Virus record (IMG/VR): IMGVR_UViG_3300029448_000007
Strand: one strand, 5' to 3'
DNA from: an uncultured virus (IMG/VR IMGVR_UViG_3300029448_000007)
Lineage: Duplodnaviria; Heunggongvirae; Uroviricota; Caudoviricetes; Crassvirales
Length of the DNA: 64,000 nt
The notes beneath the pieces were generated by a model. The model was not told the origin of the DNA. It saw nothing but the letters and a program-made list of their open reading frames with translations, and did not search any database. The first letter of the stretch is position 1, and each line of letters starts with the position of its first letter. The translations under genes were made by a program, and so were the position numbers. Shown here piece after piece: positions 1 through 64,000 of the stretch.

Positions 1-155
1 ACTTCTCCATACACAGCATAAACACTTCCACCTATCCATTTATCTTCATAGCTACTAAGGTCAGAATATTCAATATTTTTCCCATCAGTTACAAGGTATC
101 CAACACTTTTGTCCTTTGGCATACCCACTTCTTTAATACTTCGCCATTTTATCAT
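1..155 (-). CDS. Partial small protein, DUF551-like N-terminus (MIKWRSIKEVGMPKDKSVGYLVTDG...)
   Basis: Hand-translated from ATG at 155; open to window edge; W-x-S-x-K-E-x-x-x-P start resembles DUF551-type phage proteins. Confidence 0.5.
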   Translation of the reverse strand, partial: MIKWRSIKEVGMPKDKSVGYLVTDGKNIEYSDLSSYEDKWIGGSVYAVYGE

Positions 156-200
156 TTTGTACTTGTTTATTTAAGTTCGTATTCCATCTCTCTTTGGTGT

Positions 201-572
201 TTAGTTTACCTTAATCAACTTGTACTTCTCACCATCAATCTCAACTACCTTACCTTCACAGCCTTTAGGTCTGTTGTCTTCAATTTTCCCATTACAGTTT
301 TCAAAGTAGATTTCATTTCCATTGGAATTGAATTCTCTTTTACACCAATACCCATCAGAGTCTTCAAAGTATATTACATTTCCATTGGAATCGAATTCTT
401 TTTTATACCAATTCCCATCAGAGAATTGATAGTATATTACATTTCCATCGGAATCCAATTCTCTTTTCCACCAATGCCCTTCAGAGTCTTCATAGTAGAT
501 TAGATTTCCATTCTTGTCTTTAATTATAAATGGAAACTCTGTTACGTTTAATTGTTGTGCGATTGTTTTCAT
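201..572 (-). CDS. Repeat protein with YxEDSxGxWxKRExDSNGN units (YD-repeat-like), paralog 1
   Basis: ORF track; about four 22-aa repeats; N- and C-termini near-identical to 569-874. Confidence 0.85.
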   Translation of the reverse strand: MKTIAQQLNVTEFPFIIKDKNGNLIYYEDSEGHWWKRELDSDGNVIYYQFSDGNWYKKEFDSNGNVIYFEDSDGYWCKREFNSNGNEIYFENCNGKIEDNRPKGCEGKVVEIDGEKYKLIKVN

Positions 573-874
573 TCGGATATTAGTTTATATTTTTTACCAT
601 CAATCTCAACTACCTTACCTTCACAACCTTTGGGTCTGTTGTCTCTAATTTGCCCATAAGAGTTTTCATAGTAGATTACATTTTCATTGGAATCTAATTC
701 TCTTTTAACCCAATACCCATCAAAGAATTCAGTGTAGATTTCTTTTCTATTGGAATCGTATTCTCTTTTTCTCCAAAACCCCTGAGAGTCTTCATAGTAG
801 ATTTGATTTCCATTCTTGTCTTTAATTTCAAATGGAAAGTCTTTGATGTTTAATTGTTGTGCTATTGTTTTCAT
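569..874 (-). CDS. Repeat protein, paralog 2 (one 22-aa repeat shorter)
   Basis: ORF track; MKTIAQQLN...KGCEGKVVEIDGxKYKL shared with 201-572; 101 vs 123 aa. Confidence 0.85.
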   Translation of the reverse strand: MKTIAQQLNIKDFPFEIKDKNGNQIYYEDSQGFWRKREYDSNRKEIYTEFFDGYWVKRELDSNENVIYYENSYGQIRDNRPKGCEGKVVEIDGKKYKLISE

Positions 875-885
875 TTTTTTGGTGT

Positions 886-1173
886 TTATCGTTTACTACC
901 TGATTGACTTTTTCTGAATTTCTTCAGAGCGTTCTTTCTGTTCAAAGCTGATACATAGTAATAACCTTCTTCGATTATCACCTTCTTCGGAATCGTTTTG
1001 TCTACATTGTAAGCACTTGAATACTTAGCCAAGCTAACTTCTTCTGTTTCTAAATCAACTTTGTACAGAGTGTGTCCTTTGTGTGGGACTATCGTGCCTA
1101 AAAAAGTTTTTTCCTTGCGTTGGTCTTTTTCGGCTTGTTGTTCTATGACAACCTTTGGTTCAAGCTCGTTCAT
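886..1173 (-). CDS. Hypothetical phage protein
   Basis: ORF starts at the ATG of a junction repeat and ends at the next repeat. Confidence 0.8.
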   Translation of the reverse strand: MNELEPKVVIEQQAEKDQRKEKTFLGTIVPHKGHTLYKVDLETEEVSLAKYSSAYNVDKTIPKKVIIEEGYYYVSALNRKNALKKFRKSQSGSKR

Positions 1174-1195
1174 CTCTATTTGGTGTTAGTTGGTG

Positions 1196-1498
1196 TTAGG
1201 CTTCATTGCCTTGAATTTTGTTTTTTATCCAATGACCCATTTCTTCACAGTAAGTTTCTACGGCATCACTTCTTTTGCAATCTTCATCATCTCTAAAAAC
1301 GTAAGAGAAATCAAATGCTTTTTGCTTAATTTCTTCATCAGTAGGCAACGAAAGCCTAACATCAGCTATATTGTATTGCTCGGCATACTTCTTCAATAAG
1401 TCTTTTAGCTTGTATTTAGCTGAGTAATCACCTTCAATAATTGTTTGGGGATGTATTCCCATCTCAGCTAAAAATAGTTCTTCTTTTACTTTAATCAT
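1196..1498 (-). CDS. Hypothetical two-module protein with IADVRLSLP linker
   Basis: ORF bounded by junction repeats; internal inverted box 1344-1360 matches 1195-1210. Confidence 0.8.
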   Translation of the reverse strand: MIKVKEELFLAEMGIHPQTIIEGDYSAKYKLKDLLKKYAEQYNIADVRLSLPTDEEIKQKAFDFSYVFRDDEDCKRSDAVETYCEEMGHWIKNKIQGNEA

Positions 1499-1510
1499 CT
1501 CTCTTTGGTG

Positions 1511-1666
1511 TTAAAGGTCAATTGATTGAATTATTTTTACTGAAAAGATGGTAAACATTATAATAGTAAACCAAAATATTTCTTTGTTAGAAAAAGCTAA
1601 AACACCACCAAAAGTTGGCGGGTCGTTAGGGTCTTCTTTTAGCCATTCAAAAAACTTTTTCATCAT
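1511..1666 (-). CDS. Small membrane protein (MMKKFFEWLKED...FWFTIIMFTIFSVKII)
   Basis: Likely start is the ATG at 1666 just after the repeat; C-terminal hydrophobic helix. Confidence 0.6.
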   Translation of the reverse strand: MMKKFFEWLKEDPNDPPTFGGVLAFSNKEIFWFTIIMFTIFSVKIIQSIDL

Positions 1667-1689
1667 TTTTTTCTCATCTCTCTTTGGTG

Positions 1690-1998
1690 TTAACGGTAAT
1701 TGTCTAAGTACCATTTCCAATGTCCTGCTTTCCATATCGCGGGGTTGTTTTTTTCTTTATTTAGTGTTGGTGGAAAAGAGCTCTCTGCTAAGTGGTACAA
1801 CTTATTTACGTGGTTTTTATGTACACAGTACCATATATCCGCACTTTCCAACTGTTCAATAGATAAACTACCTCTCTCTTTGGTGTTTGGTTTACCTCCC
1901 CAAGCTTTGATAACTGCATCTCTTGTAGGTGATGGCCTCAATCTATTCCACCTATCTATCCAATGTTGCTTTTCTTCTTTAGTCATCTTCGGTTTCAT
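1690..1998 (-). CDS. Hypothetical protein, apparent fusion of two cassettes through an internal junction repeat (PNTKERGS)
   Basis: ORF track; repeat copy at 1871-1887 lies in frame with its ATGA replaced by AGGT. Confidence 0.75.
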   Translation of the reverse strand: MKPKMTKEEKQHWIDRWNRLRPSPTRDAVIKAWGGKPNTKERGSLSIEQLESADIWYCVHKNHVNKLYHLAESSFPPTLNKEKNNPAIWKAGHWKWYLDNYR

Positions 1999-2006
1999 TT
2001 TGCAAA

Positions 2007-2186
2007 TTATATATAGAGTGCAGCCGTAGTTGAAATACTAACTAAGAACCTTAAAAGTATTTTTGGGATTACTTTATTGTCAATATCACTATTGTAATAG
2101 GATATAATCAAATTACCTAATAAAAAAGACGATTGAAATAACCAGAAAGCTGTAATGATTGGGTGTAATACTTCTATGAGTTTCAT
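2007..2186 (-). CDS. 59-aa two-helix membrane protein (MKLIEVLHPIITAFWLFQSS...)
   Basis: Hand-translated; starts at repeat ATG 2186, TAA at 2007-2009; below ORF-track cutoff. Confidence 0.7.
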   Translation of the reverse strand: MKLIEVLHPIITAFWLFQSSFLLGNLIISYYNSDIDNKVIPKILLRFLVSISTTAALYI

Positions 2187-2208
2187 CTCTCTTTGGTGTT
2201 AAAGGGTG

Positions 2209-2499
2209 TTAGCGGTAATGCCTATTACCGTTTTCTTTTATGAATTTATGGTAGTCTTGCTCTAACTCTGCAAGTTCTTCTATGTGGTCTCCACTCGGTG
2301 TATTCTCCCAAATATCCTCAACTAATTTGCATCGGTTACTCCAATAATCTGCTTCCGCACTACCGCTAACATCAGGTATAGAGCAGTTTTTTACTGCTGT
2401 TTCTAACTCTGTAATATACCTTAGTACACTTATTGGAGTGTGCAGGTAATCTTCTTCTGCGTTAGCCTTCCAATAGTTTAAATCTTCTTTGTCTTTCAT
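2209..2499 (-). CDS. Hypothetical two-module protein with CSIPDVSGS linker
   Basis: ORF bounded by repeats; internal inverted box 2357-2370 matches 2208-2221. Confidence 0.8.
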   Translation of the reverse strand: MKDKEDLNYWKANAEEDYLHTPISVLRYITELETAVKNCSIPDVSGSAEADYWSNRCKLVEDIWENTPSGDHIEELAELEQDYHKFIKENGNRHYR

Positions 2500-2522
2500 C
2501 TCTCTTTGGTGTTTGTTATCCG

Positions 2523-2651
2523 TTATGCAAAATGCAGGAAAGGCTTCGTCTGCTCCCAGATTTTCTCTTTGCTTTTTCGATTGTTTACAGTGCGAACCTG
2601 TTATCTTCGATAATCACAGACCTTATTACTAAGTAAACCTGCATAATTCAT
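2523..2651 (-). pseudogene. Decayed cassette gene (MNYAG...RR*QVR...FLHFA*)
   Basis: Frame from repeat ATG 2651 to TAA 2523-2525 is broken by an in-frame TAA at 2601-2603. Confidence 0.4.
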
Positions 2652-2784
2652 ATCTCTTTGGTGTTAAGGGTTAAGTGTCAGCAATCAGAGCAAATACCAA
2701 AATTTCTACAAGATTCTTTGTCTTCTTTATTAGGACATTCATGAAATAGAAAATGTTTGCTTTGCACTTTTGAAGCTTAATCAT

Positions 2785-2994
2785 TCATAAGTTCTTCCTT
2801 ATGGTCAAGAAGAGCATAAGTTCTTCCTTATGGTCAAGAAGAGCATTCAAATCTTTGTACTCAAGAATATCTAAAGCATCATAAAACTCTTTAAATCCTC
2901 CTGCATTCTTTACACTGACAATTCTATACTTATCATTTATCTTGACTAACAAATGATATAAGTAGTCTGTCTCTGCTTTAGCAATTATATGCAT
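2785..2994 (-). CDS. Hypothetical protein, C-terminus altered by 29-bp duplication
   Basis: ORF track. Confidence 0.6.
   Translation of the reverse strand: MHIIAKAETDYLYHLLVKINDKYRIVSVKNAGGFKEFYDALDILEYKDLNALLDHKEELMLFLTIRKNL
2786..2846. repeat. Perfect 29-bp tandem duplication (CATAAGTTCTTCCTTATGGTCAAGAAGAG x2)
   Basis: Direct reading: 2786-2814 and 2815-2843. Confidence 0.95.
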
Positions 2995-3004
2995 CTTGTA
3001 AAAT

Positions 3005-3178
3005 TTAGATGAAATATACTAAAGCTACACCAATTATCATAATGATTAATGAGATGGTATTGTCATAACCTTTTTTGGTATCTGTACCAAAATCAATCAT
3101 CTCATAAATCAGTCTAATACATGACATAATAATTATTATTATGCCAAAGTATTCGAGTATTGCTTTCTGTGTATCCAT
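3005..3178 (-). CDS. 57-aa two-helix membrane protein (MDTQKAILEYFGIIIIIMSC...)
   Basis: Hand-translated; two hydrophobic segments. Confidence 0.65.
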   Translation of the reverse strand: MDTQKAILEYFGIIIIIMSCIRLIYEMIDFGTDTKKGYDNTISLIIMIIGVALVYFI

Positions 3179-3262
3179 AGCTTTAATTAAAAAAAGATAA
3201 GCTGGCAGTGTATCTTGTGATGCTTACCAGCTATCCTTATAGGTTAGTTAACCCTTAAACTC

Positions 3263-3511
3263 TCAAGAATTTGTCCAAGAAATAAACCGTACTTCAGTAC
3301 TATCACTCTCGTGATGGAACTTATTGTGGTTTACCTTGTAGTTGAACTTTTCTTTTAACAGACGAATGGTTCTATTGTCAAGATGTTTCTCAACGCGAAG
3401 CATAGTAAAACCTTCACCATGTCGCTTTGCGATATCTTTTTCAATAGCATCGATCTCTTTTTTAACAGAGGCTACTTTTAAAGCAGCCTCGTTAGCACCA
3501 GTTCTCTCCAT
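3263..3511 (-). CDS. Hypothetical protein
   Basis: ORF track; TAATG coupling to upstream gene. Confidence 0.75.
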   Translation of the reverse strand: MERTGANEAALKVASVKKEIDAIEKDIAKRHGEGFTMLRVEKHLDNRTIRLLKEKFNYKVNHNKFHHESDSTEVRFISWTNS

Positions 3512-4065
3512 TACGCTGTAAGCTCACGAGATTGAACAGTAGCATCAGCAAGAAGCTCTTGCTTGATATCGCTCTCGTTGTACTCAGTCATAGAGATCTC
3601 AGACCTTGTACCCTTAGTCATGTCAACAATCTCTTCAGCATGCTCATCGTTGAAAGAAAGCAAAGTATTTCTGAAGATTGGCTTGTTGTCAATCATAATC
3701 ACCATATCGTCTCCGTCTTGTACTGGACGAGCCTTAGGTGTCTGCAACTGCATCTCACCATCAGAACCTACCCAACTTCTTGGAGTATGTGATTCTTGAA
3801 CAACAATGTCCATTGTCTCAACACCAAACTGATCTGCAGTAAGCTCAAGACCATCCTCAGGGATAACTTGGTCAAGACCATACTCAGAAATGTTTGCACG
3901 GTTCATAGGAACCCATGCAAGTCTGCGGTTCTTTGATACATTGGGATGTCCTTTCATAAGAATTCCAATGGAAGTCTTTTGAGGAACCTCTTGCATAAGA
4001 GTTAGACGAACAACTTCTGGGTTTCTTGTGTCTGTAATTTCGAGAAGTTTTACTGGATTTTCCAT
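3511..4065 (-). CDS. Conserved-looking crAss-like protein, possible ssDNA-binding protein
   Basis: 184 aa, beta-rich, DNKPIFRNT motif, acidic C-terminal part; function is a guess. Confidence 0.45.
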   Translation of the reverse strand: MENPVKLLEITDTRNPEVVRLTLMQEVPQKTSIGILMKGHPNVSKNRRLAWVPMNRANISEYGLDQVIPEDGLELTADQFGVETMDIVVQESHTPRSWVGSDGEMQLQTPKARPVQDGDDMVIMIDNKPIFRNTLLSFNDEHAEEIVDMTKGTRSEISMTEYNESDIKQELLADATVQSRELTA

Positions 4066-4231
4066 AGTTTTTGTTTTTGGTATTTAGAATAACCTTTCTT
4101 CGTTTAAGACATTCATATCGTGGTCATCTGGAAGGTGCCATGCCCTGAATGTTTTATCATCACAATAGAACTTGCTATTGACGATAACTATGTAAAAGAT
4201 GCCAAATTTGACTATCTTAAACTTTGTTGGG

Positions 4232-4546
4232 TCATCCTTTCCGCTTTTGTTCTTTGTTTTTAAGCGGAGTTCTTTCAAAAGTTGTCTCAACATACTTAGA
4301 TGTTTTAATGAACTTGGTGAATTCGTCAAAGCTCTCTTGAATAACTCTGCCTTTGGCATTCCAAGAGGATTCTTTTTCGTTCTTCACCATAAACATGAAG
4401 ATGTCACAAATTTCTTCGTGGTCATCCTCATTAAAACCCATATTGTCTAGGTATTTACGAATACCATAAACTTTAGAATTTTTTGTTTCAAACATGTTCA
4501 GTGCTTTTAACATTAACTTGTTGCTCAACGTACATTCTGTTGGCAT
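4232..4546 (-). CDS. Hypothetical protein
   Basis: ORF track; start uncertain (overlaps 4488-4733). Confidence 0.6.
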   Translation of the reverse strand: MPTECTLSNKLMLKALNMFETKNSKVYGIRKYLDNMGFNEDDHEEICDIFMFMVKNEKESSWNAKGRVIQESFDEFTKFIKTSKYVETTFERTPLKNKEQKRKG

Positions 4547-4733
4547 AGTCCATATGCCTGAACAGATAATCTCTGAGTTCTTTCTTCACATGTGGATGTG
4601 CATTTTTTAAGGTGGATATTAGGCTACTCACAAATTCATCGTCAGTCCTAAGACTTTTCCATGCATCTTTAAGATCAGATTCTTCTAATTCACTGATGCG
4701 ATTCTTAATTGTTCCTTTGATAGCGGTGTTCAT
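4488..4733 (-). CDS. Hypothetical protein
   Basis: ORF track. Confidence 0.7.
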   Translation of the reverse strand: MNTAIKGTIKNRISELEESDLKDAWKSLRTDDEFVSSLISTLKNAHPHVKKELRDYLFRHMDYANRMYVEQQVNVKSTEHV

Positions 4734-4748
4734 GTTACTTAAATTTAG

Positions 4749-4824
4749 TTGCGGTTGAGGAATCGAACCTCGGAGGAGAAGCTATCTCAAACGGCTCATG
4801 AGACCGTCTCTGACCAACACCGCA
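4749..4824 (-). tRNA. Aberrant tRNA-like element, anticodon CAT, no D-arm, long variable arm
   Basis: TGCGGT/ACCGCA acceptor, ACGGT-CTCATGA-GCCGT anticodon arm, GAGA-TAGCT-TCTC variable hairpin, GAGG-TTCGATT-CCTC T-arm; only ~10 nt where the D-arm should be. Confidence 0.7.
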
Positions 4825-4892
4825 TTTAAAAAATCAAAGTTTACTTAATTCCCGTGTTTGTTCTGATTTGAAAATTCCCACAATACCATTAC

Positions 4893-5138
4893 TTAGTACT
4901 TGTATACATCGTTACCATTCTTATGGATTGCTCCATTCCCCTTGTACTTCAAACCTCCATCTTCATCTTCATACCACTCATCATCAAATGCTTCTCGAAT
5001 GACAGTACATAAAGATTTCCATGATGAGTCATCAGAAATTTCATTAAACTCCTCTAGTAATAGATTCTCACTTGAAGCTTCTACTATAAAATACGTCCCA
5101 GACGGGTACAATCCCTTTCTACACAGATACTTTTTCAT
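4893..5138 (-). CDS. Hypothetical acidic protein
   Basis: ORF track. Confidence 0.7.
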   Translation of the reverse strand: MKKYLCRKGLYPSGTYFIVEASSENLLLEEFNEISDDSSWKSLCTVIREAFDDEWYEDEDGGLKYKGNGAIHKNGNDVYKY

Positions 5139-5186
5139 GTTTCTTTCTTTTTTTTATTAACTGTTTATCTTCAAGCAAAGATTTAG

Positions 5187-5260
5187 TACACTCGATAGGA
5201 TTCGAACCTATGACCGTCTGCTTAGAAGGCAGATGCTCTATCCAACTGAGCTACGAGTGT
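5187..5260 (-). tRNA. trnR: tRNA-Arg (anticodon TCT)
   Basis: Perfect cloverleaf: ACACTCG/CGAGTGT, GCTC/GAGC, TCTGC-CTTCTAA-GCAGA, ATAGG-TTCGAAT-CCTAT; CCA not encoded. Confidence 0.97.
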
Positions 5261-5267
5261 GGTAATC

Positions 5268-5549
5268 TTAAATTATTTCAGCGTCATTGAAATCTTGATA
5301 GTCAACAAGATTACCGTTAATTGAATAAATTATTCCAGTGAATTTGATTTGACAATCTATGTTCACTGCAGAACAAAAGGCAGCTATTGCTTGTAACGAT
5401 TCGTTACTTACATTTTCACCACCATCAGCTTCAAGACACATGAAACTAAGGTGATTAATAGTGAAGCCTATTCTTAAGACAAAAGTAATGAGCATCATTT
5501 TTTTTTCATCCGTTAAAGTCCACGGACTTTTGAATTCAATCTTGACCAT
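5268..5549 (-). CDS. Hypothetical protein
   Basis: ORF track; preceded by a junction-repeat variant. Confidence 0.7.
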   Translation of the reverse strand: MVKIEFKSPWTLTDEKKMMLITFVLRIGFTINHLSFMCLEADGGENVSNESLQAIAAFCSAVNIDCQIKFTGIIYSINGNLVDYQDFNDAEII

Positions 5550-5574
5550 TTTCTTGGTGTTAAAGGTTAGTAAA

Positions 5575-5960
5575 AAAACCTGGCTCCACTCGGGTTGATC
5601 TTGTGGTAACTTTATAAGTCAGATAGCACCAGGTTTATAAGTATTGGGTAACAAGCATTGCTTCATAACTTGTTACTTACAGCTTATTCGGGTCAAATAA
5701 GCGTGTCAGGTTGTTGTACCCTACTCTACGGACTCTATGCTGCGATTGTATTCGGCAACTCTGTTTTCAGCAAAGGTGTTAACCCGTAAGTGATTTTATC
5801 ACACTAGCTCTAGAAACTAGGAGCATTGCCTTTATTCTCAAATCGTCCCGTATACGAAATAAGGTTTATAGCAATATTATTCAAATGTATCGAGAATGTA
5901 TAAGACTATCAAACACACTATGCCTAAGCACATTGCAAAAAAGTCTTTAATACGTTCTCT
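5575..5960 (+). ncRNA. Candidate large structured non-coding RNA (or ssDNA structure)
   Basis: No ORF >=60 aa; at least eight stems; G-T pairs favour the + strand. Confidence 0.5.
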
Positions 5961-5965
5961 AACAC

Positions 5966-6286
5966 TTAACATCTTTTTGAGATATTATAGCCTTGGTCTT
6001 CTAGAAACTTAAAGCTATATCCTAACTGTAACTCACGAGCAGCACTAACTAATTCATAGATAGTTCTGTTGCGAGGACGAGTATGAAACCTATATGTACC
6101 GCGTGATACTTTACTAACAAGATTTCTGTCTTGTAGAATCGTAAGCATACAATACCTGTAAGGTAACTGATTTACATTGAAAGACTCTCTCGATCTTGAT
6201 AAGTCTTTCACTTTTATGAAACTGCAGTTCATGGTAGATTGATTTATGTGGTAAGGCCAGCCATTACAGCTGACCCCATCCACCAA
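5966..6286 (-). CDS. Hypothetical protein, possible winged-helix (LVSKVSRGTYRF)
   Basis: ORF track; start uncertain. Confidence 0.5.
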   Translation of the reverse strand: MVDGVSCNGWPYHINQSTMNCSFIKVKDLSRSRESFNVNQLPYRYCMLTILQDRNLVSKVSRGTYRFHTRPRNRTIYELVSAARELQLGYSFKFLEDQGYNISKRC

Positions 6287-6685
6287 TTAGTAAAATCTTA
6301 TTTCAATGACATCACCGTTTTTCTTTGTGAGCTTGACCTTGTTCATTCCACTTTTGAATCGGCTATGTGTCATCTTTTCAAGACTTGCATCATCTCTAAA
6401 CCCAAAGGTTACCCTATCACTTACAGGGCTATCAGGTTCTAGGTTAGAAGGTTCTACCCTATTGACATGACCACCAAGTTCGAAGAAGATACCACCATTG
6501 GTATCTATCTCAAACATGATGAGAGTCGTTTGGTACATTGAACCTTTCTCGCTCCAATAGTACATATCACCACAGGTGGTACCATTGACTGTCACATAGC
6601 CACGATAGTGGTCTGTGCGATAGATTTCATCTGAATGCTTGGTGCACGAAGCAAGTGCTACAAGAAATATAAGTAACTTTCTCAT
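6287..6685 (-). CDS. Predicted lipoprotein
   Basis: MRKLLIFLVALAS-C: basic N-terminus, hydrophobic core, lipobox LASC. Confidence 0.8.
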   Translation of the reverse strand: MRKLLIFLVALASCTKHSDEIYRTDHYRGYVTVNGTTCGDMYYWSEKGSMYQTTLIMFEIDTNGGIFFELGGHVNRVEPSNLEPDSPVSDRVTFGFRDDASLEKMTHSRFKSGMNKVKLTKKNGDVIEIRFY

Positions 6686-7071
6686 AGCACTTTGAAAATA
6701 CCGTCATCTTCAAGTTCAAGAAGATAAAAAGATAACTCTTCATCCAACTCTTTCATAGAAGAATACACATCAGTGTTTTCATCAGAGCATTGTTTCATCT
6801 GCTCCAAAGAAAACTCTGTGTTTTGACGACTCTTCTTCTCTATCACATGTACTTTGTCAACTAAACCATCATTATTAATCTCTTCGAGAAGAGTAATGTA
6901 ATGAATTAGGTTCTTATCTACAAAGTAACCAGCAATAGAACTTCTGAGTTTATTACTTTCGTGAAGAGCTCTAAGCTTAATAAGCTTTTTATACTCTTTG
7001 TTATCCCAGACATCTGAGTTAAGTTCGCATTTAAGATCAAACATTCTTTTTTCAATCTCTGAATATGTCAT
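6682..7071 (-). CDS. Hypothetical protein
   Basis: ORF track; ATGA overlap with next gene. Confidence 0.75.
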   Translation of the reverse strand: MTYSEIEKRMFDLKCELNSDVWDNKEYKKLIKLRALHESNKLRSSIAGYFVDKNLIHYITLLEEINNDGLVDKVHVIEKKSRQNTEFSLEQMKQCSDENTDVYSSMKELDEELSFYLLELEDDGIFKVL

Positions 7072-7191
7072 GTGACTTGGTGATTAATTTTAGGTGGGTT
7101 TTGATTAATTCCATGGGTACTATAGTATAGAAGAAAAGAAGAAGAAGTCATTTAATTTTAGTTGATTACGCTATGTATTTATCATAAAAAG

Positions 7192-7219
7192 AAAAAAAGG
7201 GAGCCTGTGAAGACTCCCT
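7192..7219 (-). terminator. Intrinsic terminator
   Basis: AGGGAGTCT-TCAC-AGGCTCCCT followed by a T run on the minus strand. Confidence 0.85.
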
Positions 7220-7232
7220 AAAAGGTGGGTGG

Positions 7233-7466
7233 TTAGATAGGACGTAACGTCTTACCCACAAGTTCGAGCTTTTGCCCCATTTCATCGAGGTTGAGCTCAT
7301 CTCCAACCTTCAACGGCTTGTTGTACTTGAACCACCCGACGATTCCGAAGCCATTGGTGTTGAAGATGTCAATGCCGTAGACATTGGGGTCTTTGTCGGT
7401 TATTGCTACGATGGTAACGGTACCCTCGACAATAGGGTTTTTCGGAGTTTGATTTCCGTCTTGCAT
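7233..7466 (-). CDS. Small early protein (MQDGNQTPK...)
   Basis: ATG 7466 chosen because it sits ~27 nt below the conserved upstream motif. Confidence 0.75.
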   Translation of the reverse strand: MQDGNQTPKNPIVEGTVTIVAITDKDPNVYGIDIFNTNGFGIVGWFKYNKPLKVGDELNLDEMGQKLELVGKTLRPI

Positions 7467-7493
7467 GAGATAAAGTTTAATAGTTCTCGAACC

Positions 7494-7524
7494 CAAGATT
7501 GCGTTCGGTTGGATTTTAGTCCAT
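7494..7524 (-). promoter_or_regulatory. Conserved early motif, copy 3 (ATGGACTAAAATC-N11-AATCTTG)
   Basis: Same motif and spacing at 7882-7912 and 8212-8242. Confidence 0.75.
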
Positions 7525-7528
7525 TAGA

Positions 7529-7560
7529 AGTAGTGAGCCCGACTACTGCCGAGCTCTACT
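7529..7560 (-). terminator. GC-rich hairpin after 7570-7857
   Basis: GAGCTCGGC-AGTA-GTCGGGCTC with extended AGTA/TACT pairing; weak U-tract. Confidence 0.55.
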
Positions 7561-7569
7561 ATTGGGTTG

Positions 7570-7857
7570 CTACATGTCAAGGTACGTATGTTCATCGTCT
7601 GACATATCTTCGAGGTCTTCGAGTTGCTGAACACCCTCTTCGAGAAGCCTCTTACCAACCTTGCTTCTACGGGCTTCTCTACACGCCAAGTCTTCGAGGT
7701 GCATTTTGTAAGTCCTTTTAGCAATTGGGTCGTTTTCGACGTTACCGAAGATATTGGCTTTAACGGTAAACCTTTCTCTGTTGGGTTTCTCCCAAGTCAT
7801 AGTATACCAACCGTGTGCATCCGAAGAGGTTTGCGAAATAAATTTGTTTTGAGCCAT
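7570..7857 (-). CDS. Small early protein (MAQNKFISQ...), acidic C-terminus
   Basis: ATG 7857 lies ~24 nt below the conserved motif. Confidence 0.75.
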   Translation of the reverse strand: MAQNKFISQTSSDAHGWYTMTWEKPNRERFTVKANIFGNVENDPIAKRTYKMHLEDLACREARRSKVGKRLLEEGVQQLEDLEDMSDDEHTYLDM

Positions 7858-7881
7858 GATTAATGGTTTAAGGTTCGGAAT

Positions 7882-7912
7882 CAAGATTGTGTTGGGTTAG
7901 ATTTTAGTACAT
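7882..7912 (-). promoter_or_regulatory. Conserved early motif, copy 2 (ATGTACTAAAATC-N11-AATCTTG)
   Basis: Direct alignment of three copies. Confidence 0.75.
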
Positions 7913-7916
7913 AGGT

Positions 7917-7952
7917 AAAAATAGGGAGCCTCCCGTTAAGGAGACCCCCTAT
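7917..7952 (-). terminator. Intrinsic terminator
   Basis: ATAGGGGGTCTCC-TTAACG-GGAGGCTCCCTAT-TTTT; G-U pairs fit the minus strand. Confidence 0.75.
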
Positions 7953-7957
7953 ATGCT

Positions 7958-8185
7958 TTAGAATAAATCTTCTGTCAGATGGTCCATGAGACCAACGGTT
8001 CCAAGAAAACCACCAACTGTAAACAGGAAGGTTACAATTTGCATGTTTTCTATTACCTCCATGAAAGGGAATGAACCAAAGCTTGCCAACCAAGTGATGC
8101 CGACGGCAATCATAGGAAGTGAGGCAATCAATGTCCAAACAAACAGAAAGACAACAGCTAAACGGAGTGCTTTTTTCACACGCAT
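7958..8185 (-). CDS. Small early membrane protein
   Basis: ORF track; two hydrophobic segments; ~26 nt below the conserved motif. Confidence 0.8.
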   Translation of the reverse strand: MRVKKALRLAVVFLFVWTLIASLPMIAVGITWLASFGSFPFMEVIENMQIVTFLFTVGGFLGTVGLMDHLTEDLF

Positions 8186-8211
8186 GAGATAATTGTTTAT
8201 AGGTTCAAGCT

Positions 8212-8242
8212 CAAGATTGGGTAAGGCTGGATTTTAGTACAT
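8212..8242 (-). promoter_or_regulatory. Conserved early motif, copy 1 (ATGTACTAAAATC-N11-AATCTTG)
   Basis: Direct alignment of three copies. Confidence 0.75.
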
Positions 8243-8250
8243 ACACGAGA

Positions 8251-8280
8251 AGATGATAGAGGATGATAGAAGATGATAGA
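8251..8280. repeat. 10-bp tandem repeat RGATGATAGA x3
   Basis: Direct reading. Confidence 0.9.
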
Positions 8281-8281
8281 A

Positions 8282-8299
8282 GAGGGGGTTTCCCCCCTC
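8282..8299 (-). terminator. GAAA-tetraloop hairpin after 8304-8468
   Basis: GAGGGGG-GAAA-CCCCCTC; no clean U-tract. Confidence 0.55.
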
Positions 8300-8303
8300 A
8301 TCA

Positions 8304-8468
8304 TCATGGCGTCACTGGATCGTGGCCTTCGTTGCGCATCTCATCCCATAGATGTTGGATGTCCTCGGCTTCTTCTGCGAGAGCTTCTTCTTTCGCATTG
8401 AGTTCTTCTTGCTCTTGCTTGAGTTCTTCAGCGAGCTTTTGGAGTTCTTCTCCGTCTAAATTTACCAT
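8304..8468 (-). CDS. 54-aa very acidic helical protein, first gene of the leftward unit
   Basis: Hand-translated MVNLDGEELQKLAEELKQEQEELNAKEEALAEEAEDIQHLWDEMRNEGHDPVTP. Confidence 0.8.
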   Translation of the reverse strand: MVNLDGEELQKLAEELKQEQEELNAKEEALAEEAEDIQHLWDEMRNEGHDPVTP

Positions 8469-8597
8469 TTCATTTTGGTTTTTGTGGTGGCGTAGGTACC
8501 ACCAAAATCAAGAATGCAGTGGGGCTTGATATTATAAAGGTTCCCACATACCAACACTCTGAAATTTTTTAAAAAAATTTTTTGTATATTTACGCTT

Positions 8598-8795
8598 ATG
8601 GAAGAAATGATACAAGCTATTATTGATGAGCTTCAAGATGAAGCCACAATTGAGGTATCTAAGGAAAACGGTCTTCTTATTATAAAGGCTCTATGGGGCA
8701 ATGAAACTAGGAAGCTTGTACTTAGACCTGAAGATGATTTTCATGTAATTGCTGACTGGGCTACTGAGCTTATTAATGATATGCAAGATGCCTAA
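8598..8795 (+). CDS. Hypothetical acidic protein
   Basis: ORF track; TATATTTA at 8585-8592 just upstream. Confidence 0.75.
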   Translation: MEEMIQAIIDELQDEATIEVSKENGLLIIKALWGNETRKLVLRPEDDFHVIADWATELINDMQDA

Positions 8796-9033
8796 GTGGG
8801 ATTATATAGAGGATGCTATGTCTACCGTATATGATTTAGATGGGGATGTTTTTGTAGAGTATGATCACTATGTACCTAGCGGTTCTGGTGGTAACTTCCA
8901 GTCTGCCAAGTTTAGAATTACTGTAAAGATATACGATAATGAAACTTGGACTTCACATACAAAGACTTTTGACTTACAAACGCAGTCTGAAACAACAGAG
9001 GCTGTGACTGCTTGGGCTGAAACAATCAGCTAA
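8788..9033 (+). CDS. Hypothetical protein (MPKWDY...)
   Basis: ORF track frame, start moved to ATG 8788. Confidence 0.7.
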   Translation: MPKWDYIEDAMSTVYDLDGDVFVEYDHYVPSGSGGNFQSAKFRITVKIYDNETWTSHTKTFDLQTQSETTEAVTAWAETIS

Positions 9034-9215
9034 AAAGAGTAAGCAGAAAAAATAACTACCCTTTGTTTTTGTAATGACTCTGCTAGCAAGCTGGCTTAGT
9101 AACAGAGCGCCGAAGTAACTTTCGATACGCAAAGTTACGACTTATTTTTTGACGAGTCAAGTATTTTTTTAAAAAAATATAACAGGATATATGTATAGTT
9201 TATAATATTCTTTGT

Positions 9216-9223
9216 TATATTTG
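9216..9223 (+). promoter_or_regulatory. Bacteroidota -7 promoter element TATATTTG
   Basis: Exact TAnnTTTG, 4 nt before ATG 9228. Confidence 0.65.
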
Positions 9224-9227
9224 CAAA

Positions 9228-9536
9228 ATGGATAAAGCATTACGTTACAATGAGGGTAAACCAAGGTGGTCTCTCGTTGATTTCAAATCCTTAGAAGGGA
9301 TGGTAAGAGTATTAGAGTTTGGCGCACAGAAATATGATAAAGACAATTGGAAGAAAGGTGAGCACACATCTAAGATATGTGAATCACTACTTCGTCATCT
9401 GTTTGCACACATGTCAGGTAAACGTATTGATGAGGAATCTGGACTTTCCCACATTGATCATGTCGCTTGTAATGTAATGTTCTTGTCTTATATGACTAAT
9501 CAAAAACCTGAATTCGATGACATCCCAAAAAAATAA
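9228..9536 (+). CDS. dATP/dGTP diphosphohydrolase-domain protein (DUF5664-like)
   Basis: RYNEGKPRWSL, VLEFGAQKY..NWKKG, SLLRHL, DEESGLSHIDHVACN motifs. Confidence 0.9.
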   Translation: MDKALRYNEGKPRWSLVDFKSLEGMVRVLEFGAQKYDKDNWKKGEHTSKICESLLRHLFAHMSGKRIDEESGLSHIDHVACNVMFLSYMTNQKPEFDDIPKK

Positions 9537-9693
9537 CTACAACGACGATCCAGTAGAATATTGTGCTTATTGTAAAAGTTTGCACATTCTAGAAACAAAG
9601 AATGGTGTGATTTGTGGATCTTGTGGCGCGGAAAACTATACCAATACTCATAAAAATATAGAAGAATATCTTGAAAGGTTTGGCAAAAGATAG
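9517..9693 (+). CDS. 58-aa zinc-ribbon protein
   Basis: Hand-translated MTSQKNNYNDDPVEYCAYCKSLHI...ICGSCGA...; two CxxC. Confidence 0.8.
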   Translation: MTSQKNNYNDDPVEYCAYCKSLHILETKNGVICGSCGAENYTNTHKNIEEYLERFGKR

Positions 9694-9859
9694 AATAGTT
9701 ACAAAGTACAACGACTACGAAAAGATGGTCAAAGGATTTCTTCGTTCAGAGAAAATCCTAAAAGAAAAGTACAACAACTACTCTATGAGAATGGAGTTTG
9801 AAAAAGAAACCAACCGTTCGTTTGTAATAATCGAATTTAATAATGGAAAACAAAAGTAA
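9671..9859 (+). CDS. Hypothetical protein
   Basis: ORF track; start uncertain. Confidence 0.55.
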   Translation: MKGLAKDRIVTKYNDYEKMVKGFLRSEKILKEKYNNYSMRMEFEKETNRSFVIIEFNNGKQK

Positions 9860-10511
9860 GCGTCTATTGAAATCACTTCCTTTAAATAAAAATATCGAGT
9901 TAGATGAAGAGCAGCGTGATGCTTTTGAGGTAATTACAAACTCTAAGCTTACTGTTCTTAACGGACTCGCTGGAACTTCTAAAACATTTACTGCTTGTTA
10001 CGCAGCTTTACATAAATTCTTCAAAAGAGAAGTAGATAGGATTACCATTATGCGTCCTATGGTAGGCACAGAAGAGTCAAAGACTGGAATCTTGCCAGGA
10101 ACCATAGAAGAAAAGATGGAGCCTTGGCTACTTCCCGTTTTAGAAAATATGTATTTGATAGGTGGTAAGCAGACAGTACAAAAGATGTACTCTGAAGGAA
10201 AGATTCGTGCACTTCCTTTGAACTTTGCACAAGGAAACACATTTGTTGATGAGTTTGTAATTGTAGATGAATCACAGAACTGTACAAAGCAACAAGTTAC
10301 TATGATCATCACAAGGCTTGGGCTTAGATCTTCTATGGTATTTACGGGAGACCCCAATCAAATACAGTTGAAAGCTAAGTCACACTCTGGTTTACAAAGG
10401 TTGATGGATATAAACAACAAGGTACCATCAATGGATGTGTTTACTCTTACTAAAAACTATCGCGACCCGATAGTCAGAGAAATACTTGAGGCCTATGAAA
10501 AAGACAGTTAA
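9843..10511 (+). CDS. phoH: PhoH-family ATPase
   Basis: GLAGTSKT Walker A, RP, G.LPG..EEKMEPW, IVDESQN, TRLG, GDPNQ. Confidence 0.95.
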   Translation: MENKSKRLLKSLPLNKNIELDEEQRDAFEVITNSKLTVLNGLAGTSKTFTACYAALHKFFKREVDRITIMRPMVGTEESKTGILPGTIEEKMEPWLLPVLENMYLIGGKQTVQKMYSEGKIRALPLNFAQGNTFVDEFVIVDESQNCTKQQVTMIITRLGLRSSMVFTGDPNQIQLKAKSHSGLQRLMDINNKVPSMDVFTLTKNYRDPIVREILEAYEKDS

Positions 10512-10863
10512 TATAAACGCCAACAAAAAAGATATATTCTACCATTACTTGAATGTAACTACGGTGTTACATAAGCTGTCCCCTAAAGAAAAACATTTGT
10601 TATCTTTGTTTTTATTCTATGCGGATAGAGAAAAACACAACTTTAAGAAACAGGAAGACCTGTGGAATAAAGTTTTCTCTCATGAAATAAAGGAACAGAT
10701 AATGATGGACATGGATATTAAAAGTTCATCCATCCACAACCTTATGACCTCTCTTAGAAAAAAGAGAGTTATTCAAGACAACAAAATTGCCGCACAGTAT
10801 ATTGTAAATTTAGATGACGGCAAACTAGAACTAAGCTTTATATTCCATGAAAGAAATCTATAA
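10495..10863 (+). CDS. Putative helix-turn-helix protein
   Basis: LSPKE...SIHNLMTSLRKKRVI pattern; position upstream of terminase as in crAss-like phages. Confidence 0.55.
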   Translation: MKKTVNINANKKDIFYHYLNVTTVLHKLSPKEKHLLSLFLFYADREKHNFKKQEDLWNKVFSHEIKEQIMMDMDIKSSSIHNLMTSLRKKRVIQDNKIAAQYIVNLDDGKLELSFIFHERNL

Positions 10864-11056
10864 AGAGCTTGCTATTAAATATAATTTGAAACCAGAACAA
10901 ATAAAAGACATTATCATATCAAAGTTTTTATTTATTAGAAGAGAACTCAAAAGCTTTGATGATTCAGAGTTTGAAAACCTTAAAACTTTTCATGTCACGG
11001 GATTTGGGAAGTTTTTCCCATCAAGAAAAAAATATAGAAATGCCAAAAGATTATAG
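10847..11056 (+). CDS. HU/IHF-like DNA-binding protein (short)
   Basis: EIYKELA...FHVTGFGKF signature. Confidence 0.7.
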   Translation: MKEIYKELAIKYNLKPEQIKDIIISKFLFIRRELKSFDDSEFENLKTFHVTGFGKFFPSRKKYRNAKRL

Positions 11057-11249
11057 TGTAGGAGATAGGATAGCATCGACTGTTACTCTAGAACCAGGTA
11101 TCGTTGTAGCTGTAGTACACTACGATGAGATTGAAATGAATATAAGATATCTTGCTTCCTTTAGTAATGCTGACAGGATTATCGTTGAACCAGAAGAAAT
11201 CATCTCTGAAGAAGAGGCGGATCTTCTCAGAATAACTAAAAAAGACTGA
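11040..11249 (+). CDS. Small SH3/KOW-like protein (YSVGDRI...PGIV)
   Basis: ORF track frame, start moved to ATG 11040. Confidence 0.55.
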   Translation: MPKDYSVGDRIASTVTLEPGIVVAVVHYDEIEMNIRYLASFSNADRIIVEPEEIISEEEADLLRITKKD

Positions 11250-11250
11250 T

Positions 11251-11439
11251 ATGCTCCAACTCGATGGTGTATTTATTTCAAGTTTTAAATCAATGGCTGA
11301 CGGCAGTGTTCGCATCAACGCAGACCTTGGTGAAATCAATGGAGAAACTTTGGCTAACATCCAAGACCTCAACCGTCTAAAAGAGCCGCTTACACTAATT
11401 CTAGTACCAACAGAAAAATATAAAAATGTTGAAGGGTAA
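11251..11439 (+). CDS. Hypothetical protein
   Basis: ORF track. Confidence 0.7.
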   Translation: MLQLDGVFISSFKSMADGSVRINADLGEINGETLANIQDLNRLKEPLTLILVPTEKYKNVEG

Positions 11440-11743
11440 AGTTTTGTACGATACTGTAGTCCTTACTACAGAGAGAGTAGAAGAGAAAATGATCATCACA
11501 CCAGATAGTGGCTCTATTGGAGAAGACGCTGCTGGTCAAGTTAAAATGAGACAGAAGGTTGTACTTGTTGGAGAGATGGTCAAAGACATTAAACCAGGTG
11601 AAGAAGTTCTTTTGAACGCTGGTGCTATTAAACCAGACGATAAAGGACAAGACCCCAACATCGTATATGTACCGTTTGACGATGTGATGTATATGTTTGT
11701 TCCTAGACGTTATGTACTTTATGTCTTCGGAAAAGAGGAATGA
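11426..11743 (+). CDS. groES: GroES-like co-chaperonin
   Basis: KVLYDTVVL, KVVLVGEMVKDIKPGEEV, size 105 aa. Confidence 0.65.
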   Translation: MLKGKVLYDTVVLTTERVEEKMIITPDSGSIGEDAAGQVKMRQKVVLVGEMVKDIKPGEEVLLNAGAIKPDDKGQDPNIVYVPFDDVMYMFVPRRYVLYVFGKEE

Positions 11744-11835
11744 AAAAATCCTTGAAAGGTTAAAGAAGGAGCTTGAAGAAACACATTGGTGTAGACTTGA
11801 GCATCTTAAGTATTTGAGAGCAGAAATAGAAAAGT

Positions 11836-12375
11836 ATGAATCTATTTAAACTAGAAGACGAAAGACTAGACATCGAACCTGAAGTTCTTACGCTCAAACC
11901 GTTTAAAGAACTTTGGAAAAAGTATCGCAACAAACAGCATGCGATGGAAGATATGTCGTACATCTACTTTATGTTTGACCATAAGAGTGACTTTGCACAT
12001 ATCATCGATGAAGAGGAAAGGTCTTCTATTGTGATTCAAAATGTTATCTCAAGAGACAATTGGGAGCCTTCTCATCTAGAGGAGGCTTCTGCTCTCTTTA
12101 AGGAACTGCAGAAAACACTTTCGTCAGAACTTTTGGAATCTGCTAAAGTAGCTGCGTATAAACTAAGGCAGTATTTTAATGAGATAAATCTCAACGAACT
12201 TGACAGAAATGGTAAGCCTGTACACGATGCAAAAAAGCTTGTATCTACCATTGGTAGTATTGGTGAAACCATCACAGGTATCGAATCTCTTGAAGATAAG
12301 GTACTTAAGGAAAAAGAACTCAACTCAAAGCTAAGAGGTAGCAGAGAGAAGAAAATGTTTGAAGATCCAGAATGA
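11836..12375 (+). CDS. Conserved pre-terminase protein, possible small terminase subunit
   Basis: Helical, coupled by ATGA to terL; synteny. Confidence 0.55.
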   Translation: MNLFKLEDERLDIEPEVLTLKPFKELWKKYRNKQHAMEDMSYIYFMFDHKSDFAHIIDEEERSSIVIQNVISRDNWEPSHLEEASALFKELQKTLSSELLESAKVAAYKLRQYFNEINLNELDRNGKPVHDAKKLVSTIGSIGETITGIESLEDKVLKEKELNSKLRGSREKKMFEDPE

Positions 12376-14576
12376 CACCAGTTACAGAAGAATTATTCAA
12401 AAAGTACAAGCTGGATAATGACTCTGTAAATGAGTTCTACGACCTGTTTGATACCGTACCTCTTTTAAAGAGTATGTCGTCTAAAGACAGGGTTTATGCA
12501 AAAGACTTACCTAGAGAAAACAGTAAGATTACAGTAGACCTTACAAATCCTCACATCTTAGAGGACATGGACTACTTTAGACAAGCTGCCTTGCATTTTA
12601 AAAAAACAGGCAGGTATACAAACTTTTACCCTACTAAATTAAAAAGCTCTGACTACTATAAGTTCTGGAAAGAAGAAGAGCGCAGATGTAAAGAAGGGTA
12701 TGTAAGAGAATCAGATGGGGAGTGGATTACGGGGTATCATTACTTCTACCTCAACTACACACCCATTATGATCACAAGAGAATCAGACAATACCAAAGAG
12801 GTTGATGATATATCAACGGTAGAAGCTGAGAGAATACAAGAGTTTCCATTTATGTGGGATGGTGATTACCTATACTTTCACTACATAGAACAAGCCAAAA
12901 AGTCTGGTAAGTTCGGCTCTATCTTAAAAACAAGGGGTCGTGGATACTCCTTTAAGGGTGGTTCAAAGTACGCAAGAAACTACTATCACTACCCAAGATC
13001 TAAGTCATATGCGTTTGCCTCTGATAATCAGTACCTTCTGCAAGATGGTATCCTAAACAAAGCTTGGGATACTTTGGACTTTGTAGATGAGCACACTCCA
13101 TGGGGTAAGGCTAGAGAAAAAGTAGACAAGATCGACCATAAAAGAGCATCGTATGTTACAAAAGTAGATGGTGTTCAAATTGAAAAAGGATATAAATCTG
13201 AAATCATAGGTGTCACTACCAAAGATGACCCTGACAAAGCAAGAGGTAAACGTGGAATGTTGATATCTTGTGAAGAATCTGGTAATTATCCACACTTACT
13301 GCAAGTATGGAAGATTGCATACGGTTCTATGAAGCAGGGTCGTATGGTTTACGGATTCATGGAGTCATTCGGTACAGGTGGTACCAGTGGAAGTGGCTTC
13401 GAAGGTGCAGAAGCTTTGTTTTACAATGGTGGTTTTAATGTATTCCATATAAAAAACATTTTCGATAGAACCAAAGGACAAGGTATTTGTGCATTTTATG
13501 TAGGAGAGTACTTAAACAGAGAATATTGTTACGACAAAGATGGGAACTCTGACGTAGTAAAAGCTATGTGTGAGGTTCTAAACGAACGTCAGGACATACG
13601 AAATACAAACCCAGACCCATCTATACTTACTAAACATAAGGCGGACTATTCTATAACCCCTCAAGAAGCTTGTATGCGGACGGAGGGGACTTTATTTCCC
13701 ATCTATGATCTAAGAGAGTATTTACAATCAATAGCTCCTGTATTGGACTCTTTTACAGCTGCTCACCTAACACCCAAACTAAATATAGACGGTAGTATTG
13801 GTGACAAAGACCACGAGATTCCTATACGAACTTTCCCTTTGTCTTCAGAACAGTCTAAGATTGGTGCTATTGAAATCTTTACACCACCTCTAAAGTCAAA
13901 CAGTTCACACTTTAGATACATCATTGGTGTTGACCCATACGATGATGACGAGGCTACGTTCTCAAAATCATTGGGTTCTGCCTTTGTGTTTGATACTTGG
14001 ACAGACGAAATTGTTGCAGAGTACACAGGTAGACCAAGATTTGCAAATGATTTCTATGAAGTTGTACGAAGATTGTCGCTTTTGTATCAAGCTAAAGTAA
14101 ATTACGAAAACAAGAACAAAGGTTTGTTTTCATACTTTGACCAAAAACATTCGTTGCATTTGTTGGCTGATACTCCTAAGATACTGATTGACAAAGAGAT
14201 GGCTCGAGAATCCTATGGTAACAAAGCCAAGGGTACTCCACCTACAAAAGAAATCAACAGATGGGGTAGAAGATTACAGAGAGATTGGATGCTCTCAGAC
14301 CATCACTCAACAACCGAAGATGAGAAAGTATTTAACCTTCAAAAGATTCGTTCTATTGCTTATCTAAAAGAAGCAATACAATGGAATAGTGATGATAACT
14401 TTGACCGCGTGTCATCTATGGGTATGGTCATGATATTAAGAGAAGAGTATCATCAGATGGTAGAATCTGAGAAAACAAGGACAAATGTTTCTACACTTTC
14501 TGACGATCCATTCTGGACTAAAAATAATAAAGCTTTACGCTATAAGAAATTACGCGAACAAGCAAAACTGTCTTAA
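12372..14576 (+). CDS. terL: Terminase large subunit
   Basis: ITGYHYFYLNY, LKTRGRGYSF Walker A, CEESG Walker B, FGTGG, IIGVDPYD nuclease, NFDRVSS. Confidence 0.95.
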   Translation: MTPVTEELFKKYKLDNDSVNEFYDLFDTVPLLKSMSSKDRVYAKDLPRENSKITVDLTNPHILEDMDYFRQAALHFKKTGRYTNFYPTKLKSSDYYKFWKEEERRCKEGYVRESDGEWITGYHYFYLNYTPIMITRESDNTKEVDDISTVEAERIQEFPFMWDGDYLYFHYIEQAKKSGKFGSILKTRGRGYSFKGGSKYARNYYHYPRSKSYAFASDNQYLLQDGILNKAWDTLDFVDEHTPWGKAREKVDKIDHKRASYVTKVDGVQIEKGYKSEIIGVTTKDDPDKARGKRGMLISCEESGNYPHLLQVWKIAYGSMKQGRMVYGFMESFGTGGTSGSGFEGAEALFYNGGFNVFHIKNIFDRTKGQGICAFYVGEYLNREYCYDKDGNSDVVKAMCEVLNERQDIRNTNPDPSILTKHKADYSITPQEACMRTEGTLFPIYDLREYLQSIAPVLDSFTAAHLTPKLNIDGSIGDKDHEIPIRTFPLSSEQSKIGAIEIFTPPLKSNSSHFRYIIGVDPYDDDEATFSKSLGSAFVFDTWTDEIVAEYTGRPRFANDFYEVVRRLSLLYQAKVNYENKNKGLFSYFDQKHSLHLLADTPKILIDKEMARESYGNKAKGTPPTKEINRWGRRLQRDWMLSDHHSTTEDEKVFNLQKIRSIAYLKEAIQWNSDDNFDRVSSMGMVMILREEYHQMVESEKTRTNVSTLSDDPFWTKNNKALRYKKLREQAKLS

Positions 14577-14585
14577 TTTTGTAAT

Positions 14586-16928
14586 ATGTCGGTAAAATAC
14601 TGGGGTTTTCCATCACAGAAGAAAACTACTGCACAGCGTACCAAAGATTGGTACAAAGAGTGTATAGACGCATTTGACTCATCAGGTCTTTCATCAGATG
14701 AGGCGGTGCGTTCTTCTTTTACGAGGAAACAAATAAACTACAATCTTTACAACGGTCGCCTTGATATGGCGGACGTAAGAAGTTTTGTAAATCCCTATGA
14801 CCTTGAAACTGAGGAGATTCCAGAAAAAATCGAACACTTCCCAATAGCTGTACCTAGAATAGACCTTCTTATTGGAGAATCTATCAAAAGAAGATTTGAC
14901 TGGACAGTATTGGTTTCTGACCCCGACTCTGTTTCTTCAAAGCAAGAAGAAAAGAGATCTCTGATTTTTGAAAGGGTACAAGAACTTGTGAACAGTAATT
15001 ATACTGAATCACAGCTCCAAGAGAAAGTAAAAGAATTGGAGCATGAGGCCTTGTACACTTTTAAAGACAGAAAAGAAATAAGAGGAAATAAGCTTCTTAG
15101 ACATTTCTGGAACAAACAAAAGTGGGATCAAAAGTTTGCTGATGGGTTTAAAGATGCTCTTATCTCATCAGAAGAACTCTATATTGTTGATGTCGTTGGT
15201 GATGAACCCATCCTCAATAGGCTTAACCCACTGAATGTCTTTTGGTTACGCTCTGGATTTTCACACGACATTGAAGATGCTGATGTAATTTATGTTGATG
15301 AGTACTGGTCACCTGGTAAGATCATTGACTATTTCTACGAAGACCTAACACAAGAAGAAGTTGAAAAGCTTGAAAGAGGATTCAACAACGGTGGTGGTAG
15401 TGACCCATTCGTAGACGAGAGTGCCCAGTACAATCTTATTATTGACAGAAACATTGGTAGCACCACACCAAGCGATGTAAACGATTATACGATGCGTATG
15501 GGGTCTCAAGGGTATAAGACCCTTCCTTACGATCAAAACGGCAACATACGCGTCTTAAGAGCTTTCTGGAGGTCTTTTAGAAAGGTTAAGCTTGTCAAGT
15601 ACTTTGATGAGTTTGGTGCACCACAAGAAGATATATTCCCTGATAACTATTCACCCGACAAAGATAAAGGTGAAACAGCTCGTTCTATGTGGATCAACGA
15701 GTGGTTAGAAGGTACTCGTGTAGGCTCAGATATTTATATTAGAATGAGACCTAGACCTATTCAATATAACAAACTATCAAATCCATCGTATTGTCATCCT
15801 GGTATTGTAGGTTCGACTTATGCAACTAACTCGTATACGGCTGTTTCTATGATGGAGCGCACAAGGCCATATCAATACTTGTATGATATCTATATGGACA
15901 GACTCAATAAGATGTCTGCTAAAAACCAAGGTAGAATTCTAGAGTTAGACCTCAGCATGATTCCAGATGGTTGGGATATGGCTACTTGGATGCACTATTT
16001 GTCTTCTATGAATATTGCTGTCAAAGACAGTTTTAAAGAAGGTAAGGTAGGACCAGCCACAGGAAAGCTTGCGGGTAATCTAGGACACGCTGGACATAGT
16101 TATATTGACTTACAGAATTCACAATATATTCAGGAACATATTGGCATATTGCAGTTTATTAAAAGAGAAATGACTGAGATCATTGGTGTATCTGACCAAC
16201 GTCTCGGACAAATCGATACAAGAGAAACTGTTGGTGGAGTTGAGCGTTCTGTAGCACAGTCTTCACATGTTACTGAATATTACTTTCACAAGCATGAAAA
16301 TGTCCGTGAAAGAGTATTACAGATATTCCTTGAAACTTGTAAAAAAGTATTTAGAGGAAAAGAAAAGCTACTCCAGCATGTATTGGATGATGGTTCAGTA
16401 GAGATGTTTAAGATTGAAGGTAAGGGACTCGAAGCAGAGTTTGATGTACACATTCAATCTTCATCTAAATCTGCAGAGCTTGACGCTACATACAGGGAGA
16501 TGGCTAAGCTTGCATTCCAGTCCAACAAAGTTTCTCTCGATGTTTTAACCAAGCTTCTCACATCAGATTCTATGTCTGAGAAGAGACGCGTCATAGAAAA
16601 CGCAGAGAGACAAGCACAAGCACAGCAAGAAAGGCAGATGGAAAATCAACAGCAGATGGCACAACAACAAATGCAATCAGAACAACAAGCTGTTGATAAA
16701 GAAATTGCTGCCAAAGAAAGAATGAACATTAGAGATAATGAAACCAAACTTGCTTTAAAACAAAATAATGTTTCAGAACTTGGTGATTTCTATGACAAGC
16801 TTGAAGAACAGAAGCGTGAATTTGATGAAACTCTTAGACAAAAAGATAAGCACCACGCTGATAAAGTGAAGCTTGAGGAAAAGAAAATGGCTATTACGCC
16901 TGAAAACAAATCTGAAAATAAATCATAA
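14586..16928 (+). CDS. Portal protein
   Basis: 780 aa after terL; FPSQK, NYNLYNG, PYQYLYDI, GVSDQRLGQI..RETVGGVERSV..SS crAss-type motifs; Gln-rich tail. Confidence 0.93.
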   Translation: MSVKYWGFPSQKKTTAQRTKDWYKECIDAFDSSGLSSDEAVRSSFTRKQINYNLYNGRLDMADVRSFVNPYDLETEEIPEKIEHFPIAVPRIDLLIGESIKRRFDWTVLVSDPDSVSSKQEEKRSLIFERVQELVNSNYTESQLQEKVKELEHEALYTFKDRKEIRGNKLLRHFWNKQKWDQKFADGFKDALISSEELYIVDVVGDEPILNRLNPLNVFWLRSGFSHDIEDADVIYVDEYWSPGKIIDYFYEDLTQEEVEKLERGFNNGGGSDPFVDESAQYNLIIDRNIGSTTPSDVNDYTMRMGSQGYKTLPYDQNGNIRVLRAFWRSFRKVKLVKYFDEFGAPQEDIFPDNYSPDKDKGETARSMWINEWLEGTRVGSDIYIRMRPRPIQYNKLSNPSYCHPGIVGSTYATNSYTAVSMMERTRPYQYLYDIYMDRLNKMSAKNQGRILELDLSMIPDGWDMATWMHYLSSMNIAVKDSFKEGKVGPATGKLAGNLGHAGHSYIDLQNSQYIQEHIGILQFIKREMTEIIGVSDQRLGQIDTRETVGGVERSVAQSSHVTEYYFHKHENVRERVLQIFLETCKKVFRGKEKLLQHVLDDGSVEMFKIEGKGLEAEFDVHIQSSSKSAELDATYREMAKLAFQSNKVSLDVLTKLLTSDSMSEKRRVIENAERQAQAQQERQMENQQQMAQQQMQSEQQAVDKEIAAKERMNIRDNETKLALKQNNVSELGDFYDKLEEQKREFDETLRQKDKHHADKVKLEEKKMAITPENKSENKS

Positions 16929-16937
16929 TTTTACACC

Positions 16938-17987
16938 ATGGACGATAACTTAGACCTTGATATGAAATCATTGGTCGAAGATGGTGATTTCAAACCATCA
17001 GAGACACCTAGTGATCCGCCAGCAGAAACTTCTACGGAAGCTGCAGCGGAAGAGAGCGTAGCTACGGTGGCTCCTACAGAAAGTACTCAACATCCTGAAG
17101 AGTCCTCTAAGGAAGCCCCCTCTAACGCTGCTTTATCCGCCTTTGCCAACCTTCTTGCCGATGAGGGGGTTGTTTCCTTGGACGAAAACAAAAATATTGA
17201 ATCAACAAATGATCTTGTAGATCTGATTCAAAAAACTATTAAAGAGAATGAGTTAGCTCATCTCTCTGACGACCAGAAACAAGCACTCAAAGCTTTTGAA
17301 AATGGAATCCCAGTAGAGGAGTTTCTTAAATCTCAAAGCACGGTACAGACGATTGCAAACATTAAAAATGAACAAATCGAATCTGACCCTAAGCTTCGAA
17401 GAAGTTTAATTAAAGACTCATACCTCGCTAAAGGATTTTCAGAAGATAAAGCTGACCGATTGACTCAAGATTCGTTTGATCTTGGGAGAGATGTGGAAGA
17501 TGCGGTTGAAGCCAAAGATGATCAAGTCAAATTTCAGAAGCAGAGAATTGCAAACGAAATAGCCGATCAAGAAAAACAACAAGAAGCGGCTAAGAAGCAA
17601 CAAGAAGCAGAACTGAAAAAGCTAAAAGACAAAGTTTACAAGGAAGAAGAAATCATCCCTGGCATTAGTTTTAATAAAAAAACTGCTGATAAGGTTTATG
17701 AATCTATGACTAAAGTTGTCAGTGAGGTTCAAGGACAGCCTGTTAACCAAATGATGAAAGATCGCATTGATAACCCTGTTGAGTTTGAACATAGACTTCA
17801 TTATGTTTATACATTGACAAAGGGTTTCAAGGACTTCTCAAAGCTGGTTAAAACCAGTAAATCTAAAGCTGTCTCAGAATTTGAAGCCAAGCTTAACAAC
17901 GGAGGCGAAACGTATCAAGCCCCACTATCTTTCAATTCAGGAACATCGATTCTTGACAAAATTATGGAAAACCCAAATATTAAATAA
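16938..17987 (+). CDS. Putative scaffolding protein
   Basis: Acidic, coiled-coil, between portal and capsid. Confidence 0.7.
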   Translation: MDDNLDLDMKSLVEDGDFKPSETPSDPPAETSTEAAAEESVATVAPTESTQHPEESSKEAPSNAALSAFANLLADEGVVSLDENKNIESTNDLVDLIQKTIKENELAHLSDDQKQALKAFENGIPVEEFLKSQSTVQTIANIKNEQIESDPKLRRSLIKDSYLAKGFSEDKADRLTQDSFDLGRDVEDAVEAKDDQVKFQKQRIANEIADQEKQQEAAKKQQEAELKKLKDKVYKEEEIIPGISFNKKTADKVYESMTKVVSEVQGQPVNQMMKDRIDNPVEFEHRLHYVYTLTKGFKDFSKLVKTSKSKAVSEFEAKLNNGGETYQAPLSFNSGTSILDKIMENPNIK

Positions 17988-19495
17988 TGAAAATTTCATT
18001 CCTACAAACAAATGACGCCAAAGCGTGGAGTGGTATTACTACCAAAAACCACCTCGGTGCCATTTATGAAAAGAAGCCTCAACTCGCTTCTAACATTATC
18101 TCTCGTATGCTTTTCCAAGCTTACGGAGCTACTCTTAACAACATGTTGGATCAAATCCCCGCGTTGTATCTCGAAACTGCTGACGACTTCACTTGGAAGC
18201 TTATTGGTTCTTCTGACCGTAACATTCCTTTGGTAGAAGCTCGTTATCAAGGTTCTCCTGTTGCTGCTACTGACACTGGTGTTGGAGCCAACGGTACTGA
18301 GTTCGAACTCGTATTTGGAGAAAAGTGGTTCTCTGATGTAAGTGTAATTGTTGGACACGACGATGCTTATCCCGTTCGTATCAAGCAAGAGCCTTATGCA
18401 GAAGGAACTAACTGGGTATATGTAGTTGAGCCTTACGGTGCAGACATTTTCGTTTCAGGTGTTCCTGGTGACGAGTTTGTTGCTGGTAAGAGATTCAGCC
18501 GTGAATACTCTCCAGTTGAGTCTACATTGTCTACTAAGGGTGCTAGCCCTGCGTTCACTACTCCTGTTGAGTTCAGATCTAACTTCTCACAGCAGAGATG
18601 GCAAGAAACTATTCCTGGCAATATGATCAGAGAAAGACTTGCTGGTGCTATGGTTTCAGTTGGAGACGACGGAGAAAAGAACGAATTCAATGTTTGGACT
18701 GACTGGTTGGATTTCGAGTTCATGCGTCAAGTTGAGATGGACACATCCAGAATGCTTTACTACGGACGTTCTACAAGAGACGCCAATGGTAACTATACCT
18801 CTGTTGGTAAGTCTGGACACGTCATCGAAGCTGGACCTGGTATTAGAGAGCAAATGGAAGTATCTGGTGTATCTCGTTATGGTAAGCTTACCACTGACTA
18901 CCTCACCAACGTACTCCTCGAGCTTTCTGATAACAAGCTCCCAATGGACAACCGTCACTTTGTTATTCGTACAGGTGAAAGAGGTGCTGTACTTTTCCAC
19001 AGAGCTATTCAAACTGAAGCTTCTGGATGGACTGCACTTCATGACATGGATGCTCAGCGTTCTGTTAGCTCCGCACTTCACTCTAACTCTAGAGAGTTCG
19101 GATTCCAGTACACTCAGTATTTGGCACCTAACAACATCAAAGTAACACTTGAAGTTGATCCATTCTATTCTGACCCTGTTCGCAATAAGCAGCTTGCACC
19201 TAACAACGGACACTTCCTTGGTGGTGTTGCAGAAGCTTATCGTATGGACATCATGGATATCGGAACCATTGATGGTGAGCCTAACTTGAGAAAGGTTTAC
19301 TCTAAGAAAGACCCACGAGTATTTGGATATATTCCTGGACTTAGAGATCCTTACTCTCCTGAAGGTTCTATGGGTAACCCTAAGCTTATGGTTACTCCTA
19401 AGGATGGCTACGAAATCCATTGCATGGATACTTGTGCTGTAATGATGAAGGATCCTGGACGTTCTAGAACGCTCAAGCCTAAGTTCGCAGACTAA
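17987..19495 (+). CDS. Major capsid protein
   Basis: 502 aa, strong codon bias, WSGITTKNHLGAI, AGPGIREQ, RTGERG motifs typical of crAss-like MCP; followed by hairpin. Confidence 0.93.
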   Translation: MKISFLQTNDAKAWSGITTKNHLGAIYEKKPQLASNIISRMLFQAYGATLNNMLDQIPALYLETADDFTWKLIGSSDRNIPLVEARYQGSPVAATDTGVGANGTEFELVFGEKWFSDVSVIVGHDDAYPVRIKQEPYAEGTNWVYVVEPYGADIFVSGVPGDEFVAGKRFSREYSPVESTLSTKGASPAFTTPVEFRSNFSQQRWQETIPGNMIRERLAGAMVSVGDDGEKNEFNVWTDWLDFEFMRQVEMDTSRMLYYGRSTRDANGNYTSVGKSGHVIEAGPGIREQMEVSGVSRYGKLTTDYLTNVLLELSDNKLPMDNRHFVIRTGERGAVLFHRAIQTEASGWTALHDMDAQRSVSSALHSNSREFGFQYTQYLAPNNIKVTLEVDPFYSDPVRNKQLAPNNGHFLGGVAEAYRMDIMDIGTIDGEPNLRKVYSKKDPRVFGYIPGLRDPYSPEGSMGNPKLMVTPKDGYEIHCMDTCAVMMKDPGRSRTLKPKFAD

Positions 19496-19506
19496 AACAA
19501 AGCATA

Positions 19507-19535
19507 GTTAAGGGGGAGACTATCTCCCCTTTAAC
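19507..19535 (+). terminator. Hairpin after major capsid gene
   Basis: GTTAAGGGGGAGA-CTA-TCTCCCCTTTAAC. Confidence 0.75.
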
Positions 19536-19555
19536 TCCCTGTAAATATATATATT

Positions 19556-19867
19556 ATGCCAAATCCAAAAAATAAAAAGAAAAACAATCCTAAAAGGAAT
19601 CGACTAATAGAAGAATCTAAGAAAAAGTCAGTAGAAAGAATGACCACTAAAAAACCACTTCCTTCTTATGAAGAGATGTTGTTAAAAGTTACTCCACCAA
19701 AAACAGCTATGGATTCTGTTCGTACAATGCCTGATAAAAGTATGAAGAAAGATACCATGAAGCAGATGAAAAAGAAAGATATGATGTATGGTGGTAAGAA
19801 AAAAACCATGACTTACGGTGGTAAGAAAATGAGGTATGGTGGTATGAAGAAAGGTAAAAAATGTTAA
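19556..19867 (+). CDS. Lys/Met-rich basic protein with three MxYGG repeats
   Basis: ORF track. Confidence 0.75.
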   Translation: MPNPKNKKKNNPKRNRLIEESKKKSVERMTTKKPLPSYEEMLLKVTPPKTAMDSVRTMPDKSMKKDTMKQMKKKDMMYGGKKKTMTYGGKKMRYGGMKKGKKC

Positions 19868-19877
19868 AACTAAACTA

Positions 19878-20585
19878 ATGGCAAATCCAAGATCAGCAGC
19901 TGCTAAAAGACTATTGAAAGGAGCACAGCAGCAAAGACAAGCTAAAAATAAAAAAGCAACAGCTTCTACAATGAAGAATATGAAGTCTGTTGCTAAAGGT
20001 ACTTATGCAAATCGTAGCAATGCAAAAGCTGCAGAAGCTAATGTTAAAAGTCCTGTAAAAGCTCCTAAAAAAGCTAAGAAAGCTACAACCAAAAAGACAA
20101 ACTACGATAATATGTCCTTTAGTAAAGCGTTTGCTGCAGGTCGTAAAGTAGCATTGGCTGGAGGTAGTAAAACTTTTACATGGAGAGGTAAAAGATACGG
20201 TACTAATCTTAAGAAGAAAGCACCTAAAACAACCCCTCGTCCAAATGTTACTGCTGGTTTAAAAGCAGAACAAAAAAAAGCTAGTAACAAAGCTGTAAAA
20301 AAGGTTGAACAAAATATTGCTTCTTCTACAAAAGATAAGCCTAAAGTAAAAAGCAGTCAGGTAAGCTTTAAAAGTAAATCAAGACTTCTTGCTAATAAGC
20401 CAGGTCAAAGCTCATCTCGTAAACCTTATCAAACTAAAGCTGGGCCTGCTCAACCTGTAGCTAAACCTAGAACTAAGAAAAAGTCTACTAGAAAAGCACC
20501 TCTTGATAAAAATCTAGGTTTGATGGGAAATATTAAAAAAGGTATTAGAAAGGCAGGGCGTGCTGTAAAAAAAACACTTAAATAA
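19878..20585 (+). CDS. Histone-H1-like Lys/Ala-rich protein with SFSKAFAAGR...TFTWRGKRYGT module
   Basis: ORF track; composition. Confidence 0.75.
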   Translation: MANPRSAAAKRLLKGAQQQRQAKNKKATASTMKNMKSVAKGTYANRSNAKAAEANVKSPVKAPKKAKKATTKKTNYDNMSFSKAFAAGRKVALAGGSKTFTWRGKRYGTNLKKKAPKTTPRPNVTAGLKAEQKKASNKAVKKVEQNIASSTKDKPKVKSSQVSFKSKSRLLANKPGQSSSRKPYQTKAGPAQPVAKPRTKKKSTRKAPLDKNLGLMGNIKKGIRKAGRAVKKTLK

Positions 20586-20611
20586 GATTAAAGAGTAAAC
20601 TTAAATAAACA

Positions 20612-21484
20612 ATGGCGGATTTTAAACTACCCAACAAAACAGTGATTGTAAAGCCGATTGTAAAATCGACTTACATGATTCCAGACACTAATCACATTGC
20701 AGCTTTTTTGGCAAGAGGCTCATTCAATGACTATGGTCTACGACAGCTTGATAGTAATGGAAACTATGTTAATCCATTTACAAAAGAAGAGAAAGAGTTT
20801 TTTGAGGATTCCTCAAGGTCTGGTCTCGCTTTTGAATATGGTGACTTGAGTATTTACGGAAGAGAAGGTGAGAATTACTGGGATGATTTCCAAATTAAAC
20901 TGCAGAAAGACCCAGTTGCTCTCGATTTAAATAATCCTATGGATTATATCAAGTATAAGGTTCTTCTTACTAACACTAAGGAAATTTGTCCATCTTACGA
21001 ACTCATTGACACAAAAGCTACTTACAAGTACTATATTGAAGATGAGCAACAGTTGGATCTTTCAGAATCTAATGCTGCTGATGTTGAAGAAAGAGCATGG
21101 GAGATCTTTGGTGAAGTCAAAGGTTCTCACGCTAAAATGGCAGACATCCTTTATGTATATGGTAAAGGAGTTGCTGAGAACTCAACAGATGATTTCTTGA
21201 AGCGTCAACTTAGGTCACTTATTAAGCAAGACTTTGAAAGATTTGTCAGAGTCTGTGATGACCCAAGTTTTCACACAAGTCTTCTTATTCAAAAAGCAAT
21301 TAGGGTTGGTGCTATCAAAAAAAGTGGTACTGCTTACATGACCGAACATGGTGATAAGATTGCTGATGGTATTAGAGATACTGTGTTGTACATCGACGAT
21401 CCTAAGAATCAAGAGTTTAGATTCAATCTTGAACAAAAAGTAGATGGTGTTAAGAAAGCACCAGCTAGGAAAAGAAAAGCATGA
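20612..21484 (+). CDS. Conserved crAss-like capsid-module protein (gene 75-like)
   Basis: LDLNNPMDYIKYKVL motif; synteny. Confidence 0.7.
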   Translation: MADFKLPNKTVIVKPIVKSTYMIPDTNHIAAFLARGSFNDYGLRQLDSNGNYVNPFTKEEKEFFEDSSRSGLAFEYGDLSIYGREGENYWDDFQIKLQKDPVALDLNNPMDYIKYKVLLTNTKEICPSYELIDTKATYKYYIEDEQQLDLSESNAADVEERAWEIFGEVKGSHAKMADILYVYGKGVAENSTDDFLKRQLRSLIKQDFERFVRVCDDPSFHTSLLIQKAIRVGAIKKSGTAYMTEHGDKIADGIRDTVLYIDDPKNQEFRFNLEQKVDGVKKAPARKRKA

Positions 21485-22218
21485 CAACTACCGAGTTTTC
21501 TAACGAGTTTGATATTCTTTATGAATCTATTGCGTCTAATGGTGCTCCACCACTAGACGATTATGAGAAGTCTGTATTGCTAACTCAAGCTCAGGAAATC
21601 TTGGTTAAAGATAGTTATTCCTATAAATTCAATGTTGCAAAAGAAGCAGTAGATGCTACTGAAAAAAGACGCAGGGATTTATCAGAACTATACATGCAAG
21701 GTGTAAGTTCAAATCCTACTACAGACCCTGATCAAAGTATCAGTACAAACGCTGTCTTTTTTGATATTGAAGATAATGTTCTTTTTATTTTAAATGAAAG
21801 AATTAAAGTGAGTTCAGATCAAACATGTTATGACCAAGGTTATATACCTGTTGTTCCTGTAACGCACGATGATTATAATTACCTAATTTCTAACCCCTTT
21901 AAAAAGCCTAGTGAAAGCTTGGCTTGGCGTTTGGAACATTCCAAACTTTCAACAAATCGTGTTGTAGAGATTGTACATGTTTCTACGGTCAATCCCGAAG
22001 AGTATTACTACCGCTATATCAAAAAGCCAAAGCCTATTATTGTTTCTGGTCTAACAGGCACAAGCGTTGATGGTATTTCTGCTCAAACGGAATGCGAGTT
22101 ATCTGAAGGATTCCACCGTGAAATCCTACATATAGCAGTAGAACTTGCACTTGAAACTACGGGCAATCCACGATTTGGAACCAAATTACAATATAACTCA
22201 TCTAAAACTATAAACTGA
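21481..22218 (+). CDS. Tail ring protein (gene 74-like)
   Basis: EFSNEFDILY, DDYEKSVLLTQAQ, YRYIKKPKPII, CEL...HREIL..AVELA. Confidence 0.8.
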   Translation: MTTTEFSNEFDILYESIASNGAPPLDDYEKSVLLTQAQEILVKDSYSYKFNVAKEAVDATEKRRRDLSELYMQGVSSNPTTDPDQSISTNAVFFDIEDNVLFILNERIKVSSDQTCYDQGYIPVVPVTHDDYNYLISNPFKKPSESLAWRLEHSKLSTNRVVEIVHVSTVNPEEYYYRYIKKPKPIIVSGLTGTSVDGISAQTECELSEGFHREILHIAVELALETTGNPRFGTKLQYNSSKTIN

Positions 22219-23465
22219 TGAAAGCCCAAAATACAAACGTAAAAGTCCTTATTGGTGGCTCTGCTGCAGGTCCTACAGATGCTGACCTCGCTGCTTTTAA
22301 AGCAGACGGTGATGCAGGAGAAATCTTTGCTTCTGATGGAGCTGGTTCAGCATTTGCTGCAACTTCTACACAGCTTGTTCTTTCTGTAAAAAATGCAGAT
22401 GGAACTCTCCAGCAAACTGAAGTAATTCCTGTTGCTGGTATTGTTAAAGCAAAAGCTTTGGCATATACTGCTGGAACAAACCAAGTTGATTTTATTGGTT
22501 TCAATGGAACTTCTGGTTCTATTGATGCTGTAAATTCAACTCACTACATTGCAAACCTTCGTATGCAAGAGTTCGGTTCTAATTCAGCTTCTAACTATGA
22601 GAACCTCGTTGGAGAATTCTACACTGACGCTTCTGGAACTCAACAAGAAGTTGCTGATGGAATGGTTAGTTCTCTTATTGCTTCTCATGACGAGTTGGAT
22701 CAAGAAAGATTCTTGATCGAGCGTGTAATTGATGTAGCTGGTGGTATTGTTCCTACTGGAGTAAATACTTTGACTTTTACTAAAGGTTCTAAGTATTTTA
22801 CAGCAACTGATATTAATAACGCTTCTGGAGCAGCAGCTTTTCAAGTAGGTGAATACATTCGTATTGGAACTAATCTTACAGATCCTATTTATAAGATTGC
22901 AGCAATTGATGATTTTACTAATGTAGGAACACTTGATGTTGCTTTCCAAGGCGATACTACTTCTGTTGACGACACTGCTTGTAAAAGAATTGCTACTTCA
23001 GCTCTTGCTGCAGCTGCATTTGGTATCAAACTTACTGCTCGTGACCTTACTGCTGTTGCTGGTAAGTTCCCAGTTCAGAAGTTCCACTTCTCTACTTCTC
23101 TTGAAAACTTTGGTTCTACTACTTTGACTGCTCAGTCTACTGGTGCATCTGTAGGTACTGGATCTGGAGCTCAAGTTAGAGAGCACGAGTGGTTCGCAAG
23201 AGGTAACTTCGGTGAGATCTACAGAACTGGTCAGCCATATTTGTTTGATAACGAATTGCTTGCCGCTGTAGGTTCTAACTACGATGCCCTTTGCATTGAC
23301 TACTACTTGGACGAAAGAGAAAGGTTGACTTACACAAGTTCTCCTAGAAGTGTTGTTGTTTATGGTGTAACTAGCGCAGGTAACGATGTTATCGATGGTC
23401 TTGTTACTGACATTAGCCTCAACACTGTTTCTAGTGTTCTTGACAACCTTGCTGTAATTTCTTAA
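22218..23465 (+). CDS. Auxiliary capsid/structural protein (gene 73-like)
   Basis: Highly biased codons, GSGAQVREHEWFARG..GEIYR, YDALCIDY; synteny. Confidence 0.65.
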   Translation: MKAQNTNVKVLIGGSAAGPTDADLAAFKADGDAGEIFASDGAGSAFAATSTQLVLSVKNADGTLQQTEVIPVAGIVKAKALAYTAGTNQVDFIGFNGTSGSIDAVNSTHYIANLRMQEFGSNSASNYENLVGEFYTDASGTQQEVADGMVSSLIASHDELDQERFLIERVIDVAGGIVPTGVNTLTFTKGSKYFTATDINNASGAAAFQVGEYIRIGTNLTDPIYKIAAIDDFTNVGTLDVAFQGDTTSVDDTACKRIATSALAAAAFGIKLTARDLTAVAGKFPVQKFHFSTSLENFGSTTLTAQSTGASVGTGSGAQVREHEWFARGNFGEIYRTGQPYLFDNELLAAVGSNYDALCIDYYLDERERLTYTSSPRSVVVYGVTSAGNDVIDGLVTDISLNTVSSVLDNLAVIS

Positions 23466-23531
23466 TACAATGTAAGGTTATATAACAATACTTATTATAT
23501 CATATATATAGTTTTTGTTATATTTAAGATT

Positions 23532-23555
23532 GGGGAGTTTTACTCCCCTTTCTTA
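23532..23555 (+). terminator. Intrinsic terminator
   Basis: GGGGAGT-TTT-ACTCCCC-TTTCTTA. Confidence 0.7.
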
Positions 23556-23580
23556 TATTTGTACTTATTTAAAAAAAATT

Positions 23581-23865
23581 ATGGACTACAGAGACATTGT
23601 TAAAGGGATTACTAACTTCTTTAGTAATTCATTCGGACAAAATACATCTTTTATTGTAGACTCAAGCAATCCTCTTACAAGTGCTGGTGGTGAATACACA
23701 GTACTTGAAGTCCTTGAAGATGCTGCTGGTGTATCTATCACAGACGCTAATCTTTCAGGAGGTGCTGCATATCCAACAGATATGACCACTGGTTTTAGAA
23801 CTTATGGTAAGTTTACAGCTGTTTCTTGCACTGGTGGAAAGATTAAAATGTATAAGTCAAGATGA
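23581..23865 (+). CDS. Small beta-rich structural protein (MDYRDIVKG...)
   Basis: Start moved to ATG 23581; TATATTTG at 23554-23561. Confidence 0.7.
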   Translation: MDYRDIVKGITNFFSNSFGQNTSFIVDSSNPLTSAGGEYTVLEVLEDAAGVSITDANLSGGAAYPTDMTTGFRTYGKFTAVSCTGGKIKMYKSR

Positions 23866-24038
23866 GTTTAACTGTTGATGAAATACAACAGTATCTCGAT
23901 AAAAGTGCTTCTTACGGTAGAATTCTAGGAAATGATATCGTAACTGAAGTAAAGATGGGCTGCTTTAATTACTCAGCCGATACACTTATTTCGAATTATT
24001 TTAATAGGTATCTATTAACTAAAAAAACCCTATCATGA
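23862..24038 (+). CDS. 58-aa hypothetical protein
   Basis: Hand-translated; ATGA overlaps at both ends. Confidence 0.7.
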   Translation: MSLTVDEIQQYLDKSASYGRILGNDIVTEVKMGCFNYSADTLISNYFNRYLLTKKTLS

Positions 24039-24331
24039 GTAAAAGTCTTACTGGTAATATTGCTAACATTGAAATAGAAGCTACCAGATCACCTTATGAT
24101 AGTCAAGGTAATAACATTGTAGACGCAGATAGAAATAAAAATCTTGCGTTAGCACAACCTCCCTCTACAGATATAAACATTAGAACATACGCTACCACAT
24201 CGGTTGCTCCGAGAAGTGGTGGTGCATATTTGTTCTTTACACCAGATGATGATGGTAACGGCCCAGCATTTGGTTATTGGGATGGTACAAATCTTTTTGT
24301 TGCCGTTGCACTTCAAATAACTGACAACTAA
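24035..24331 (+). CDS. Small structural/fibre-like protein
   Basis: ORF track. Confidence 0.7.
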   Translation: MSKSLTGNIANIEIEATRSPYDSQGNNIVDADRNKNLALAQPPSTDINIRTYATTSVAPRSGGAYLFFTPDDDGNGPAFGYWDGTNLFVAVALQITDN

Positions 24332-24335
24332 AATC

Positions 24336-27134
24336 ATGGCAAGAATATTAGACGTATCAACAGAATCTGTTAGAGAAAAAATTCAACTTGAAGGGAGACC
24401 TGTAAACCTCAGCGTTTCTTTAGAATCTGATGGTTCTTTTGTTTCAACTAGTACAGCTAAAGTAGTAAAAAACTATAAGTTTTCAACTAGTGGTAATGGT
24501 CTTGTTGCGGGTTCTACTACTACTATAAATTTTGCAACTTTTTCTGATGCTGAAACTACTTTTACAGTTGGTGATACAATTACTATATCTGGTGTTTCAG
24601 GTGGAGACTGGGCAGAAATAAACGGTGTTCATACAATATTAACTATTGTTGATGCTGGTGGTTCTAATGGAGATAGAATTACAATAAACTTTGATTCTGC
24701 TGCTTTTTCAGGAACTTTTAATGTTACAGATGCTATAGTATCTTTTGTTTCAACACAAGCGGTAAACTCTTCTGTTAATTTAGGAAGTATTGATATAGCA
24801 CCAGGTCGTGCTGTAATGACTAGTTCTATTACTTTTAGTTCAAATGCAAAAGGTAGAATCTCTGGTGTTATTGCTCAAAATGCTATTGGTGATTGGATTG
24901 GACTTTCCAACCAAGATGAGTTTTCATTGGCTGTTGATTCTAATGGAACAACAACACTTAATTTTGATGGTATGATTCTCGGGCCTGGTTCTCGAGTTTC
25001 TTTGACATTTACTCCATATTCTGAAACAGGACAGTTAAAACCTGATCTCGGAGTACATATAAATGGTATTGAATTCACAGCGGATTTTAATTTCGATGCC
25101 AAGAAAAAAATGCTTTACTGTGGTGACTCTATTTCTTGGAGTCTTGTAGGTAACTGGAAGCCACAGGACATGGGTTATAACTACACAGGTAATCGTAAAG
25201 AAAGCAGTAATCCATATCCAGACTATTTTGGTGATGAGCTTGCTTCATTTAGATTGGTAAATGCTCTTAGAGCAAAAGCTTCTCCTGAAAGTATCCGTCT
25301 TGTAAATAAAGGTTTTGGTGGTTCTAAACTTGCTACTGACCAATGGTTTGCTACACGTTCTGGAATGTATACATTTCCTTGGAACATTATGGTTATGCAA
25401 GCTGGTATTAACGATGCGGCTGATATTCAAACACCATTGCGTCAACTTACAATGTCTCAGAGAATACAAGACATGGTTACTATGCGAAACAATAATAGTC
25501 GCAAAAAGTATCCTATGGTATTCTGCACACCACCTATTGCTGATGATAAGTACGATGGTGAAGATGCTAGAGTTTGTTTAGATCAAAGACCACCAATACA
25601 AGGAACTTCGGAAGCTTATACACTTACAGTAGATCCTTCATCAGTTAGCACAATTGATTTTGATTCTTCTTCTGGAAATCATTGGATTAAAGTTGAAAAG
25701 TCTGGAGCTACTAACAACAGTTTAACTTTTAGTAATGGTACTGCGGATAATGTATATCGAATTGATTTTATAACAGAAACTAATTTACTTACGGGAACTA
25801 CAAGTTCATCGTATGCTTGGATAAGAACTTTAAATTCTCAGTTGAATCCTAATGATGCAGGATTGCAAAATGATGGTATAGTAACTATTCCAGAAAATAC
25901 TACTTTGTATATACGTTGTGTTTCTGATGGCGACCAGTTTGAAGAAATTGATAGAGCTTCTTTTGTTGGAATATCACTTGGTGCAACTGATACTCAATTT
26001 GATACATTAGATGGAGAAATAAATCATTTTATCACAGGTAAACCTTCATCGGCTACTAAAATTTTAGGACCTGTAATACCAGGTATAACTAAACCTAATT
26101 CTCTTTCCGCAAATATAGATAGTATGATTCCTAGTAGAGGTCTTACTCAAGTTGGAATGGGTACAGATTCTGGTCTAGAACTTTCTAAATTAAATTGGCC
26201 TTCCGCAAGCGTTATTGATCAAAGTGATGTATGGGTTAAAATTTCAGGTTTGCAAGACAACTCTGGTGTTACAAATCATATTAGTTGGGCTGAGGTAAAT
26301 GGTTATTATAAAGTAGTAAATTATACAACAAATACTGCTAATCTTGGTGAAGGTCCGGTTGATGTTGTTGTAAATGTTCAAATTCAATTAGATACTAGAA
26401 ATAGTGCACTTAGAGATTTTACAGGTCATTATATAGCGAGTTCTGGTTTACTTGAAGTAGTAAATACTCGTCCATACATTGCTCAGTTTCAAGCTTCAGA
26501 ATATAATACTGGAAGTAATTATAATTATTTTGAGCATGGTGATGTTACAATTGATGATTATAAAGTAAAAGTTCAGTTAACTGATAGTAGTCAACCATTT
26601 AATCTTACTTACGATTCAACTTCAGGTAAGGTAAAGGCAATATGTTTTTCAGTATATCAGCAAGGCAATGTCATCTTTATGAATGAGGTTGTTAGTGGTG
26701 AAATAACACCTGCTGGTAAAGTACTTGGTGCGTCAAGTGTAGCAAATTTTTGGGCACAAACTGAAGTGGGATTGACAAGGCTAAAGACAGTGCGTAAAGT
26801 AATTACAGATACTGTAAATGCTTATGGTGACACAGACAATGTATACCTTGTAGATCTATATGATATTGCAGATCTTAAATCTACCACAGAAACAACTGCG
26901 GGGAGACTTCAGTATGGTGAAGATAATTATAAAGGTGATACAAGTGCGGCTTCAGAATCTGTACTTTTAATAAATGATCCTATAGAAGATCCTGTATTTA
27001 AAGCTACTGGTAACTCTGGAGTAAATGAAAGAGTTATGGGTAAGAGACTACACAGATCTCCCAAAGGACATGAGCTTATATTTAACAGATTGAATTCTGT
27101 AATTGGAGCAACTAATTTTGAAATACCAAACTAA
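24336..27134 (+). CDS. Fibre/spike-like protein with SGNH(GDSL) hydrolase domain
   Basis: YCGDSIS, NKGFGGS, QAGINDA and C-terminal RLHRSPKGH blocks. Confidence 0.8.
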   Translation: MARILDVSTESVREKIQLEGRPVNLSVSLESDGSFVSTSTAKVVKNYKFSTSGNGLVAGSTTTINFATFSDAETTFTVGDTITISGVSGGDWAEINGVHTILTIVDAGGSNGDRITINFDSAAFSGTFNVTDAIVSFVSTQAVNSSVNLGSIDIAPGRAVMTSSITFSSNAKGRISGVIAQNAIGDWIGLSNQDEFSLAVDSNGTTTLNFDGMILGPGSRVSLTFTPYSETGQLKPDLGVHINGIEFTADFNFDAKKKMLYCGDSISWSLVGNWKPQDMGYNYTGNRKESSNPYPDYFGDELASFRLVNALRAKASPESIRLVNKGFGGSKLATDQWFATRSGMYTFPWNIMVMQAGINDAADIQTPLRQLTMSQRIQDMVTMRNNNSRKKYPMVFCTPPIADDKYDGEDARVCLDQRPPIQGTSEAYTLTVDPSSVSTIDFDSSSGNHWIKVEKSGATNNSLTFSNGTADNVYRIDFITETNLLTGTTSSSYAWIRTLNSQLNPNDAGLQNDGIVTIPENTTLYIRCVSDGDQFEEIDRASFVGISLGATDTQFDTLDGEINHFITGKPSSATKILGPVIPGITKPNSLSANIDSMIPSRGLTQVGMGTDSGLELSKLNWPSASVIDQSDVWVKISGLQDNSGVTNHISWAEVNGYYKVVNYTTNTANLGEGPVDVVVNVQIQLDTRNSALRDFTGHYIASSGLLEVVNTRPYIAQFQASEYNTGSNYNYFEHGDVTIDDYKVKVQLTDSSQPFNLTYDSTSGKVKAICFSVYQQGNVIFMNEVVSGEITPAGKVLGASSVANFWAQTEVGLTRLKTVRKVITDTVNAYGDTDNVYLVDLYDIADLKSTTETTAGRLQYGEDNYKGDTSAASESVLLINDPIEDPVFKATGNSGVNERVMGKRLHRSPKGHELIFNRLNSVIGATNFEIPN

Positions 27135-27250
27135 TGTTTGAAGATACTTGGGCAGAGTTAATCAATCATGAACACTCATGTAGAACTTTGCTTTTTATTC
27201 TATTAGCGTATATGCTGTATCTTAATCACAATAAAAAATCGAATGCCTAG
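27134..27250 (+). CDS. 38-aa hydrophobic peptide
   Basis: Hand-translated; TAATG coupling. Confidence 0.45.
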   Translation: MFEDTWAELINHEHSCRTLLFILLAYMLYLNHNKKSNA

Positions 27251-27389
27251 AAAAGTAACAAAGAAAAAAGGAACAACTAAAGATGCATGCTATCATAAAG
27301 TAAAGAGATCTTATAAAGTATTCCCATCAGCATATGCTAGTGGGGCTATTGCTAAATGTAGAAAAAAGAAAGCGGGAAAAAGAAAATAA
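27243..27389 (+). CDS. 48-aa basic protein (DACYHKVK..YKVFPSAYASGAIAKCRK)
   Basis: Hand-translated; coupled to next gene. Confidence 0.8.
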   Translation: MPRKVTKKKGTTKDACYHKVKRSYKVFPSAYASGAIAKCRKKKAGKRK

Positions 27390-27640
27390 TGGCTGTTAGG
27401 AAAACAAAGAAAGGTGCTGCTCTTAAGCGTTGGTTTAAAGAAAAGTGGAAAGATGAAAAAGGTAATCCTTGTGGATCATCTAAGAATAAAAAAACCAAGA
27501 AGTGTAGACCCACTAAAAAAGTTTCTTCTAAAACACCACGAACATGGGCGTCATTATCTCCTTCTCAGAAAAGAAAAGCTGTTGCTGAAAAAAAACGTGT
27601 AGGTATGGGTCGTAGAACAAGTTCAATTAGAAGATCTTAA
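27389..27640 (+). CDS. Basic protein (LKRWFKEKWKD...CRP)
   Basis: ORF track. Confidence 0.8.
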   Translation: MAVRKTKKGAALKRWFKEKWKDEKGNPCGSSKNKKTKKCRPTKKVSSKTPRTWASLSPSQKRKAVAEKKRVGMGRRTSSIRRS

Positions 27641-27641
27641 G

Positions 27642-27797
27642 ATGGCTAGTACAAAAAGAGTTAAAGCGCCTGCTGGTTATCACTGGATGAAAAGTGGTAA
27701 CTCATTTAAACTTATGAAGCATACAGGTAAGTTTGTTGCTCATAAGGGTGCATCATTATATGCAAGTTTTAAAATTCAAACTAAACATTCAAAATGA
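27642..27797 (+). CDS. 51-aa basic protein (KAPAGYHWMK)
   Basis: Hand-translated. Confidence 0.75.
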   Translation: MASTKRVKAPAGYHWMKSGNSFKLMKHTGKFVAHKGASLYASFKIQTKHSK

Positions 27798-27913
27798 AAA
27801 AACTTTCTAAAAAAGCAGATCTTAACAAAGATGGTAAACTCTCTTCTTATGAGAAAAAGAGAGGTAAGGCTATCCAAAAAGCAATGGTTAAAAAACCAAA
27901 GCGTCGTAAGTAA
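27794..27913 (+). CDS. 39-aa basic peptide with EF-hand-like loop DLNKDGKLSSYE
   Basis: Hand-translated; ATGA and TAATG overlaps. Confidence 0.75.
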   Translation: MKKLSKKADLNKDGKLSSYEKKRGKAIQKAMVKKPKRRK

Positions 27914-28215
27914 TGCCATCTAAGAAAGGTTATAAAAGCCCAGCGTGGCAACGCAAAGCAGGAAAGAATCCAAAAGGGGGTCTTAACGCAAAAGGTAGAG
28001 CTTCTGCAAAAGCACAAGGTTCTAATCTAAAGGCTCCTGTTAAAAGTGGAACAAACCCTCGTAGAGTATCTTTTGCTTGCAGGTTTGCAGGTATGAAAGG
28101 CCCTATGAAAGATTCAAAGGGAAGACCTACAAGAAAAGCATTAGCTCTTAAAGCTTGGGGTTTTGGTAGTGTTGAAGCAGCAAGAAACTTTTGTCAACGA
28201 CATAAAAAGAAATAA
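27913..28215 (+). CDS. Basic protein (GKNPKGGLNAKGRAS...SFACR...ALKAWG)
   Basis: ORF track. Confidence 0.8.
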   Translation: MPSKKGYKSPAWQRKAGKNPKGGLNAKGRASAKAQGSNLKAPVKSGTNPRRVSFACRFAGMKGPMKDSKGRPTRKALALKAWGFGSVEAARNFCQRHKKK

Positions 28216-31200
28216 ATGTTAGGTCTTGGTCTACAAATATTAAGTGGTTTATTTTCCGCTAACACTTTAAAAAAGTTAAGCTTTGATGGACTACTCAGTG
28301 GTGCTTGGTTTCACAAGAAGGCACTAACTGATGAAGTTGTAGATGAAACTCCTAATGTAGATACATCTCGTACTTGGCACAAAGCCCGTGCATTGCAGTT
28401 TACAGGCAGCGAGTATGTAGAAACAGATGGACTGCAAATACCTAATAATCCTGACGATACATTTAGAATAGACTTTGAGTTTATTTCTGGAGATGATGGT
28501 CAAGTCCTTATTATATGTGATGGTAGAAGCGCAACTGATGTTAACAGTTTTGTTGTTATACATAATGATTTGGGTAAAATAAGGTTTAAGTATTTAAACA
28601 AAGACTTAGACTCTACTAATAAAACTATACCTAACACTAGATATAAAGGTTATGTTGCATATGACCCTAGTTCTAGCGGTAGTGAAATGAGCTTGTTTGT
28701 AGATGGTAATGTTACAGGTGGTGTGATTCAAACTGCGGCTAGAACACATACTTCAACAACATTTGATGATATTACCTTTGGTAAAAACAATCTAATTGGA
28801 TCAGGTCTTAGTTATGGAACTCTTGGATGGATTAAGTTTACATTTGACAACATAGTTACAGCAGAGTATGCCTTTGAAGAAGGTGAGGGTACTACCTGCT
28901 ACAACCGTGTGATGAACAACTTCCACGGTACTATCAACAATGCCACCATATCAACTTTCCGTGTTGAGGATGTAAGAATTACAAATGGTGATCAGGGTAC
29001 ATTCTTGAATACAGATGGGTACTCTCCTTTAAACGTCTATACATCTGACTTTTCAAGTATCAAGCAATTATCCGAGTTTAAGGGCACGGGGGCAGCAGCG
29101 CAAAGCGTGGGAGGGGTAGACGATGCGTATAAATTCACATTGAGTGGAGGAAATGATCCGCATATTGCAGAAAAAGGAAATATTTATGAATATGGAATGT
29201 CATACACAGTCTCTTTCGACTACTACATTCCATCGGGGCAAACCATCACGGGTTTAGTTGGCCCTATACAATTGGGAAATACAGGAAGCACGTTGTTAAA
29301 TGTTACGGGGTCGTGGCAGAGTGAATCGATTGACATTGTTGTTCGGGAAGATGGTGTTGGAAATAGTAATGACCGAAAAGTGCGTTTCTATGCGCATAAC
29401 GGAACAACCATAACATTTGATGCCGATGACGATGTGTTCTATCTGAAAAACATTGTCATCACCCAAGTAAACGTCTATGTGCCGAGACTTAAGGACAATA
29501 CTACAGATGTACTCGGTAACCCACTAACCTACAAAGGACAGGTAGCACAACCTCTTAGTCTGGTTAATAGTAATGGTTCTCACTGGGGAAATTCAGACAC
29601 AGATGTTGTATTGCTAAGCACAATTTCAAATCTTTCTGATTTTAGTATAGCAATGTATTTATATCTAGATACAAGTATTGCTAGTATTGGAACCTCTAGA
29701 ACAATAGGAAAGGATGGATCTGCTAATGGTTTACATTTTGCAAACGATAGAGGATATCTTAGAGCTGATGGTGGAACATCTGGATATATAGATTTTGAAG
29801 AAGGTTCATTTTCAAGTAGTGTTTTCAATTCTTGGCAAAAACTTTTTGTTGTAAGATCAAACAATAAGGTTAAGTTTTATCTAGGAAATGAAGAAAGAAC
29901 AATTACTGAAACAGGTAGTACTGGACTAGATTTTTCATTTTCTAAAATAAATGATGGTTTTGGGCTTGGTGCTTCTTTAAACTATTTTGCTCTGTATTCA
30001 AGAGCACTAACCGAATCTGAACGAAATAATTGGGATCACTATAACATTCCTCAGCAGAGTTTAGAAAATCATTTAGTATTTAGTACAGGTAGTAATTCTA
30101 CAGTCTATGATTTGTCTGGTAATAACAATCATGGTACAATACGTAACACCACTCTATCTAACTTCTGGATCAAACAGAATGAGTTCCACTGGAATCTTAA
30201 GAAAGGGTTTAGTGAAGTATATTCTTTTGACGGTGTAGATGATAATATCATACCAGATACTCCTTTATCTTTTACAGGAGATTTCTTTATTGATTTTGAT
30301 GTATTTACTCTAGCTAGTGAGTTTTATATTATTTCTAGTGGTGTAGAATACTTTAGAATTTCATCTGGTTCTCTAATGTTTAGAGTAGATAGTAATATAA
30401 ATACAATAACTACCGATATAACTACTAATACTAGATATATAGGAAGGCTTCAAAGAATAAGCGGTGTAATAACTTGTACTCTTAATGGAGTTAACTACCC
30501 TGTTGTAACAACCAATACAACTATAGACTTTTCTTATTTTGGTTCTAACGGTTCTGCTTCTGGTTATACTCAAGGTATTATAAATTATATTAATGTCAAC
30601 AATGAATATATAGCTACAGGTATTAATTTCCCTAATGCTACAATTAATGGTGGCTTACAATCTGTTAAAGTACCTTATACAATAAATGGTAATTATACTA
30701 ATCCCGCTGGTAAATGGCATAATGATGCTGAGACAGAGATAAACTTTCCTCACACTGCAAAACTGCAGGTGATCAATGAGCAGTTTGACTACAAACCATT
30801 CTTCTATAAGAATGCTCAGTTAGACGATGCAACTGCTGCATACTCTATGCGTAAGGTTATTGCAGACTACGAGGGCCCACTAGTCAATGTAGTTAGAAGT
30901 AGTGATCTACAATCACAAGACTTCTACCCAGACAGCAGAGGAGATCTAGACACTACAGCAATCACAAACTTTGTGAATGAGGCAACACCTGTTCTTGATG
31001 ACTACTCAGGCGCAGCAGCAGCATACTCTCTGAGAAAAGTACGGAGTGCATATACGGGCAGTGCTATTGAGGTAAGACGTTCTTCTAATGGAGATACAGA
31101 AAATATTGGCTTCGATGCTAACGGGGACTTGGATAGTACGGCTCTCCTTGCTTTTGTGAATGCATCGGGCAACGCTTACACTTCTGATTTTAGAGTTATT

Positions 31201-33120
31201 GGTGACCCACCTGTTGACCAAGAAGACATGGGAGAAACGGGAGGCACGGGGGCAGGAGGGCAAAGTATTGCCGATGTTAGCGATGCCTACAAGTTCACGC
31301 AAGACGGTTCAACGGGCATACACCGAGCGGTAAATCCAACAAATGCAAACATAGTCGGGGGGGACATTTCAATTTCCTTTGAATACTACCTCCCAAGCGG
31401 ACAAACATCTGATCGGATTTTATTCCGAACTAACAACGCAGGAGATGCTCAAGTGGATTTAACAACCACGGACGCTTGGACAACTTACAGCACCACTTTC
31501 AGCGGCATAGCGGGCGATCAGTTTTGGTTCTACTCCGCAATAATTGGGCAAGGTCTTTCGTTTACTGGCAATGGGTTTGACCACTTCTATCTGAAAAACA
31601 TAGTTGTAACGCAGACAGATGCAGACGGAGCGGTCACAACTTGGTACGACCAAACACAGAACGACCCTGTAGACCAAAACAACGCCACACAATCCGATCC
31701 AGCTAAAATGCCTTTGATTGTAGAGGCAGGGGATGTTGTTCTTGAGAACGGCAAGGCGGCAATATCAGGAGATTTGAAAAGCCTAAATGTTGCAGCAGCA
31801 GCCATTCAAGACACCTTTGACATTTTTGCAATTTCCAAAATTAACACAGAGTGTTATATCGCTGATATGCGTCAAGGAGATGTGGACGGCACGATGATAC
31901 TTGGAAGGCGACAAATTGGATGGCTATTCAACGGCTCAACTTGGTTGGGCAACGGCTCAAGTGTATCAACAGGTACTCAAATTCTTGCGAACTTTGAGGT
32001 GAGTTCAACGAGTGCAACATATTATGAAGATGGGGTAAGTATCGAAACGATTAGCCACTCTGTAAATACAAGCGCAAATGAAGGTTTTCGAATTGACTTT
32101 TTAAGTGGTAACACTTTGCAGATTCAAGAACTCATCATCTTCAACTCCGACCAATCAGCCAACCGCACAGGCATTGAAGCTAACATAGGACGTTACTACA
32201 ACATTAATGGATTTGCTGATGGTCGTGTAGCAACATGGTATGATCAAGCAAATGCAAACCATGCAACACAAGCAACACCAGATCAACAACCTCTGATTGT
32301 AAATGATGGTGTGTTGGTAACAGAGAATAGTAAACCAGCAATTGACTTTGATGGAGTGGATGATTACTTTGATACGAACCTTGGAACACTCACAGAATCC
32401 TCTGTATTCATGTTGTTTAGGAAAACACTTGGAGGAAGTAGCGGAGTGTTTGGAGGGAGTGGTAATCGCTCTTTAGGTTATGTTCGAGAAAGTTCAAGAC
32501 ACAGAGTGTTTTATGTCAATTGGGGTGCGGAAAATATTACAGATTCAAGAACTTCTCCATTTACAGAATTAGTTAGCTTCTTCCGAAGTGAAGCCGCAAC
32601 TACGTTGGATTTGTTCAGAGATGGTGTAAATAAAGCATCACTCACATCTCTTGGAAATACTGTAATAAATCCAACTAATTTAATTGGAAAACTTGGTGGA
32701 GTAAATACTTATTATTTTGGGGGTTTGATGCAAGAATTAATATTCTTTGATTCTTCCGACCAATCCACCAATCGGCAAGACATTGAAAAGAACATTGCAG
32801 ACTACTATGAAATTACACTCTCTGGTAACTCTGGTGTAGAGTCCTGGGTAAAGAACGTATCCTTTGCAGATATGTACCAGACCTGGTATGACTACGAATA
32901 CCTGCACAGACTGTTTGCAAACTTTGAGATTCCAAACAAAGTATTCAAGGTTCTTGCCTACACTAGTGAACTGACTGCAGATCAAAGACAACAAGTGTAT
33001 GACTACCTACAGAAGAACTACCACCCTATCTACACACCATACTCAACTAGAGTATTGGCCGATGGTGGTACGTTAGCAGCAGGTCAGACCAACACGTTAA
33101 CTATAATAGACAGCATTTAA
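28216..33120 (+). CDS. Large multi-domain LamG/ConA-like fibre or adhesin
   Basis: Repeated AAYS(M/L)RKV, TWYDQ, NNHGTI, QELI motifs; 1634 aa beta-rich. Confidence 0.8.
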   Translation: MLGLGLQILSGLFSANTLKKLSFDGLLSGAWFHKKALTDEVVDETPNVDTSRTWHKARALQFTGSEYVETDGLQIPNNPDDTFRIDFEFISGDDGQVLIICDGRSATDVNSFVVIHNDLGKIRFKYLNKDLDSTNKTIPNTRYKGYVAYDPSSSGSEMSLFVDGNVTGGVIQTAARTHTSTTFDDITFGKNNLIGSGLSYGTLGWIKFTFDNIVTAEYAFEEGEGTTCYNRVMNNFHGTINNATISTFRVEDVRITNGDQGTFLNTDGYSPLNVYTSDFSSIKQLSEFKGTGAAAQSVGGVDDAYKFTLSGGNDPHIAEKGNIYEYGMSYTVSFDYYIPSGQTITGLVGPIQLGNTGSTLLNVTGSWQSESIDIVVREDGVGNSNDRKVRFYAHNGTTITFDADDDVFYLKNIVITQVNVYVPRLKDNTTDVLGNPLTYKGQVAQPLSLVNSNGSHWGNSDTDVVLLSTISNLSDFSIAMYLYLDTSIASIGTSRTIGKDGSANGLHFANDRGYLRADGGTSGYIDFEEGSFSSSVFNSWQKLFVVRSNNKVKFYLGNEERTITETGSTGLDFSFSKINDGFGLGASLNYFALYSRALTESERNNWDHYNIPQQSLENHLVFSTGSNSTVYDLSGNNNHGTIRNTTLSNFWIKQNEFHWNLKKGFSEVYSFDGVDDNIIPDTPLSFTGDFFIDFDVFTLASEFYIISSGVEYFRISSGSLMFRVDSNINTITTDITTNTRYIGRLQRISGVITCTLNGVNYPVVTTNTTIDFSYFGSNGSASGYTQGIINYINVNNEYIATGINFPNATINGGLQSVKVPYTINGNYTNPAGKWHNDAETEINFPHTAKLQVINEQFDYKPFFYKNAQLDDATAAYSMRKVIADYEGPLVNVVRSSDLQSQDFYPDSRGDLDTTAITNFVNEATPVLDDYSGAAAAYSLRKVRSAYTGSAIEVRRSSNGDTENIGFDANGDLDSTALLAFVNASGNAYTSDFRVIGDPPVDQEDMGETGGTGAGGQSIADVSDAYKFTQDGSTGIHRAVNPTNANIVGGDISISFEYYLPSGQTSDRILFRTNNAGDAQVDLTTTDAWTTYSTTFSGIAGDQFWFYSAIIGQGLSFTGNGFDHFYLKNIVVTQTDADGAVTTWYDQTQNDPVDQNNATQSDPAKMPLIVEAGDVVLENGKAAISGDLKSLNVAAAAIQDTFDIFAISKINTECYIADMRQGDVDGTMILGRRQIGWLFNGSTWLGNGSSVSTGTQILANFEVSSTSATYYEDGVSIETISHSVNTSANEGFRIDFLSGNTLQIQELIIFNSDQSANRTGIEANIGRYYNINGFADGRVATWYDQANANHATQATPDQQPLIVNDGVLVTENSKPAIDFDGVDDYFDTNLGTLTESSVFMLFRKTLGGSSGVFGGSGNRSLGYVRESSRHRVFYVNWGAENITDSRTSPFTELVSFFRSEAATTLDLFRDGVNKASLTSLGNTVINPTNLIGKLGGVNTYYFGGLMQELIFFDSSDQSTNRQDIEKNIADYYEITLSGNSGVESWVKNVSFADMYQTWYDYEYLHRLFANFEIPNKVFKVLAYTSELTADQRQQVYDYLQKNYHPIYTPYSTRVLADGGTLAAGQTNTLTIIDSI

Positions 33121-33121
33121 G

Positions 33122-34894
33122 ATGGGAGTATTTGATAAAGCAAGTCTTGCGTTAGTACCAGATGGTATCAAGGATGGTAAGTTGTATTCTGTCAAACCCA
33201 CAGATGGTAGTGGGGACTTTACATTTGAAAGAGGATTCAACCTTTCTGCTACAAGAGTAGATGAGAATGGTCTGATTGAGAAGGGTAGGGAGAATCTTTT
33301 AATCAATTCTGTTTGGGATGGAGTTTCAACTGACACAAAACCAACAAATTGGACTTCTCAATTCCTATCGGGAACAGGAACATTTGATGCAACTTCAATA
33401 GAGGGACAAATTAGATTTACCACAAGCGACTCAAGCGGCAGGTGTGTTATTTTAACTCCCAACATAACCATAAACGGCACCTTAACACTCTCTGTTTATG
33501 TTGATGTAGTTTACACTCAGTGTCAAGTAATCCAAATTTTAGGAAGGTCAGCCAATGCTACCGCAATAGCATATTATGAAGATGGTATTGAAGTTAACTT
33601 TAACCATAATGTTCAAGCAGGGAAACGATATAGTATTGTTTTTAACAAAACAGCCGATACTACATTTAGATTTGGGGTTGGCGTAAGTGGCGGTACTTTA
33701 GGAGATATAGTCTTGTCAAGACCACAACTTGAACAAGGTCTAGTAGCAACAGACTATATAGAAACAGGTGCTACAACAGCACAAGCAGCTATCTTAGAAG
33801 ACCTCCCAAGAATAGACTACACTGGTGGTACACCATCATTGTTGTTAGAGCCGAGTAGGACTAACTTGGTAGAGCAATCGGAATACATAACTAATGGAAC
33901 GGCTATAACTGCCTTAAATAATGATACGCAAAGCCCTGAAGGAGTAGTAAACGCTACAAGCCTTACGTTAGGTGTAGATGGAAGTGCTACAAGGCACAGA
34001 AAATTATTTGCCTTATCTGCTACAAGTGGTGAAGATTATTCGTTTAGTGTATTCTTTAAAGAAGCAGATGCTCAATGGATTCAGCTACTTGGCAACACAC
34101 CGAATGGTGTCTTTGATAGTCAAACCTATGTAAATTTTGATTTGCAAAATGGTGTAAAAGGCAATGTAGGAACAGCCGTAGTAGATAGTGGAATAGAAGA
34201 TTATGGCAATGGGTGGTATAGATGCTATATGGTAGCAACTGCCCAAACAACGGAAACGGGTTATTTAGAAATTTTAACCACAAATAATACTGATAGCGGA
34301 AGATATCCAAGTTATCAAAATACTACTGCTATAAATTACTGCTATATGTATGGAGCACAAATAGAAGAAGGTTCTTACCCCACATCCTACATTCCCACTT
34401 ATGGTGCTATTGCTACTAGGGGGGCGGATAGTTCAACAAGTGGTACTATATCAAATGTTAATGAAGGTGTGTTATTCTTTGAAGGTTCAGTATTAAAAAA
34501 TAACAACACTATAAAATTGATTGAGTTTAATGATGGAGGATTATTAAATGTAATTCAATTATACTATAGGGATTCAGTAGGTACAGTACCAAGAGTATAT
34601 GCTATTGCTAAAGAGGAAGGAAGTCAAGTTTATGGAACGGCTTACGATATACCAAGCGGAAGGGGTGAGGATACTCACAAAGTAGCCTTTAGGTTTGAGG
34701 ACAATAATTTTGCGTTATTTTACAATGGAACTAAAGTACATTCTCAAACAAGCGGAACAATATTAACAAACCCAAAAAATCAATTGATGTATGGAACCTC
34801 CACAGGTGCTATTCCTTTTAAGGGTAACATAAAGCAAACACTTGTATTCCCAGAAGCCCTCTCTGACGCTGAATGTATTACCCTGACAACATGA
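33122..34894 (+). CDS. Fibre/head-spike-like protein
   Basis: ATRVDENGLIE, QLEQG..ATDYI.T, PRIDY, LLLEPSRTNL, GAQIEEGSYPTSYIPT. Confidence 0.8.
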   Translation: MGVFDKASLALVPDGIKDGKLYSVKPTDGSGDFTFERGFNLSATRVDENGLIEKGRENLLINSVWDGVSTDTKPTNWTSQFLSGTGTFDATSIEGQIRFTTSDSSGRCVILTPNITINGTLTLSVYVDVVYTQCQVIQILGRSANATAIAYYEDGIEVNFNHNVQAGKRYSIVFNKTADTTFRFGVGVSGGTLGDIVLSRPQLEQGLVATDYIETGATTAQAAILEDLPRIDYTGGTPSLLLEPSRTNLVEQSEYITNGTAITALNNDTQSPEGVVNATSLTLGVDGSATRHRKLFALSATSGEDYSFSVFFKEADAQWIQLLGNTPNGVFDSQTYVNFDLQNGVKGNVGTAVVDSGIEDYGNGWYRCYMVATAQTTETGYLEILTTNNTDSGRYPSYQNTTAINYCYMYGAQIEEGSYPTSYIPTYGAIATRGADSSTSGTISNVNEGVLFFEGSVLKNNNTIKLIEFNDGGLLNVIQLYYRDSVGTVPRVYAIAKEEGSQVYGTAYDIPSGRGEDTHKVAFRFEDNNFALFYNGTKVHSQTSGTILTNPKNQLMYGTSTGAIPFKGNIKQTLVFPEALSDAECITLTT

Positions 34895-35220
34895 GAATAT
34901 TTCGTAAATACCAATTCGTAGATGCTGATACAGCCAAGGCAGCTATCACTGCTTTAGGAGAAGAGCATCCCCATACCGTAGTAAAGCTTGGTCACATTGC
35001 AGAGACTCCTGGTGACGAAGAGAATCCCCCAGTAATGTCAACAACATACCACGTTGATGTGCTGTGGAAAGGTGAGGTTGATCCATCCTGGGATGACCAT
35101 ATGGTATGGTGCCCACCCCTAGGACTCCATGTATTTGGTAGCAGCTCTGCTATTAGAGAGTGGACAGAAACATGCAAACGATTACATCCTGAATATTTCC
35201 CTGAACCCGAAGAAGAATGA
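34891..35220 (+). CDS. Fibre-associated small protein (possible chaperone)
   Basis: MRIFRKYQF...YHVDVLW; ATGA overlap. Confidence 0.65.
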   Translation: MRIFRKYQFVDADTAKAAITALGEEHPHTVVKLGHIAETPGDEENPPVMSTTYHVDVLWKGEVDPSWDDHMVWCPPLGLHVFGSSSAIREWTETCKRLHPEYFPEPEEE

Positions 35221-35702
35221 AAGACTTAACTAAATCCATTAAGAAAACAATCCGTCCATCAATCACACATGATGAGATGGTAAGACTTTACAAAGCTGGC
35301 AAAAACATCAATGGATTCATTGGTGGGGTAGAAGTAGACACAGCTGTACTACAAGAAGAAGTACCTGATACCTTTGACGACAGCTCATACACTGATGAAG
35401 AAGATGTAGAGCACAGACGTACTTGGCAAGAGTATGCTAGAACATTCCCTAGTGTAAACGAAGGTAAGTCTCTCATACAATTTGGTCACTGTGATGCCAA
35501 CGGCAACTATGCTAGACCTCTTTCTGCAGCTGAGTTCAAAACCTGGATGGACCATTGGGTATGGGAACTACCTGTACCAGGTGTACCTTATGAAGATGAA
35601 GAGGGTAACACCATAACTCCACCAGATACAACAATGCTTGTATTCGATCATATTCTAACTAAGTCAGAAATGACTGTTTTAATTCCTGTACAAAATGGCT
35701 AA
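35217..35702 (+). CDS. Hypothetical acidic protein
   Basis: ORF track. Confidence 0.7.
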   Translation: MKDLTKSIKKTIRPSITHDEMVRLYKAGKNINGFIGGVEVDTAVLQEEVPDTFDDSSYTDEEDVEHRRTWQEYARTFPSVNEGKSLIQFGHCDANGNYARPLSAAEFKTWMDHWVWELPVPGVPYEDEEGNTITPPDTTMLVFDHILTKSEMTVLIPVQNG

Positions 35703-36258
35703 CGTAACTATTACAAACGATAACGACTTTAAGAAGATTTATCTTTCTTCTGATAATGCAACTATGAATACTGATTATCCAGTAGTACTTGTGTATATTC
35801 AAGAAGTTCTTAGATATACTTTAGTTGTTGGTGGATCAGTTTCTATCAATGGTGTTGATTATGAAACAACAGGTGGTGCTCAAAATCTAGATTGGACTTC
35901 TACTTTAACAAGTATTGGAACAAGATATATTGAAGAAATTAGTGCTGCTACATTTGGTTTGACAGAACCTATTTTAGAAGATGGTCTTTGGAAGTTTGTT
36001 ATTCTAGCAAATGGTACAGGTAACATCTACGTTGGAAGAATCATGCACAACGGATTGGATTCTTGTATTTCAAATAAGCTTGATGTAGCATATGATGAAA
36101 CTAACAAATGTGATGTAGAAAAAGTAGAAGCTTTGACTCTTAAATCATGGGCTTTGCTTCAGTCTTCAAAAGATTCAGCATCTGTTAAAGAATGGGAGAA
36201 CGCTAAGTTTAAATTTGACTTAGCTAAAAGTAACTGTAATAAAGATTGTAACTGCTAA
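35695..36258 (+). CDS. Structural protein with Cys-rich C-terminus (tail-hub-like)
   Basis: Ends CNKDCNC; crAss-like synteny. Confidence 0.55.
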   Translation: MANVTITNDNDFKKIYLSSDNATMNTDYPVVLVYIQEVLRYTLVVGGSVSINGVDYETTGGAQNLDWTSTLTSIGTRYIEEISAATFGLTEPILEDGLWKFVILANGTGNIYVGRIMHNGLDSCISNKLDVAYDETNKCDVEKVEALTLKSWALLQSSKDSASVKEWENAKFKFDLAKSNCNKDCNC

Positions 36259-37151
36259 TGGCTATCACGTTCGATAAATTTACTACTTACGGCAACACAC
36301 AAATATTTGGTGCCGACAAGTCTAACATATTTGTTATTGGTTTTGATAACGCAAACAATAACGAATTTAAATATAGTCTTTCTAATTTCTTTCCATCTGT
36401 TTCATCAGCTGGAGGAACTTCTTTGTTTAAAGACATTACATCTGATACACAGATTAACCTCAAGGGTATTGCAGTAGGTTCTAATAAACTTAGTGTTACT
36501 GGGAATACCAATGATGTTACCTTAGATGTAAATGAAGCTAACCTAACACTTAATAATGTTGGTGGTACACTAGGGCTTGCTAAAGGTGGTACTGGTGTAG
36601 GTCTTACTGCTCCTAGTGAAGATAGCATTATGTTCTATGATCACGGTGCTGGAAAAATGGCATGGCTTAGTGTAAGCGGTAGTAATAGTGGTTTGCAAAT
36701 TGTAGATACTGCAATGTCAGTAGCATCACAATTAAGTAACTTGTATACAAAAGGAACTCTTTTATCAAAAGACGATCTTGGTAATGACTCTCCATTATCT
36801 GTAGGGACAAACGGTTATATTTTAAAAGCAGATAGCACTACAACTACAGGATTGAAATGGGCTGATATAGATGATTTTCAAATTGCACAGCTTTCTTACA
36901 ATGATGGTTTCTTAGGAACATCTGCAGGTACTGGTTATTTAAGAACAGGTAGCGGATTAACCTGGAATGATAATACAGGTCATCAATCTATTTCTGTAAA
37001 CCCAGCACAGATTAGTTTAGCTAGTTGTAATAACGATGCCAACTTTAGAGCAATAACTGCTTTTGCTGATAGTAGTAATATTACTAAAACTCATCACATA
37101 GAAATTGTTATTGGTAGTGATACTTATCAAGTAGCGGGTCAATTGATATGA
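36258..37151 (+). CDS. Tail fibre-like protein
   Basis: LGLAKGGTG and LSVGTNGYILKADS...GLKW fibre motifs. Confidence 0.75.
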   Translation: MAITFDKFTTYGNTQIFGADKSNIFVIGFDNANNNEFKYSLSNFFPSVSSAGGTSLFKDITSDTQINLKGIAVGSNKLSVTGNTNDVTLDVNEANLTLNNVGGTLGLAKGGTGVGLTAPSEDSIMFYDHGAGKMAWLSVSGSNSGLQIVDTAMSVASQLSNLYTKGTLLSKDDLGNDSPLSVGTNGYILKADSTTTTGLKWADIDDFQIAQLSYNDGFLGTSAGTGYLRTGSGLTWNDNTGHQSISVNPAQISLASCNNDANFRAITAFADSSNITKTHHIEIVIGSDTYQVAGQLI

Positions 37152-37909
37152 TACATTTAAAAGTTTTATTTCTAAATCTATATAATAGTCTTGACAAGAC
37201 AGGTAAGCTGGTTGTCACGATTACTATTATATTTATGTCATACATGGGTTATGACAACCATCTTATTCATAACCAGTTGGAGTATGAAAGAAATATGGTA
37301 GACTCTGTTAGTGTACAGATTCAAGATGTGCATAACAAAACAATTCCTTCACACAACAATCATATGACTATTGAAGAGTTTACTCATCAAGGTCAGATAG
37401 TACAAACAGCTTTGGATGTACTAATGAAAGATGTAGGAGCAGACAGAACATTTATTTTTGAGTTTCACAATACTGTTGCAATGTCAAGAGGTGTTGATGA
37501 AATGCCAATAAACTTCTCTCTTATGAGTTGTACGTTTGAGTCTGTTAATATTGGTGTTAAACCAAGATGTTTCTCACTTCAAGATATAAAAGTTCCTATG
37601 TGGAACAGTTGGGTATATGAAATCACAAGAGGAGGTTTTAAGTATATGAACACTGAACACATCTCTAATACTGTTTATAGAGCTTACTATGTTGACAATA
37701 ATGTTAAGTCTGTTATTGTCGTACCTATTAAGAATAGAACAAACGAGACTATTGCGCTTATGGGTGCAGAGTGGATCAAGTCTGAGTTTACAAATGTTCA
37801 AGAGAATTCTATGCTCGTAGACAACTTCAAAGACGCCTCTTTGTATCTGTCGGAACAAAGTAATAACTTTGCAGAAATTTTAATACGAATGCCTAATGGA
37901 GCTATCTAA
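37148..37909 (+). CDS. Putative holin with N-terminal TM helix and GAF-like domain
   Basis: TM at aa ~20-35; GADRTFIFEFHN, VKSVIVVPI, IALMGAEW; directly upstream of endolysin. Confidence 0.65.
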   Translation: MIHLKVLFLNLYNSLDKTGKLVVTITIIFMSYMGYDNHLIHNQLEYERNMVDSVSVQIQDVHNKTIPSHNNHMTIEEFTHQGQIVQTALDVLMKDVGADRTFIFEFHNTVAMSRGVDEMPINFSLMSCTFESVNIGVKPRCFSLQDIKVPMWNSWVYEITRGGFKYMNTEHISNTVYRAYYVDNNVKSVIVVPIKNRTNETIALMGAEWIKSEFTNVQENSMLVDNFKDASLYLSEQSNNFAEILIRMPNGAI

Positions 37910-38366
37910 CAACTTTTCACTAGAAGAATTTACAAAGTCAGCAACAGCTGATCGTCTGGGTATTAATAACACAGCACCAGATATTGCTATAGACAATATG
38001 AAGTTTCTTTGCGAAGAAGTTTTGCAACCCGCTAGAGACCATTTTAAAAATGAGTTTGGTGATGTGTTTATCAAAGTAACTTCTGGTTATAGAAACATAC
38101 AACTTTCTGAAGCTATTGGTAGCTCTTCAAGGTCTTTTCACTGTCATGGTATGGCTGCTGATATCGAACTTTATATTAAGAACGGTACACGGTATATGGA
38201 AACTAACGAAAAGCTTTACTATTACATCAAAGAGAATCTTCCATTTACAGAACTTATCTGGGAATACGGTGATGATAAAATGCCAGCATGGGTGCACGTT
38301 GCTCTATCTAAGCATGACAAGCGTAAGATGATTAAAAGATTCCCTAAAGGTAAAGAACTAAAATGA
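37896..38366 (+). CDS. Endolysin, peptidase M15 family
   Basis: NFSLEEF, VTSGYR, SFHCHGMAAD, WVHV. Confidence 0.9.
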   Translation: MELSNNFSLEEFTKSATADRLGINNTAPDIAIDNMKFLCEEVLQPARDHFKNEFGDVFIKVTSGYRNIQLSEAIGSSSRSFHCHGMAADIELYIKNGTRYMETNEKLYYYIKENLPFTELIWEYGDDKMPAWVHVALSKHDKRKMIKRFPKGKELK

Positions 38367-38911
38367 AGCACGGTTTTAAATATCTAATGGGTGTTATTGT
38401 TGGTATAATTATATGCTATCAATATTTTCAAGCATATCCTAACGAGGTTACAAATAATATTATTGAAAGACACGACTCTCTAATATATCTTCCTGGCAAA
38501 GACAGTGTTGCTTGGGATACATTTAGAACTAAACCCGTTGCTTATATTCCAAAAGGGTATGTCAAACTTTCAGAAGCAACTGAAGAAAGTCTTGATACCA
38601 ATTTATTTATATACGAGGTAAAAGATACTAACCAAGAAGCCACTATTGAGACATATACTGATGGTACATATGTCAAGAATATTTATAACTATAAAATGTT
38701 TATCCCATCTACTTTGAGGATAGACACTGTATTTAAGTCAAGTACTGTTACAATCAAACCTAAAAGAAGTTTTAAACTTCATGGTGAGTTTGGTGCTAAC
38801 TGGGGCGTAGGTGCATCCTATGAACTAAAAAACAAATGGGAAGTAGGTATTACTTACAGACCTGACAACACAGTAGCACGATTGGAAATACCAATTTTTA
38901 CATATGACTAA
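38363..38911 (+). CDS. Putative spanin-like membrane protein
   Basis: N-terminal TM, C-terminal amphipathic beta strands; third gene of lysis block. Confidence 0.5.
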   Translation: MKHGFKYLMGVIVGIIICYQYFQAYPNEVTNNIIERHDSLIYLPGKDSVAWDTFRTKPVAYIPKGYVKLSEATEESLDTNLFIYEVKDTNQEATIETYTDGTYVKNIYNYKMFIPSTLRIDTVFKSSTVTIKPKRSFKLHGEFGANWGVGASYELKNKWEVGITYRPDNTVARLEIPIFTYD

Positions 38912-40004
38912 ATCACAGATAATAAACTTCTTGCTTGAAAAGCCTGGCTACCTCAAAGAAGGTAAAAACAGGCTTGCATTGCTTTTGGAAGACAGAGGTG
39001 AAGAGGTAACAGTTGAAGAATGCGAAGCTGCTCTTAAAGAAGCAAAAAAGATCAAGGAGGTAAGCCCTGGACTAACATTAAAGTCTACATGGGTTTCCCC
39101 TGATGGTAATATGGGATTCTCATATAAAGTAGACCCTGATGGTGACCTTTCTGAAATAAGAGAAGAAGTCAAGACAAAAATATCTACTGAGAAGTTTGAT
39201 ATCCCAACAAAAGAATTAGGAGGTAATGAAATCACAGTATCTATTGCTGACCTTCATATTGGTGCTTTTGTACATGGACTGCGTACAACACATGACTTTG
39301 ACGTCGACATTGCAAGAAAAGCATTGCATTCAGTAGCAGCCAATATTAACGCACTCAATGCTAAGAAAGTTAATATGATTATCCTTGGTGATATCATAGA
39401 GTCTTTTACAGGAATGAATCATCCAAACTCTTGGCAGGGTATTCAACTCTATGGAGCTGACTTGGTAACAATCTCTTATGAGATTCTTGGCGAGTTCTTT
39501 TCACAGATTGTAAACCTTTCTTCTATTGTTATTATAGGAGGTAACCACGATAGGTACACCTCATCAAACAAAGAAGATGTACAAGGGGGTATATCTAAGA
39601 TACTTACTTACTTCCTTCAAAGAGCAATGCCTAATATGCCAATTACATGGGATAGGATGATTGTTTCTAAAGAGTATGATGGTATCGTATACAACGCTGC
39701 ACATGGTGATCTAGGATTCTCTAGAAACCCAGCATCTGATATCATCCTTAGATACTCTACTAATAAAGACGCGTTTAATCTTTTACTTGAAGGACACTGG
39801 CATTCCAGAAGAAAAAAGCAGCCAGTGAATACCAAAGCTGTTAGTTGGGATACAAACAACTATCGCTGCTATACAGTTCCTTCAATCTTCTCAGGTAACT
39901 TCTACTCAGAGAGTATGGGTTACTCTTCAACACCAGGGTTTATGATCTTTTGGAACAATGGTGAAGGTTTGCCTATTACACTAGACATTCCGTTTAAATA
40001 TTAA
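38904..40004 (+). CDS. Calcineurin-like metallophosphoesterase
   Basis: ADLHIG, LGDII, GNHDR, AHGD, GHWH. Confidence 0.9.
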   Translation: MTKSQIINFLLEKPGYLKEGKNRLALLLEDRGEEVTVEECEAALKEAKKIKEVSPGLTLKSTWVSPDGNMGFSYKVDPDGDLSEIREEVKTKISTEKFDIPTKELGGNEITVSIADLHIGAFVHGLRTTHDFDVDIARKALHSVAANINALNAKKVNMIILGDIIESFTGMNHPNSWQGIQLYGADLVTISYEILGEFFSQIVNLSSIVIIGGNHDRYTSSNKEDVQGGISKILTYFLQRAMPNMPITWDRMIVSKEYDGIVYNAAHGDLGFSRNPASDIILRYSTNKDAFNLLLEGHWHSRRKKQPVNTKAVSWDTNNYRCYTVPSIFSGNFYSESMGYSSTPGFMIFWNNGEGLPITLDIPFKY

Positions 40005-40007
40005 GAG

Positions 40008-40691
40008 ATGACTGAAAACGAAATTGTATACGGTATTAGAGAGCGCGTCAGAGAGTTAGCTGATGACTCAGATATCTCTAACAGACAGATTCTGTTTGAG
40101 GTTAACAATCAACGCGCTCTATACTATTCTAAGAAAGGAAGAAAGATTGACGATACTGTAAAGCAGGAAATCTGTATGAACGTCAATATCGTAGACCCAA
40201 TGAAATGTGGTTGTACCACTAGCGGTTGTAAAGCATTGAGAACTGCAACACAAGTTCCTGCAACTATTACAACCAATGGTGACCAAGCAGGGGTTCTTAT
40301 GGTTAGAGGTAATAACCTACTAGCTAGACCGTTCTCTTTTATTTCTTGGGAAAAGATTCGTTTTTCAGGAAACAATGAATTTACAAGTAGAGATATTTAT
40401 GCAGCACTTGGACCAGATGGTTACTTGTATTTCAAATCTGGTAACCCTGAGGTGGAGCTTTTGGCTTCGACTCAAGTTATTGTTACTCTACTTTTGGAAA
40501 ATCCTAAAGATGCTAACAACTTTGTAGACTGCTCTACAAATACAAATTGTTATTCAGCAGACAGTCAGTATCCATTGAAAGCAAGTTTGTACGCTTACAT
40601 CGCACCTATTGTTGTACAGAGTTTGTTGCAGAGAGAACAGTTACCAAGAGACGAAGCGAATAATGCAAACGATGATAAAACACAAGTCTGA
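40008..40691 (+). CDS. Tail ring protein
   Basis: DDSDISNRQI, ENP, YPL, PRDEANNAND; synteny. Confidence 0.75.
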   Translation: MTENEIVYGIRERVRELADDSDISNRQILFEVNNQRALYYSKKGRKIDDTVKQEICMNVNIVDPMKCGCTTSGCKALRTATQVPATITTNGDQAGVLMVRGNNLLARPFSFISWEKIRFSGNNEFTSRDIYAALGPDGYLYFKSGNPEVELLASTQVIVTLLLENPKDANNFVDCSTNTNCYSADSQYPLKASLYAYIAPIVVQSLLQREQLPRDEANNANDDKTQV

Positions 40692-41142
40692 TTACAAGTC
40701 GGATGAGTTTTATAGATTTTATAAAAACAACTACAGTGAAGTTGTTGACAAGAAACTTTATAGCGACATAACTAGAGACTTCTTTAATATAATTTTTGAT
40801 AGGATGATCTTCAATAACCAAACTTTCCAACTGCCTTACGAAATGGGAGAGATGTTTATTGGTAAGAAGAAACAAAAAAGTTTTGAAGCTTTACCTATCA
40901 ACTGGAAAGAAACAAAAGAGTTGTGGGATAAAGACCCTGTTGCTAAAGAAAATAAAGTTTTGGTAAAACATTTTAATAGACATACAGATGGATATATTTT
41001 TAGATTCATCTGGTCTAAGCTGAATGCAAAGTTTATCAAGAAAAGTTTATATAGGTTCAGACCTATAAGAGCACATGCTAGAAAGATGTCTGCAGCAGCA
41101 CAAGACCCAAAGAGTAAAATTGATTTTTTTGAAATAAGATGA
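40672..41142 (+). CDS. crAss-type IHF-like protein
   Basis: FQLPYEMG, INWKETKELW, NRHTDGYIFRFIW; position before tail tube gene. Confidence 0.75.
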   Translation: MIKHKSDYKSDEFYRFYKNNYSEVVDKKLYSDITRDFFNIIFDRMIFNNQTFQLPYEMGEMFIGKKKQKSFEALPINWKETKELWDKDPVAKENKVLVKHFNRHTDGYIFRFIWSKLNAKFIKKSLYRFRPIRAHARKMSAAAQDPKSKIDFFEIR

Positions 41143-41831
41143 CACGAGGTTATGTATCCGTATATGAGATTATAGAGAGAGTATTCACATCTCCTCTTGC
41201 TAAAGAAATTGATCTATCTACAATTGTAAGATTGACAGCAGATGGATTGCTTCTTATTGGCGCTCCTACTTTGCAAGAAGATAAAGAGTTTGAAGTTGAA
41301 ATCATTCAATATCGAGCTAAGCTTCCTTGTGAAATCAAAAGAATTAAAACTGTTCGTAAGAATGGTAAAGCTCTTAGAATGTCTGCTAACTCATTTAAGA
41401 ATCTCATTGATCACAACAATAGAGATTACTTTGCAAGTAATGAAAAGACGTACTCTATCAATGGGGAGTATATTCATACAAACTTTGAGAACGACACTAT
41501 TTATATCTCGGCTACTGTTATGCCTATAGATGACAATGGGTATCCTGTCATTCCAAACGATATTAAAATCAAAGAGTTTTTGTACTACCATATCTTAGCT
41601 CGTATTGCTGAGAATATGATGTTAGCTGGTACAATGGATATGGGTAGACTTGGTTACTTGCAGCAGCAAAGAGCTTTCTACGCAGGAGCAGCAACAAACG
41701 CTGCTATCATTCCATCTGCTGATGAGATGGAGACTATCAAAAACATGATGGTTCGTTTAATTAAAGAACCATTAGCACAGTCCAAATTCTACGACAGTGT
41801 GGGACATCAAGAAAAAAGATATCCTAACTAA
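41139..41831 (+). CDS. Tail tubular/ring protein
   Basis: YRAKLPC, YIHTNFE, DDNGYPVIP; synteny. Confidence 0.8.
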   Translation: MTRGYVSVYEIIERVFTSPLAKEIDLSTIVRLTADGLLLIGAPTLQEDKEFEVEIIQYRAKLPCEIKRIKTVRKNGKALRMSANSFKNLIDHNNRDYFASNEKTYSINGEYIHTNFENDTIYISATVMPIDDNGYPVIPNDIKIKEFLYYHILARIAENMMLAGTMDMGRLGYLQQQRAFYAGAATNAAIIPSADEMETIKNMMVRLIKEPLAQSKFYDSVGHQEKRYPN

Positions 41832-44800
41832 TGAAGAAAAAGGTATACTCATACAATAGAATCGATAGAGATGTTTCTCCTGCAAAGCAGAGAGAGGGGA
41901 CATACTTTGATGCGCAAAATATACGCATTGTAATGAACGATGATGCTTTCTCTGTTACAAATATAGAAGGTAACTCATTATCTGTAACAATGCCTTCTAT
42001 TGAAAATGCAGCTGATAAATTTATTGTAAGAGGAAACGGTACAGTAACCGAAGTACCTTATGTTCACGACGATGATAATAATCTAAATAATGTTTCACAT
42101 ATAAATTATGGTAGCAATACAGCACCTCTTTATATTATAGGTCACTGTTACATAAGAGATGTTTTAGTCATTCTTGCTACCCCATATAATGGTAGTAATC
42201 CTACTGGAGATAGCGCAGCCGTCCTTACTGTTTTTACATGGGACGGCACTACTCTATCTTTAAAGTATTGCAACTCTGCAGGAGTATCTAGACAATATCC
42301 TATGCGCAGGGTTGTATGTAGATACGAAAATGAAAAGATTCAAAAGATTTATTTTACTGATGGTTTTATTAATCAGCTTAGACTACTAAATATAGCCGAT
42401 GACAATACAATAAATATTCCACCAGACCTTTTAGATATTAATCCCTCTGCTGACTTTTCAGACATTGAGGTAACTAACTTTATTAACGGTGGTAGCTTTG
42501 AACAAGGTATTGTACAGTACGCATATTCTTTATATTCTGACAATGGTACAGAATCTAAAATTAGTTCTCTTAGTCTACCTTACTTAGTAGATAATACTGT
42601 TTCTGTAGGAAACAAATCTTTAGAAGTTTCTTTATCTAATATTGATTCTAAATATGATTATATAAAAGTATATAGAGTTTTATATGATACTATTGAAGGG
42701 ACTCCTGTAATTTCTCAAATTGCAGATCAAAGAGTTACAGACAACTTTAGCTTTATTGACGACGGTTCTGTAGTTATTGCAAATATTCCTGTAGAAGATT
42801 TTTTGTTTCTAGGAGGAGACCCTTTTGTATGTAAGGATATTGCAATTAAAGATAATAGACTTGTAGCTGCTAACATCAAAGAAACATTCTTTGATGTTGA
42901 CTATGATGCAAGAGCTTTTAGATTTACTAGTGGTTCACCATCTGCTTTATTGTTTGATGAGGCAAATACTCTTGGTGATACAAACATTACTGTACAGCCA
43001 GATGAAAAAGCTTACTATCAAATTACAGCATCTAATTTTGCTAATGATATTGGTGATCTTCCAGATGAGCATGATTGTATAAATCCATCAAACAAAGCTG
43101 AAACAAATATTGATTTTAGACAAGCCCGCTATACTCATGATACTACTTTAAATGCGTATCAAGAATTATGGTATAACACTTTTATTTATCAAAAAGATGG
43201 TACTACACTTGGTGGTGAAGGATTAAATGTTTCTTACAAAATCCTTACAGCTACTAGAGTAACAGACAATGAGGTTTCACAACCTCAAGTTCTAAGAGCG
43301 ATTGATACTTTTAAAACTCCTGTAAATTATTTTAAGAGAAGTTTTAAGAGAGATGAGATTTATCGTTTTGCAATAAGGTTTAAAAATAAGTTTGGACAAT
43401 ATAGCTTTCCTAAATGGATTGGTGATATAAGAATGCCTAACCAAAATACACATCCTATCAGTCCTTCTAATACTGAGATTGATGATTTGTATATTGAGTT
43501 TACTGTAAACAATGTACCATCTAATGCAGTAGGATGGGAAATCTTAAGAGTAGAAAGAGACCAAGCCAACTCTACTATTCTTACACAAGCTTATATCACA
43601 GATTCTATTAGAACACCATTGGAAGATAATAAAAATAAAAGTGGTGCGTTTACTAATAGTTATTTCCCAAGACTTTTGATGGGAACCTGGAATAACAAAG
43701 TTCTTGGTACTGGTGTAATTAAAGCAGATACAATACAAAGTAATCTTGAGTATAGTGGTTTAGTTACAAATTCTACAAGCTTTTCGTCTTTTCAAAAATA
43801 TATGTTAGATGATAATCTAATATATTTATATTCTCCTGAGATTACAGAAAAAGATGTTTCTCTTAACGGAGACTATTTAAACTTTATAGGTGTCGCATCT
43901 TCTTTTGCAGGAGGAAGATCTGAATATCAAGATAGTCTTGAGTCAATCAATTCTCAATTTAATTGGAATTATACAGATCCTACTGTTGTTTCACCTTCTA
44001 TGTATAACCCTATACAATATCTAGGTTCTGATGAATCACGATATCGTTCTTTTTATAGAAAAGCAACAGTAAGTAATACTCTTAAAATTTCAAAGATTAA
44101 TATTGAATCTCAAATTGCTTATACTGAAAGTGCTGGTTTTAAAACACTATCTTCAAATAACAGATCTGATAAAAAAATATCTTTTCAAAGTGGATTTAAA
44201 GAAAGTCCTGTAGGAAATACAACAACAGGTTTACTAGATAATGAAACTTCTATTGTTTTAGACATATATAATGGAACTTTTGGTGCAGAGGGTGTTCAAA
44301 ACATATTATCAAGGTCTGGTAATTACTTAGCTACTAATCCAACTAACTTACAAGATTTGTTTGTAATGGTTGATTATAAGCAAACATTGTCTAATCAGTA
44401 TGGTGGTGATACGTTTGAAGCTATTCAAAGAACACAATATTTTCCAACAGCTAAGCACACTGGTACAAATGCAACTGTTGATGTTCGCAATGGCGATACG
44501 TTTGTTGGAATGTGGACTTTTACTAAAACAAAAGTAGCTACTCCAGTAACAGGTATCAATGACACTGGTTGTCGAGATGTATTGATGTTACCTATTGAAT
44601 CTCGTTATAACATTGATATGTATGAATATCAATCAAGAGATACTATATCTGAACACGAGAAAATAAACTATGATGCTGCGGGATACAACAAATACAGTAA
44701 GGTATTCCACAGAGAGCCTAATGTAATCAATGTTGTATCTAAGCCTCATAACTTTGTTGTCAATAATACAAACGATTCTAGAATTAAAATCTCACAGGCT

Positions 44801-45814
44801 AAAATCAATGCTGAGGTTTTAGATAGTTTCGCAGACTTTAGAGAGCTTGACTTCTTTGATGTTAACTCAAGCTTTGGGCCTATCACTGGTATCATGGAGT
44901 ATAACAATCAGGTTTACTTCTTTCAACCAGAAGGTGTAGGTATTATTCAAATCAATCCAAGAATTCAAACTGTAGGTTCTGATGGTGTATCTATTGCATT
45001 AGGTACAGGAAGTCTTCTACAAGATGAGGTTTACATATCTACAAACAAAGGATGTTCTCACCAATTTAGCTTAGTCAAATCGGAGTATGGAATATACTTC
45101 TATGATTACTTGACAAGTAAGTTTTGCTTGGTAAGAGGTAATGTAGAACCCATATCGGATATGAAGGGTCTACATAGTTGGTTTATGGATAACAATGTTT
45201 CTAGCACAGACAACCCTGTAAACTATGGTGGTGTTACAGCAGGTTACTCTAGAGAGAAAAATGAAATCTATATGACATTCTGGAAAGGTCTCAATGATGC
45301 GTATACAGTTCTTTACTCAGAGTACGTTCAGGGTTTTGTTTCTTTTATAACTAACAAGCCTACTTTATATATACCTTGGAGAGATAGATTGTTTACTACA
45401 AACTCTACAGGAAATCTTTATGAAGAGAATGTAGGTAACAAAGGAGAATTTGGTGGTGTATTGTCACCATCTTACATTACTCTTACTTTAAACCCATCAC
45501 CACTGAACACTTGTATCTTTGATACAATTGCATATAACTCTCAAGTTACACTTAGTGGTATTGATCAACCTCTTGAAACTCTTACAAACATTAAGTGCTT
45601 TAATCAGTATCAAGACTCTGGTTTACAAGCAGTTGACGCTAAGCGTAAGTTTAGAGAGTGGAGAGTAAATATTCCAAGAGAACAAAATACTCGCAACAGA
45701 ATGCGTTCTCAACATGCGTATTTAAAACTTCAATACAATAACGCTAGTAATAAGGAACTCGTTCTTGAAGATATAATATTGAATTACAGAGATGCTCCTG
45801 CTTCATTCGTATAG
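41831..45814 (+). CDS. Tail muzzle/stabilisation protein
   Basis: 1327 aa; YFDAQNIRI, KIYFTDG, KDNRLVAAN, SFKRDEIYRF, PKWIGDIRMP, KRKFREWR. Confidence 0.88.
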   Translation: MKKKVYSYNRIDRDVSPAKQREGTYFDAQNIRIVMNDDAFSVTNIEGNSLSVTMPSIENAADKFIVRGNGTVTEVPYVHDDDNNLNNVSHINYGSNTAPLYIIGHCYIRDVLVILATPYNGSNPTGDSAAVLTVFTWDGTTLSLKYCNSAGVSRQYPMRRVVCRYENEKIQKIYFTDGFINQLRLLNIADDNTINIPPDLLDINPSADFSDIEVTNFINGGSFEQGIVQYAYSLYSDNGTESKISSLSLPYLVDNTVSVGNKSLEVSLSNIDSKYDYIKVYRVLYDTIEGTPVISQIADQRVTDNFSFIDDGSVVIANIPVEDFLFLGGDPFVCKDIAIKDNRLVAANIKETFFDVDYDARAFRFTSGSPSALLFDEANTLGDTNITVQPDEKAYYQITASNFANDIGDLPDEHDCINPSNKAETNIDFRQARYTHDTTLNAYQELWYNTFIYQKDGTTLGGEGLNVSYKILTATRVTDNEVSQPQVLRAIDTFKTPVNYFKRSFKRDEIYRFAIRFKNKFGQYSFPKWIGDIRMPNQNTHPISPSNTEIDDLYIEFTVNNVPSNAVGWEILRVERDQANSTILTQAYITDSIRTPLEDNKNKSGAFTNSYFPRLLMGTWNNKVLGTGVIKADTIQSNLEYSGLVTNSTSFSSFQKYMLDDNLIYLYSPEITEKDVSLNGDYLNFIGVASSFAGGRSEYQDSLESINSQFNWNYTDPTVVSPSMYNPIQYLGSDESRYRSFYRKATVSNTLKISKINIESQIAYTESAGFKTLSSNNRSDKKISFQSGFKESPVGNTTTGLLDNETSIVLDIYNGTFGAEGVQNILSRSGNYLATNPTNLQDLFVMVDYKQTLSNQYGGDTFEAIQRTQYFPTAKHTGTNATVDVRNGDTFVGMWTFTKTKVATPVTGINDTGCRDVLMLPIESRYNIDMYEYQSRDTISEHEKINYDAAGYNKYSKVFHREPNVINVVSKPHNFVVNNTNDSRIKISQAKINAEVLDSFADFRELDFFDVNSSFGPITGIMEYNNQVYFFQPEGVGIIQINPRIQTVGSDGVSIALGTGSLLQDEVYISTNKGCSHQFSLVKSEYGIYFYDYLTSKFCLVRGNVEPISDMKGLHSWFMDNNVSSTDNPVNYGGVTAGYSREKNEIYMTFWKGLNDAYTVLYSEYVQGFVSFITNKPTLYIPWRDRLFTTNSTGNLYEENVGNKGEFGGVLSPSYITLTLNPSPLNTCIFDTIAYNSQVTLSGIDQPLETLTNIKCFNQYQDSGLQAVDAKRKFREWRVNIPREQNTRNRMRSQHAYLKLQYNNASNKELVLEDIILNYRDAPASFV

Positions 45815-45869
45815 CATATATGTAGTTTCTGTTATATCTATAATCTAATCTATTAATAAATTTGCAATT

Positions 45870-47267
45870 ATGGCGAAATATAGAAAGTATGAACCCTCTA
45901 GAAACTATATGTCTGGTGGAGGAATTGGCTCAGCAGCAGGTGCTATTTTAGGAAGTATTATTCCTGGCGTAGGTACCGCAATTGGTGGTAGTGTAGGTGG
46001 TATGCTTGGTAATATCATAAGTCCTAACAAACAAGAAATTCAACAGCCACCAAGACCTATTGAACCAACAATGAGATTTGAGATGGGTGGTATGCTAACA
46101 CCTATTGAAGCTGGTGGTAGTCATAGTGAAAACGGACTAGGTGGTGTACCCATTGGAAACAATGCTTCTGTAGAGCAAGGAGAAACAATGACAGAAGATT
46201 TTGTTTACTCTGACAAACTCAAAATCAATAAGACTCTTGCTAAAGAGTTTTCTCTTCCTAAGTCAACGATAGGTAAAACATTTGCTCAAGCATCTAAGTC
46301 ACTTACTATTGACCAAGAAGATGTTATCTCACAACGAGGTAATGAAAGAACATTGAATCGTATTGCAGAAGCTCAAGAAGCTTACAAGCAATCCTTTGGA
46401 AATAAGTATTATCAGAACGCTGCACAGCAAAATAATGAATTACCCGTTGCGCAATATGGTTTAGATATGCGACAACTTAATATGCCTTCACAACCTGTTT
46501 TCAATCCTTTAGATCCTATGGGTTTTGATAGAACAGCAAACCTAAATTTAAATCTGCAAGTTCCAAATTTGACAGGTACTGAAAATATTCAAACTCCCGA
46601 ACAATCTGCAGTAACTCCAGAGGTAGGATCAGATGTAGCATCAGATACCTCTTTGAGTACAGCTAGTTTTAGTCCTTTGAGATATGCGCCTCTTGGTGCT
46701 GATGTATACTCATTGGCTACAGCAGAAAGACCAGAACCAATGGATGCTTCAAGATATCAACAGTTTGGTACATTCACTGAAAACCTTGTTGACAGATCAC
46801 AAATGAGAAAAGGTGTTATGGATACAGCGTCTACAACAGCAAATTATTTGAGAGAAGCTTCTGGTGGTAATGCTTCTTTGTTCAATGCTATGATGCAAAG
46901 TGGTAGCACAGGAACTCAAAGAACTATGGGTGAGCTTTCAATGCAAGCTGACATGCAAGATGCTCAAGAAAAAGCAAGAGTTGAGGGTCTAAAAAATAGG
47001 CAGCAAGCAATGAATACTCAGATTCAACAACAAATTGATATTCAGAATCAGCAAGATCTAGCTGCTTATAATAATATGATTCAAGATAGTGTTGTTAATC
47101 TTGCACAAAATGTTGGTAACATTGGTACAGAACAGACTCGTATTAGTCAAGTAAATCAATTGTTTGGTTATGATGTTCACGGACAGTATAAGCAAGCTAA
47201 AAAAGATGGAGCTACTGATAAGTCTTTTCTTGAATACGCCAAAGGATTACTAGGAAATTTAGTTTAA
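45870..47267 (+). CDS. Ejected cargo protein 1
   Basis: Gly-rich TM-like N-terminus, GGSHSENGLGGVPIG, VEQGET, YSDKL, Gln-rich. Confidence 0.8.
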   Translation: MAKYRKYEPSRNYMSGGGIGSAAGAILGSIIPGVGTAIGGSVGGMLGNIISPNKQEIQQPPRPIEPTMRFEMGGMLTPIEAGGSHSENGLGGVPIGNNASVEQGETMTEDFVYSDKLKINKTLAKEFSLPKSTIGKTFAQASKSLTIDQEDVISQRGNERTLNRIAEAQEAYKQSFGNKYYQNAAQQNNELPVAQYGLDMRQLNMPSQPVFNPLDPMGFDRTANLNLNLQVPNLTGTENIQTPEQSAVTPEVGSDVASDTSLSTASFSPLRYAPLGADVYSLATAERPEPMDASRYQQFGTFTENLVDRSQMRKGVMDTASTTANYLREASGGNASLFNAMMQSGSTGTQRTMGELSMQADMQDAQEKARVEGLKNRQQAMNTQIQQQIDIQNQQDLAAYNNMIQDSVVNLAQNVGNIGTEQTRISQVNQLFGYDVHGQYKQAKKDGATDKSFLEYAKGLLGNLV

Positions 47268-47271
47268 AAAA

Positions 47272-50094
47272 ATGGCTGTAGTTAATAGATTTTCACAGAG
47301 GCGGAATTACGCTACGTTTAATCCTATGTCTATGCAGGAGCTTATGGTAGTTCCTCAGTATAGACAGCAACAACACGATTATGCAGAAGCGTTAGCCGAA
47401 GCTCAAAAGACAGAAGGTACTGTTTTATCTCCAGATAAAGAAAAGTTTGCACAAGGCGCTAATGAGATAAATAAAGGTATTACAACTTTAGTAGATGACC
47501 TTACTGAAAAAGGTTTACAGTCTAATACTCTTTCTAATGTCCGCAGTCTTAAAAAGAAAAGAGAAGATTTCTTAGATCCTACTACTGGTTTTGGAGGAAG
47601 AGCTCTTGCTAACTATGCACTTTATCAACAAGGTGTTAAGGATATGGAAGAGATGCGTAAGACAGGTGATTATCTAGAAAGAGATCTTACTAACTCTATG
47701 ATACTATCTCTTAATAGATATGAAGGTGTTGATGCTGGTGATACTTTTGACATGTATAATCCATCTCGATATGTAGATATGGGAAAAAAGACTCTTGAGA
47801 TTTTAGATAAAGTTCCCATTCAAGAAATAGAAACTGCTTTAGGATTGCAAGAAATTGGATTTGATCCTCAAACAGGAAATAAAATTTATCAGCATGGTTC
47901 TACAGTAATTAAAGAGCGTTCTAAAGAACATCAAATGTTGGTTGCTCAACAGTTCTTAAATAACGATCCTGAAGTTCAAGCTTATCTAAACGACCAAGCA
48001 ACATTTGCTCAAGAACTCCATTCAACTATTGAAGAAGAGTCTGGAAGTATTATTTATGGGGATAAATATTTTAACCCTTCTACATTTAAAGATCAGTTTA
48101 TTCAAGGTAAGATTTTGAATATTGCTACAATGGGTGCTGAAGCTACAGATGTTCGAAATGTTTCACAAGATTTAGATTATAAGTTTGTCAAAGCTTCAGA
48201 AGCTTATGCTAGAGCTTGGAGAGAAGCTCATATGCCAGATTCTAAGTCTACAACAACTGGTGGTATGGATGAAAATAAAAGCTTAGGTGATGTTAACTAC
48301 CTTGATGATCTTGCACAAAATCCAAAATATACATTAGTAGGTAAAGATCAAAGTGAAGAATTTACTACTACTAAAAAAGGAAAGTATCCTTCAGGTCTAT
48401 CTAGAAAACAATTTTTAGAATATCAAAAACAAATAGGTGAAAAGCCATATACAGAATATAGTGGTTTAAACACTGGTAGATTTGCATATGAAAGATATTG
48501 GTTTGAAGACCATTTTCCAAATCTTTCAGACCCTGGTTATGAAGTAGGTGACCAAACAGAAACGGAAAAATTAGTTGTTAGAAATCAAGGTGCTGAAACT
48601 TTACAAGATTTTAGAAATATATGGAAAAGAAAAACAAAAGATACTGAATACGAAAATTGGCCTGAACAAGCTGTAGATAAGTTATATGAACATATGACTA
48701 GTAGAGATGGTCTTTTACTTGATAGTGAAGATGGATTAGGAACAGCGCGTCCTGTAAGAGAAGCTTTAGGTAAACCTAGTACTGAGTTTATGGCTTTTGG
48801 ATTTGGTTCAGAAGGTGATATTACTACAGAATCTGTTACAAGAGCAATAGATAATACTGCAGAAGCTGTTACAAAAGGAGTTTCTTCAATAGGAGGTACT
48901 AGTGTAGGAGGATTGGTAAGTGGTGCAATATTACGAACCGATTTAACTATTGCTTCTGATTCAGATAAAAGTATGTTCAAATATCATATGAGTGGTAAGG
49001 ATATTCAAAATATCTTAGGTCTTAAAGCTCAAAGAATGAGTGAAGAAGATTTTAATGCTCATACATTAATGAATAATCAAATGGTTAGACAAAACTTTGA
49101 AGCATTTCAAGTAAGTCATCCTAATGTTAGTTTTGAAGATTGGAAAGAATTAGAAGAAACTAGATTGAAAAATAGTGGTCAAGTTGAAACAATATTAGAA
49201 GGTAAGCAAAACATTCCATCAAGTAATACCACTATAAATAATATGTTGGATACTAAATCGCTTAGTGGTTTAACTGGATATGATATTTCAATTGAAAGAT
49301 TCACTGACAGTCGTATGGAAGATATTGCTACTACTGGTGGACAATTTATTGACGCTCTTAAAGATATTGGTGAAATTGAAAGTATTAGTTACCCTTTGAG
49401 AATTCGTGAAGATGGTGATTACACTAAAATTGGAGGTTATCAATTTAATGTAACAAATAAAGACGGTACTATCTTTAGAATAAAAACACAACCTTTGGTA
49501 AAAGAAGAGGCTTCTGTTCTTGTTCCTTTACAAAGATTAGGGCAAGCTTGGAATAACTCAACAGGTGTACAACTTCCTTCAACTGTAGGTCAAGATAATG
49601 TAATACGAAGTGAACAAATGGTTGTTGGAGAAAAAGGTAAGAATGGATGGGTAGGTACAGATGGTGCTTATATGTTGGATATTAATAGATTGATGGAAAC
49701 TGGTTTTATAAATGAAAATATTATTTCAAGAGGTAGTGTTATAGAAGCTGATTATTCTCCTTTTAATACTTATGGTAGAGGAGGAGATTTCCAAAATAGA
49801 GGTATTAAAAAATATTATATTATAGACCCTAACGGTGTAAAGAAACCATTAATTGATCCAACTCTTTATGATCAAACTCTTATGACGGATGATTATAAAA
49901 GACAACAAGTTGAAGCTGGTAACCTTAAACAAGAAGATTTAGTAAACGAAGAAGGTCTTAATGTTTTAAGAAGTTTGATGATGAATAGAAAAGATTTCCA
50001 TCGATATATAGAACAAAAATCAAATCTTGATTTGATTCAACAAACTATATACTCACCAGCTATTGATCAACGTAAAATAAATCCTCAGCAATAA
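47272..50094 (+). CDS. Ejected cargo protein 2
   Basis: 940 aa; NRF...FNPMSMQEL start; synteny. Confidence 0.7.
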   Translation: MAVVNRFSQRRNYATFNPMSMQELMVVPQYRQQQHDYAEALAEAQKTEGTVLSPDKEKFAQGANEINKGITTLVDDLTEKGLQSNTLSNVRSLKKKREDFLDPTTGFGGRALANYALYQQGVKDMEEMRKTGDYLERDLTNSMILSLNRYEGVDAGDTFDMYNPSRYVDMGKKTLEILDKVPIQEIETALGLQEIGFDPQTGNKIYQHGSTVIKERSKEHQMLVAQQFLNNDPEVQAYLNDQATFAQELHSTIEEESGSIIYGDKYFNPSTFKDQFIQGKILNIATMGAEATDVRNVSQDLDYKFVKASEAYARAWREAHMPDSKSTTTGGMDENKSLGDVNYLDDLAQNPKYTLVGKDQSEEFTTTKKGKYPSGLSRKQFLEYQKQIGEKPYTEYSGLNTGRFAYERYWFEDHFPNLSDPGYEVGDQTETEKLVVRNQGAETLQDFRNIWKRKTKDTEYENWPEQAVDKLYEHMTSRDGLLLDSEDGLGTARPVREALGKPSTEFMAFGFGSEGDITTESVTRAIDNTAEAVTKGVSSIGGTSVGGLVSGAILRTDLTIASDSDKSMFKYHMSGKDIQNILGLKAQRMSEEDFNAHTLMNNQMVRQNFEAFQVSHPNVSFEDWKELEETRLKNSGQVETILEGKQNIPSSNTTINNMLDTKSLSGLTGYDISIERFTDSRMEDIATTGGQFIDALKDIGEIESISYPLRIREDGDYTKIGGYQFNVTNKDGTIFRIKTQPLVKEEASVLVPLQRLGQAWNNSTGVQLPSTVGQDNVIRSEQMVVGEKGKNGWVGTDGAYMLDINRLMETGFINENIISRGSVIEADYSPFNTYGRGGDFQNRGIKKYYIIDPNGVKKPLIDPTLYDQTLMTDDYKRQQVEAGNLKQEDLVNEEGLNVLRSLMMNRKDFHRYIEQKSNLDLIQQTIYSPAIDQRKINPQQ

Positions 50095-53000
50095 TGGATA
50101 AGGAAGTTAAGTTTCAAAAAACCAATCTTAAAAAATCAAATCAAAACTTACCCGTTAGTCCTAAAGTTACAGAAGAAAGTTTTATTCATAGTGATCAAGC
50201 TCCTCTTCTTACAAAAGATAGCAAGTATGATGCAAATCTACAAGCTTATAAAATAAGAAGAGAGGGTATTGATAAGACATTAGCTGCTAACCAAACAGGT
50301 TGGGATGAAGCTATGAATGGTATTGGTAGAGGTGTTGCTTCTGGTTTAGCAACAGCTGTTGAAAACTTATCTTATATTCCAAATATCTTTACTCAAGACT
50401 TTGAAGCTAACGCTTTATCTGAAGCAATGAAAGATGTCAAGGAAGATTTGCGAGAGGCTCTTCCTATATATAGAACATCCGATGATCCGTTTTCTTGGGA
50501 TAACGGTGCTGTTGTTTGGGAATCACTTGCTGGTGTATTAGACTCAGGTATTGGTTTTGCAATTCCTGGTGTTGGTATTTCAAAAGGTATTTCACTTGCA
50601 GGTAGAGGTATATCTAGAGCAGGAAGACTTGGAAGACTTGGTGCAAGAGCAGCAGCTCTTAGACAATCTGCTTTAGCAAATCCTGTAATCAAACAACTTT
50701 CAACATCTACAATGGCTGGTGTTATTTCTAATGACTTAGAAGGCACTATGATGGGTGTTGAGATTTATGAAAACAAGGTAAAAGAACTTAAGAAAAAAAG
50801 AAATGATGGTGAGATTGATGCTACAGACGAGCAAATAAAAGAAGCTGCTCATAGACAAGCTGCTAACTTTAAATTACACAATAGAGCTTTTGCAATAACA
50901 GATGCTTTTGCACTTCAAGGTTTAACAAGAGGTCATGGTATTACAAGAAATCTTATTGCTGATCCTAAGAACTTTAAAAATAAACTTACAAAATCTTTAA
51001 CGTCACCTGATTCTCTATTGGCTCAAGGTTTAACAGAAGCAGGAGAAGAAATCTCACAAGGAGTTCTTCAGAAGATGGCTGAGTTTAGAATTGATAAAGA
51101 ATTTGGTTTAGCAAAAGATGATAAGTCTACTATGTCTAGAGCATTGGAGTATGCTTTGGATAGAGAAACTCTTTATGAAGGTATGCTTGGGTTCTTTGGA
51201 GGTGGCTTCCAAAGAGTAGTATCTGAGAGTACAAATAAAGCAGCTGACTTTTTTGAAAATAAAAGGATTGACAAGAAGATTAAAAATCTTCAAAGTCTTA
51301 TAGACAACTCAGATGATGTTGTTGAAAATAAAAAGCTTGAAGCTCGAATAGAAGACTTACAAAAACAAAAAGCTTCTTTTAAAAGACAAGAGTCTTACGA
51401 AAAACAACAGTCTTTGATTGCAGCTCTTCAAGAAGATGTTGATAAAGCTATGGCTCAAGACGTAAAACTTTCTGAAGGAGAAGCGTACTTTAACAAAGAG
51501 ACTGCGGCTCATGAGCAAATGCGTCAGACGTTTAGAGATGTAAGATTTAGAAAGCTTGCCATTACTCACTTTGAGAATGGTACTACTGAAAAGCTTGAAG
51601 AGTCACTTAACAATATTGAAGACTCTGATTTAAGAGCACATTATTTAGGTAAGCTTAAAACTTATGAAAAAGCTTATATAAATAACTCAGGTGCTGCTAT
51701 GGGTGATTTGCTTTTTCACCAATATACAGACATTGATATTCTTCAAGATAAAGTAAATGCCATAAACAACGCTATCTCTGAAGCAGAGAGCGACCCTGTT
51801 ATTCAAGATGAAGAGCTTATTAAGAATCTTCAAGAGAGTAAAACTGCGTTTGAAGAAAAACTCAATACAGCAAGAGACGAGTATAAAAAAGCTAGAAAGA
51901 ACGATAAGCAAACGCTTATTAAGATTCTAGAAAAAAAAGCTCAAGAATATTCTGATGCTCAAACAGTAGAAGAGGTTGAAGATATTCAAAAAGAACATGA
52001 GCAAGATGGTTATGATACTTCAGAAGCTGCAGAAGAAGCTAAGAAAACAGCTAAAGAAAATGAAAATGAAAGTCTTAAAAAAGATTCTGAAGCTAGATCA
52101 TATGCTGAAATGTATCAAGATGATGATTTTGATCCCTATGAAGATTATGATCCGAGCAGTAAAGGTGTTGTTACTCCAGAAACTGTTACCACTCAAGATG
52201 TTGAAAAGGAAAGAGAGGTTGCTTTAGAAAGAGAGAAAGATAATCTTCAAGAGCCTTTTGCTCCTGGCAGTGATCAAACTGTTGGGGAAAAAATCAACGA
52301 AGAGTATGATGCAAAAGCTGAAGAAGCAGTTGATGTACCTCAACCAGAGTTTGTTCCTGACGATGATACTTATATTCCAGTAGAACCTGAAGATGACTAC
52401 GACCCCGAAGCTTATTATAGAGATTCTGAACTTGGTCAAGAAGAGATAGACTCTCTTGAAGAAATCAAAGAAGAGAAAAAGAAAGACGAAGAAAGTGCTC
52501 CTATTACTGATTTAGAAGTAGGTAATGATAAAACTTTTGAATCAGACGGTCAAAGTAGACCTGCAACTGGAGAAAACCAAGAAGATTATATAGACGAGCC
52601 TGGTACTCAAAGAGGCGTTAAGTTAATGGATGCGTTTGACGCTAGACCTGAAGGTAAAAATAAAGATGGGAGTCATATTGTACCAGGTTACTTTAAAAGA
52701 AAGTATGGTGCTTTTTTAAACTGGTTAAGAAACTGGTCTAAAGACACAAGTGTAACATTAGATGATTTTGCAGTTCGACTTGAAGTAGATTTTGATTCAA
52801 ACAGTTACCCTCCTAATGTAGATATTAAAGCTTTAGAGGATAAACTAAATAAGCAAAATCTTTCGGATAAAGAATTTTTAGAAATTGTTTCTAAAGTTTC
52901 TATCAAAGCTGTAGTTGTTAGAAAACAAGGAGGCGATGCTGTTATTGATTCGAGTACGAACTCTGAAGTATTTACATTTTTAAGAATTAAAAGTAATGAT

Positions 53001-55229
53001 ACTGTTTATAACCAAACTCTTCAACAGTTAAGACAAGATGTTGTAAGAGCTAGATTAAATGGTGAAACAAGTGTAACTACAACATTCCAACAACAGTATC
53101 CTTTAAACTTTGATAATCAGCCTACTGTAGATGGCAAAGCTTCTACTAATAGTATCCTTGAGGTTTTCAATATGGACCCTCAACAAGTTAGAGATAACTT
53201 GAGAGTTGGTAACTCTGGAAGAAACAGAAATGGTAGGAAAAAAGTAGATGGTGCTCGTTGGGTTAGCATGGATTCTAAAGAAGACTTTGATATCAGAGCA
53301 AGAGATGCTGGTATCTCAGGTAAGATTGGAATGAAAGTAAGAAACCCAAATGGTTCTTACTCTGTTGCAAAGCTTAACCTTGAGAAGATTTCAGAAAGCG
53401 ATGCAGATTTTATTTTTAGAATATACGAATCTTTGTCTGGTGTAGGCACTAGTATGCAAACACAGGTTCCAGAAAACCTTATGCGTGAGTTCAAACAGAG
53501 AACAGGTCTTAGCTTTGAACCTCAAACAATGTTAGACCTTGTTAAATTCTACATTCACGATGGTCACTATAAGAATGGAGATAAGACAGAATTTAATCCT
53601 AAAACTAAAGTTGTTTTAAACAAAGGTGTCTTGATGTACAACGGCAATAAGTCAGTAGATAATTTTAACGACCCTATCCAAAGACAAGAGTTTATGGATT
53701 TCCTTATGGAAAACAAACGCTATAATATTAAGAAGGGTAAAGAGATGACTACTGAATATGTTGAGTGGTTGCTTAATACAAACAATACATATCCTGGACC
53801 TCCTATTCTTAACACCAACCTTGGGCCTGACATCTTTGACAATGCTGTTTATTGGAAAGATGCGGATGGTAATAGAAAGAAATTCTCAGGTTCTGTTTAC
53901 ATTAAACCTCTAACGGTAAGGCCACAAAAGAAAGTAACAGAAAGCCAAACAAACATCCAGCAACAAGTTAAACAAAAGCTTGATGGGATTGGCACGATGC
54001 AAAAGTCAGATGGTAAGTATGGTGGAACACATACTAGAGTATCTGAACATATTTCACCAAAGAAAGGTGAAGGTGAAGTTTTACCAGCAGCTGTTAAGAG
54101 AGCTGCACAGGTAGGTACAAATCTTGACCAAGTAGCAAGAGATTTCTTTGAGGGTAAACTTAAAGCTTTTGAAGAATATAAAGATGAGAATGGTGTTTTG
54201 TTCTTTAAGCAAGAGAATGTATTTAACACTTTTATAGAACAGCTAAAAGAAACACAAGAGAAAGCTTTAGCAAGGGGAGCTATACTTTACACAACCCCTG
54301 TACACCTTAGAGATGATGAAGCTCTAATTGCTGGTGAACCAGACATGTTACTTATTGAACCAGATGGTTCTATTAACATTGTTGACTTTAAAGCATTTGT
54401 AAGAGGTGCTAGAAGACTTAAAGATGACTCCGATGTTGAAGGTGAAACTATGCTTGAACACTATACTAAGCAACAAAACATGTATAGAATGCTTGGTATC
54501 AACATGGGTCTCAATATGCAGTCAATGGGTCTTTTGGTATTCCAAATTAAATATAGAAATAGTATTACTGTAAATACAGTACTGACTCAAAAAAGAGTTC
54601 CGCTACAACTTCTTGATGATGTCAATGGATATCGTATTAAAAGAAAACCAGATTCTACATTCCCCGCTGCTCAGAATAATAAACTTTCAGAAGCAGAATC
54701 ACTACCGTTTAGAGAACAGCCAATAATTAAAGAAACAATTATTTATAAAAAAGGTGGTAAAGAATATACCTATATCATTAAAGGTACTAAAATCTTTAAC
54801 GATAAGGGTAAAGAGGTATATGCAAAAGCAAGTATAGACAGAGATAAAATATTTGCTAATTTAGCAATTAAGCAAAAAAGAGCTAAAGTAGTTGAGGTTG
54901 AAGGCAATTCATATGTTGTAAACAAAGAAGGTAAGGTTATGTCTGTGGATACAGGTAAGATTATGAATCGAGAAACAAACCCAACTTTGTATAACAGTAT
55001 TATACAAAAAGCTTTTTCTACTAAAAAAGAAAAAACCACAGAAGATGTTGAAAAAGAAAAGAAGCTTACTAAAGAAGTCAACGATCAGTTAGGAGGAAAA
55101 AATAGTATTGAGGAAAGAAGAAAAGCTTTAGCTGAAAGAATAAAGAAAGGTAGAGCTAAGGGTTATACTAAGAAAGACAATATTGAAGAGGATCCAAACA
55201 AGGACTCAACTTGTAAAAAAAATAAATAA
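50094..55229 (+). CDS. Giant virion protein with membrane-like N-terminal region and PD-(D/E)XK nuclease-like domain
   Basis: EAGEEISQG, GFFGGG; IAGEPDMLLI...IVDFK...YTKQQNMY. Confidence 0.8.
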   Translation: MDKEVKFQKTNLKKSNQNLPVSPKVTEESFIHSDQAPLLTKDSKYDANLQAYKIRREGIDKTLAANQTGWDEAMNGIGRGVASGLATAVENLSYIPNIFTQDFEANALSEAMKDVKEDLREALPIYRTSDDPFSWDNGAVVWESLAGVLDSGIGFAIPGVGISKGISLAGRGISRAGRLGRLGARAAALRQSALANPVIKQLSTSTMAGVISNDLEGTMMGVEIYENKVKELKKKRNDGEIDATDEQIKEAAHRQAANFKLHNRAFAITDAFALQGLTRGHGITRNLIADPKNFKNKLTKSLTSPDSLLAQGLTEAGEEISQGVLQKMAEFRIDKEFGLAKDDKSTMSRALEYALDRETLYEGMLGFFGGGFQRVVSESTNKAADFFENKRIDKKIKNLQSLIDNSDDVVENKKLEARIEDLQKQKASFKRQESYEKQQSLIAALQEDVDKAMAQDVKLSEGEAYFNKETAAHEQMRQTFRDVRFRKLAITHFENGTTEKLEESLNNIEDSDLRAHYLGKLKTYEKAYINNSGAAMGDLLFHQYTDIDILQDKVNAINNAISEAESDPVIQDEELIKNLQESKTAFEEKLNTARDEYKKARKNDKQTLIKILEKKAQEYSDAQTVEEVEDIQKEHEQDGYDTSEAAEEAKKTAKENENESLKKDSEARSYAEMYQDDDFDPYEDYDPSSKGVVTPETVTTQDVEKEREVALEREKDNLQEPFAPGSDQTVGEKINEEYDAKAEEAVDVPQPEFVPDDDTYIPVEPEDDYDPEAYYRDSELGQEEIDSLEEIKEEKKKDEESAPITDLEVGNDKTFESDGQSRPATGENQEDYIDEPGTQRGVKLMDAFDARPEGKNKDGSHIVPGYFKRKYGAFLNWLRNWSKDTSVTLDDFAVRLEVDFDSNSYPPNVDIKALEDKLNKQNLSDKEFLEIVSKVSIKAVVVRKQGGDAVIDSSTNSEVFTFLRIKSNDTVYNQTLQQLRQDVVRARLNGETSVTTTFQQQYPLNFDNQPTVDGKASTNSILEVFNMDPQQVRDNLRVGNSGRNRNGRKKVDGARWVSMDSKEDFDIRARDAGISGKIGMKVRNPNGSYSVAKLNLEKISESDADFIFRIYESLSGVGTSMQTQVPENLMREFKQRTGLSFEPQTMLDLVKFYIHDGHYKNGDKTEFNPKTKVVLNKGVLMYNGNKSVDNFNDPIQRQEFMDFLMENKRYNIKKGKEMTTEYVEWLLNTNNTYPGPPILNTNLGPDIFDNAVYWKDADGNRKKFSGSVYIKPLTVRPQKKVTESQTNIQQQVKQKLDGIGTMQKSDGKYGGTHTRVSEHISPKKGEGEVLPAAVKRAAQVGTNLDQVARDFFEGKLKAFEEYKDENGVLFFKQENVFNTFIEQLKETQEKALARGAILYTTPVHLRDDEALIAGEPDMLLIEPDGSINIVDFKAFVRGARRLKDDSDVEGETMLEHYTKQQNMYRMLGINMGLNMQSMGLLVFQIKYRNSITVNTVLTQKRVPLQLLDDVNGYRIKRKPDSTFPAAQNNKLSEAESLPFREQPIIKETIIYKKGGKEYTYIIKGTKIFNDKGKEVYAKASIDRDKIFANLAIKQKRAKVVEVEGNSYVVNKEGKVMSVDTGKIMNRETNPTLYNSIIQKAFSTKKEKTTEDVEKEKKLTKEVNDQLGGKNSIEERRKALAERIKKGRAKGYTKKDNIEEDPNKDSTCKKNK

Positions 55230-58200
55230 TGGCGTGTAAGTTTATAGCAAACAATGGGATTGAATCCAAACTTCATGAACAACTCATTAAAGAATTTGGT
55301 GGTGACCCATCTTCTCTTTCTAAGATAGGTGCTTTTAAAGAAATACCTTTCAATAATAGAGCAGATGACTTGTACGCTTTTGTACAAGGTTCTGGATTTA
55401 GAGCTTGGTTTGGTGACTTCACTAAAGAAAACTTACCCAACACAGATGAGAATGGTGAGCCTGTTTTACAAAACGATGGTGAATACTATTTTGAGAGAGA
55501 AGATGGTGCTAGAGAATATCTTACAGGTGAGGATTCTGTGTTCTCAATTCAAGACAAACATGATGTCTTTGAACTTCTTAGATTTGGTTTTATAGAATCT
55601 CTTAAGAGTGATGACAGAGGAACTCTTATATCTTTTATTTCAGAGTCTTCAAGCTTAGAAGAAGCTCTTGAGGGAGGTCTTACTAGTGTTATGGAAGACA
55701 CTGTTGAAAGAATTGTTAATGATGAAAATAAAGTTCTGACTGATTCGCAGATGGAACTTTTAGAGAAACTGTACGATAATCAAGAGCAAACAATTCCTAT
55801 GTTTTCAGATATGATGAAAAGGTTTTATTCAAACCTTGGCATCACATTCAAAGAAGACAACAATATTGATGAAGATGAGAATGGTAACGACAAAGAAGGT
55901 GGTACAAGTATAGACTCTGACTTTAGTCCTTCTGTTGAATCAGACCCTATTAAGACAGCATCTCGTGCTGTCAAAGTTTATCTAAGCCATATAGCAAAGT
56001 CAGACTCTAAAAGTAAGTTTGGTGAGGCAACGTATGAGTCTTTTAATGGTATTCAAAAGACTCTTATTCGATTGTTTTCTGATGCAGAAGGAAAGTCTTT
56101 GTCTCAGTTTGACATGACCTTCGGAGAACTCTTTGACTTATATATCGATAGACTTGGTAAACTAGAGAATGAATTTTCTTGGGCAACTACTATTATACAA
56201 GACCTAAATAAGATGAAAGAAAATGGAGATATCAACTCCATTAAGCAATTCATGGTTGGTCTTACAAGTCAATATTATAACTATACAATTGGTACGTTTG
56301 ACACAAATGGTAATGTAAAATACATTTCTACATCTGCTTCTGAAGGAAATACACAGAGGATTATTTCTGCTTGGAATACAGATTTTATTTCTAACAAAGG
56401 TTCTTTACAGCAACTTTCTCCAGATAAAGTTAAAAAGGAAAGCGACACTCAAGAGGGTGTTGTTTCTACTGTCGTTGATCACATTTTTAATAACCTTTCT
56501 TCTTTTGGTATAAACATCAAAAGACAAGCTATTGAAGATGTTATTACCGATGAGAACTCTACATACTTAACAGGAAATACTGAAGAGAAAGCTTTTAAGA
56601 TTCTTAATTTTTTTAATGACTTTGTTGAAGACATCCAAGAGAAGAAAGAGAAAGGAGACTTCTTTGATAATCTTGGTAGAGAAAAAAGTATAATCAAAGA
56701 AAATGAGTTCATTAGAGAGATTGCAAAGAAGCAGGTTCTCTATATGGAGGATAATATAAATGAATCTGTTCAAAGACCTAGTGGTCAATCTTATTCTTTT
56801 TCAAAACCAACATTTATAAAAGACCAGCTTGATCGTATTCTTAATGCAAAAAACTCACAATCTTATATCAAGAATCTTCAGAATAATAAGTACTACGCTG
56901 TTTCTAAATGGTTTGAAGCATTAGCTGATAAGACCAAAAAAGCAGCTGTTAATATGATGTCTCACTTTAAGAAAGACAGGGCGAGTGACGCTGGTAACGA
57001 TAATAAAGATATCAAGCTTGCTGATGAGTTGTCTATGAACATCACTATGATGTTGAGGGCAGTTACAGCAGAAGGTAGAAAGCTAAAGCAAAGACCTGTA
57101 TTTAGAACACTTACTGCTGGTGATAAGTCAAGAGCTTTTCATATTGAAGGAGACTTTCCAATTACACAGACTGAGTTTTTTAATGACAACAAGCTTGGTG
57201 ATAACGTAATAACAAGAGCTGTCGACTATGTAAATGCTGAATTTACAAGAGCTTATGATGTTGCTAAACAAATTAAAGCTGTTGAAAAAGGTAAGGCAGA
57301 AGGTATCATTTACTATAATACTGGACCAAAGAACGGTCTTAAGATATATTCTTTACCTGAACTATCACATCAAGTATATAACGCTGTTGTGTTTGACAAG
57401 TCAGATTCTATTGCTGATAAAATGAATCAAGAAACTAAAGACTTGATTCTAGACCTCCACAATAAAATCAAAGAGGTAAATAAGATAGGACTGTACAGTG
57501 AGAATGGTATGCCCATGTTTGCAGATCTTGTTAAAGATAACGAGATAAGTGATGACATAAGAGCATTTGTTGAAAACATTGTTACAAAAAAAGTATTAGC
57601 GGGTGTTGCAGAAATGAGTTCTTTCTTTCATCCTAATGTCAGAGGAACTAAAAATGAAAAACCTCGTATTGTTGTTGACAAACAAATTCTTAATGAATAT
57701 AAAGCAAGAAACAACAATAACGAAGATGCGGCTATTAATAATATTCTAGCAGATTATTTTGTAAATCAGTTCTTTGCAAATATCGAGTATACGAAAATGT
57801 TTACTGGAGACCCTGCTTATTATAAGAATGAGGATGACTTTAGAAAAAGAGTACAAGCTACTTACATTGATGGTGATGTAGGAATCTTTGGTGACTTCAA
57901 AGGAAAGACAGATAATAAATTTAAAGTTGCTGTTACCAAAAAGATTTTTAGAGCAACAAAAGAAGAAATCTTAGAAGAGTGGAAAGAATACATTGGTGAT
58001 AAAATAGAAAACTACAAAAGTAATAACATCGCTGATGCTCAAGCTTGGATCACACTTGACAGATGGACACAAATTGAAAAGTCATTAGGTAGGTGGACAA
58101 AGACACATGATAAAATTTTTAAGAAAGTCAATAAAGGTCAAGATCTAAATAAAGAAGAACTGGATTTTGTTCTAAAGAATCATCCACCACAGTCAATGAA

Positions 58201-61200
58201 GGGTGTTTACTTTAACATTGATGAAACTGGAAGACCAACATACTTAAAGTATTCACAAGCCGTACTTATACCTCAGCTTATCAAAGGCTCTCCTACATTA
58301 GAAAAGATGGCTGTAAAAATGAAAGCTGGGGGTATTGATGAACTTGTAACACTTGACGGTATTAAGGTTGGTGCGCCATCAAATATGTTTGATGCCAACT
58401 TAGATATTGAGAATAGTAAGTTCTTGACACTTGAACTTGATGCGACAAAGTGGAGACTGCAACAAGATCTTCCAACAAAAGGTGTTAAGCAACAAGATGT
58501 TGGTTCTCAGATAATGAAGAACATTCTTGCAAACATCAAACTTGATGGTGACTATACATTAGATAGAGAAACAGTAAAAGGTTCTAAAATTAAAGATAAA
58601 ATTTTTGAAATTATTAAAGAGCTTTCAGATGAGGGTACTTTAAGTTTTAAAAAAGAAATCTTTCAAACTGACGAAAGTGGTAATATTATCGAAGGTAAAA
58701 TTGATAGAACAAAAGTTACAAAGCTTATTCTAGATAATCTTAGAGATGTTGATGAAAACATAGAGTACGCTCTTAATAGAGGTACTAGCTTTGATGTTCT
58801 ACCGAACATTAGAACTCAAGTTCAAAATACTCTTTTTTCACAGATTGCAAAAGCGATGAAACCAAAAACATTGGGTGCTGGTTTTATCCAAGTAGCTCCT
58901 TATGGTTTTGAAAATTTTGAGAATAGGTCTGATGTTATCTGGCTCAAAGAAGGAGAAAAAGTTTTAGATCCACCCAGAGAAGCCAATAACTTTAAAGGTG
59001 AATTCTTAGTATCAGGGTCTTTATTGAATAAGCTTATTCAAAAGAAAAAACCAGGTGAAACGTATAAGACTTATATTACTGATAAGAAAGGTAACATAGA
59101 AAGAAATGAAGATGGTTCTATAAATACAAGTCGTTTGTTTGGACCAGAAGGTTTGTTTAATAGTGTAAGTGACCTTAGTGCTATTGGATATCGTATTCCT
59201 AACCAAGGACTTTCATCTAATGATGCTTTGACTATTGCTGGTATTCTACCAGATATTGCTGGTGACATCATTGTACCTTACGGAGAAATTACAACTAAAA
59301 CGGGTTCTGACTTTGACATCGATAAGATGTATGTCATGTTTAAAAACATAGAACCTGATTTTTCAAAAGGTAAGAAAAAACAAACTAGAGCTCTTGTTTC
59401 CAATTTAATGAAAGCTGCAAAATTAGAAACTCCTAATAATACGTTGATTTCTTTGTATGAGTCTATTCTAACAAATCGTGAGCATACAGTTCCTCAAACA
59501 CTCAATCCTCTAGACTCAAGTGAGCTTCAAGACTTTATTGAAAAAGAGCTTGGTCTTAAAAAGATATTTGACCTTTTCGATCCTGTTGAGGATTTGAAAC
59601 TAAAACATAATATTAAAGGTGGTAAAGCAAATGTTGGTATTACAGCAAACCACATTGTAAATATTGTATATGCTCAATTAGCACAGTCTGAAATACTAGC
59701 TGACTTGGGTGTTGGACACTATAATGAGACAACAAACAGTACAGCTTTATACGAACAGTATGTAGAAGGTTCTGATAATGAGTATATTACTAAAACCCTT
59801 AATGACTTTCTTAACGCATTTGTTGATATCAACAAAGACCCATACATTGTAAATGGTAACTACAATACTAAGACTACTGGTATTGCATTTATGTTAATTA
59901 GAGCTGGAGCTTCAAAAGAATGGGTAACATCTTTTCTAAAGCAACCTGCTATTGACCGCCTTCTAAAAGGTATGGAGATGGAAGATGCAAGTGTTACAGG
60001 TTTTGTTCCCAATGATAAAAAAGCTTTACAAAGACTTATTAAAAGCTATGAGACTCTCTCTGGTAGTAAAATGGATTTTGATGAAGCTACAGAATATGTT
60101 AGAAGAAAGTTTACAGAAAAGAGTCTTAAGAAGAATGTGGGTAAGTCTGATACAGACCCTGAGTTTCAGCTAGCTACTTTGGTTATGTTCAAGAAGTATA
60201 TGCAGCTTGCTCAAGGACTTTCTAATTTTAACTCAGCGATGAGATCTGATGTATTGGGTGCGGGTAAAGATTATTCCGAACTTATAGCTATCAGAAATAC
60301 TGTTAGAAAAGTTTTGTATGAAAAGAAAGTAAGTGGTCTAGATGAAGTATTTGCAAATACTCAGGTAGGTACATTCTATGAAAACTCTGTTCGTATAGCA
60401 GAGGACGTTGTAGAACAACTATTTAATATTAACAAAGCGGATAACATTGTAGATGAGATTGGCAATGATATTACAGGTAATTATATCACCAATGCAAAAG
60501 ATATAACCGATATTCATAGATCTCTTTACACATATTTTTATTTCAGCGGAGAGATTGCAGAGATGACTGTTCAAGAACAAAAAGATTTGTTTACAGGTAA
60601 AGACAACTTAGGTAAGAGAATAAAACTAGCAAGACGAGGTGGAGAAAATATAGAAGGTGCTTACTTGCTTAACAATCTAAAAATTGAAGCTGCTAAGTTT
60701 AATGGTCAGGTATATAATTTTATTTCATTGCCTAGTTCTACAAAGGCGGATGCTGAATTTAAAGATGATGTTCGTAAAGCTTGGCTTGAACTTCTAAGAT
60801 CAAATGATGAAAACTTAAGACAGATTGGAGAAGACCTTGTTAAACATGGTTTCTTATCTACAGGTTTTAAGAAAGGTCTTGGTTCAACATTTGATTACAT
60901 TCCAAATGAATGGTTCTTTAGAAGCAACTTCGCTAAGAACGTACAATCTAAGTTTGATGATTTAGATAACCAATCTGCTTTTCAAGAAGCTGTTGACTTT
61001 GTATATTTAGATAACGAGGATAATTCTAAGTTTGTACCAAACATAAAAACCTTAGGAGATCGAGAAAATCTTTTTGGAAGCTCAAATGCTTTTATAGTTC
61101 CTAAGCCAGAAAAAACAGCAAGGAGATTTGTTAAAGATGATAAAGATTCTATCTATAAATTTATAGGTAAAGGTGCTGAAGGTGGACATATTTATCTTTT

Positions 61201-61906
61201 AAGTAAAAAAATTAAAGTTTCTTTAGACAATAAGTATAGTTACTATAGTATAAGAAAAGATAGTAATGATAAAACTTTGTTACCTAAGTCTCAAAAGGTA
61301 ATAGAAGATTTTACAGAACTAAGAAGAAAAGTTAATGGTCTAGTAAATAGAAGTGCTCAAGAAGTAAGAGAATCTATTTTTGAAGATATCAATAGTATCT
61401 CTGATAGAGATTTAGAATATTCTAATGAACGCCTTCAGCTTACTGAAGATATATCTCAACCAACACAACAAGCTGCTGAGGTTAAAAGTATTCCTGAAAA
61501 TATTAAAGATGTTGTAAATAAAGTTTATCCTGGATGGATAAACAAAACTAATAATCAAATAAGTCTCGCTGCCGAGTTTAAAACTGCTGAACGTGTTACA
61601 GAAACATTTGGGGAAAATACTATTGAAAAAAGAATTAATGATGGTAAGACAGCTTTAGATTTTTTAAATCAAATAAAGAAAGGTAAAAATCCTTTTACAG
61701 AAAAAACAACAATTGAAGAACAAATTCCAAATTTGTTATATAATTATCTAAGTGGAGAATTAGCTAAAGATGGTATTCTTGAAAAAGATATGTTTAATAA
61801 CATACTTCAAACAACACAGTCAAAAGTCGGAGAACAATTATCTCTTGACCTCTTACCTGAAGAGAGTGATGAGGAAGCGAAAGGAAGAAGTAGATGTAAA
61901 GGTTAA
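55229..61906 (+). CDS. Virion DNA-dependent RNA polymerase (crAss-type)
   Basis: GYRIPNQG and TGSDFDIDKMY catalytic motif, GDPAYYK...KR, ADAQAW, VDINKDP. Confidence 0.95.
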   Translation: MACKFIANNGIESKLHEQLIKEFGGDPSSLSKIGAFKEIPFNNRADDLYAFVQGSGFRAWFGDFTKENLPNTDENGEPVLQNDGEYYFEREDGAREYLTGEDSVFSIQDKHDVFELLRFGFIESLKSDDRGTLISFISESSSLEEALEGGLTSVMEDTVERIVNDENKVLTDSQMELLEKLYDNQEQTIPMFSDMMKRFYSNLGITFKEDNNIDEDENGNDKEGGTSIDSDFSPSVESDPIKTASRAVKVYLSHIAKSDSKSKFGEATYESFNGIQKTLIRLFSDAEGKSLSQFDMTFGELFDLYIDRLGKLENEFSWATTIIQDLNKMKENGDINSIKQFMVGLTSQYYNYTIGTFDTNGNVKYISTSASEGNTQRIISAWNTDFISNKGSLQQLSPDKVKKESDTQEGVVSTVVDHIFNNLSSFGINIKRQAIEDVITDENSTYLTGNTEEKAFKILNFFNDFVEDIQEKKEKGDFFDNLGREKSIIKENEFIREIAKKQVLYMEDNINESVQRPSGQSYSFSKPTFIKDQLDRILNAKNSQSYIKNLQNNKYYAVSKWFEALADKTKKAAVNMMSHFKKDRASDAGNDNKDIKLADELSMNITMMLRAVTAEGRKLKQRPVFRTLTAGDKSRAFHIEGDFPITQTEFFNDNKLGDNVITRAVDYVNAEFTRAYDVAKQIKAVEKGKAEGIIYYNTGPKNGLKIYSLPELSHQVYNAVVFDKSDSIADKMNQETKDLILDLHNKIKEVNKIGLYSENGMPMFADLVKDNEISDDIRAFVENIVTKKVLAGVAEMSSFFHPNVRGTKNEKPRIVVDKQILNEYKARNNNNEDAAINNILADYFVNQFFANIEYTKMFTGDPAYYKNEDDFRKRVQATYIDGDVGIFGDFKGKTDNKFKVAVTKKIFRATKEEILEEWKEYIGDKIENYKSNNIADAQAWITLDRWTQIEKSLGRWTKTHDKIFKKVNKGQDLNKEELDFVLKNHPPQSMKGVYFNIDETGRPTYLKYSQAVLIPQLIKGSPTLEKMAVKMKAGGIDELVTLDGIKVGAPSNMFDANLDIENSKFLTLELDATKWRLQQDLPTKGVKQQDVGSQIMKNILANIKLDGDYTLDRETVKGSKIKDKIFEIIKELSDEGTLSFKKEIFQTDESGNIIEGKIDRTKVTKLILDNLRDVDENIEYALNRGTSFDVLPNIRTQVQNTLFSQIAKAMKPKTLGAGFIQVAPYGFENFENRSDVIWLKEGEKVLDPPREANNFKGEFLVSGSLLNKLIQKKKPGETYKTYITDKKGNIERNEDGSINTSRLFGPEGLFNSVSDLSAIGYRIPNQGLSSNDALTIAGILPDIAGDIIVPYGEITTKTGSDFDIDKMYVMFKNIEPDFSKGKKKQTRALVSNLMKAAKLETPNNTLISLYESILTNREHTVPQTLNPLDSSELQDFIEKELGLKKIFDLFDPVEDLKLKHNIKGGKANVGITANHIVNIVYAQLAQSEILADLGVGHYNETTNSTALYEQYVEGSDNEYITKTLNDFLNAFVDINKDPYIVNGNYNTKTTGIAFMLIRAGASKEWVTSFLKQPAIDRLLKGMEMEDASVTGFVPNDKKALQRLIKSYETLSGSKMDFDEATEYVRRKFTEKSLKKNVGKSDTDPEFQLATLVMFKKYMQLAQGLSNFNSAMRSDVLGAGKDYSELIAIRNTVRKVLYEKKVSGLDEVFANTQVGTFYENSVRIAEDVVEQLFNINKADNIVDEIGNDITGNYITNAKDITDIHRSLYTYFYFSGEIAEMTVQEQKDLFTGKDNLGKRIKLARRGGENIEGAYLLNNLKIEAAKFNGQVYNFISLPSSTKADAEFKDDVRKAWLELLRSNDENLRQIGEDLVKHGFLSTGFKKGLGSTFDYIPNEWFFRSNFAKNVQSKFDDLDNQSAFQEAVDFVYLDNEDNSKFVPNIKTLGDRENLFGSSNAFIVPKPEKTARRFVKDDKDSIYKFIGKGAEGGHIYLLSKKIKVSLDNKYSYYSIRKDSNDKTLLPKSQKVIEDFTELRRKVNGLVNRSAQEVRESIFEDINSISDRDLEYSNERLQLTEDISQPTQQAAEVKSIPENIKDVVNKVYPGWINKTNNQISLAAEFKTAERVTETFGENTIEKRINDGKTALDFLNQIKKGKNPFTEKTTIEEQIPNLLYNYLSGELAKDGILEKDMFNNILQTTQSKVGEQLSLDLLPEESDEEAKGRSRCKG

Positions 61907-61924
61907 AATTAGTAAATTTACAAA

Positions 61925-64000
61925 ATGATAGCATGTCCTAATATAAATACACAAGAGTGGAAATCCTTAGAGGGAGCTCTTGGTGAAAATAGAGCATACC
62001 TTGCTTACTTTAGAGCTAACAAAGGTGCTAAGGAACTACGCATTCCTACTGTTGAAGAAGGTAAGAACCTCATCAAAGGTAATCAAACTGTAGAGCAGTC
62101 TATTCTAAAAGAGTTGCAGCACTATGGTATGATAGCCAAACGTCAGTATAAAAGCAAAATCAAAAAGTTTAGAGGTAAAGTTCTGTTTAGTATTCCAAAG
62201 ATTCGTACTGTCTCTGATATAAAAGAATACATTGGTCTCGAATCTAACGCTGTACTATTTAAAAGAAATGAGGGTGCTATCAATAACCTCAGAGATTTTA
62301 ATATGTCTTGGTTTACAATGGAGCGTACAGCAAATGCTGATTTCCTTGCTGTAGATGAAGATATTTATAAAGGTAGAAGAACTATTGATGTAAAGCCATT
62401 CGAGTCTAACAATAAAGAAGTTGATGATGGTGATTACATGAACTACCTTCAGTGGTGGCATACATTATCACCAGATCAAAAAGCTTCAGAGAATGCACTT
62501 CGTGTTCAAGATGGTTTGGATGAACTTCCTATTGAAGAAGGTTTCCAAAAAGAATCTTTCATGAATACAAAAGAGTCTATAAATAAGACTCAAAAAAAGA
62601 TTGAAACGATGATGGCTGTTATGAAAGCTAGAGGTATCAATGTTGAAGTTCGGTTAGATGAAAAGTTACCTCAAAAAGGTAAGTTTACAAGAGAGAAGAA
62701 TAAAAATATTATTACTCTTAATCCAAATAAGATTTCTCCAGACACAGCTATTCATGAATTTGCACACATCTTTATTGAAGAACTTGGTGGTTTAAACAAC
62801 CAAAGGATTAGAGCTGCTGTAAATGTTCTTAGAACAAGCAGACTATACGAACAAGTTAGAGAGTTGTATCCAGAGCTAACCGCTGAAGAGCTTGACAAAG
62901 AAGTTCTTGCTACAGCTATAGGATTAGAAGGTGCAGAAATCTTTGCAGATAATAAAGAGAAAGCTGGTTTTATCAATCGATTTAAAGATTGGTTTGTCAA
63001 TTTTGTTTCACAAAAACTTGGTCTTTCAAATACAGCTGTTACTCAGCTTACTCGTGAGCTTATTGGACAGTCTACCTATGAGACAAGAGCTTCTGATCTT
63101 GCTTATGAAAAAAGAAACTTTTCAAATGAGATAAATAATATCAATGATGTTATCAAAGTTATAATCGATGACCTTAAAGTTAGAACAAGGGAGATAAAAA
63201 AAATGGAAGGTTCTCCTGAAAAGATTGAAGAGATGGTTGACAATCTTGATGGTATCAGAGAAAACATTCAACGCTTCTATAAGAATTATGATGCTAGCGT
63301 CGCATTGTCTTATATCGAAGATGCTTATCAACAACTTAGCCAAGCGGCTGCTGACTTACAAGGTGATGTTTCTCTTTCAAGAATTCATATTATTCAAACA
63401 TACCTATCGTCTTATGAAATGCTACCTAGCATACGAAAGGTACTCAACAGACAAAATTTTACTCCCGAGACAAAACAAAAAATTAACGATAATATTGATG
63501 CTAGCCTTAGACTTATAGAAGAAACAAAGTCTAAGATTACTGATAAAAGAAAAGAAGCTGTTGTCGAACAGTTTTCAAAAACTTCTTTGTATGGTATAGG
63601 TGTTCTCAAAGAGCGTTTTGAAATAGAAGCTAACCAAAAGTATGCTTCTGAAACCAAGAGTGTTCGTAAAAAGCTTGTAGAAGATGAGGTTAATAGAAGA
63701 CTTGCTGAATCTGAAGACGAAGCTCTTGAGATAAACAGAGGATACTTCTCAAGCATAGTAGACTTTACTAATGCTGATATCTCATCAGTATCTGCTTGGG
63801 TAAATGACCCTGCTAATACAACATCTGCTACACTTTCTATGACTACTAGATTGTTAGATAGTACAGATGCTAAGACAAGATCGTTCTTCTTAAAAGAAAG
63901 AGAGCGTATACATACAGCAGTGCATAAGTTTTATAAAACCGTTGGTAAAAAATATGGTAAAGACCCATTTAAGAATCTTATAAGTACAGACTCTAATGGT
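61925..64000 (+). CDS. Giant virion protein with zincin-like metallopeptidase motif (partial)
   Basis: Hand-translated, open 692 codons to window edge; MIACPN..., AIHEFAH and downstream KEVLA. Confidence 0.85.
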   Translation, partial: MIACPNINTQEWKSLEGALGENRAYLAYFRANKGAKELRIPTVEEGKNLIKGNQTVEQSILKELQHYGMIAKRQYKSKIKKFRGKVLFSIPKIRTVSDIKEYIGLESNAVLFKRNEGAINNLRDFNMSWFTMERTANADFLAVDEDIYKGRRTIDVKPFESNNKEVDDGDYMNYLQWWHTLSPDQKASENALRVQDGLDELPIEEGFQKESFMNTKESINKTQKKIETMMAVMKARGINVEVRLDEKLPQKGKFTREKNKNIITLNPNKISPDTAIHEFAHIFIEELGGLNNQRIRAAVNVLRTSRLYEQVRELYPELTAEELDKEVLATAIGLEGAEIFADNKEKAGFINRFKDWFVNFVSQKLGLSNTAVTQLTRELIGQSTYETRASDLAYEKRNFSNEINNINDVIKVIIDDLKVRTREIKKMEGSPEKIEEMVDNLDGIRENIQRFYKNYDASVALSYIEDAYQQLSQAAADLQGDVSLSRIHIIQTYLSSYEMLPSIRKVLNRQNFTPETKQKINDNIDASLRLIEETKSKITDKRKEAVVEQFSKTSLYGIGVLKERFEIEANQKYASETKSVRKKLVEDEVNRRLAESEDEALEINRGYFSSIVDFTNADISSVSAWVNDPANTTSATLSMTTRLLDSTDAKTRSFFLKERERIHTAVHKFYKTVGKKYGKDPFKNLISTDSNG

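Follow-up and report, generated by a model that had tools for sequence, protein, structure and literature searches.

Facing-end cysteines of the crassvirus virion RNA polymerase module and their possible coupling by disulfides

Among the viruses of the human gut, crassviruses are the most abundant. The locus described here bears on how they pack and inject polymerase-associated protein of ~0.6–0.7 MDa. The structure of the crassvirus cargo is not resolved in the available portion of PMC10172136 or in PMC13434306, and the latter, a 2026 paper, states that structures of crassvirus ejection proteins are still needed.

The polymerase module and its four cysteines

The window (the whole 64,000-nucleotide stretch of crassvirus DNA that was analysed) carries a crassvirus virion RNA polymerase module of the gp67/gp66/gp65 type: a two-barrel polymerase with a DFDxD motif (protein B), flanked by the giant proteins A and C. 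The relevant features are:

41831..45814, + strand: muzzle protein, 1327 aa, 10 Cys (Pfam crAss_MUZ, E=1.7e-164, and crAss_MUZ_C)
45870..47267, + strand: cargo protein 1, 465 aa, 0 Cys (Pfam crAss_CARG1, E=6.9e-17, and Gly-zipper_Omp)
47272..50094, + strand: second cargo-position protein, 940 aa, 0 Cys, named from position alone
50094..55229, + strand: protein A, 1711 aa, sole Cys at 1707; positional counterpart of phi14:2 gp67 and crAss001 gp47
55212..55214, + strand: TGT codon of A Cys1707, the fifth residue from the C-terminus (direct codon reading)
55229..61906, + strand: protein B, virion two-barrel RNA polymerase, 2225 aa (phmmer match to PDB 6VR4, phi14:2 gp66, E=1.3e-121)
55235..55237, + strand: TGT codon of B Cys3 (direct codon reading)
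59309..59323, + strand: catalytic DFDID motif of B, residues 1361–1365 (regular expression; D1361, D1363 and D1365 invariant in alignment A1)
61895..61897, + strand: TGT codon of B Cys2223, the third residue from the C-terminus (direct codon reading)
61925..64000, + strand: protein C, 692 of 1530 aa inside the window; counterpart of phi14:2 gp65 and crAss001 gp49
61934..61936, + strand: TGT codon of C Cys4 (direct codon reading)

Pfam matches in the structural block of the window are to crAss_MUZ, crAss_CARG1, Crass_capsid and rings 1–4, and the gene order, from muzzle through cargo to giant A, B and C, is that of phage phi14:2, to whose g066 protein B is 25.5% identical (tblastn). The stop codon of A and the ATG of B overlap by 1 base. 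The muzzle gene is the first of the cargo block and provides a Cys-normal neighbour for comparison. Cargo protein 1 has a glycine zipper at its N-terminus (Pfam Gly-zipper_Omp), and the 940-aa protein gave no family match in Pfam or PHROG. The full-length C of the same genome, P0129 (1530 aa), is 100% identical across the visible 692 aa and matches the C-HMM across residues 1–1526; C is absent from the nearest genome record, G001. In phi14:2 and crAss001 the module proteins were found in the virion by mass spectrometry (record notes for phi14:2; PMC10172136, partial text, for crAss001), and by homology we infer that A, B and C of the window are likewise packed in the virion and injected. A hydrophobic membrane segment, sought in A as a clue to the leading end, was not seen at Kyte–Doolittle ≥1.6 over 19 residues.

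A script count on the window ORFs found a single Cys in A, at 1707 (...DSTCKKNK), two in B, at 3 (MAC...) and 2223 (...RSRCKG), and none in either upstream cargo protein (465 aa and 940 aa). C has a single Cys, at 4 (MIAC...), both in its 692 visible residues and in full-length P0129, and no C-terminal Cys, so that the chain of A, B and C totals 5466 aa with 4 Cys. The initial annotation had made the same counts by eye for A, B, the visible part of C and the two cargo proteins, and had placed all four Cys within five residues of termini that face one another; script and codon reading confirm both statements, at positions 1707/1711, 3, 2223/2225 and 4. In the 24 other ORFs of the window, Cys accounts for 66 of 10,670 residues (0.62%), a background from which 33.8 Cys are expected in A, B and C as against the 4 observed (Poisson P(≤4) = 1.3e-10); the probability that 4 Cys fall singly into the four five-residue stretches at the facing ends is 1.7e-11. 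Among 135 control ORFs from related loci, where Cys frequency is 1.35%, a Cys falls in the first 10 residues in 11 and in the last 12 residues in 19, that is, end-Cys rates of 8% and 14% versus 95–100% for the chain proteins.

Terminal cysteines in separate and fused genes

In the sequences compared, the rule of facing-end Cys holds across the order Crassvirales and in Fipvunavirus. Of the 478 homologues found for B, the best 120 (25–88% identity) include 109 with Cys at both ends, scored as 10 residues or fewer from the N-end and 12 or fewer from the C-end. Internal Cys are lacking in 104 of the 120 and total 19 in 283,031 residues. B C3 and C2223 form invariant columns of alignment A1, like the catalytic Asp residues, as does A C1707 in alignment A2. 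All eight A homologues found have a C-end Cys only, while C homologues have an N-end Cys in 30 of 32 cases and a C-end Cys in 1 of 32. When 84 genomes were reduced to 64 clusters at 70% identity, the tally for B was 40/40 at the N-end and 43/44 at the C-end, for A 37/39 at the C-end and 1/36 at the N-end (the one being an extra member), and for C 56/57 at the N-end and 0/53 at the far C-end. The Cys count across Crassvirales orthologs, which the initial annotation had named as a check on its idea, thus indicates that terminal Cys are near-invariant where the genes are separate. In the scan of viral contigs a single-protein query gave no match and an alignment-based query succeeded. The first ATG of each ORF was used as its start, and metagenome gene calls supplied many of the homologues. 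In crAss002 and L027 the N-end Cys depends on translation beginning at a later ATG, and both were scored as misses.

The proteins of the two reference phages, gp67–gp66–gp65 of phi14:2 and gp47–gp50–gp49 of crAss001, are homologous or positionally equivalent to A–B–C and have the same Cys pattern. In phi14:2, Cys lie at 1797 of 1797 in gp67, at 3 and 2179 in gp66 and at 3 in gp65; in crAss001 they lie at 2339 of 2341 in gp47, at 5, 1334 and 2404 in gp50 and at 5 in gp49. The three proteins of phi14:2 (host Cellulophaga baltica) total 5398 aa; those of crAss001 (host Bacteroides intestinalis) have masses of 262.5, 276.9 and 154.5 kDa (PMC10172136), together about 694 kDa. The rule is independent of gene adjacency: it is kept in crAss001, where gp47 lies on the opposite strand to gp50 and gp49, and in L012, where 6 kb separate B from the downstream C. 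An extra chain member in L043, of 1281 aa and with a PD-(D/E)XK nuclease domain, has Cys at both ends. Across relatives the distance from Cys to protein end varies from 1 to 9 residues with the Cys itself kept, and the residues next to it are most often Lys, Asn, Ser, Ala or Pro; among the residues listed, His and Asp each occur seven times ahead of the Cys.

The module also occurs as A+B, B+C and A+B+C fusions. A+B fusions have no N-end Cys (0/14) and always a C-end Cys (15/15), and none of the 17 examined has a Cys in the 150 residues on either side of the inferred junction. Five B+C fusions have no C-end Cys, and P0014, P0032, P0034 and P0049 (3380–3525 aa) have one Cys each, at the N-end; L061, an A+B+C fusion of >5618 aa, has zero Cys. 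On the B-core tree the fused or split state changed at least 6–7 times, and in seven independent fused/split pairs the Cys pair moves the opposite way in six and is unchanged in one (p=0.031). The junction Cys pair is near-invariant where the genes are separate, and both of its members are dropped where the junction is a peptide bond. A 2020 preprint on gp66 had noted fused ‘polyprotein’ forms of the module, in which one ORF or two encode the three parts, and had proposed cleavage of the fusion; it does not connect fusion with the disappearance of the junction Cys pair. The idea that the Cys is the remnant of a polyprotein cleavage site was rejected because 17/17 A+B fusions lack a junction Cys. 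When junctions were mapped between fused and split relatives, the flanks proved too divergent for residue-level placement of the Cys; L080, for instance, aligns with neither the final 65 aa of crAss001 gp47 nor the initial 192 aa of gp50.

Exceptions to the rule are found. P0020 has a complete B core and lacks the C-end Cys, the A+B fusion P0066 retains one Cys ~25 residues from the junction, and in L066 B is split, its first half being without a terminal Cys (Pfam gave nothing useful on the odd L066 ORFs). In L016, L039 and P0019 the Cys lies 18–62 residues away from the end, and TAG-recoded gut lineages have 2–9 internal Cys in A+B. A docking domain shared by the N-ends of B and C was also considered and rejected, as BLASTP of the first 200 aa of B against those of C gave no similarity (E=0.9); with the junction-flanking regions poorly conserved as well, no common docking module was found.

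Comparison with other ejection systems

The nearest precedent is cyanopodophage A4 (Anabaena phage A-4L). In its pre-ejectosome, gp27 Cys1715 and gp26 Cys5 form a disulfide inside the capsid, as seen by cryo-EM (PNAS 2025, PMC12002296, partial text). These are the sole Cys of gp27 (1717 aa) and gp26 (1114 aa) in the A-4L genes. As in the window, the ejection genes are adjacent, with the sole Cys of the upstream protein near its C-end and that of the downstream protein near its N-end. A4 differs in that a single link joins two members of a T7-like core stack, noted as a structural detail for one phage, whereas the crassvirus module would have two serial links that run through the RNA polymerase, occur order-wide and covary with fusion, the links being putative. 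No homology between A4 gp26 or gp27 and the crassvirus proteins was found by phmmer and HMMs (E≤0.01), and the resemblance would be one of mechanism, not of family.

The Schitoviridae (N4 gp50, DEV gp71) resemble the crassviruses in ejecting a virion polymerase with strong Cys suppression (PMC11445570, partial text), and the 2026 N4 paper suggests that the NTD, core and CTD of the N4 protein may parallel the three crassvirus proteins (PMC13434306). However, the Schitoviridae polymerase consists of one polypeptide, lacks terminal Cys and has a different polymerase fold (PMC13434306), whereas the crassvirus version is split and would, in the reading set out below, be re-joined by disulfides. The window has three polypeptides and 4 terminal Cys in place of one Cys-free polypeptide, a type that only the all-fused relative L061 fits. 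Our literature search found no paper stating the facing-end rule for crassviruses; the words ‘cysteine’ and ‘disulfide’ have 0 occurrences in the 2020 gp66 preprint, and ‘cysteine’ has 0 in the available text of Bayfield 2023 (PMC10172136), with no match in the text-readable part of its supplement either.

A putative disulfide-linked thread and its alternatives

We propose, with a probability of roughly 0.68, that A, B and C are tethered C-to-N by inter-protein disulfides into one thread. Comparison across relatives strongly supports the pairing of facing ends, the C-end of A with the N-end of B and the C-end of B with the N-end of C. Of the C-to-N linkage put forward in the initial annotation this pairing stands; the disulfide itself, its formation in the particle, ejection in gene order and reduction of the bond in the host cytoplasm we infer. 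A, B and C would be carried inside the capsid and delivered to the host by injection, purged of Cys apart from ‘coupling’ thiols on short flexible tails, at the C-end of A, both ends of B and the N-end of C. Two inter-protein disulfides, A-Cys1707/B-Cys3 and B-Cys2223/C-Cys4, would yield a nearly linear covalent thread of ~5,500 residues with 1:1:1 stoichiometry, which would pass through the tail like a single fused polypeptide. The bonds would form in the particle, probably by oxidation once the ends are held together, and their reduction in the host cytoplasm would free the polymerase. The protein was kept in DTT/TCEP, so that its Cys-bearing ends remain flexible in the free state. If true, this disulfide-stapled thread would offer a concrete, gel-testable model for stoichiometry, ejection order and polymerase release, and would account for the module being split or fused in different lineages. 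It would also give a simple sequence rule by which injected cargo, new effector enzymes included, may be recognised in uncultured phage genomes.

Disulfide chemistry is plausible because the signature shared with A4 corresponds there to an observed disulfide and because disulfides between subunits occur in the crAss001 virion, namely in gp57, the tail hubs and rings R1–R2 (PMC10172136, partial text). Three points count against the disulfide reading: particles are assembled in a reducing cytoplasm, the gut members of the group live in the absence of oxygen, and no thiol oxidase was seen in the 64-kb window. Metal suits anoxic gut phages since it needs no oxidant, and the pairing evidence shows that the ends belong together but does not specify the bond; the facing Cys might be joined through a metal ion or other thiol chemistry with the same end-to-end coupling, for example at a Zn site shared by several chain copies in the manner of a zinc hook. 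There is a single Cys per end, no His, Cys or Asp follows it among the residues listed, and the same signature is a direct disulfide by cryo-EM in phage A4 (PMC12002296, partial text), and we regard metal or other thiol coupling as quite unlikely. It is very unlikely that the terminal Cys bond elsewhere, to another copy of their own protein or to a cargo-anchoring protein of the capsid, portal or tail. Structural proteins of crAss001 do use disulfides (PMC10172136, partial text) and those of the window have normal Cys numbers, but such partners leave unexplained both the paired loss of Cys on fusion (17/17 A+B, 4 B+C and 1 A+B+C) and the rarity of Cys at the A N-end (1/36, the extra member) and the C C-end (0/53).

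The purge of Cys could also be the adaptation to passage through the oxidising periplasm that is known for N4 gp50 and DEV gp71, with no bond formed and with terminal Cys that serve redox sensing, processing or as a packaging signal. Cys suppression in the ejected polymerases of Schitoviridae and their partners has been explained by periplasm passage (PMC11445570, partial text), but those proteins are essentially Cys-free, termini included, so that a purge alone predicts no terminal Cys, nor would an end signal be expected to vanish in pairs upon fusion; we consider this reading unlikely. Chance or an artefact has a negligible share. The use of first-ATG starts and of metagenome gene calls for many homologues leaves some room for artefact, but probabilities of about 1e-10 to 1e-11 in the window and the gap between control ORFs (8%/14%) and chain proteins (95–100%) speak against chance, and the Cys is kept while its distance from the end shifts by 1–9 residues. 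A nucleotide-level signal at gene junctions was rejected because the pattern persists in non-adjacent and opposite-strand genes.

Beyond the disulfide-linked thread itself, a terminal single Cys might function in the injection of phage proteins as a general, modular ‘coupling code’, an extension that we put forward tentatively and consider doubtful. Any protein with one or more end thiols and none inside would clip into a reducible chain, the chain would pass the tail in fixed order, and the reducing cytoplasm of the host would release its members. Crassviruses could then add or swap injected enzymes, with junctions switching freely between peptide bond and disulfide, and the unrelated cyanophage A4 would have reached the same device. 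The helicase, AlkB, NADAR and ART domains inside B homologues are Cys-free, and these, together with the nuclease-bearing extra member of L043, fit the coupling-code reading.

Terminal cysteines of the giant proteins in the window

A crass-like phage structural block was identified in the window with Pfam, and downstream of it lie three giant plus-strand proteins (A, B and C), the last cut by the window end. A PhoH-like ATPase gene is found upstream of the block (9843-10511, Pfam E=8.5e-52).

14586-16928: P22-like portal (Pfam)
17987-19495: Crassvirus major capsid protein (Pfam E=5e-144)
Tail ring proteins 3/4, 2 and 1 (Pfam)
Auxiliary capsid protein (Pfam)
41831-45814: muzzle protein (Pfam E=1.7e-164)
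45870-47267: cargo protein 1, 465 aa (Pfam)
Downstream of cargo protein 1, before A: 940-aa ORF
50094-55229, plus strand: A
55229-61906, plus strand: B, virion RNA polymerase
61925 to window end, plus strand: C

B matches PDB 6VR4 (phi14:2 gp66) with E=1.3e-121 and carries DFDID at residues 1361-1365; the window phage is far from cultured phages, B being 25.5% identical to phi14:2 over 66% of its length. The sole Cys of A is residue 1707 of 1711, the only two in B are residues 3 and 2223 of 2225, the visible part of C has only Cys 4, and no Cys occurs in the two cargo ORFs upstream (465 and 940 aa). The initial annotation, which proposed that facing terminal cysteines join these proteins end to end, had placed every one of these residues exactly, as determined by script and by codon reading; all four Cys codons, read directly from the window sequence, are TGT. 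Full-length C of the window genome (P0129, 1530 aa) contains Cys 4 alone and lacks a C-terminal Cys, so the putative chain would consist of three proteins with 5466 residues and four Cys in all. Cys makes up 0.62% of the remaining 24 ORFs of the window, a rate that predicts 33.8 Cys in A, B and C together (P(<=4)=1.3e-10), and the chance of four Cys falling one per facing 5-residue end is 1.7e-11.

Conservation among homologues and across genomes

The pattern recurs in cultured phages. In phi14:2, the one Cys of gp67 (counterpart of A) is its last residue, the two of gp66 (B) are residues 3 and 2179 of 2180, and gp65 (C) has Cys 3 only. In crAss001, gp47 (A) has Cys 2339 of 2341, gp50 (B) has Cys 5, 1334 and 2404 of 2412, and gp49 (C) has Cys 5; since gp47 lies on the strand opposite to gp50 and gp49, the pattern is not a by-product of gene junctions.

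Among the best 120 of 478 B homologues, 109 have a Cys in both the first 10 and the last 12 residues, 7 at the N-end alone, 4 at the C-end alone and none at neither. Internal Cys are absent from 104 of these 120 proteins and number 19 in their 283,031 residues. Sorting of the 11 exceptions with HMMs gave four B+C fusions (3380-3525 aa, single N-end Cys), one A+B fusion, four truncated gene calls, one protein (P0019) in which the second Cys lies 62 residues short of the end and one true exception (P0020), whose core is complete and whose C-end Cys is missing. In a 26-sequence alignment C3 and C2223 of B are invariant columns, as are the catalytic Asp residues. In all eight A homologues the only Cys is at the C-end. 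An N-end Cys is present in 30 of 32 C homologues, both misses beginning about 20 HMM positions late, and a C-end Cys in one of 32, a protein that stops early in the HMM.

An alignment-based scan of viral contigs yielded 77 loci, in which ORFs were started at the first ATG, TAG was read as Gln where this restored the frame, and architecture was assigned by B and C HMMs. Adding the window and six phage records brings the set to 84 genomes, which form 64 clusters at 70% B-core identity. Counted computationally in the window and in these Crassvirales orthologs, the terminal cysteines of the initial annotation proved to be conserved.

Terminal Cys in deduplicated genomes
Unfused B, N-end: 40/40
Unfused B, C-end: 43/44 (miss, L066)
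A, C-end: 37/39 (misses L016 and L039, Cys 32 and 18 residues from end)
A, N-end: 1/36 (an extra member in L043)
C, N-end: 56/57 (miss, L027)
C, C-end: 0/53
A+B fusions, N-end: 0/14
A+B fusions, C-end: 15/15

Internal Cys make up 0.005-0.016% of unfused A, B and C versus 1.35% of same-locus control ORFs, which have an N-end Cys in 11/135 and a C-end Cys in 19/135. The N-end Cys is residue 3 in 62 of 97 cases, 84 of 95 C-end Cys lie 1-4 residues from the terminus, and the residue after a terminal Cys is often Lys. Sequence flanking the junctions is weakly conserved, and BLASTP of the first 200 aa of B against C found no docking domain shared by the N-ends.

Several loci depart from the rule or from its usual gene setting. 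In L066 (7553-19547) the polymerase gene is split after DFDID into 1943-aa and 871-aa ORFs, separated by a 1161-aa ORF for which Pfam gave no match; a terminal Cys is missing from the first half, where the second Cys occurs in an ENCKGG context 288 residues short of the end. TAG-recoded gut lineages (L057-L060, L063-L065, L067, L068, L070-L075, L077-L079, L081-L083 and cr4_1, L003) tolerate 2-9 internal Cys in A+B and keep the AB-C Cys pair; their polymerase ORF is open only with TAG as an amino acid (e.g., 145-700 aa under code 11 versus ~4400-4700 aa). In L012 (16891-22075) three Cys-rich ORFs (781, 500 and 440 aa) separate B from C, which retains its MSC N-terminus 6 kb downstream of B.

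Covariation with gene fusion

Fpv1 encodes a fused A+B of 4401 aa with one Cys, at 4400, and a separate C with Cys 3, while in crAss002 the sole Cys of A is 2019 of 2020 and B is fused to C. All 17 A+B fusions are free of Cys for 150 residues around the inferred junction; in split genomes the junction Cys pair is present in 40 of 41, the miss being crAss002 as annotated. There, the context YMSC suggests a later start. In L061 (2-16858, 5' end open) one ORF exceeding 5618 aa spans A, B and C with zero Cys.

A FastTree phylogeny built on 62 rows and 1654 columns of the B core, with 2 clusters left out because their core was short, places eight architecture changes, at least six of them forced by starred branches, with long branches leaving some placements unsure. 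Both traits could be scored in 58 rows, after removal of 4 unfused ones with an open 5' end; these gave seven independent pairs, and the Cys pair changes opposite to fusion in six and is unchanged in one (sign test p=0.031). From this covariation the partners are fixed: the C-end of A goes with the N-end of B, and the C-end of B with the N-end of C. In L043 (2757-6602) an extra 1281-aa protein with a PD-(D/E)XK nuclease domain lies between A and a B+C fusion and has Cys at both ends (Cys 3 and the last residue); it is a putative extra link in the chain.

Annotated or first-ATG starts lack an N-end Cys in crAss002 (L006:15100-27837) and L027 (15141-19460), where in-frame starts further on, at residues 33 and 11, yield MSC and MVC, respectively. 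The terminal-Cys rule may thus aid start-codon correction.

A proposed disulfide-linked thread and its precedents

The simplest reading of these sequence patterns is that two inter-protein disulfides would join A, B and C into one nearly linear thread. A precedent exists in Anabaena phage A-4L (A4), where gp27 (1717 aa) has a sole Cys at 1715 and gp26 (1114 aa) at 5. The cryo-EM account of the A4 pre-ejectosome describes these two residues as bonded and the gp27 C-terminal helix as sitting in a gp26 cleft (PMC12002296). Inter-subunit disulfides are likewise described in the crAss001 virion, in gp57, tail hubs and rings (PMC10172136), and together with the A4 bond they support the disulfide chemistry. 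No sequence homology between A4 and crass proteins was found, so the resemblance is one of mechanism. Cys purge is reported for the ejected proteins N4 gp50 and DEV gp71 (PMC11445570), a habit that the near-total loss of other Cys in A, B and C fits; such a purge would avoid wrong pairings. Ejection order, oxidation timing and release by reduction are features that we infer for such a thread. The gp66 preprint suggests cleavage of the fused forms and a zincin-like protease domain in gp65; P0129 gave no Pfam match to such a domain. Unlike the A4 precedent, the proposed crass chain would comprise two links, extend order-wide, pass through the polymerase and covary with gene fusion. The disulfide link itself is known from A4; a literature search found no published statement of a crassvirus terminal-Cys rule.

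Other features of the block were noted. A 187-aa ORF (35695-36258) with 5 Cys has a Cys-rich C-terminal tail, KSNCNKDCNC, and the ring 2 protein (40008-40691) contains 6 (2.6%). Both may correspond to the disulfide-stapled tail parts of crAss001. The best-conserved part of A in an alignment of its homologues is N-terminal (residues ~60-380), Gly-rich and amphipathic, with many invariant G, A and F columns; a Kyte-Doolittle scan of A found no classical hydrophobic helix. Many B homologues (P0002-P0006, P0011, P0018, P0093-P0095, P0100 and others) carry extra enzyme domains (helicase/AAA_30, AlkB-like 2OG oxygenase, NADAR/DUF1768, ART-PolyVal and AAA_33) and reach 2700-3400 aa with mostly 0 internal Cys (one in P0100). 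The extra domains resemble injected effectors carried along by the polymerase.
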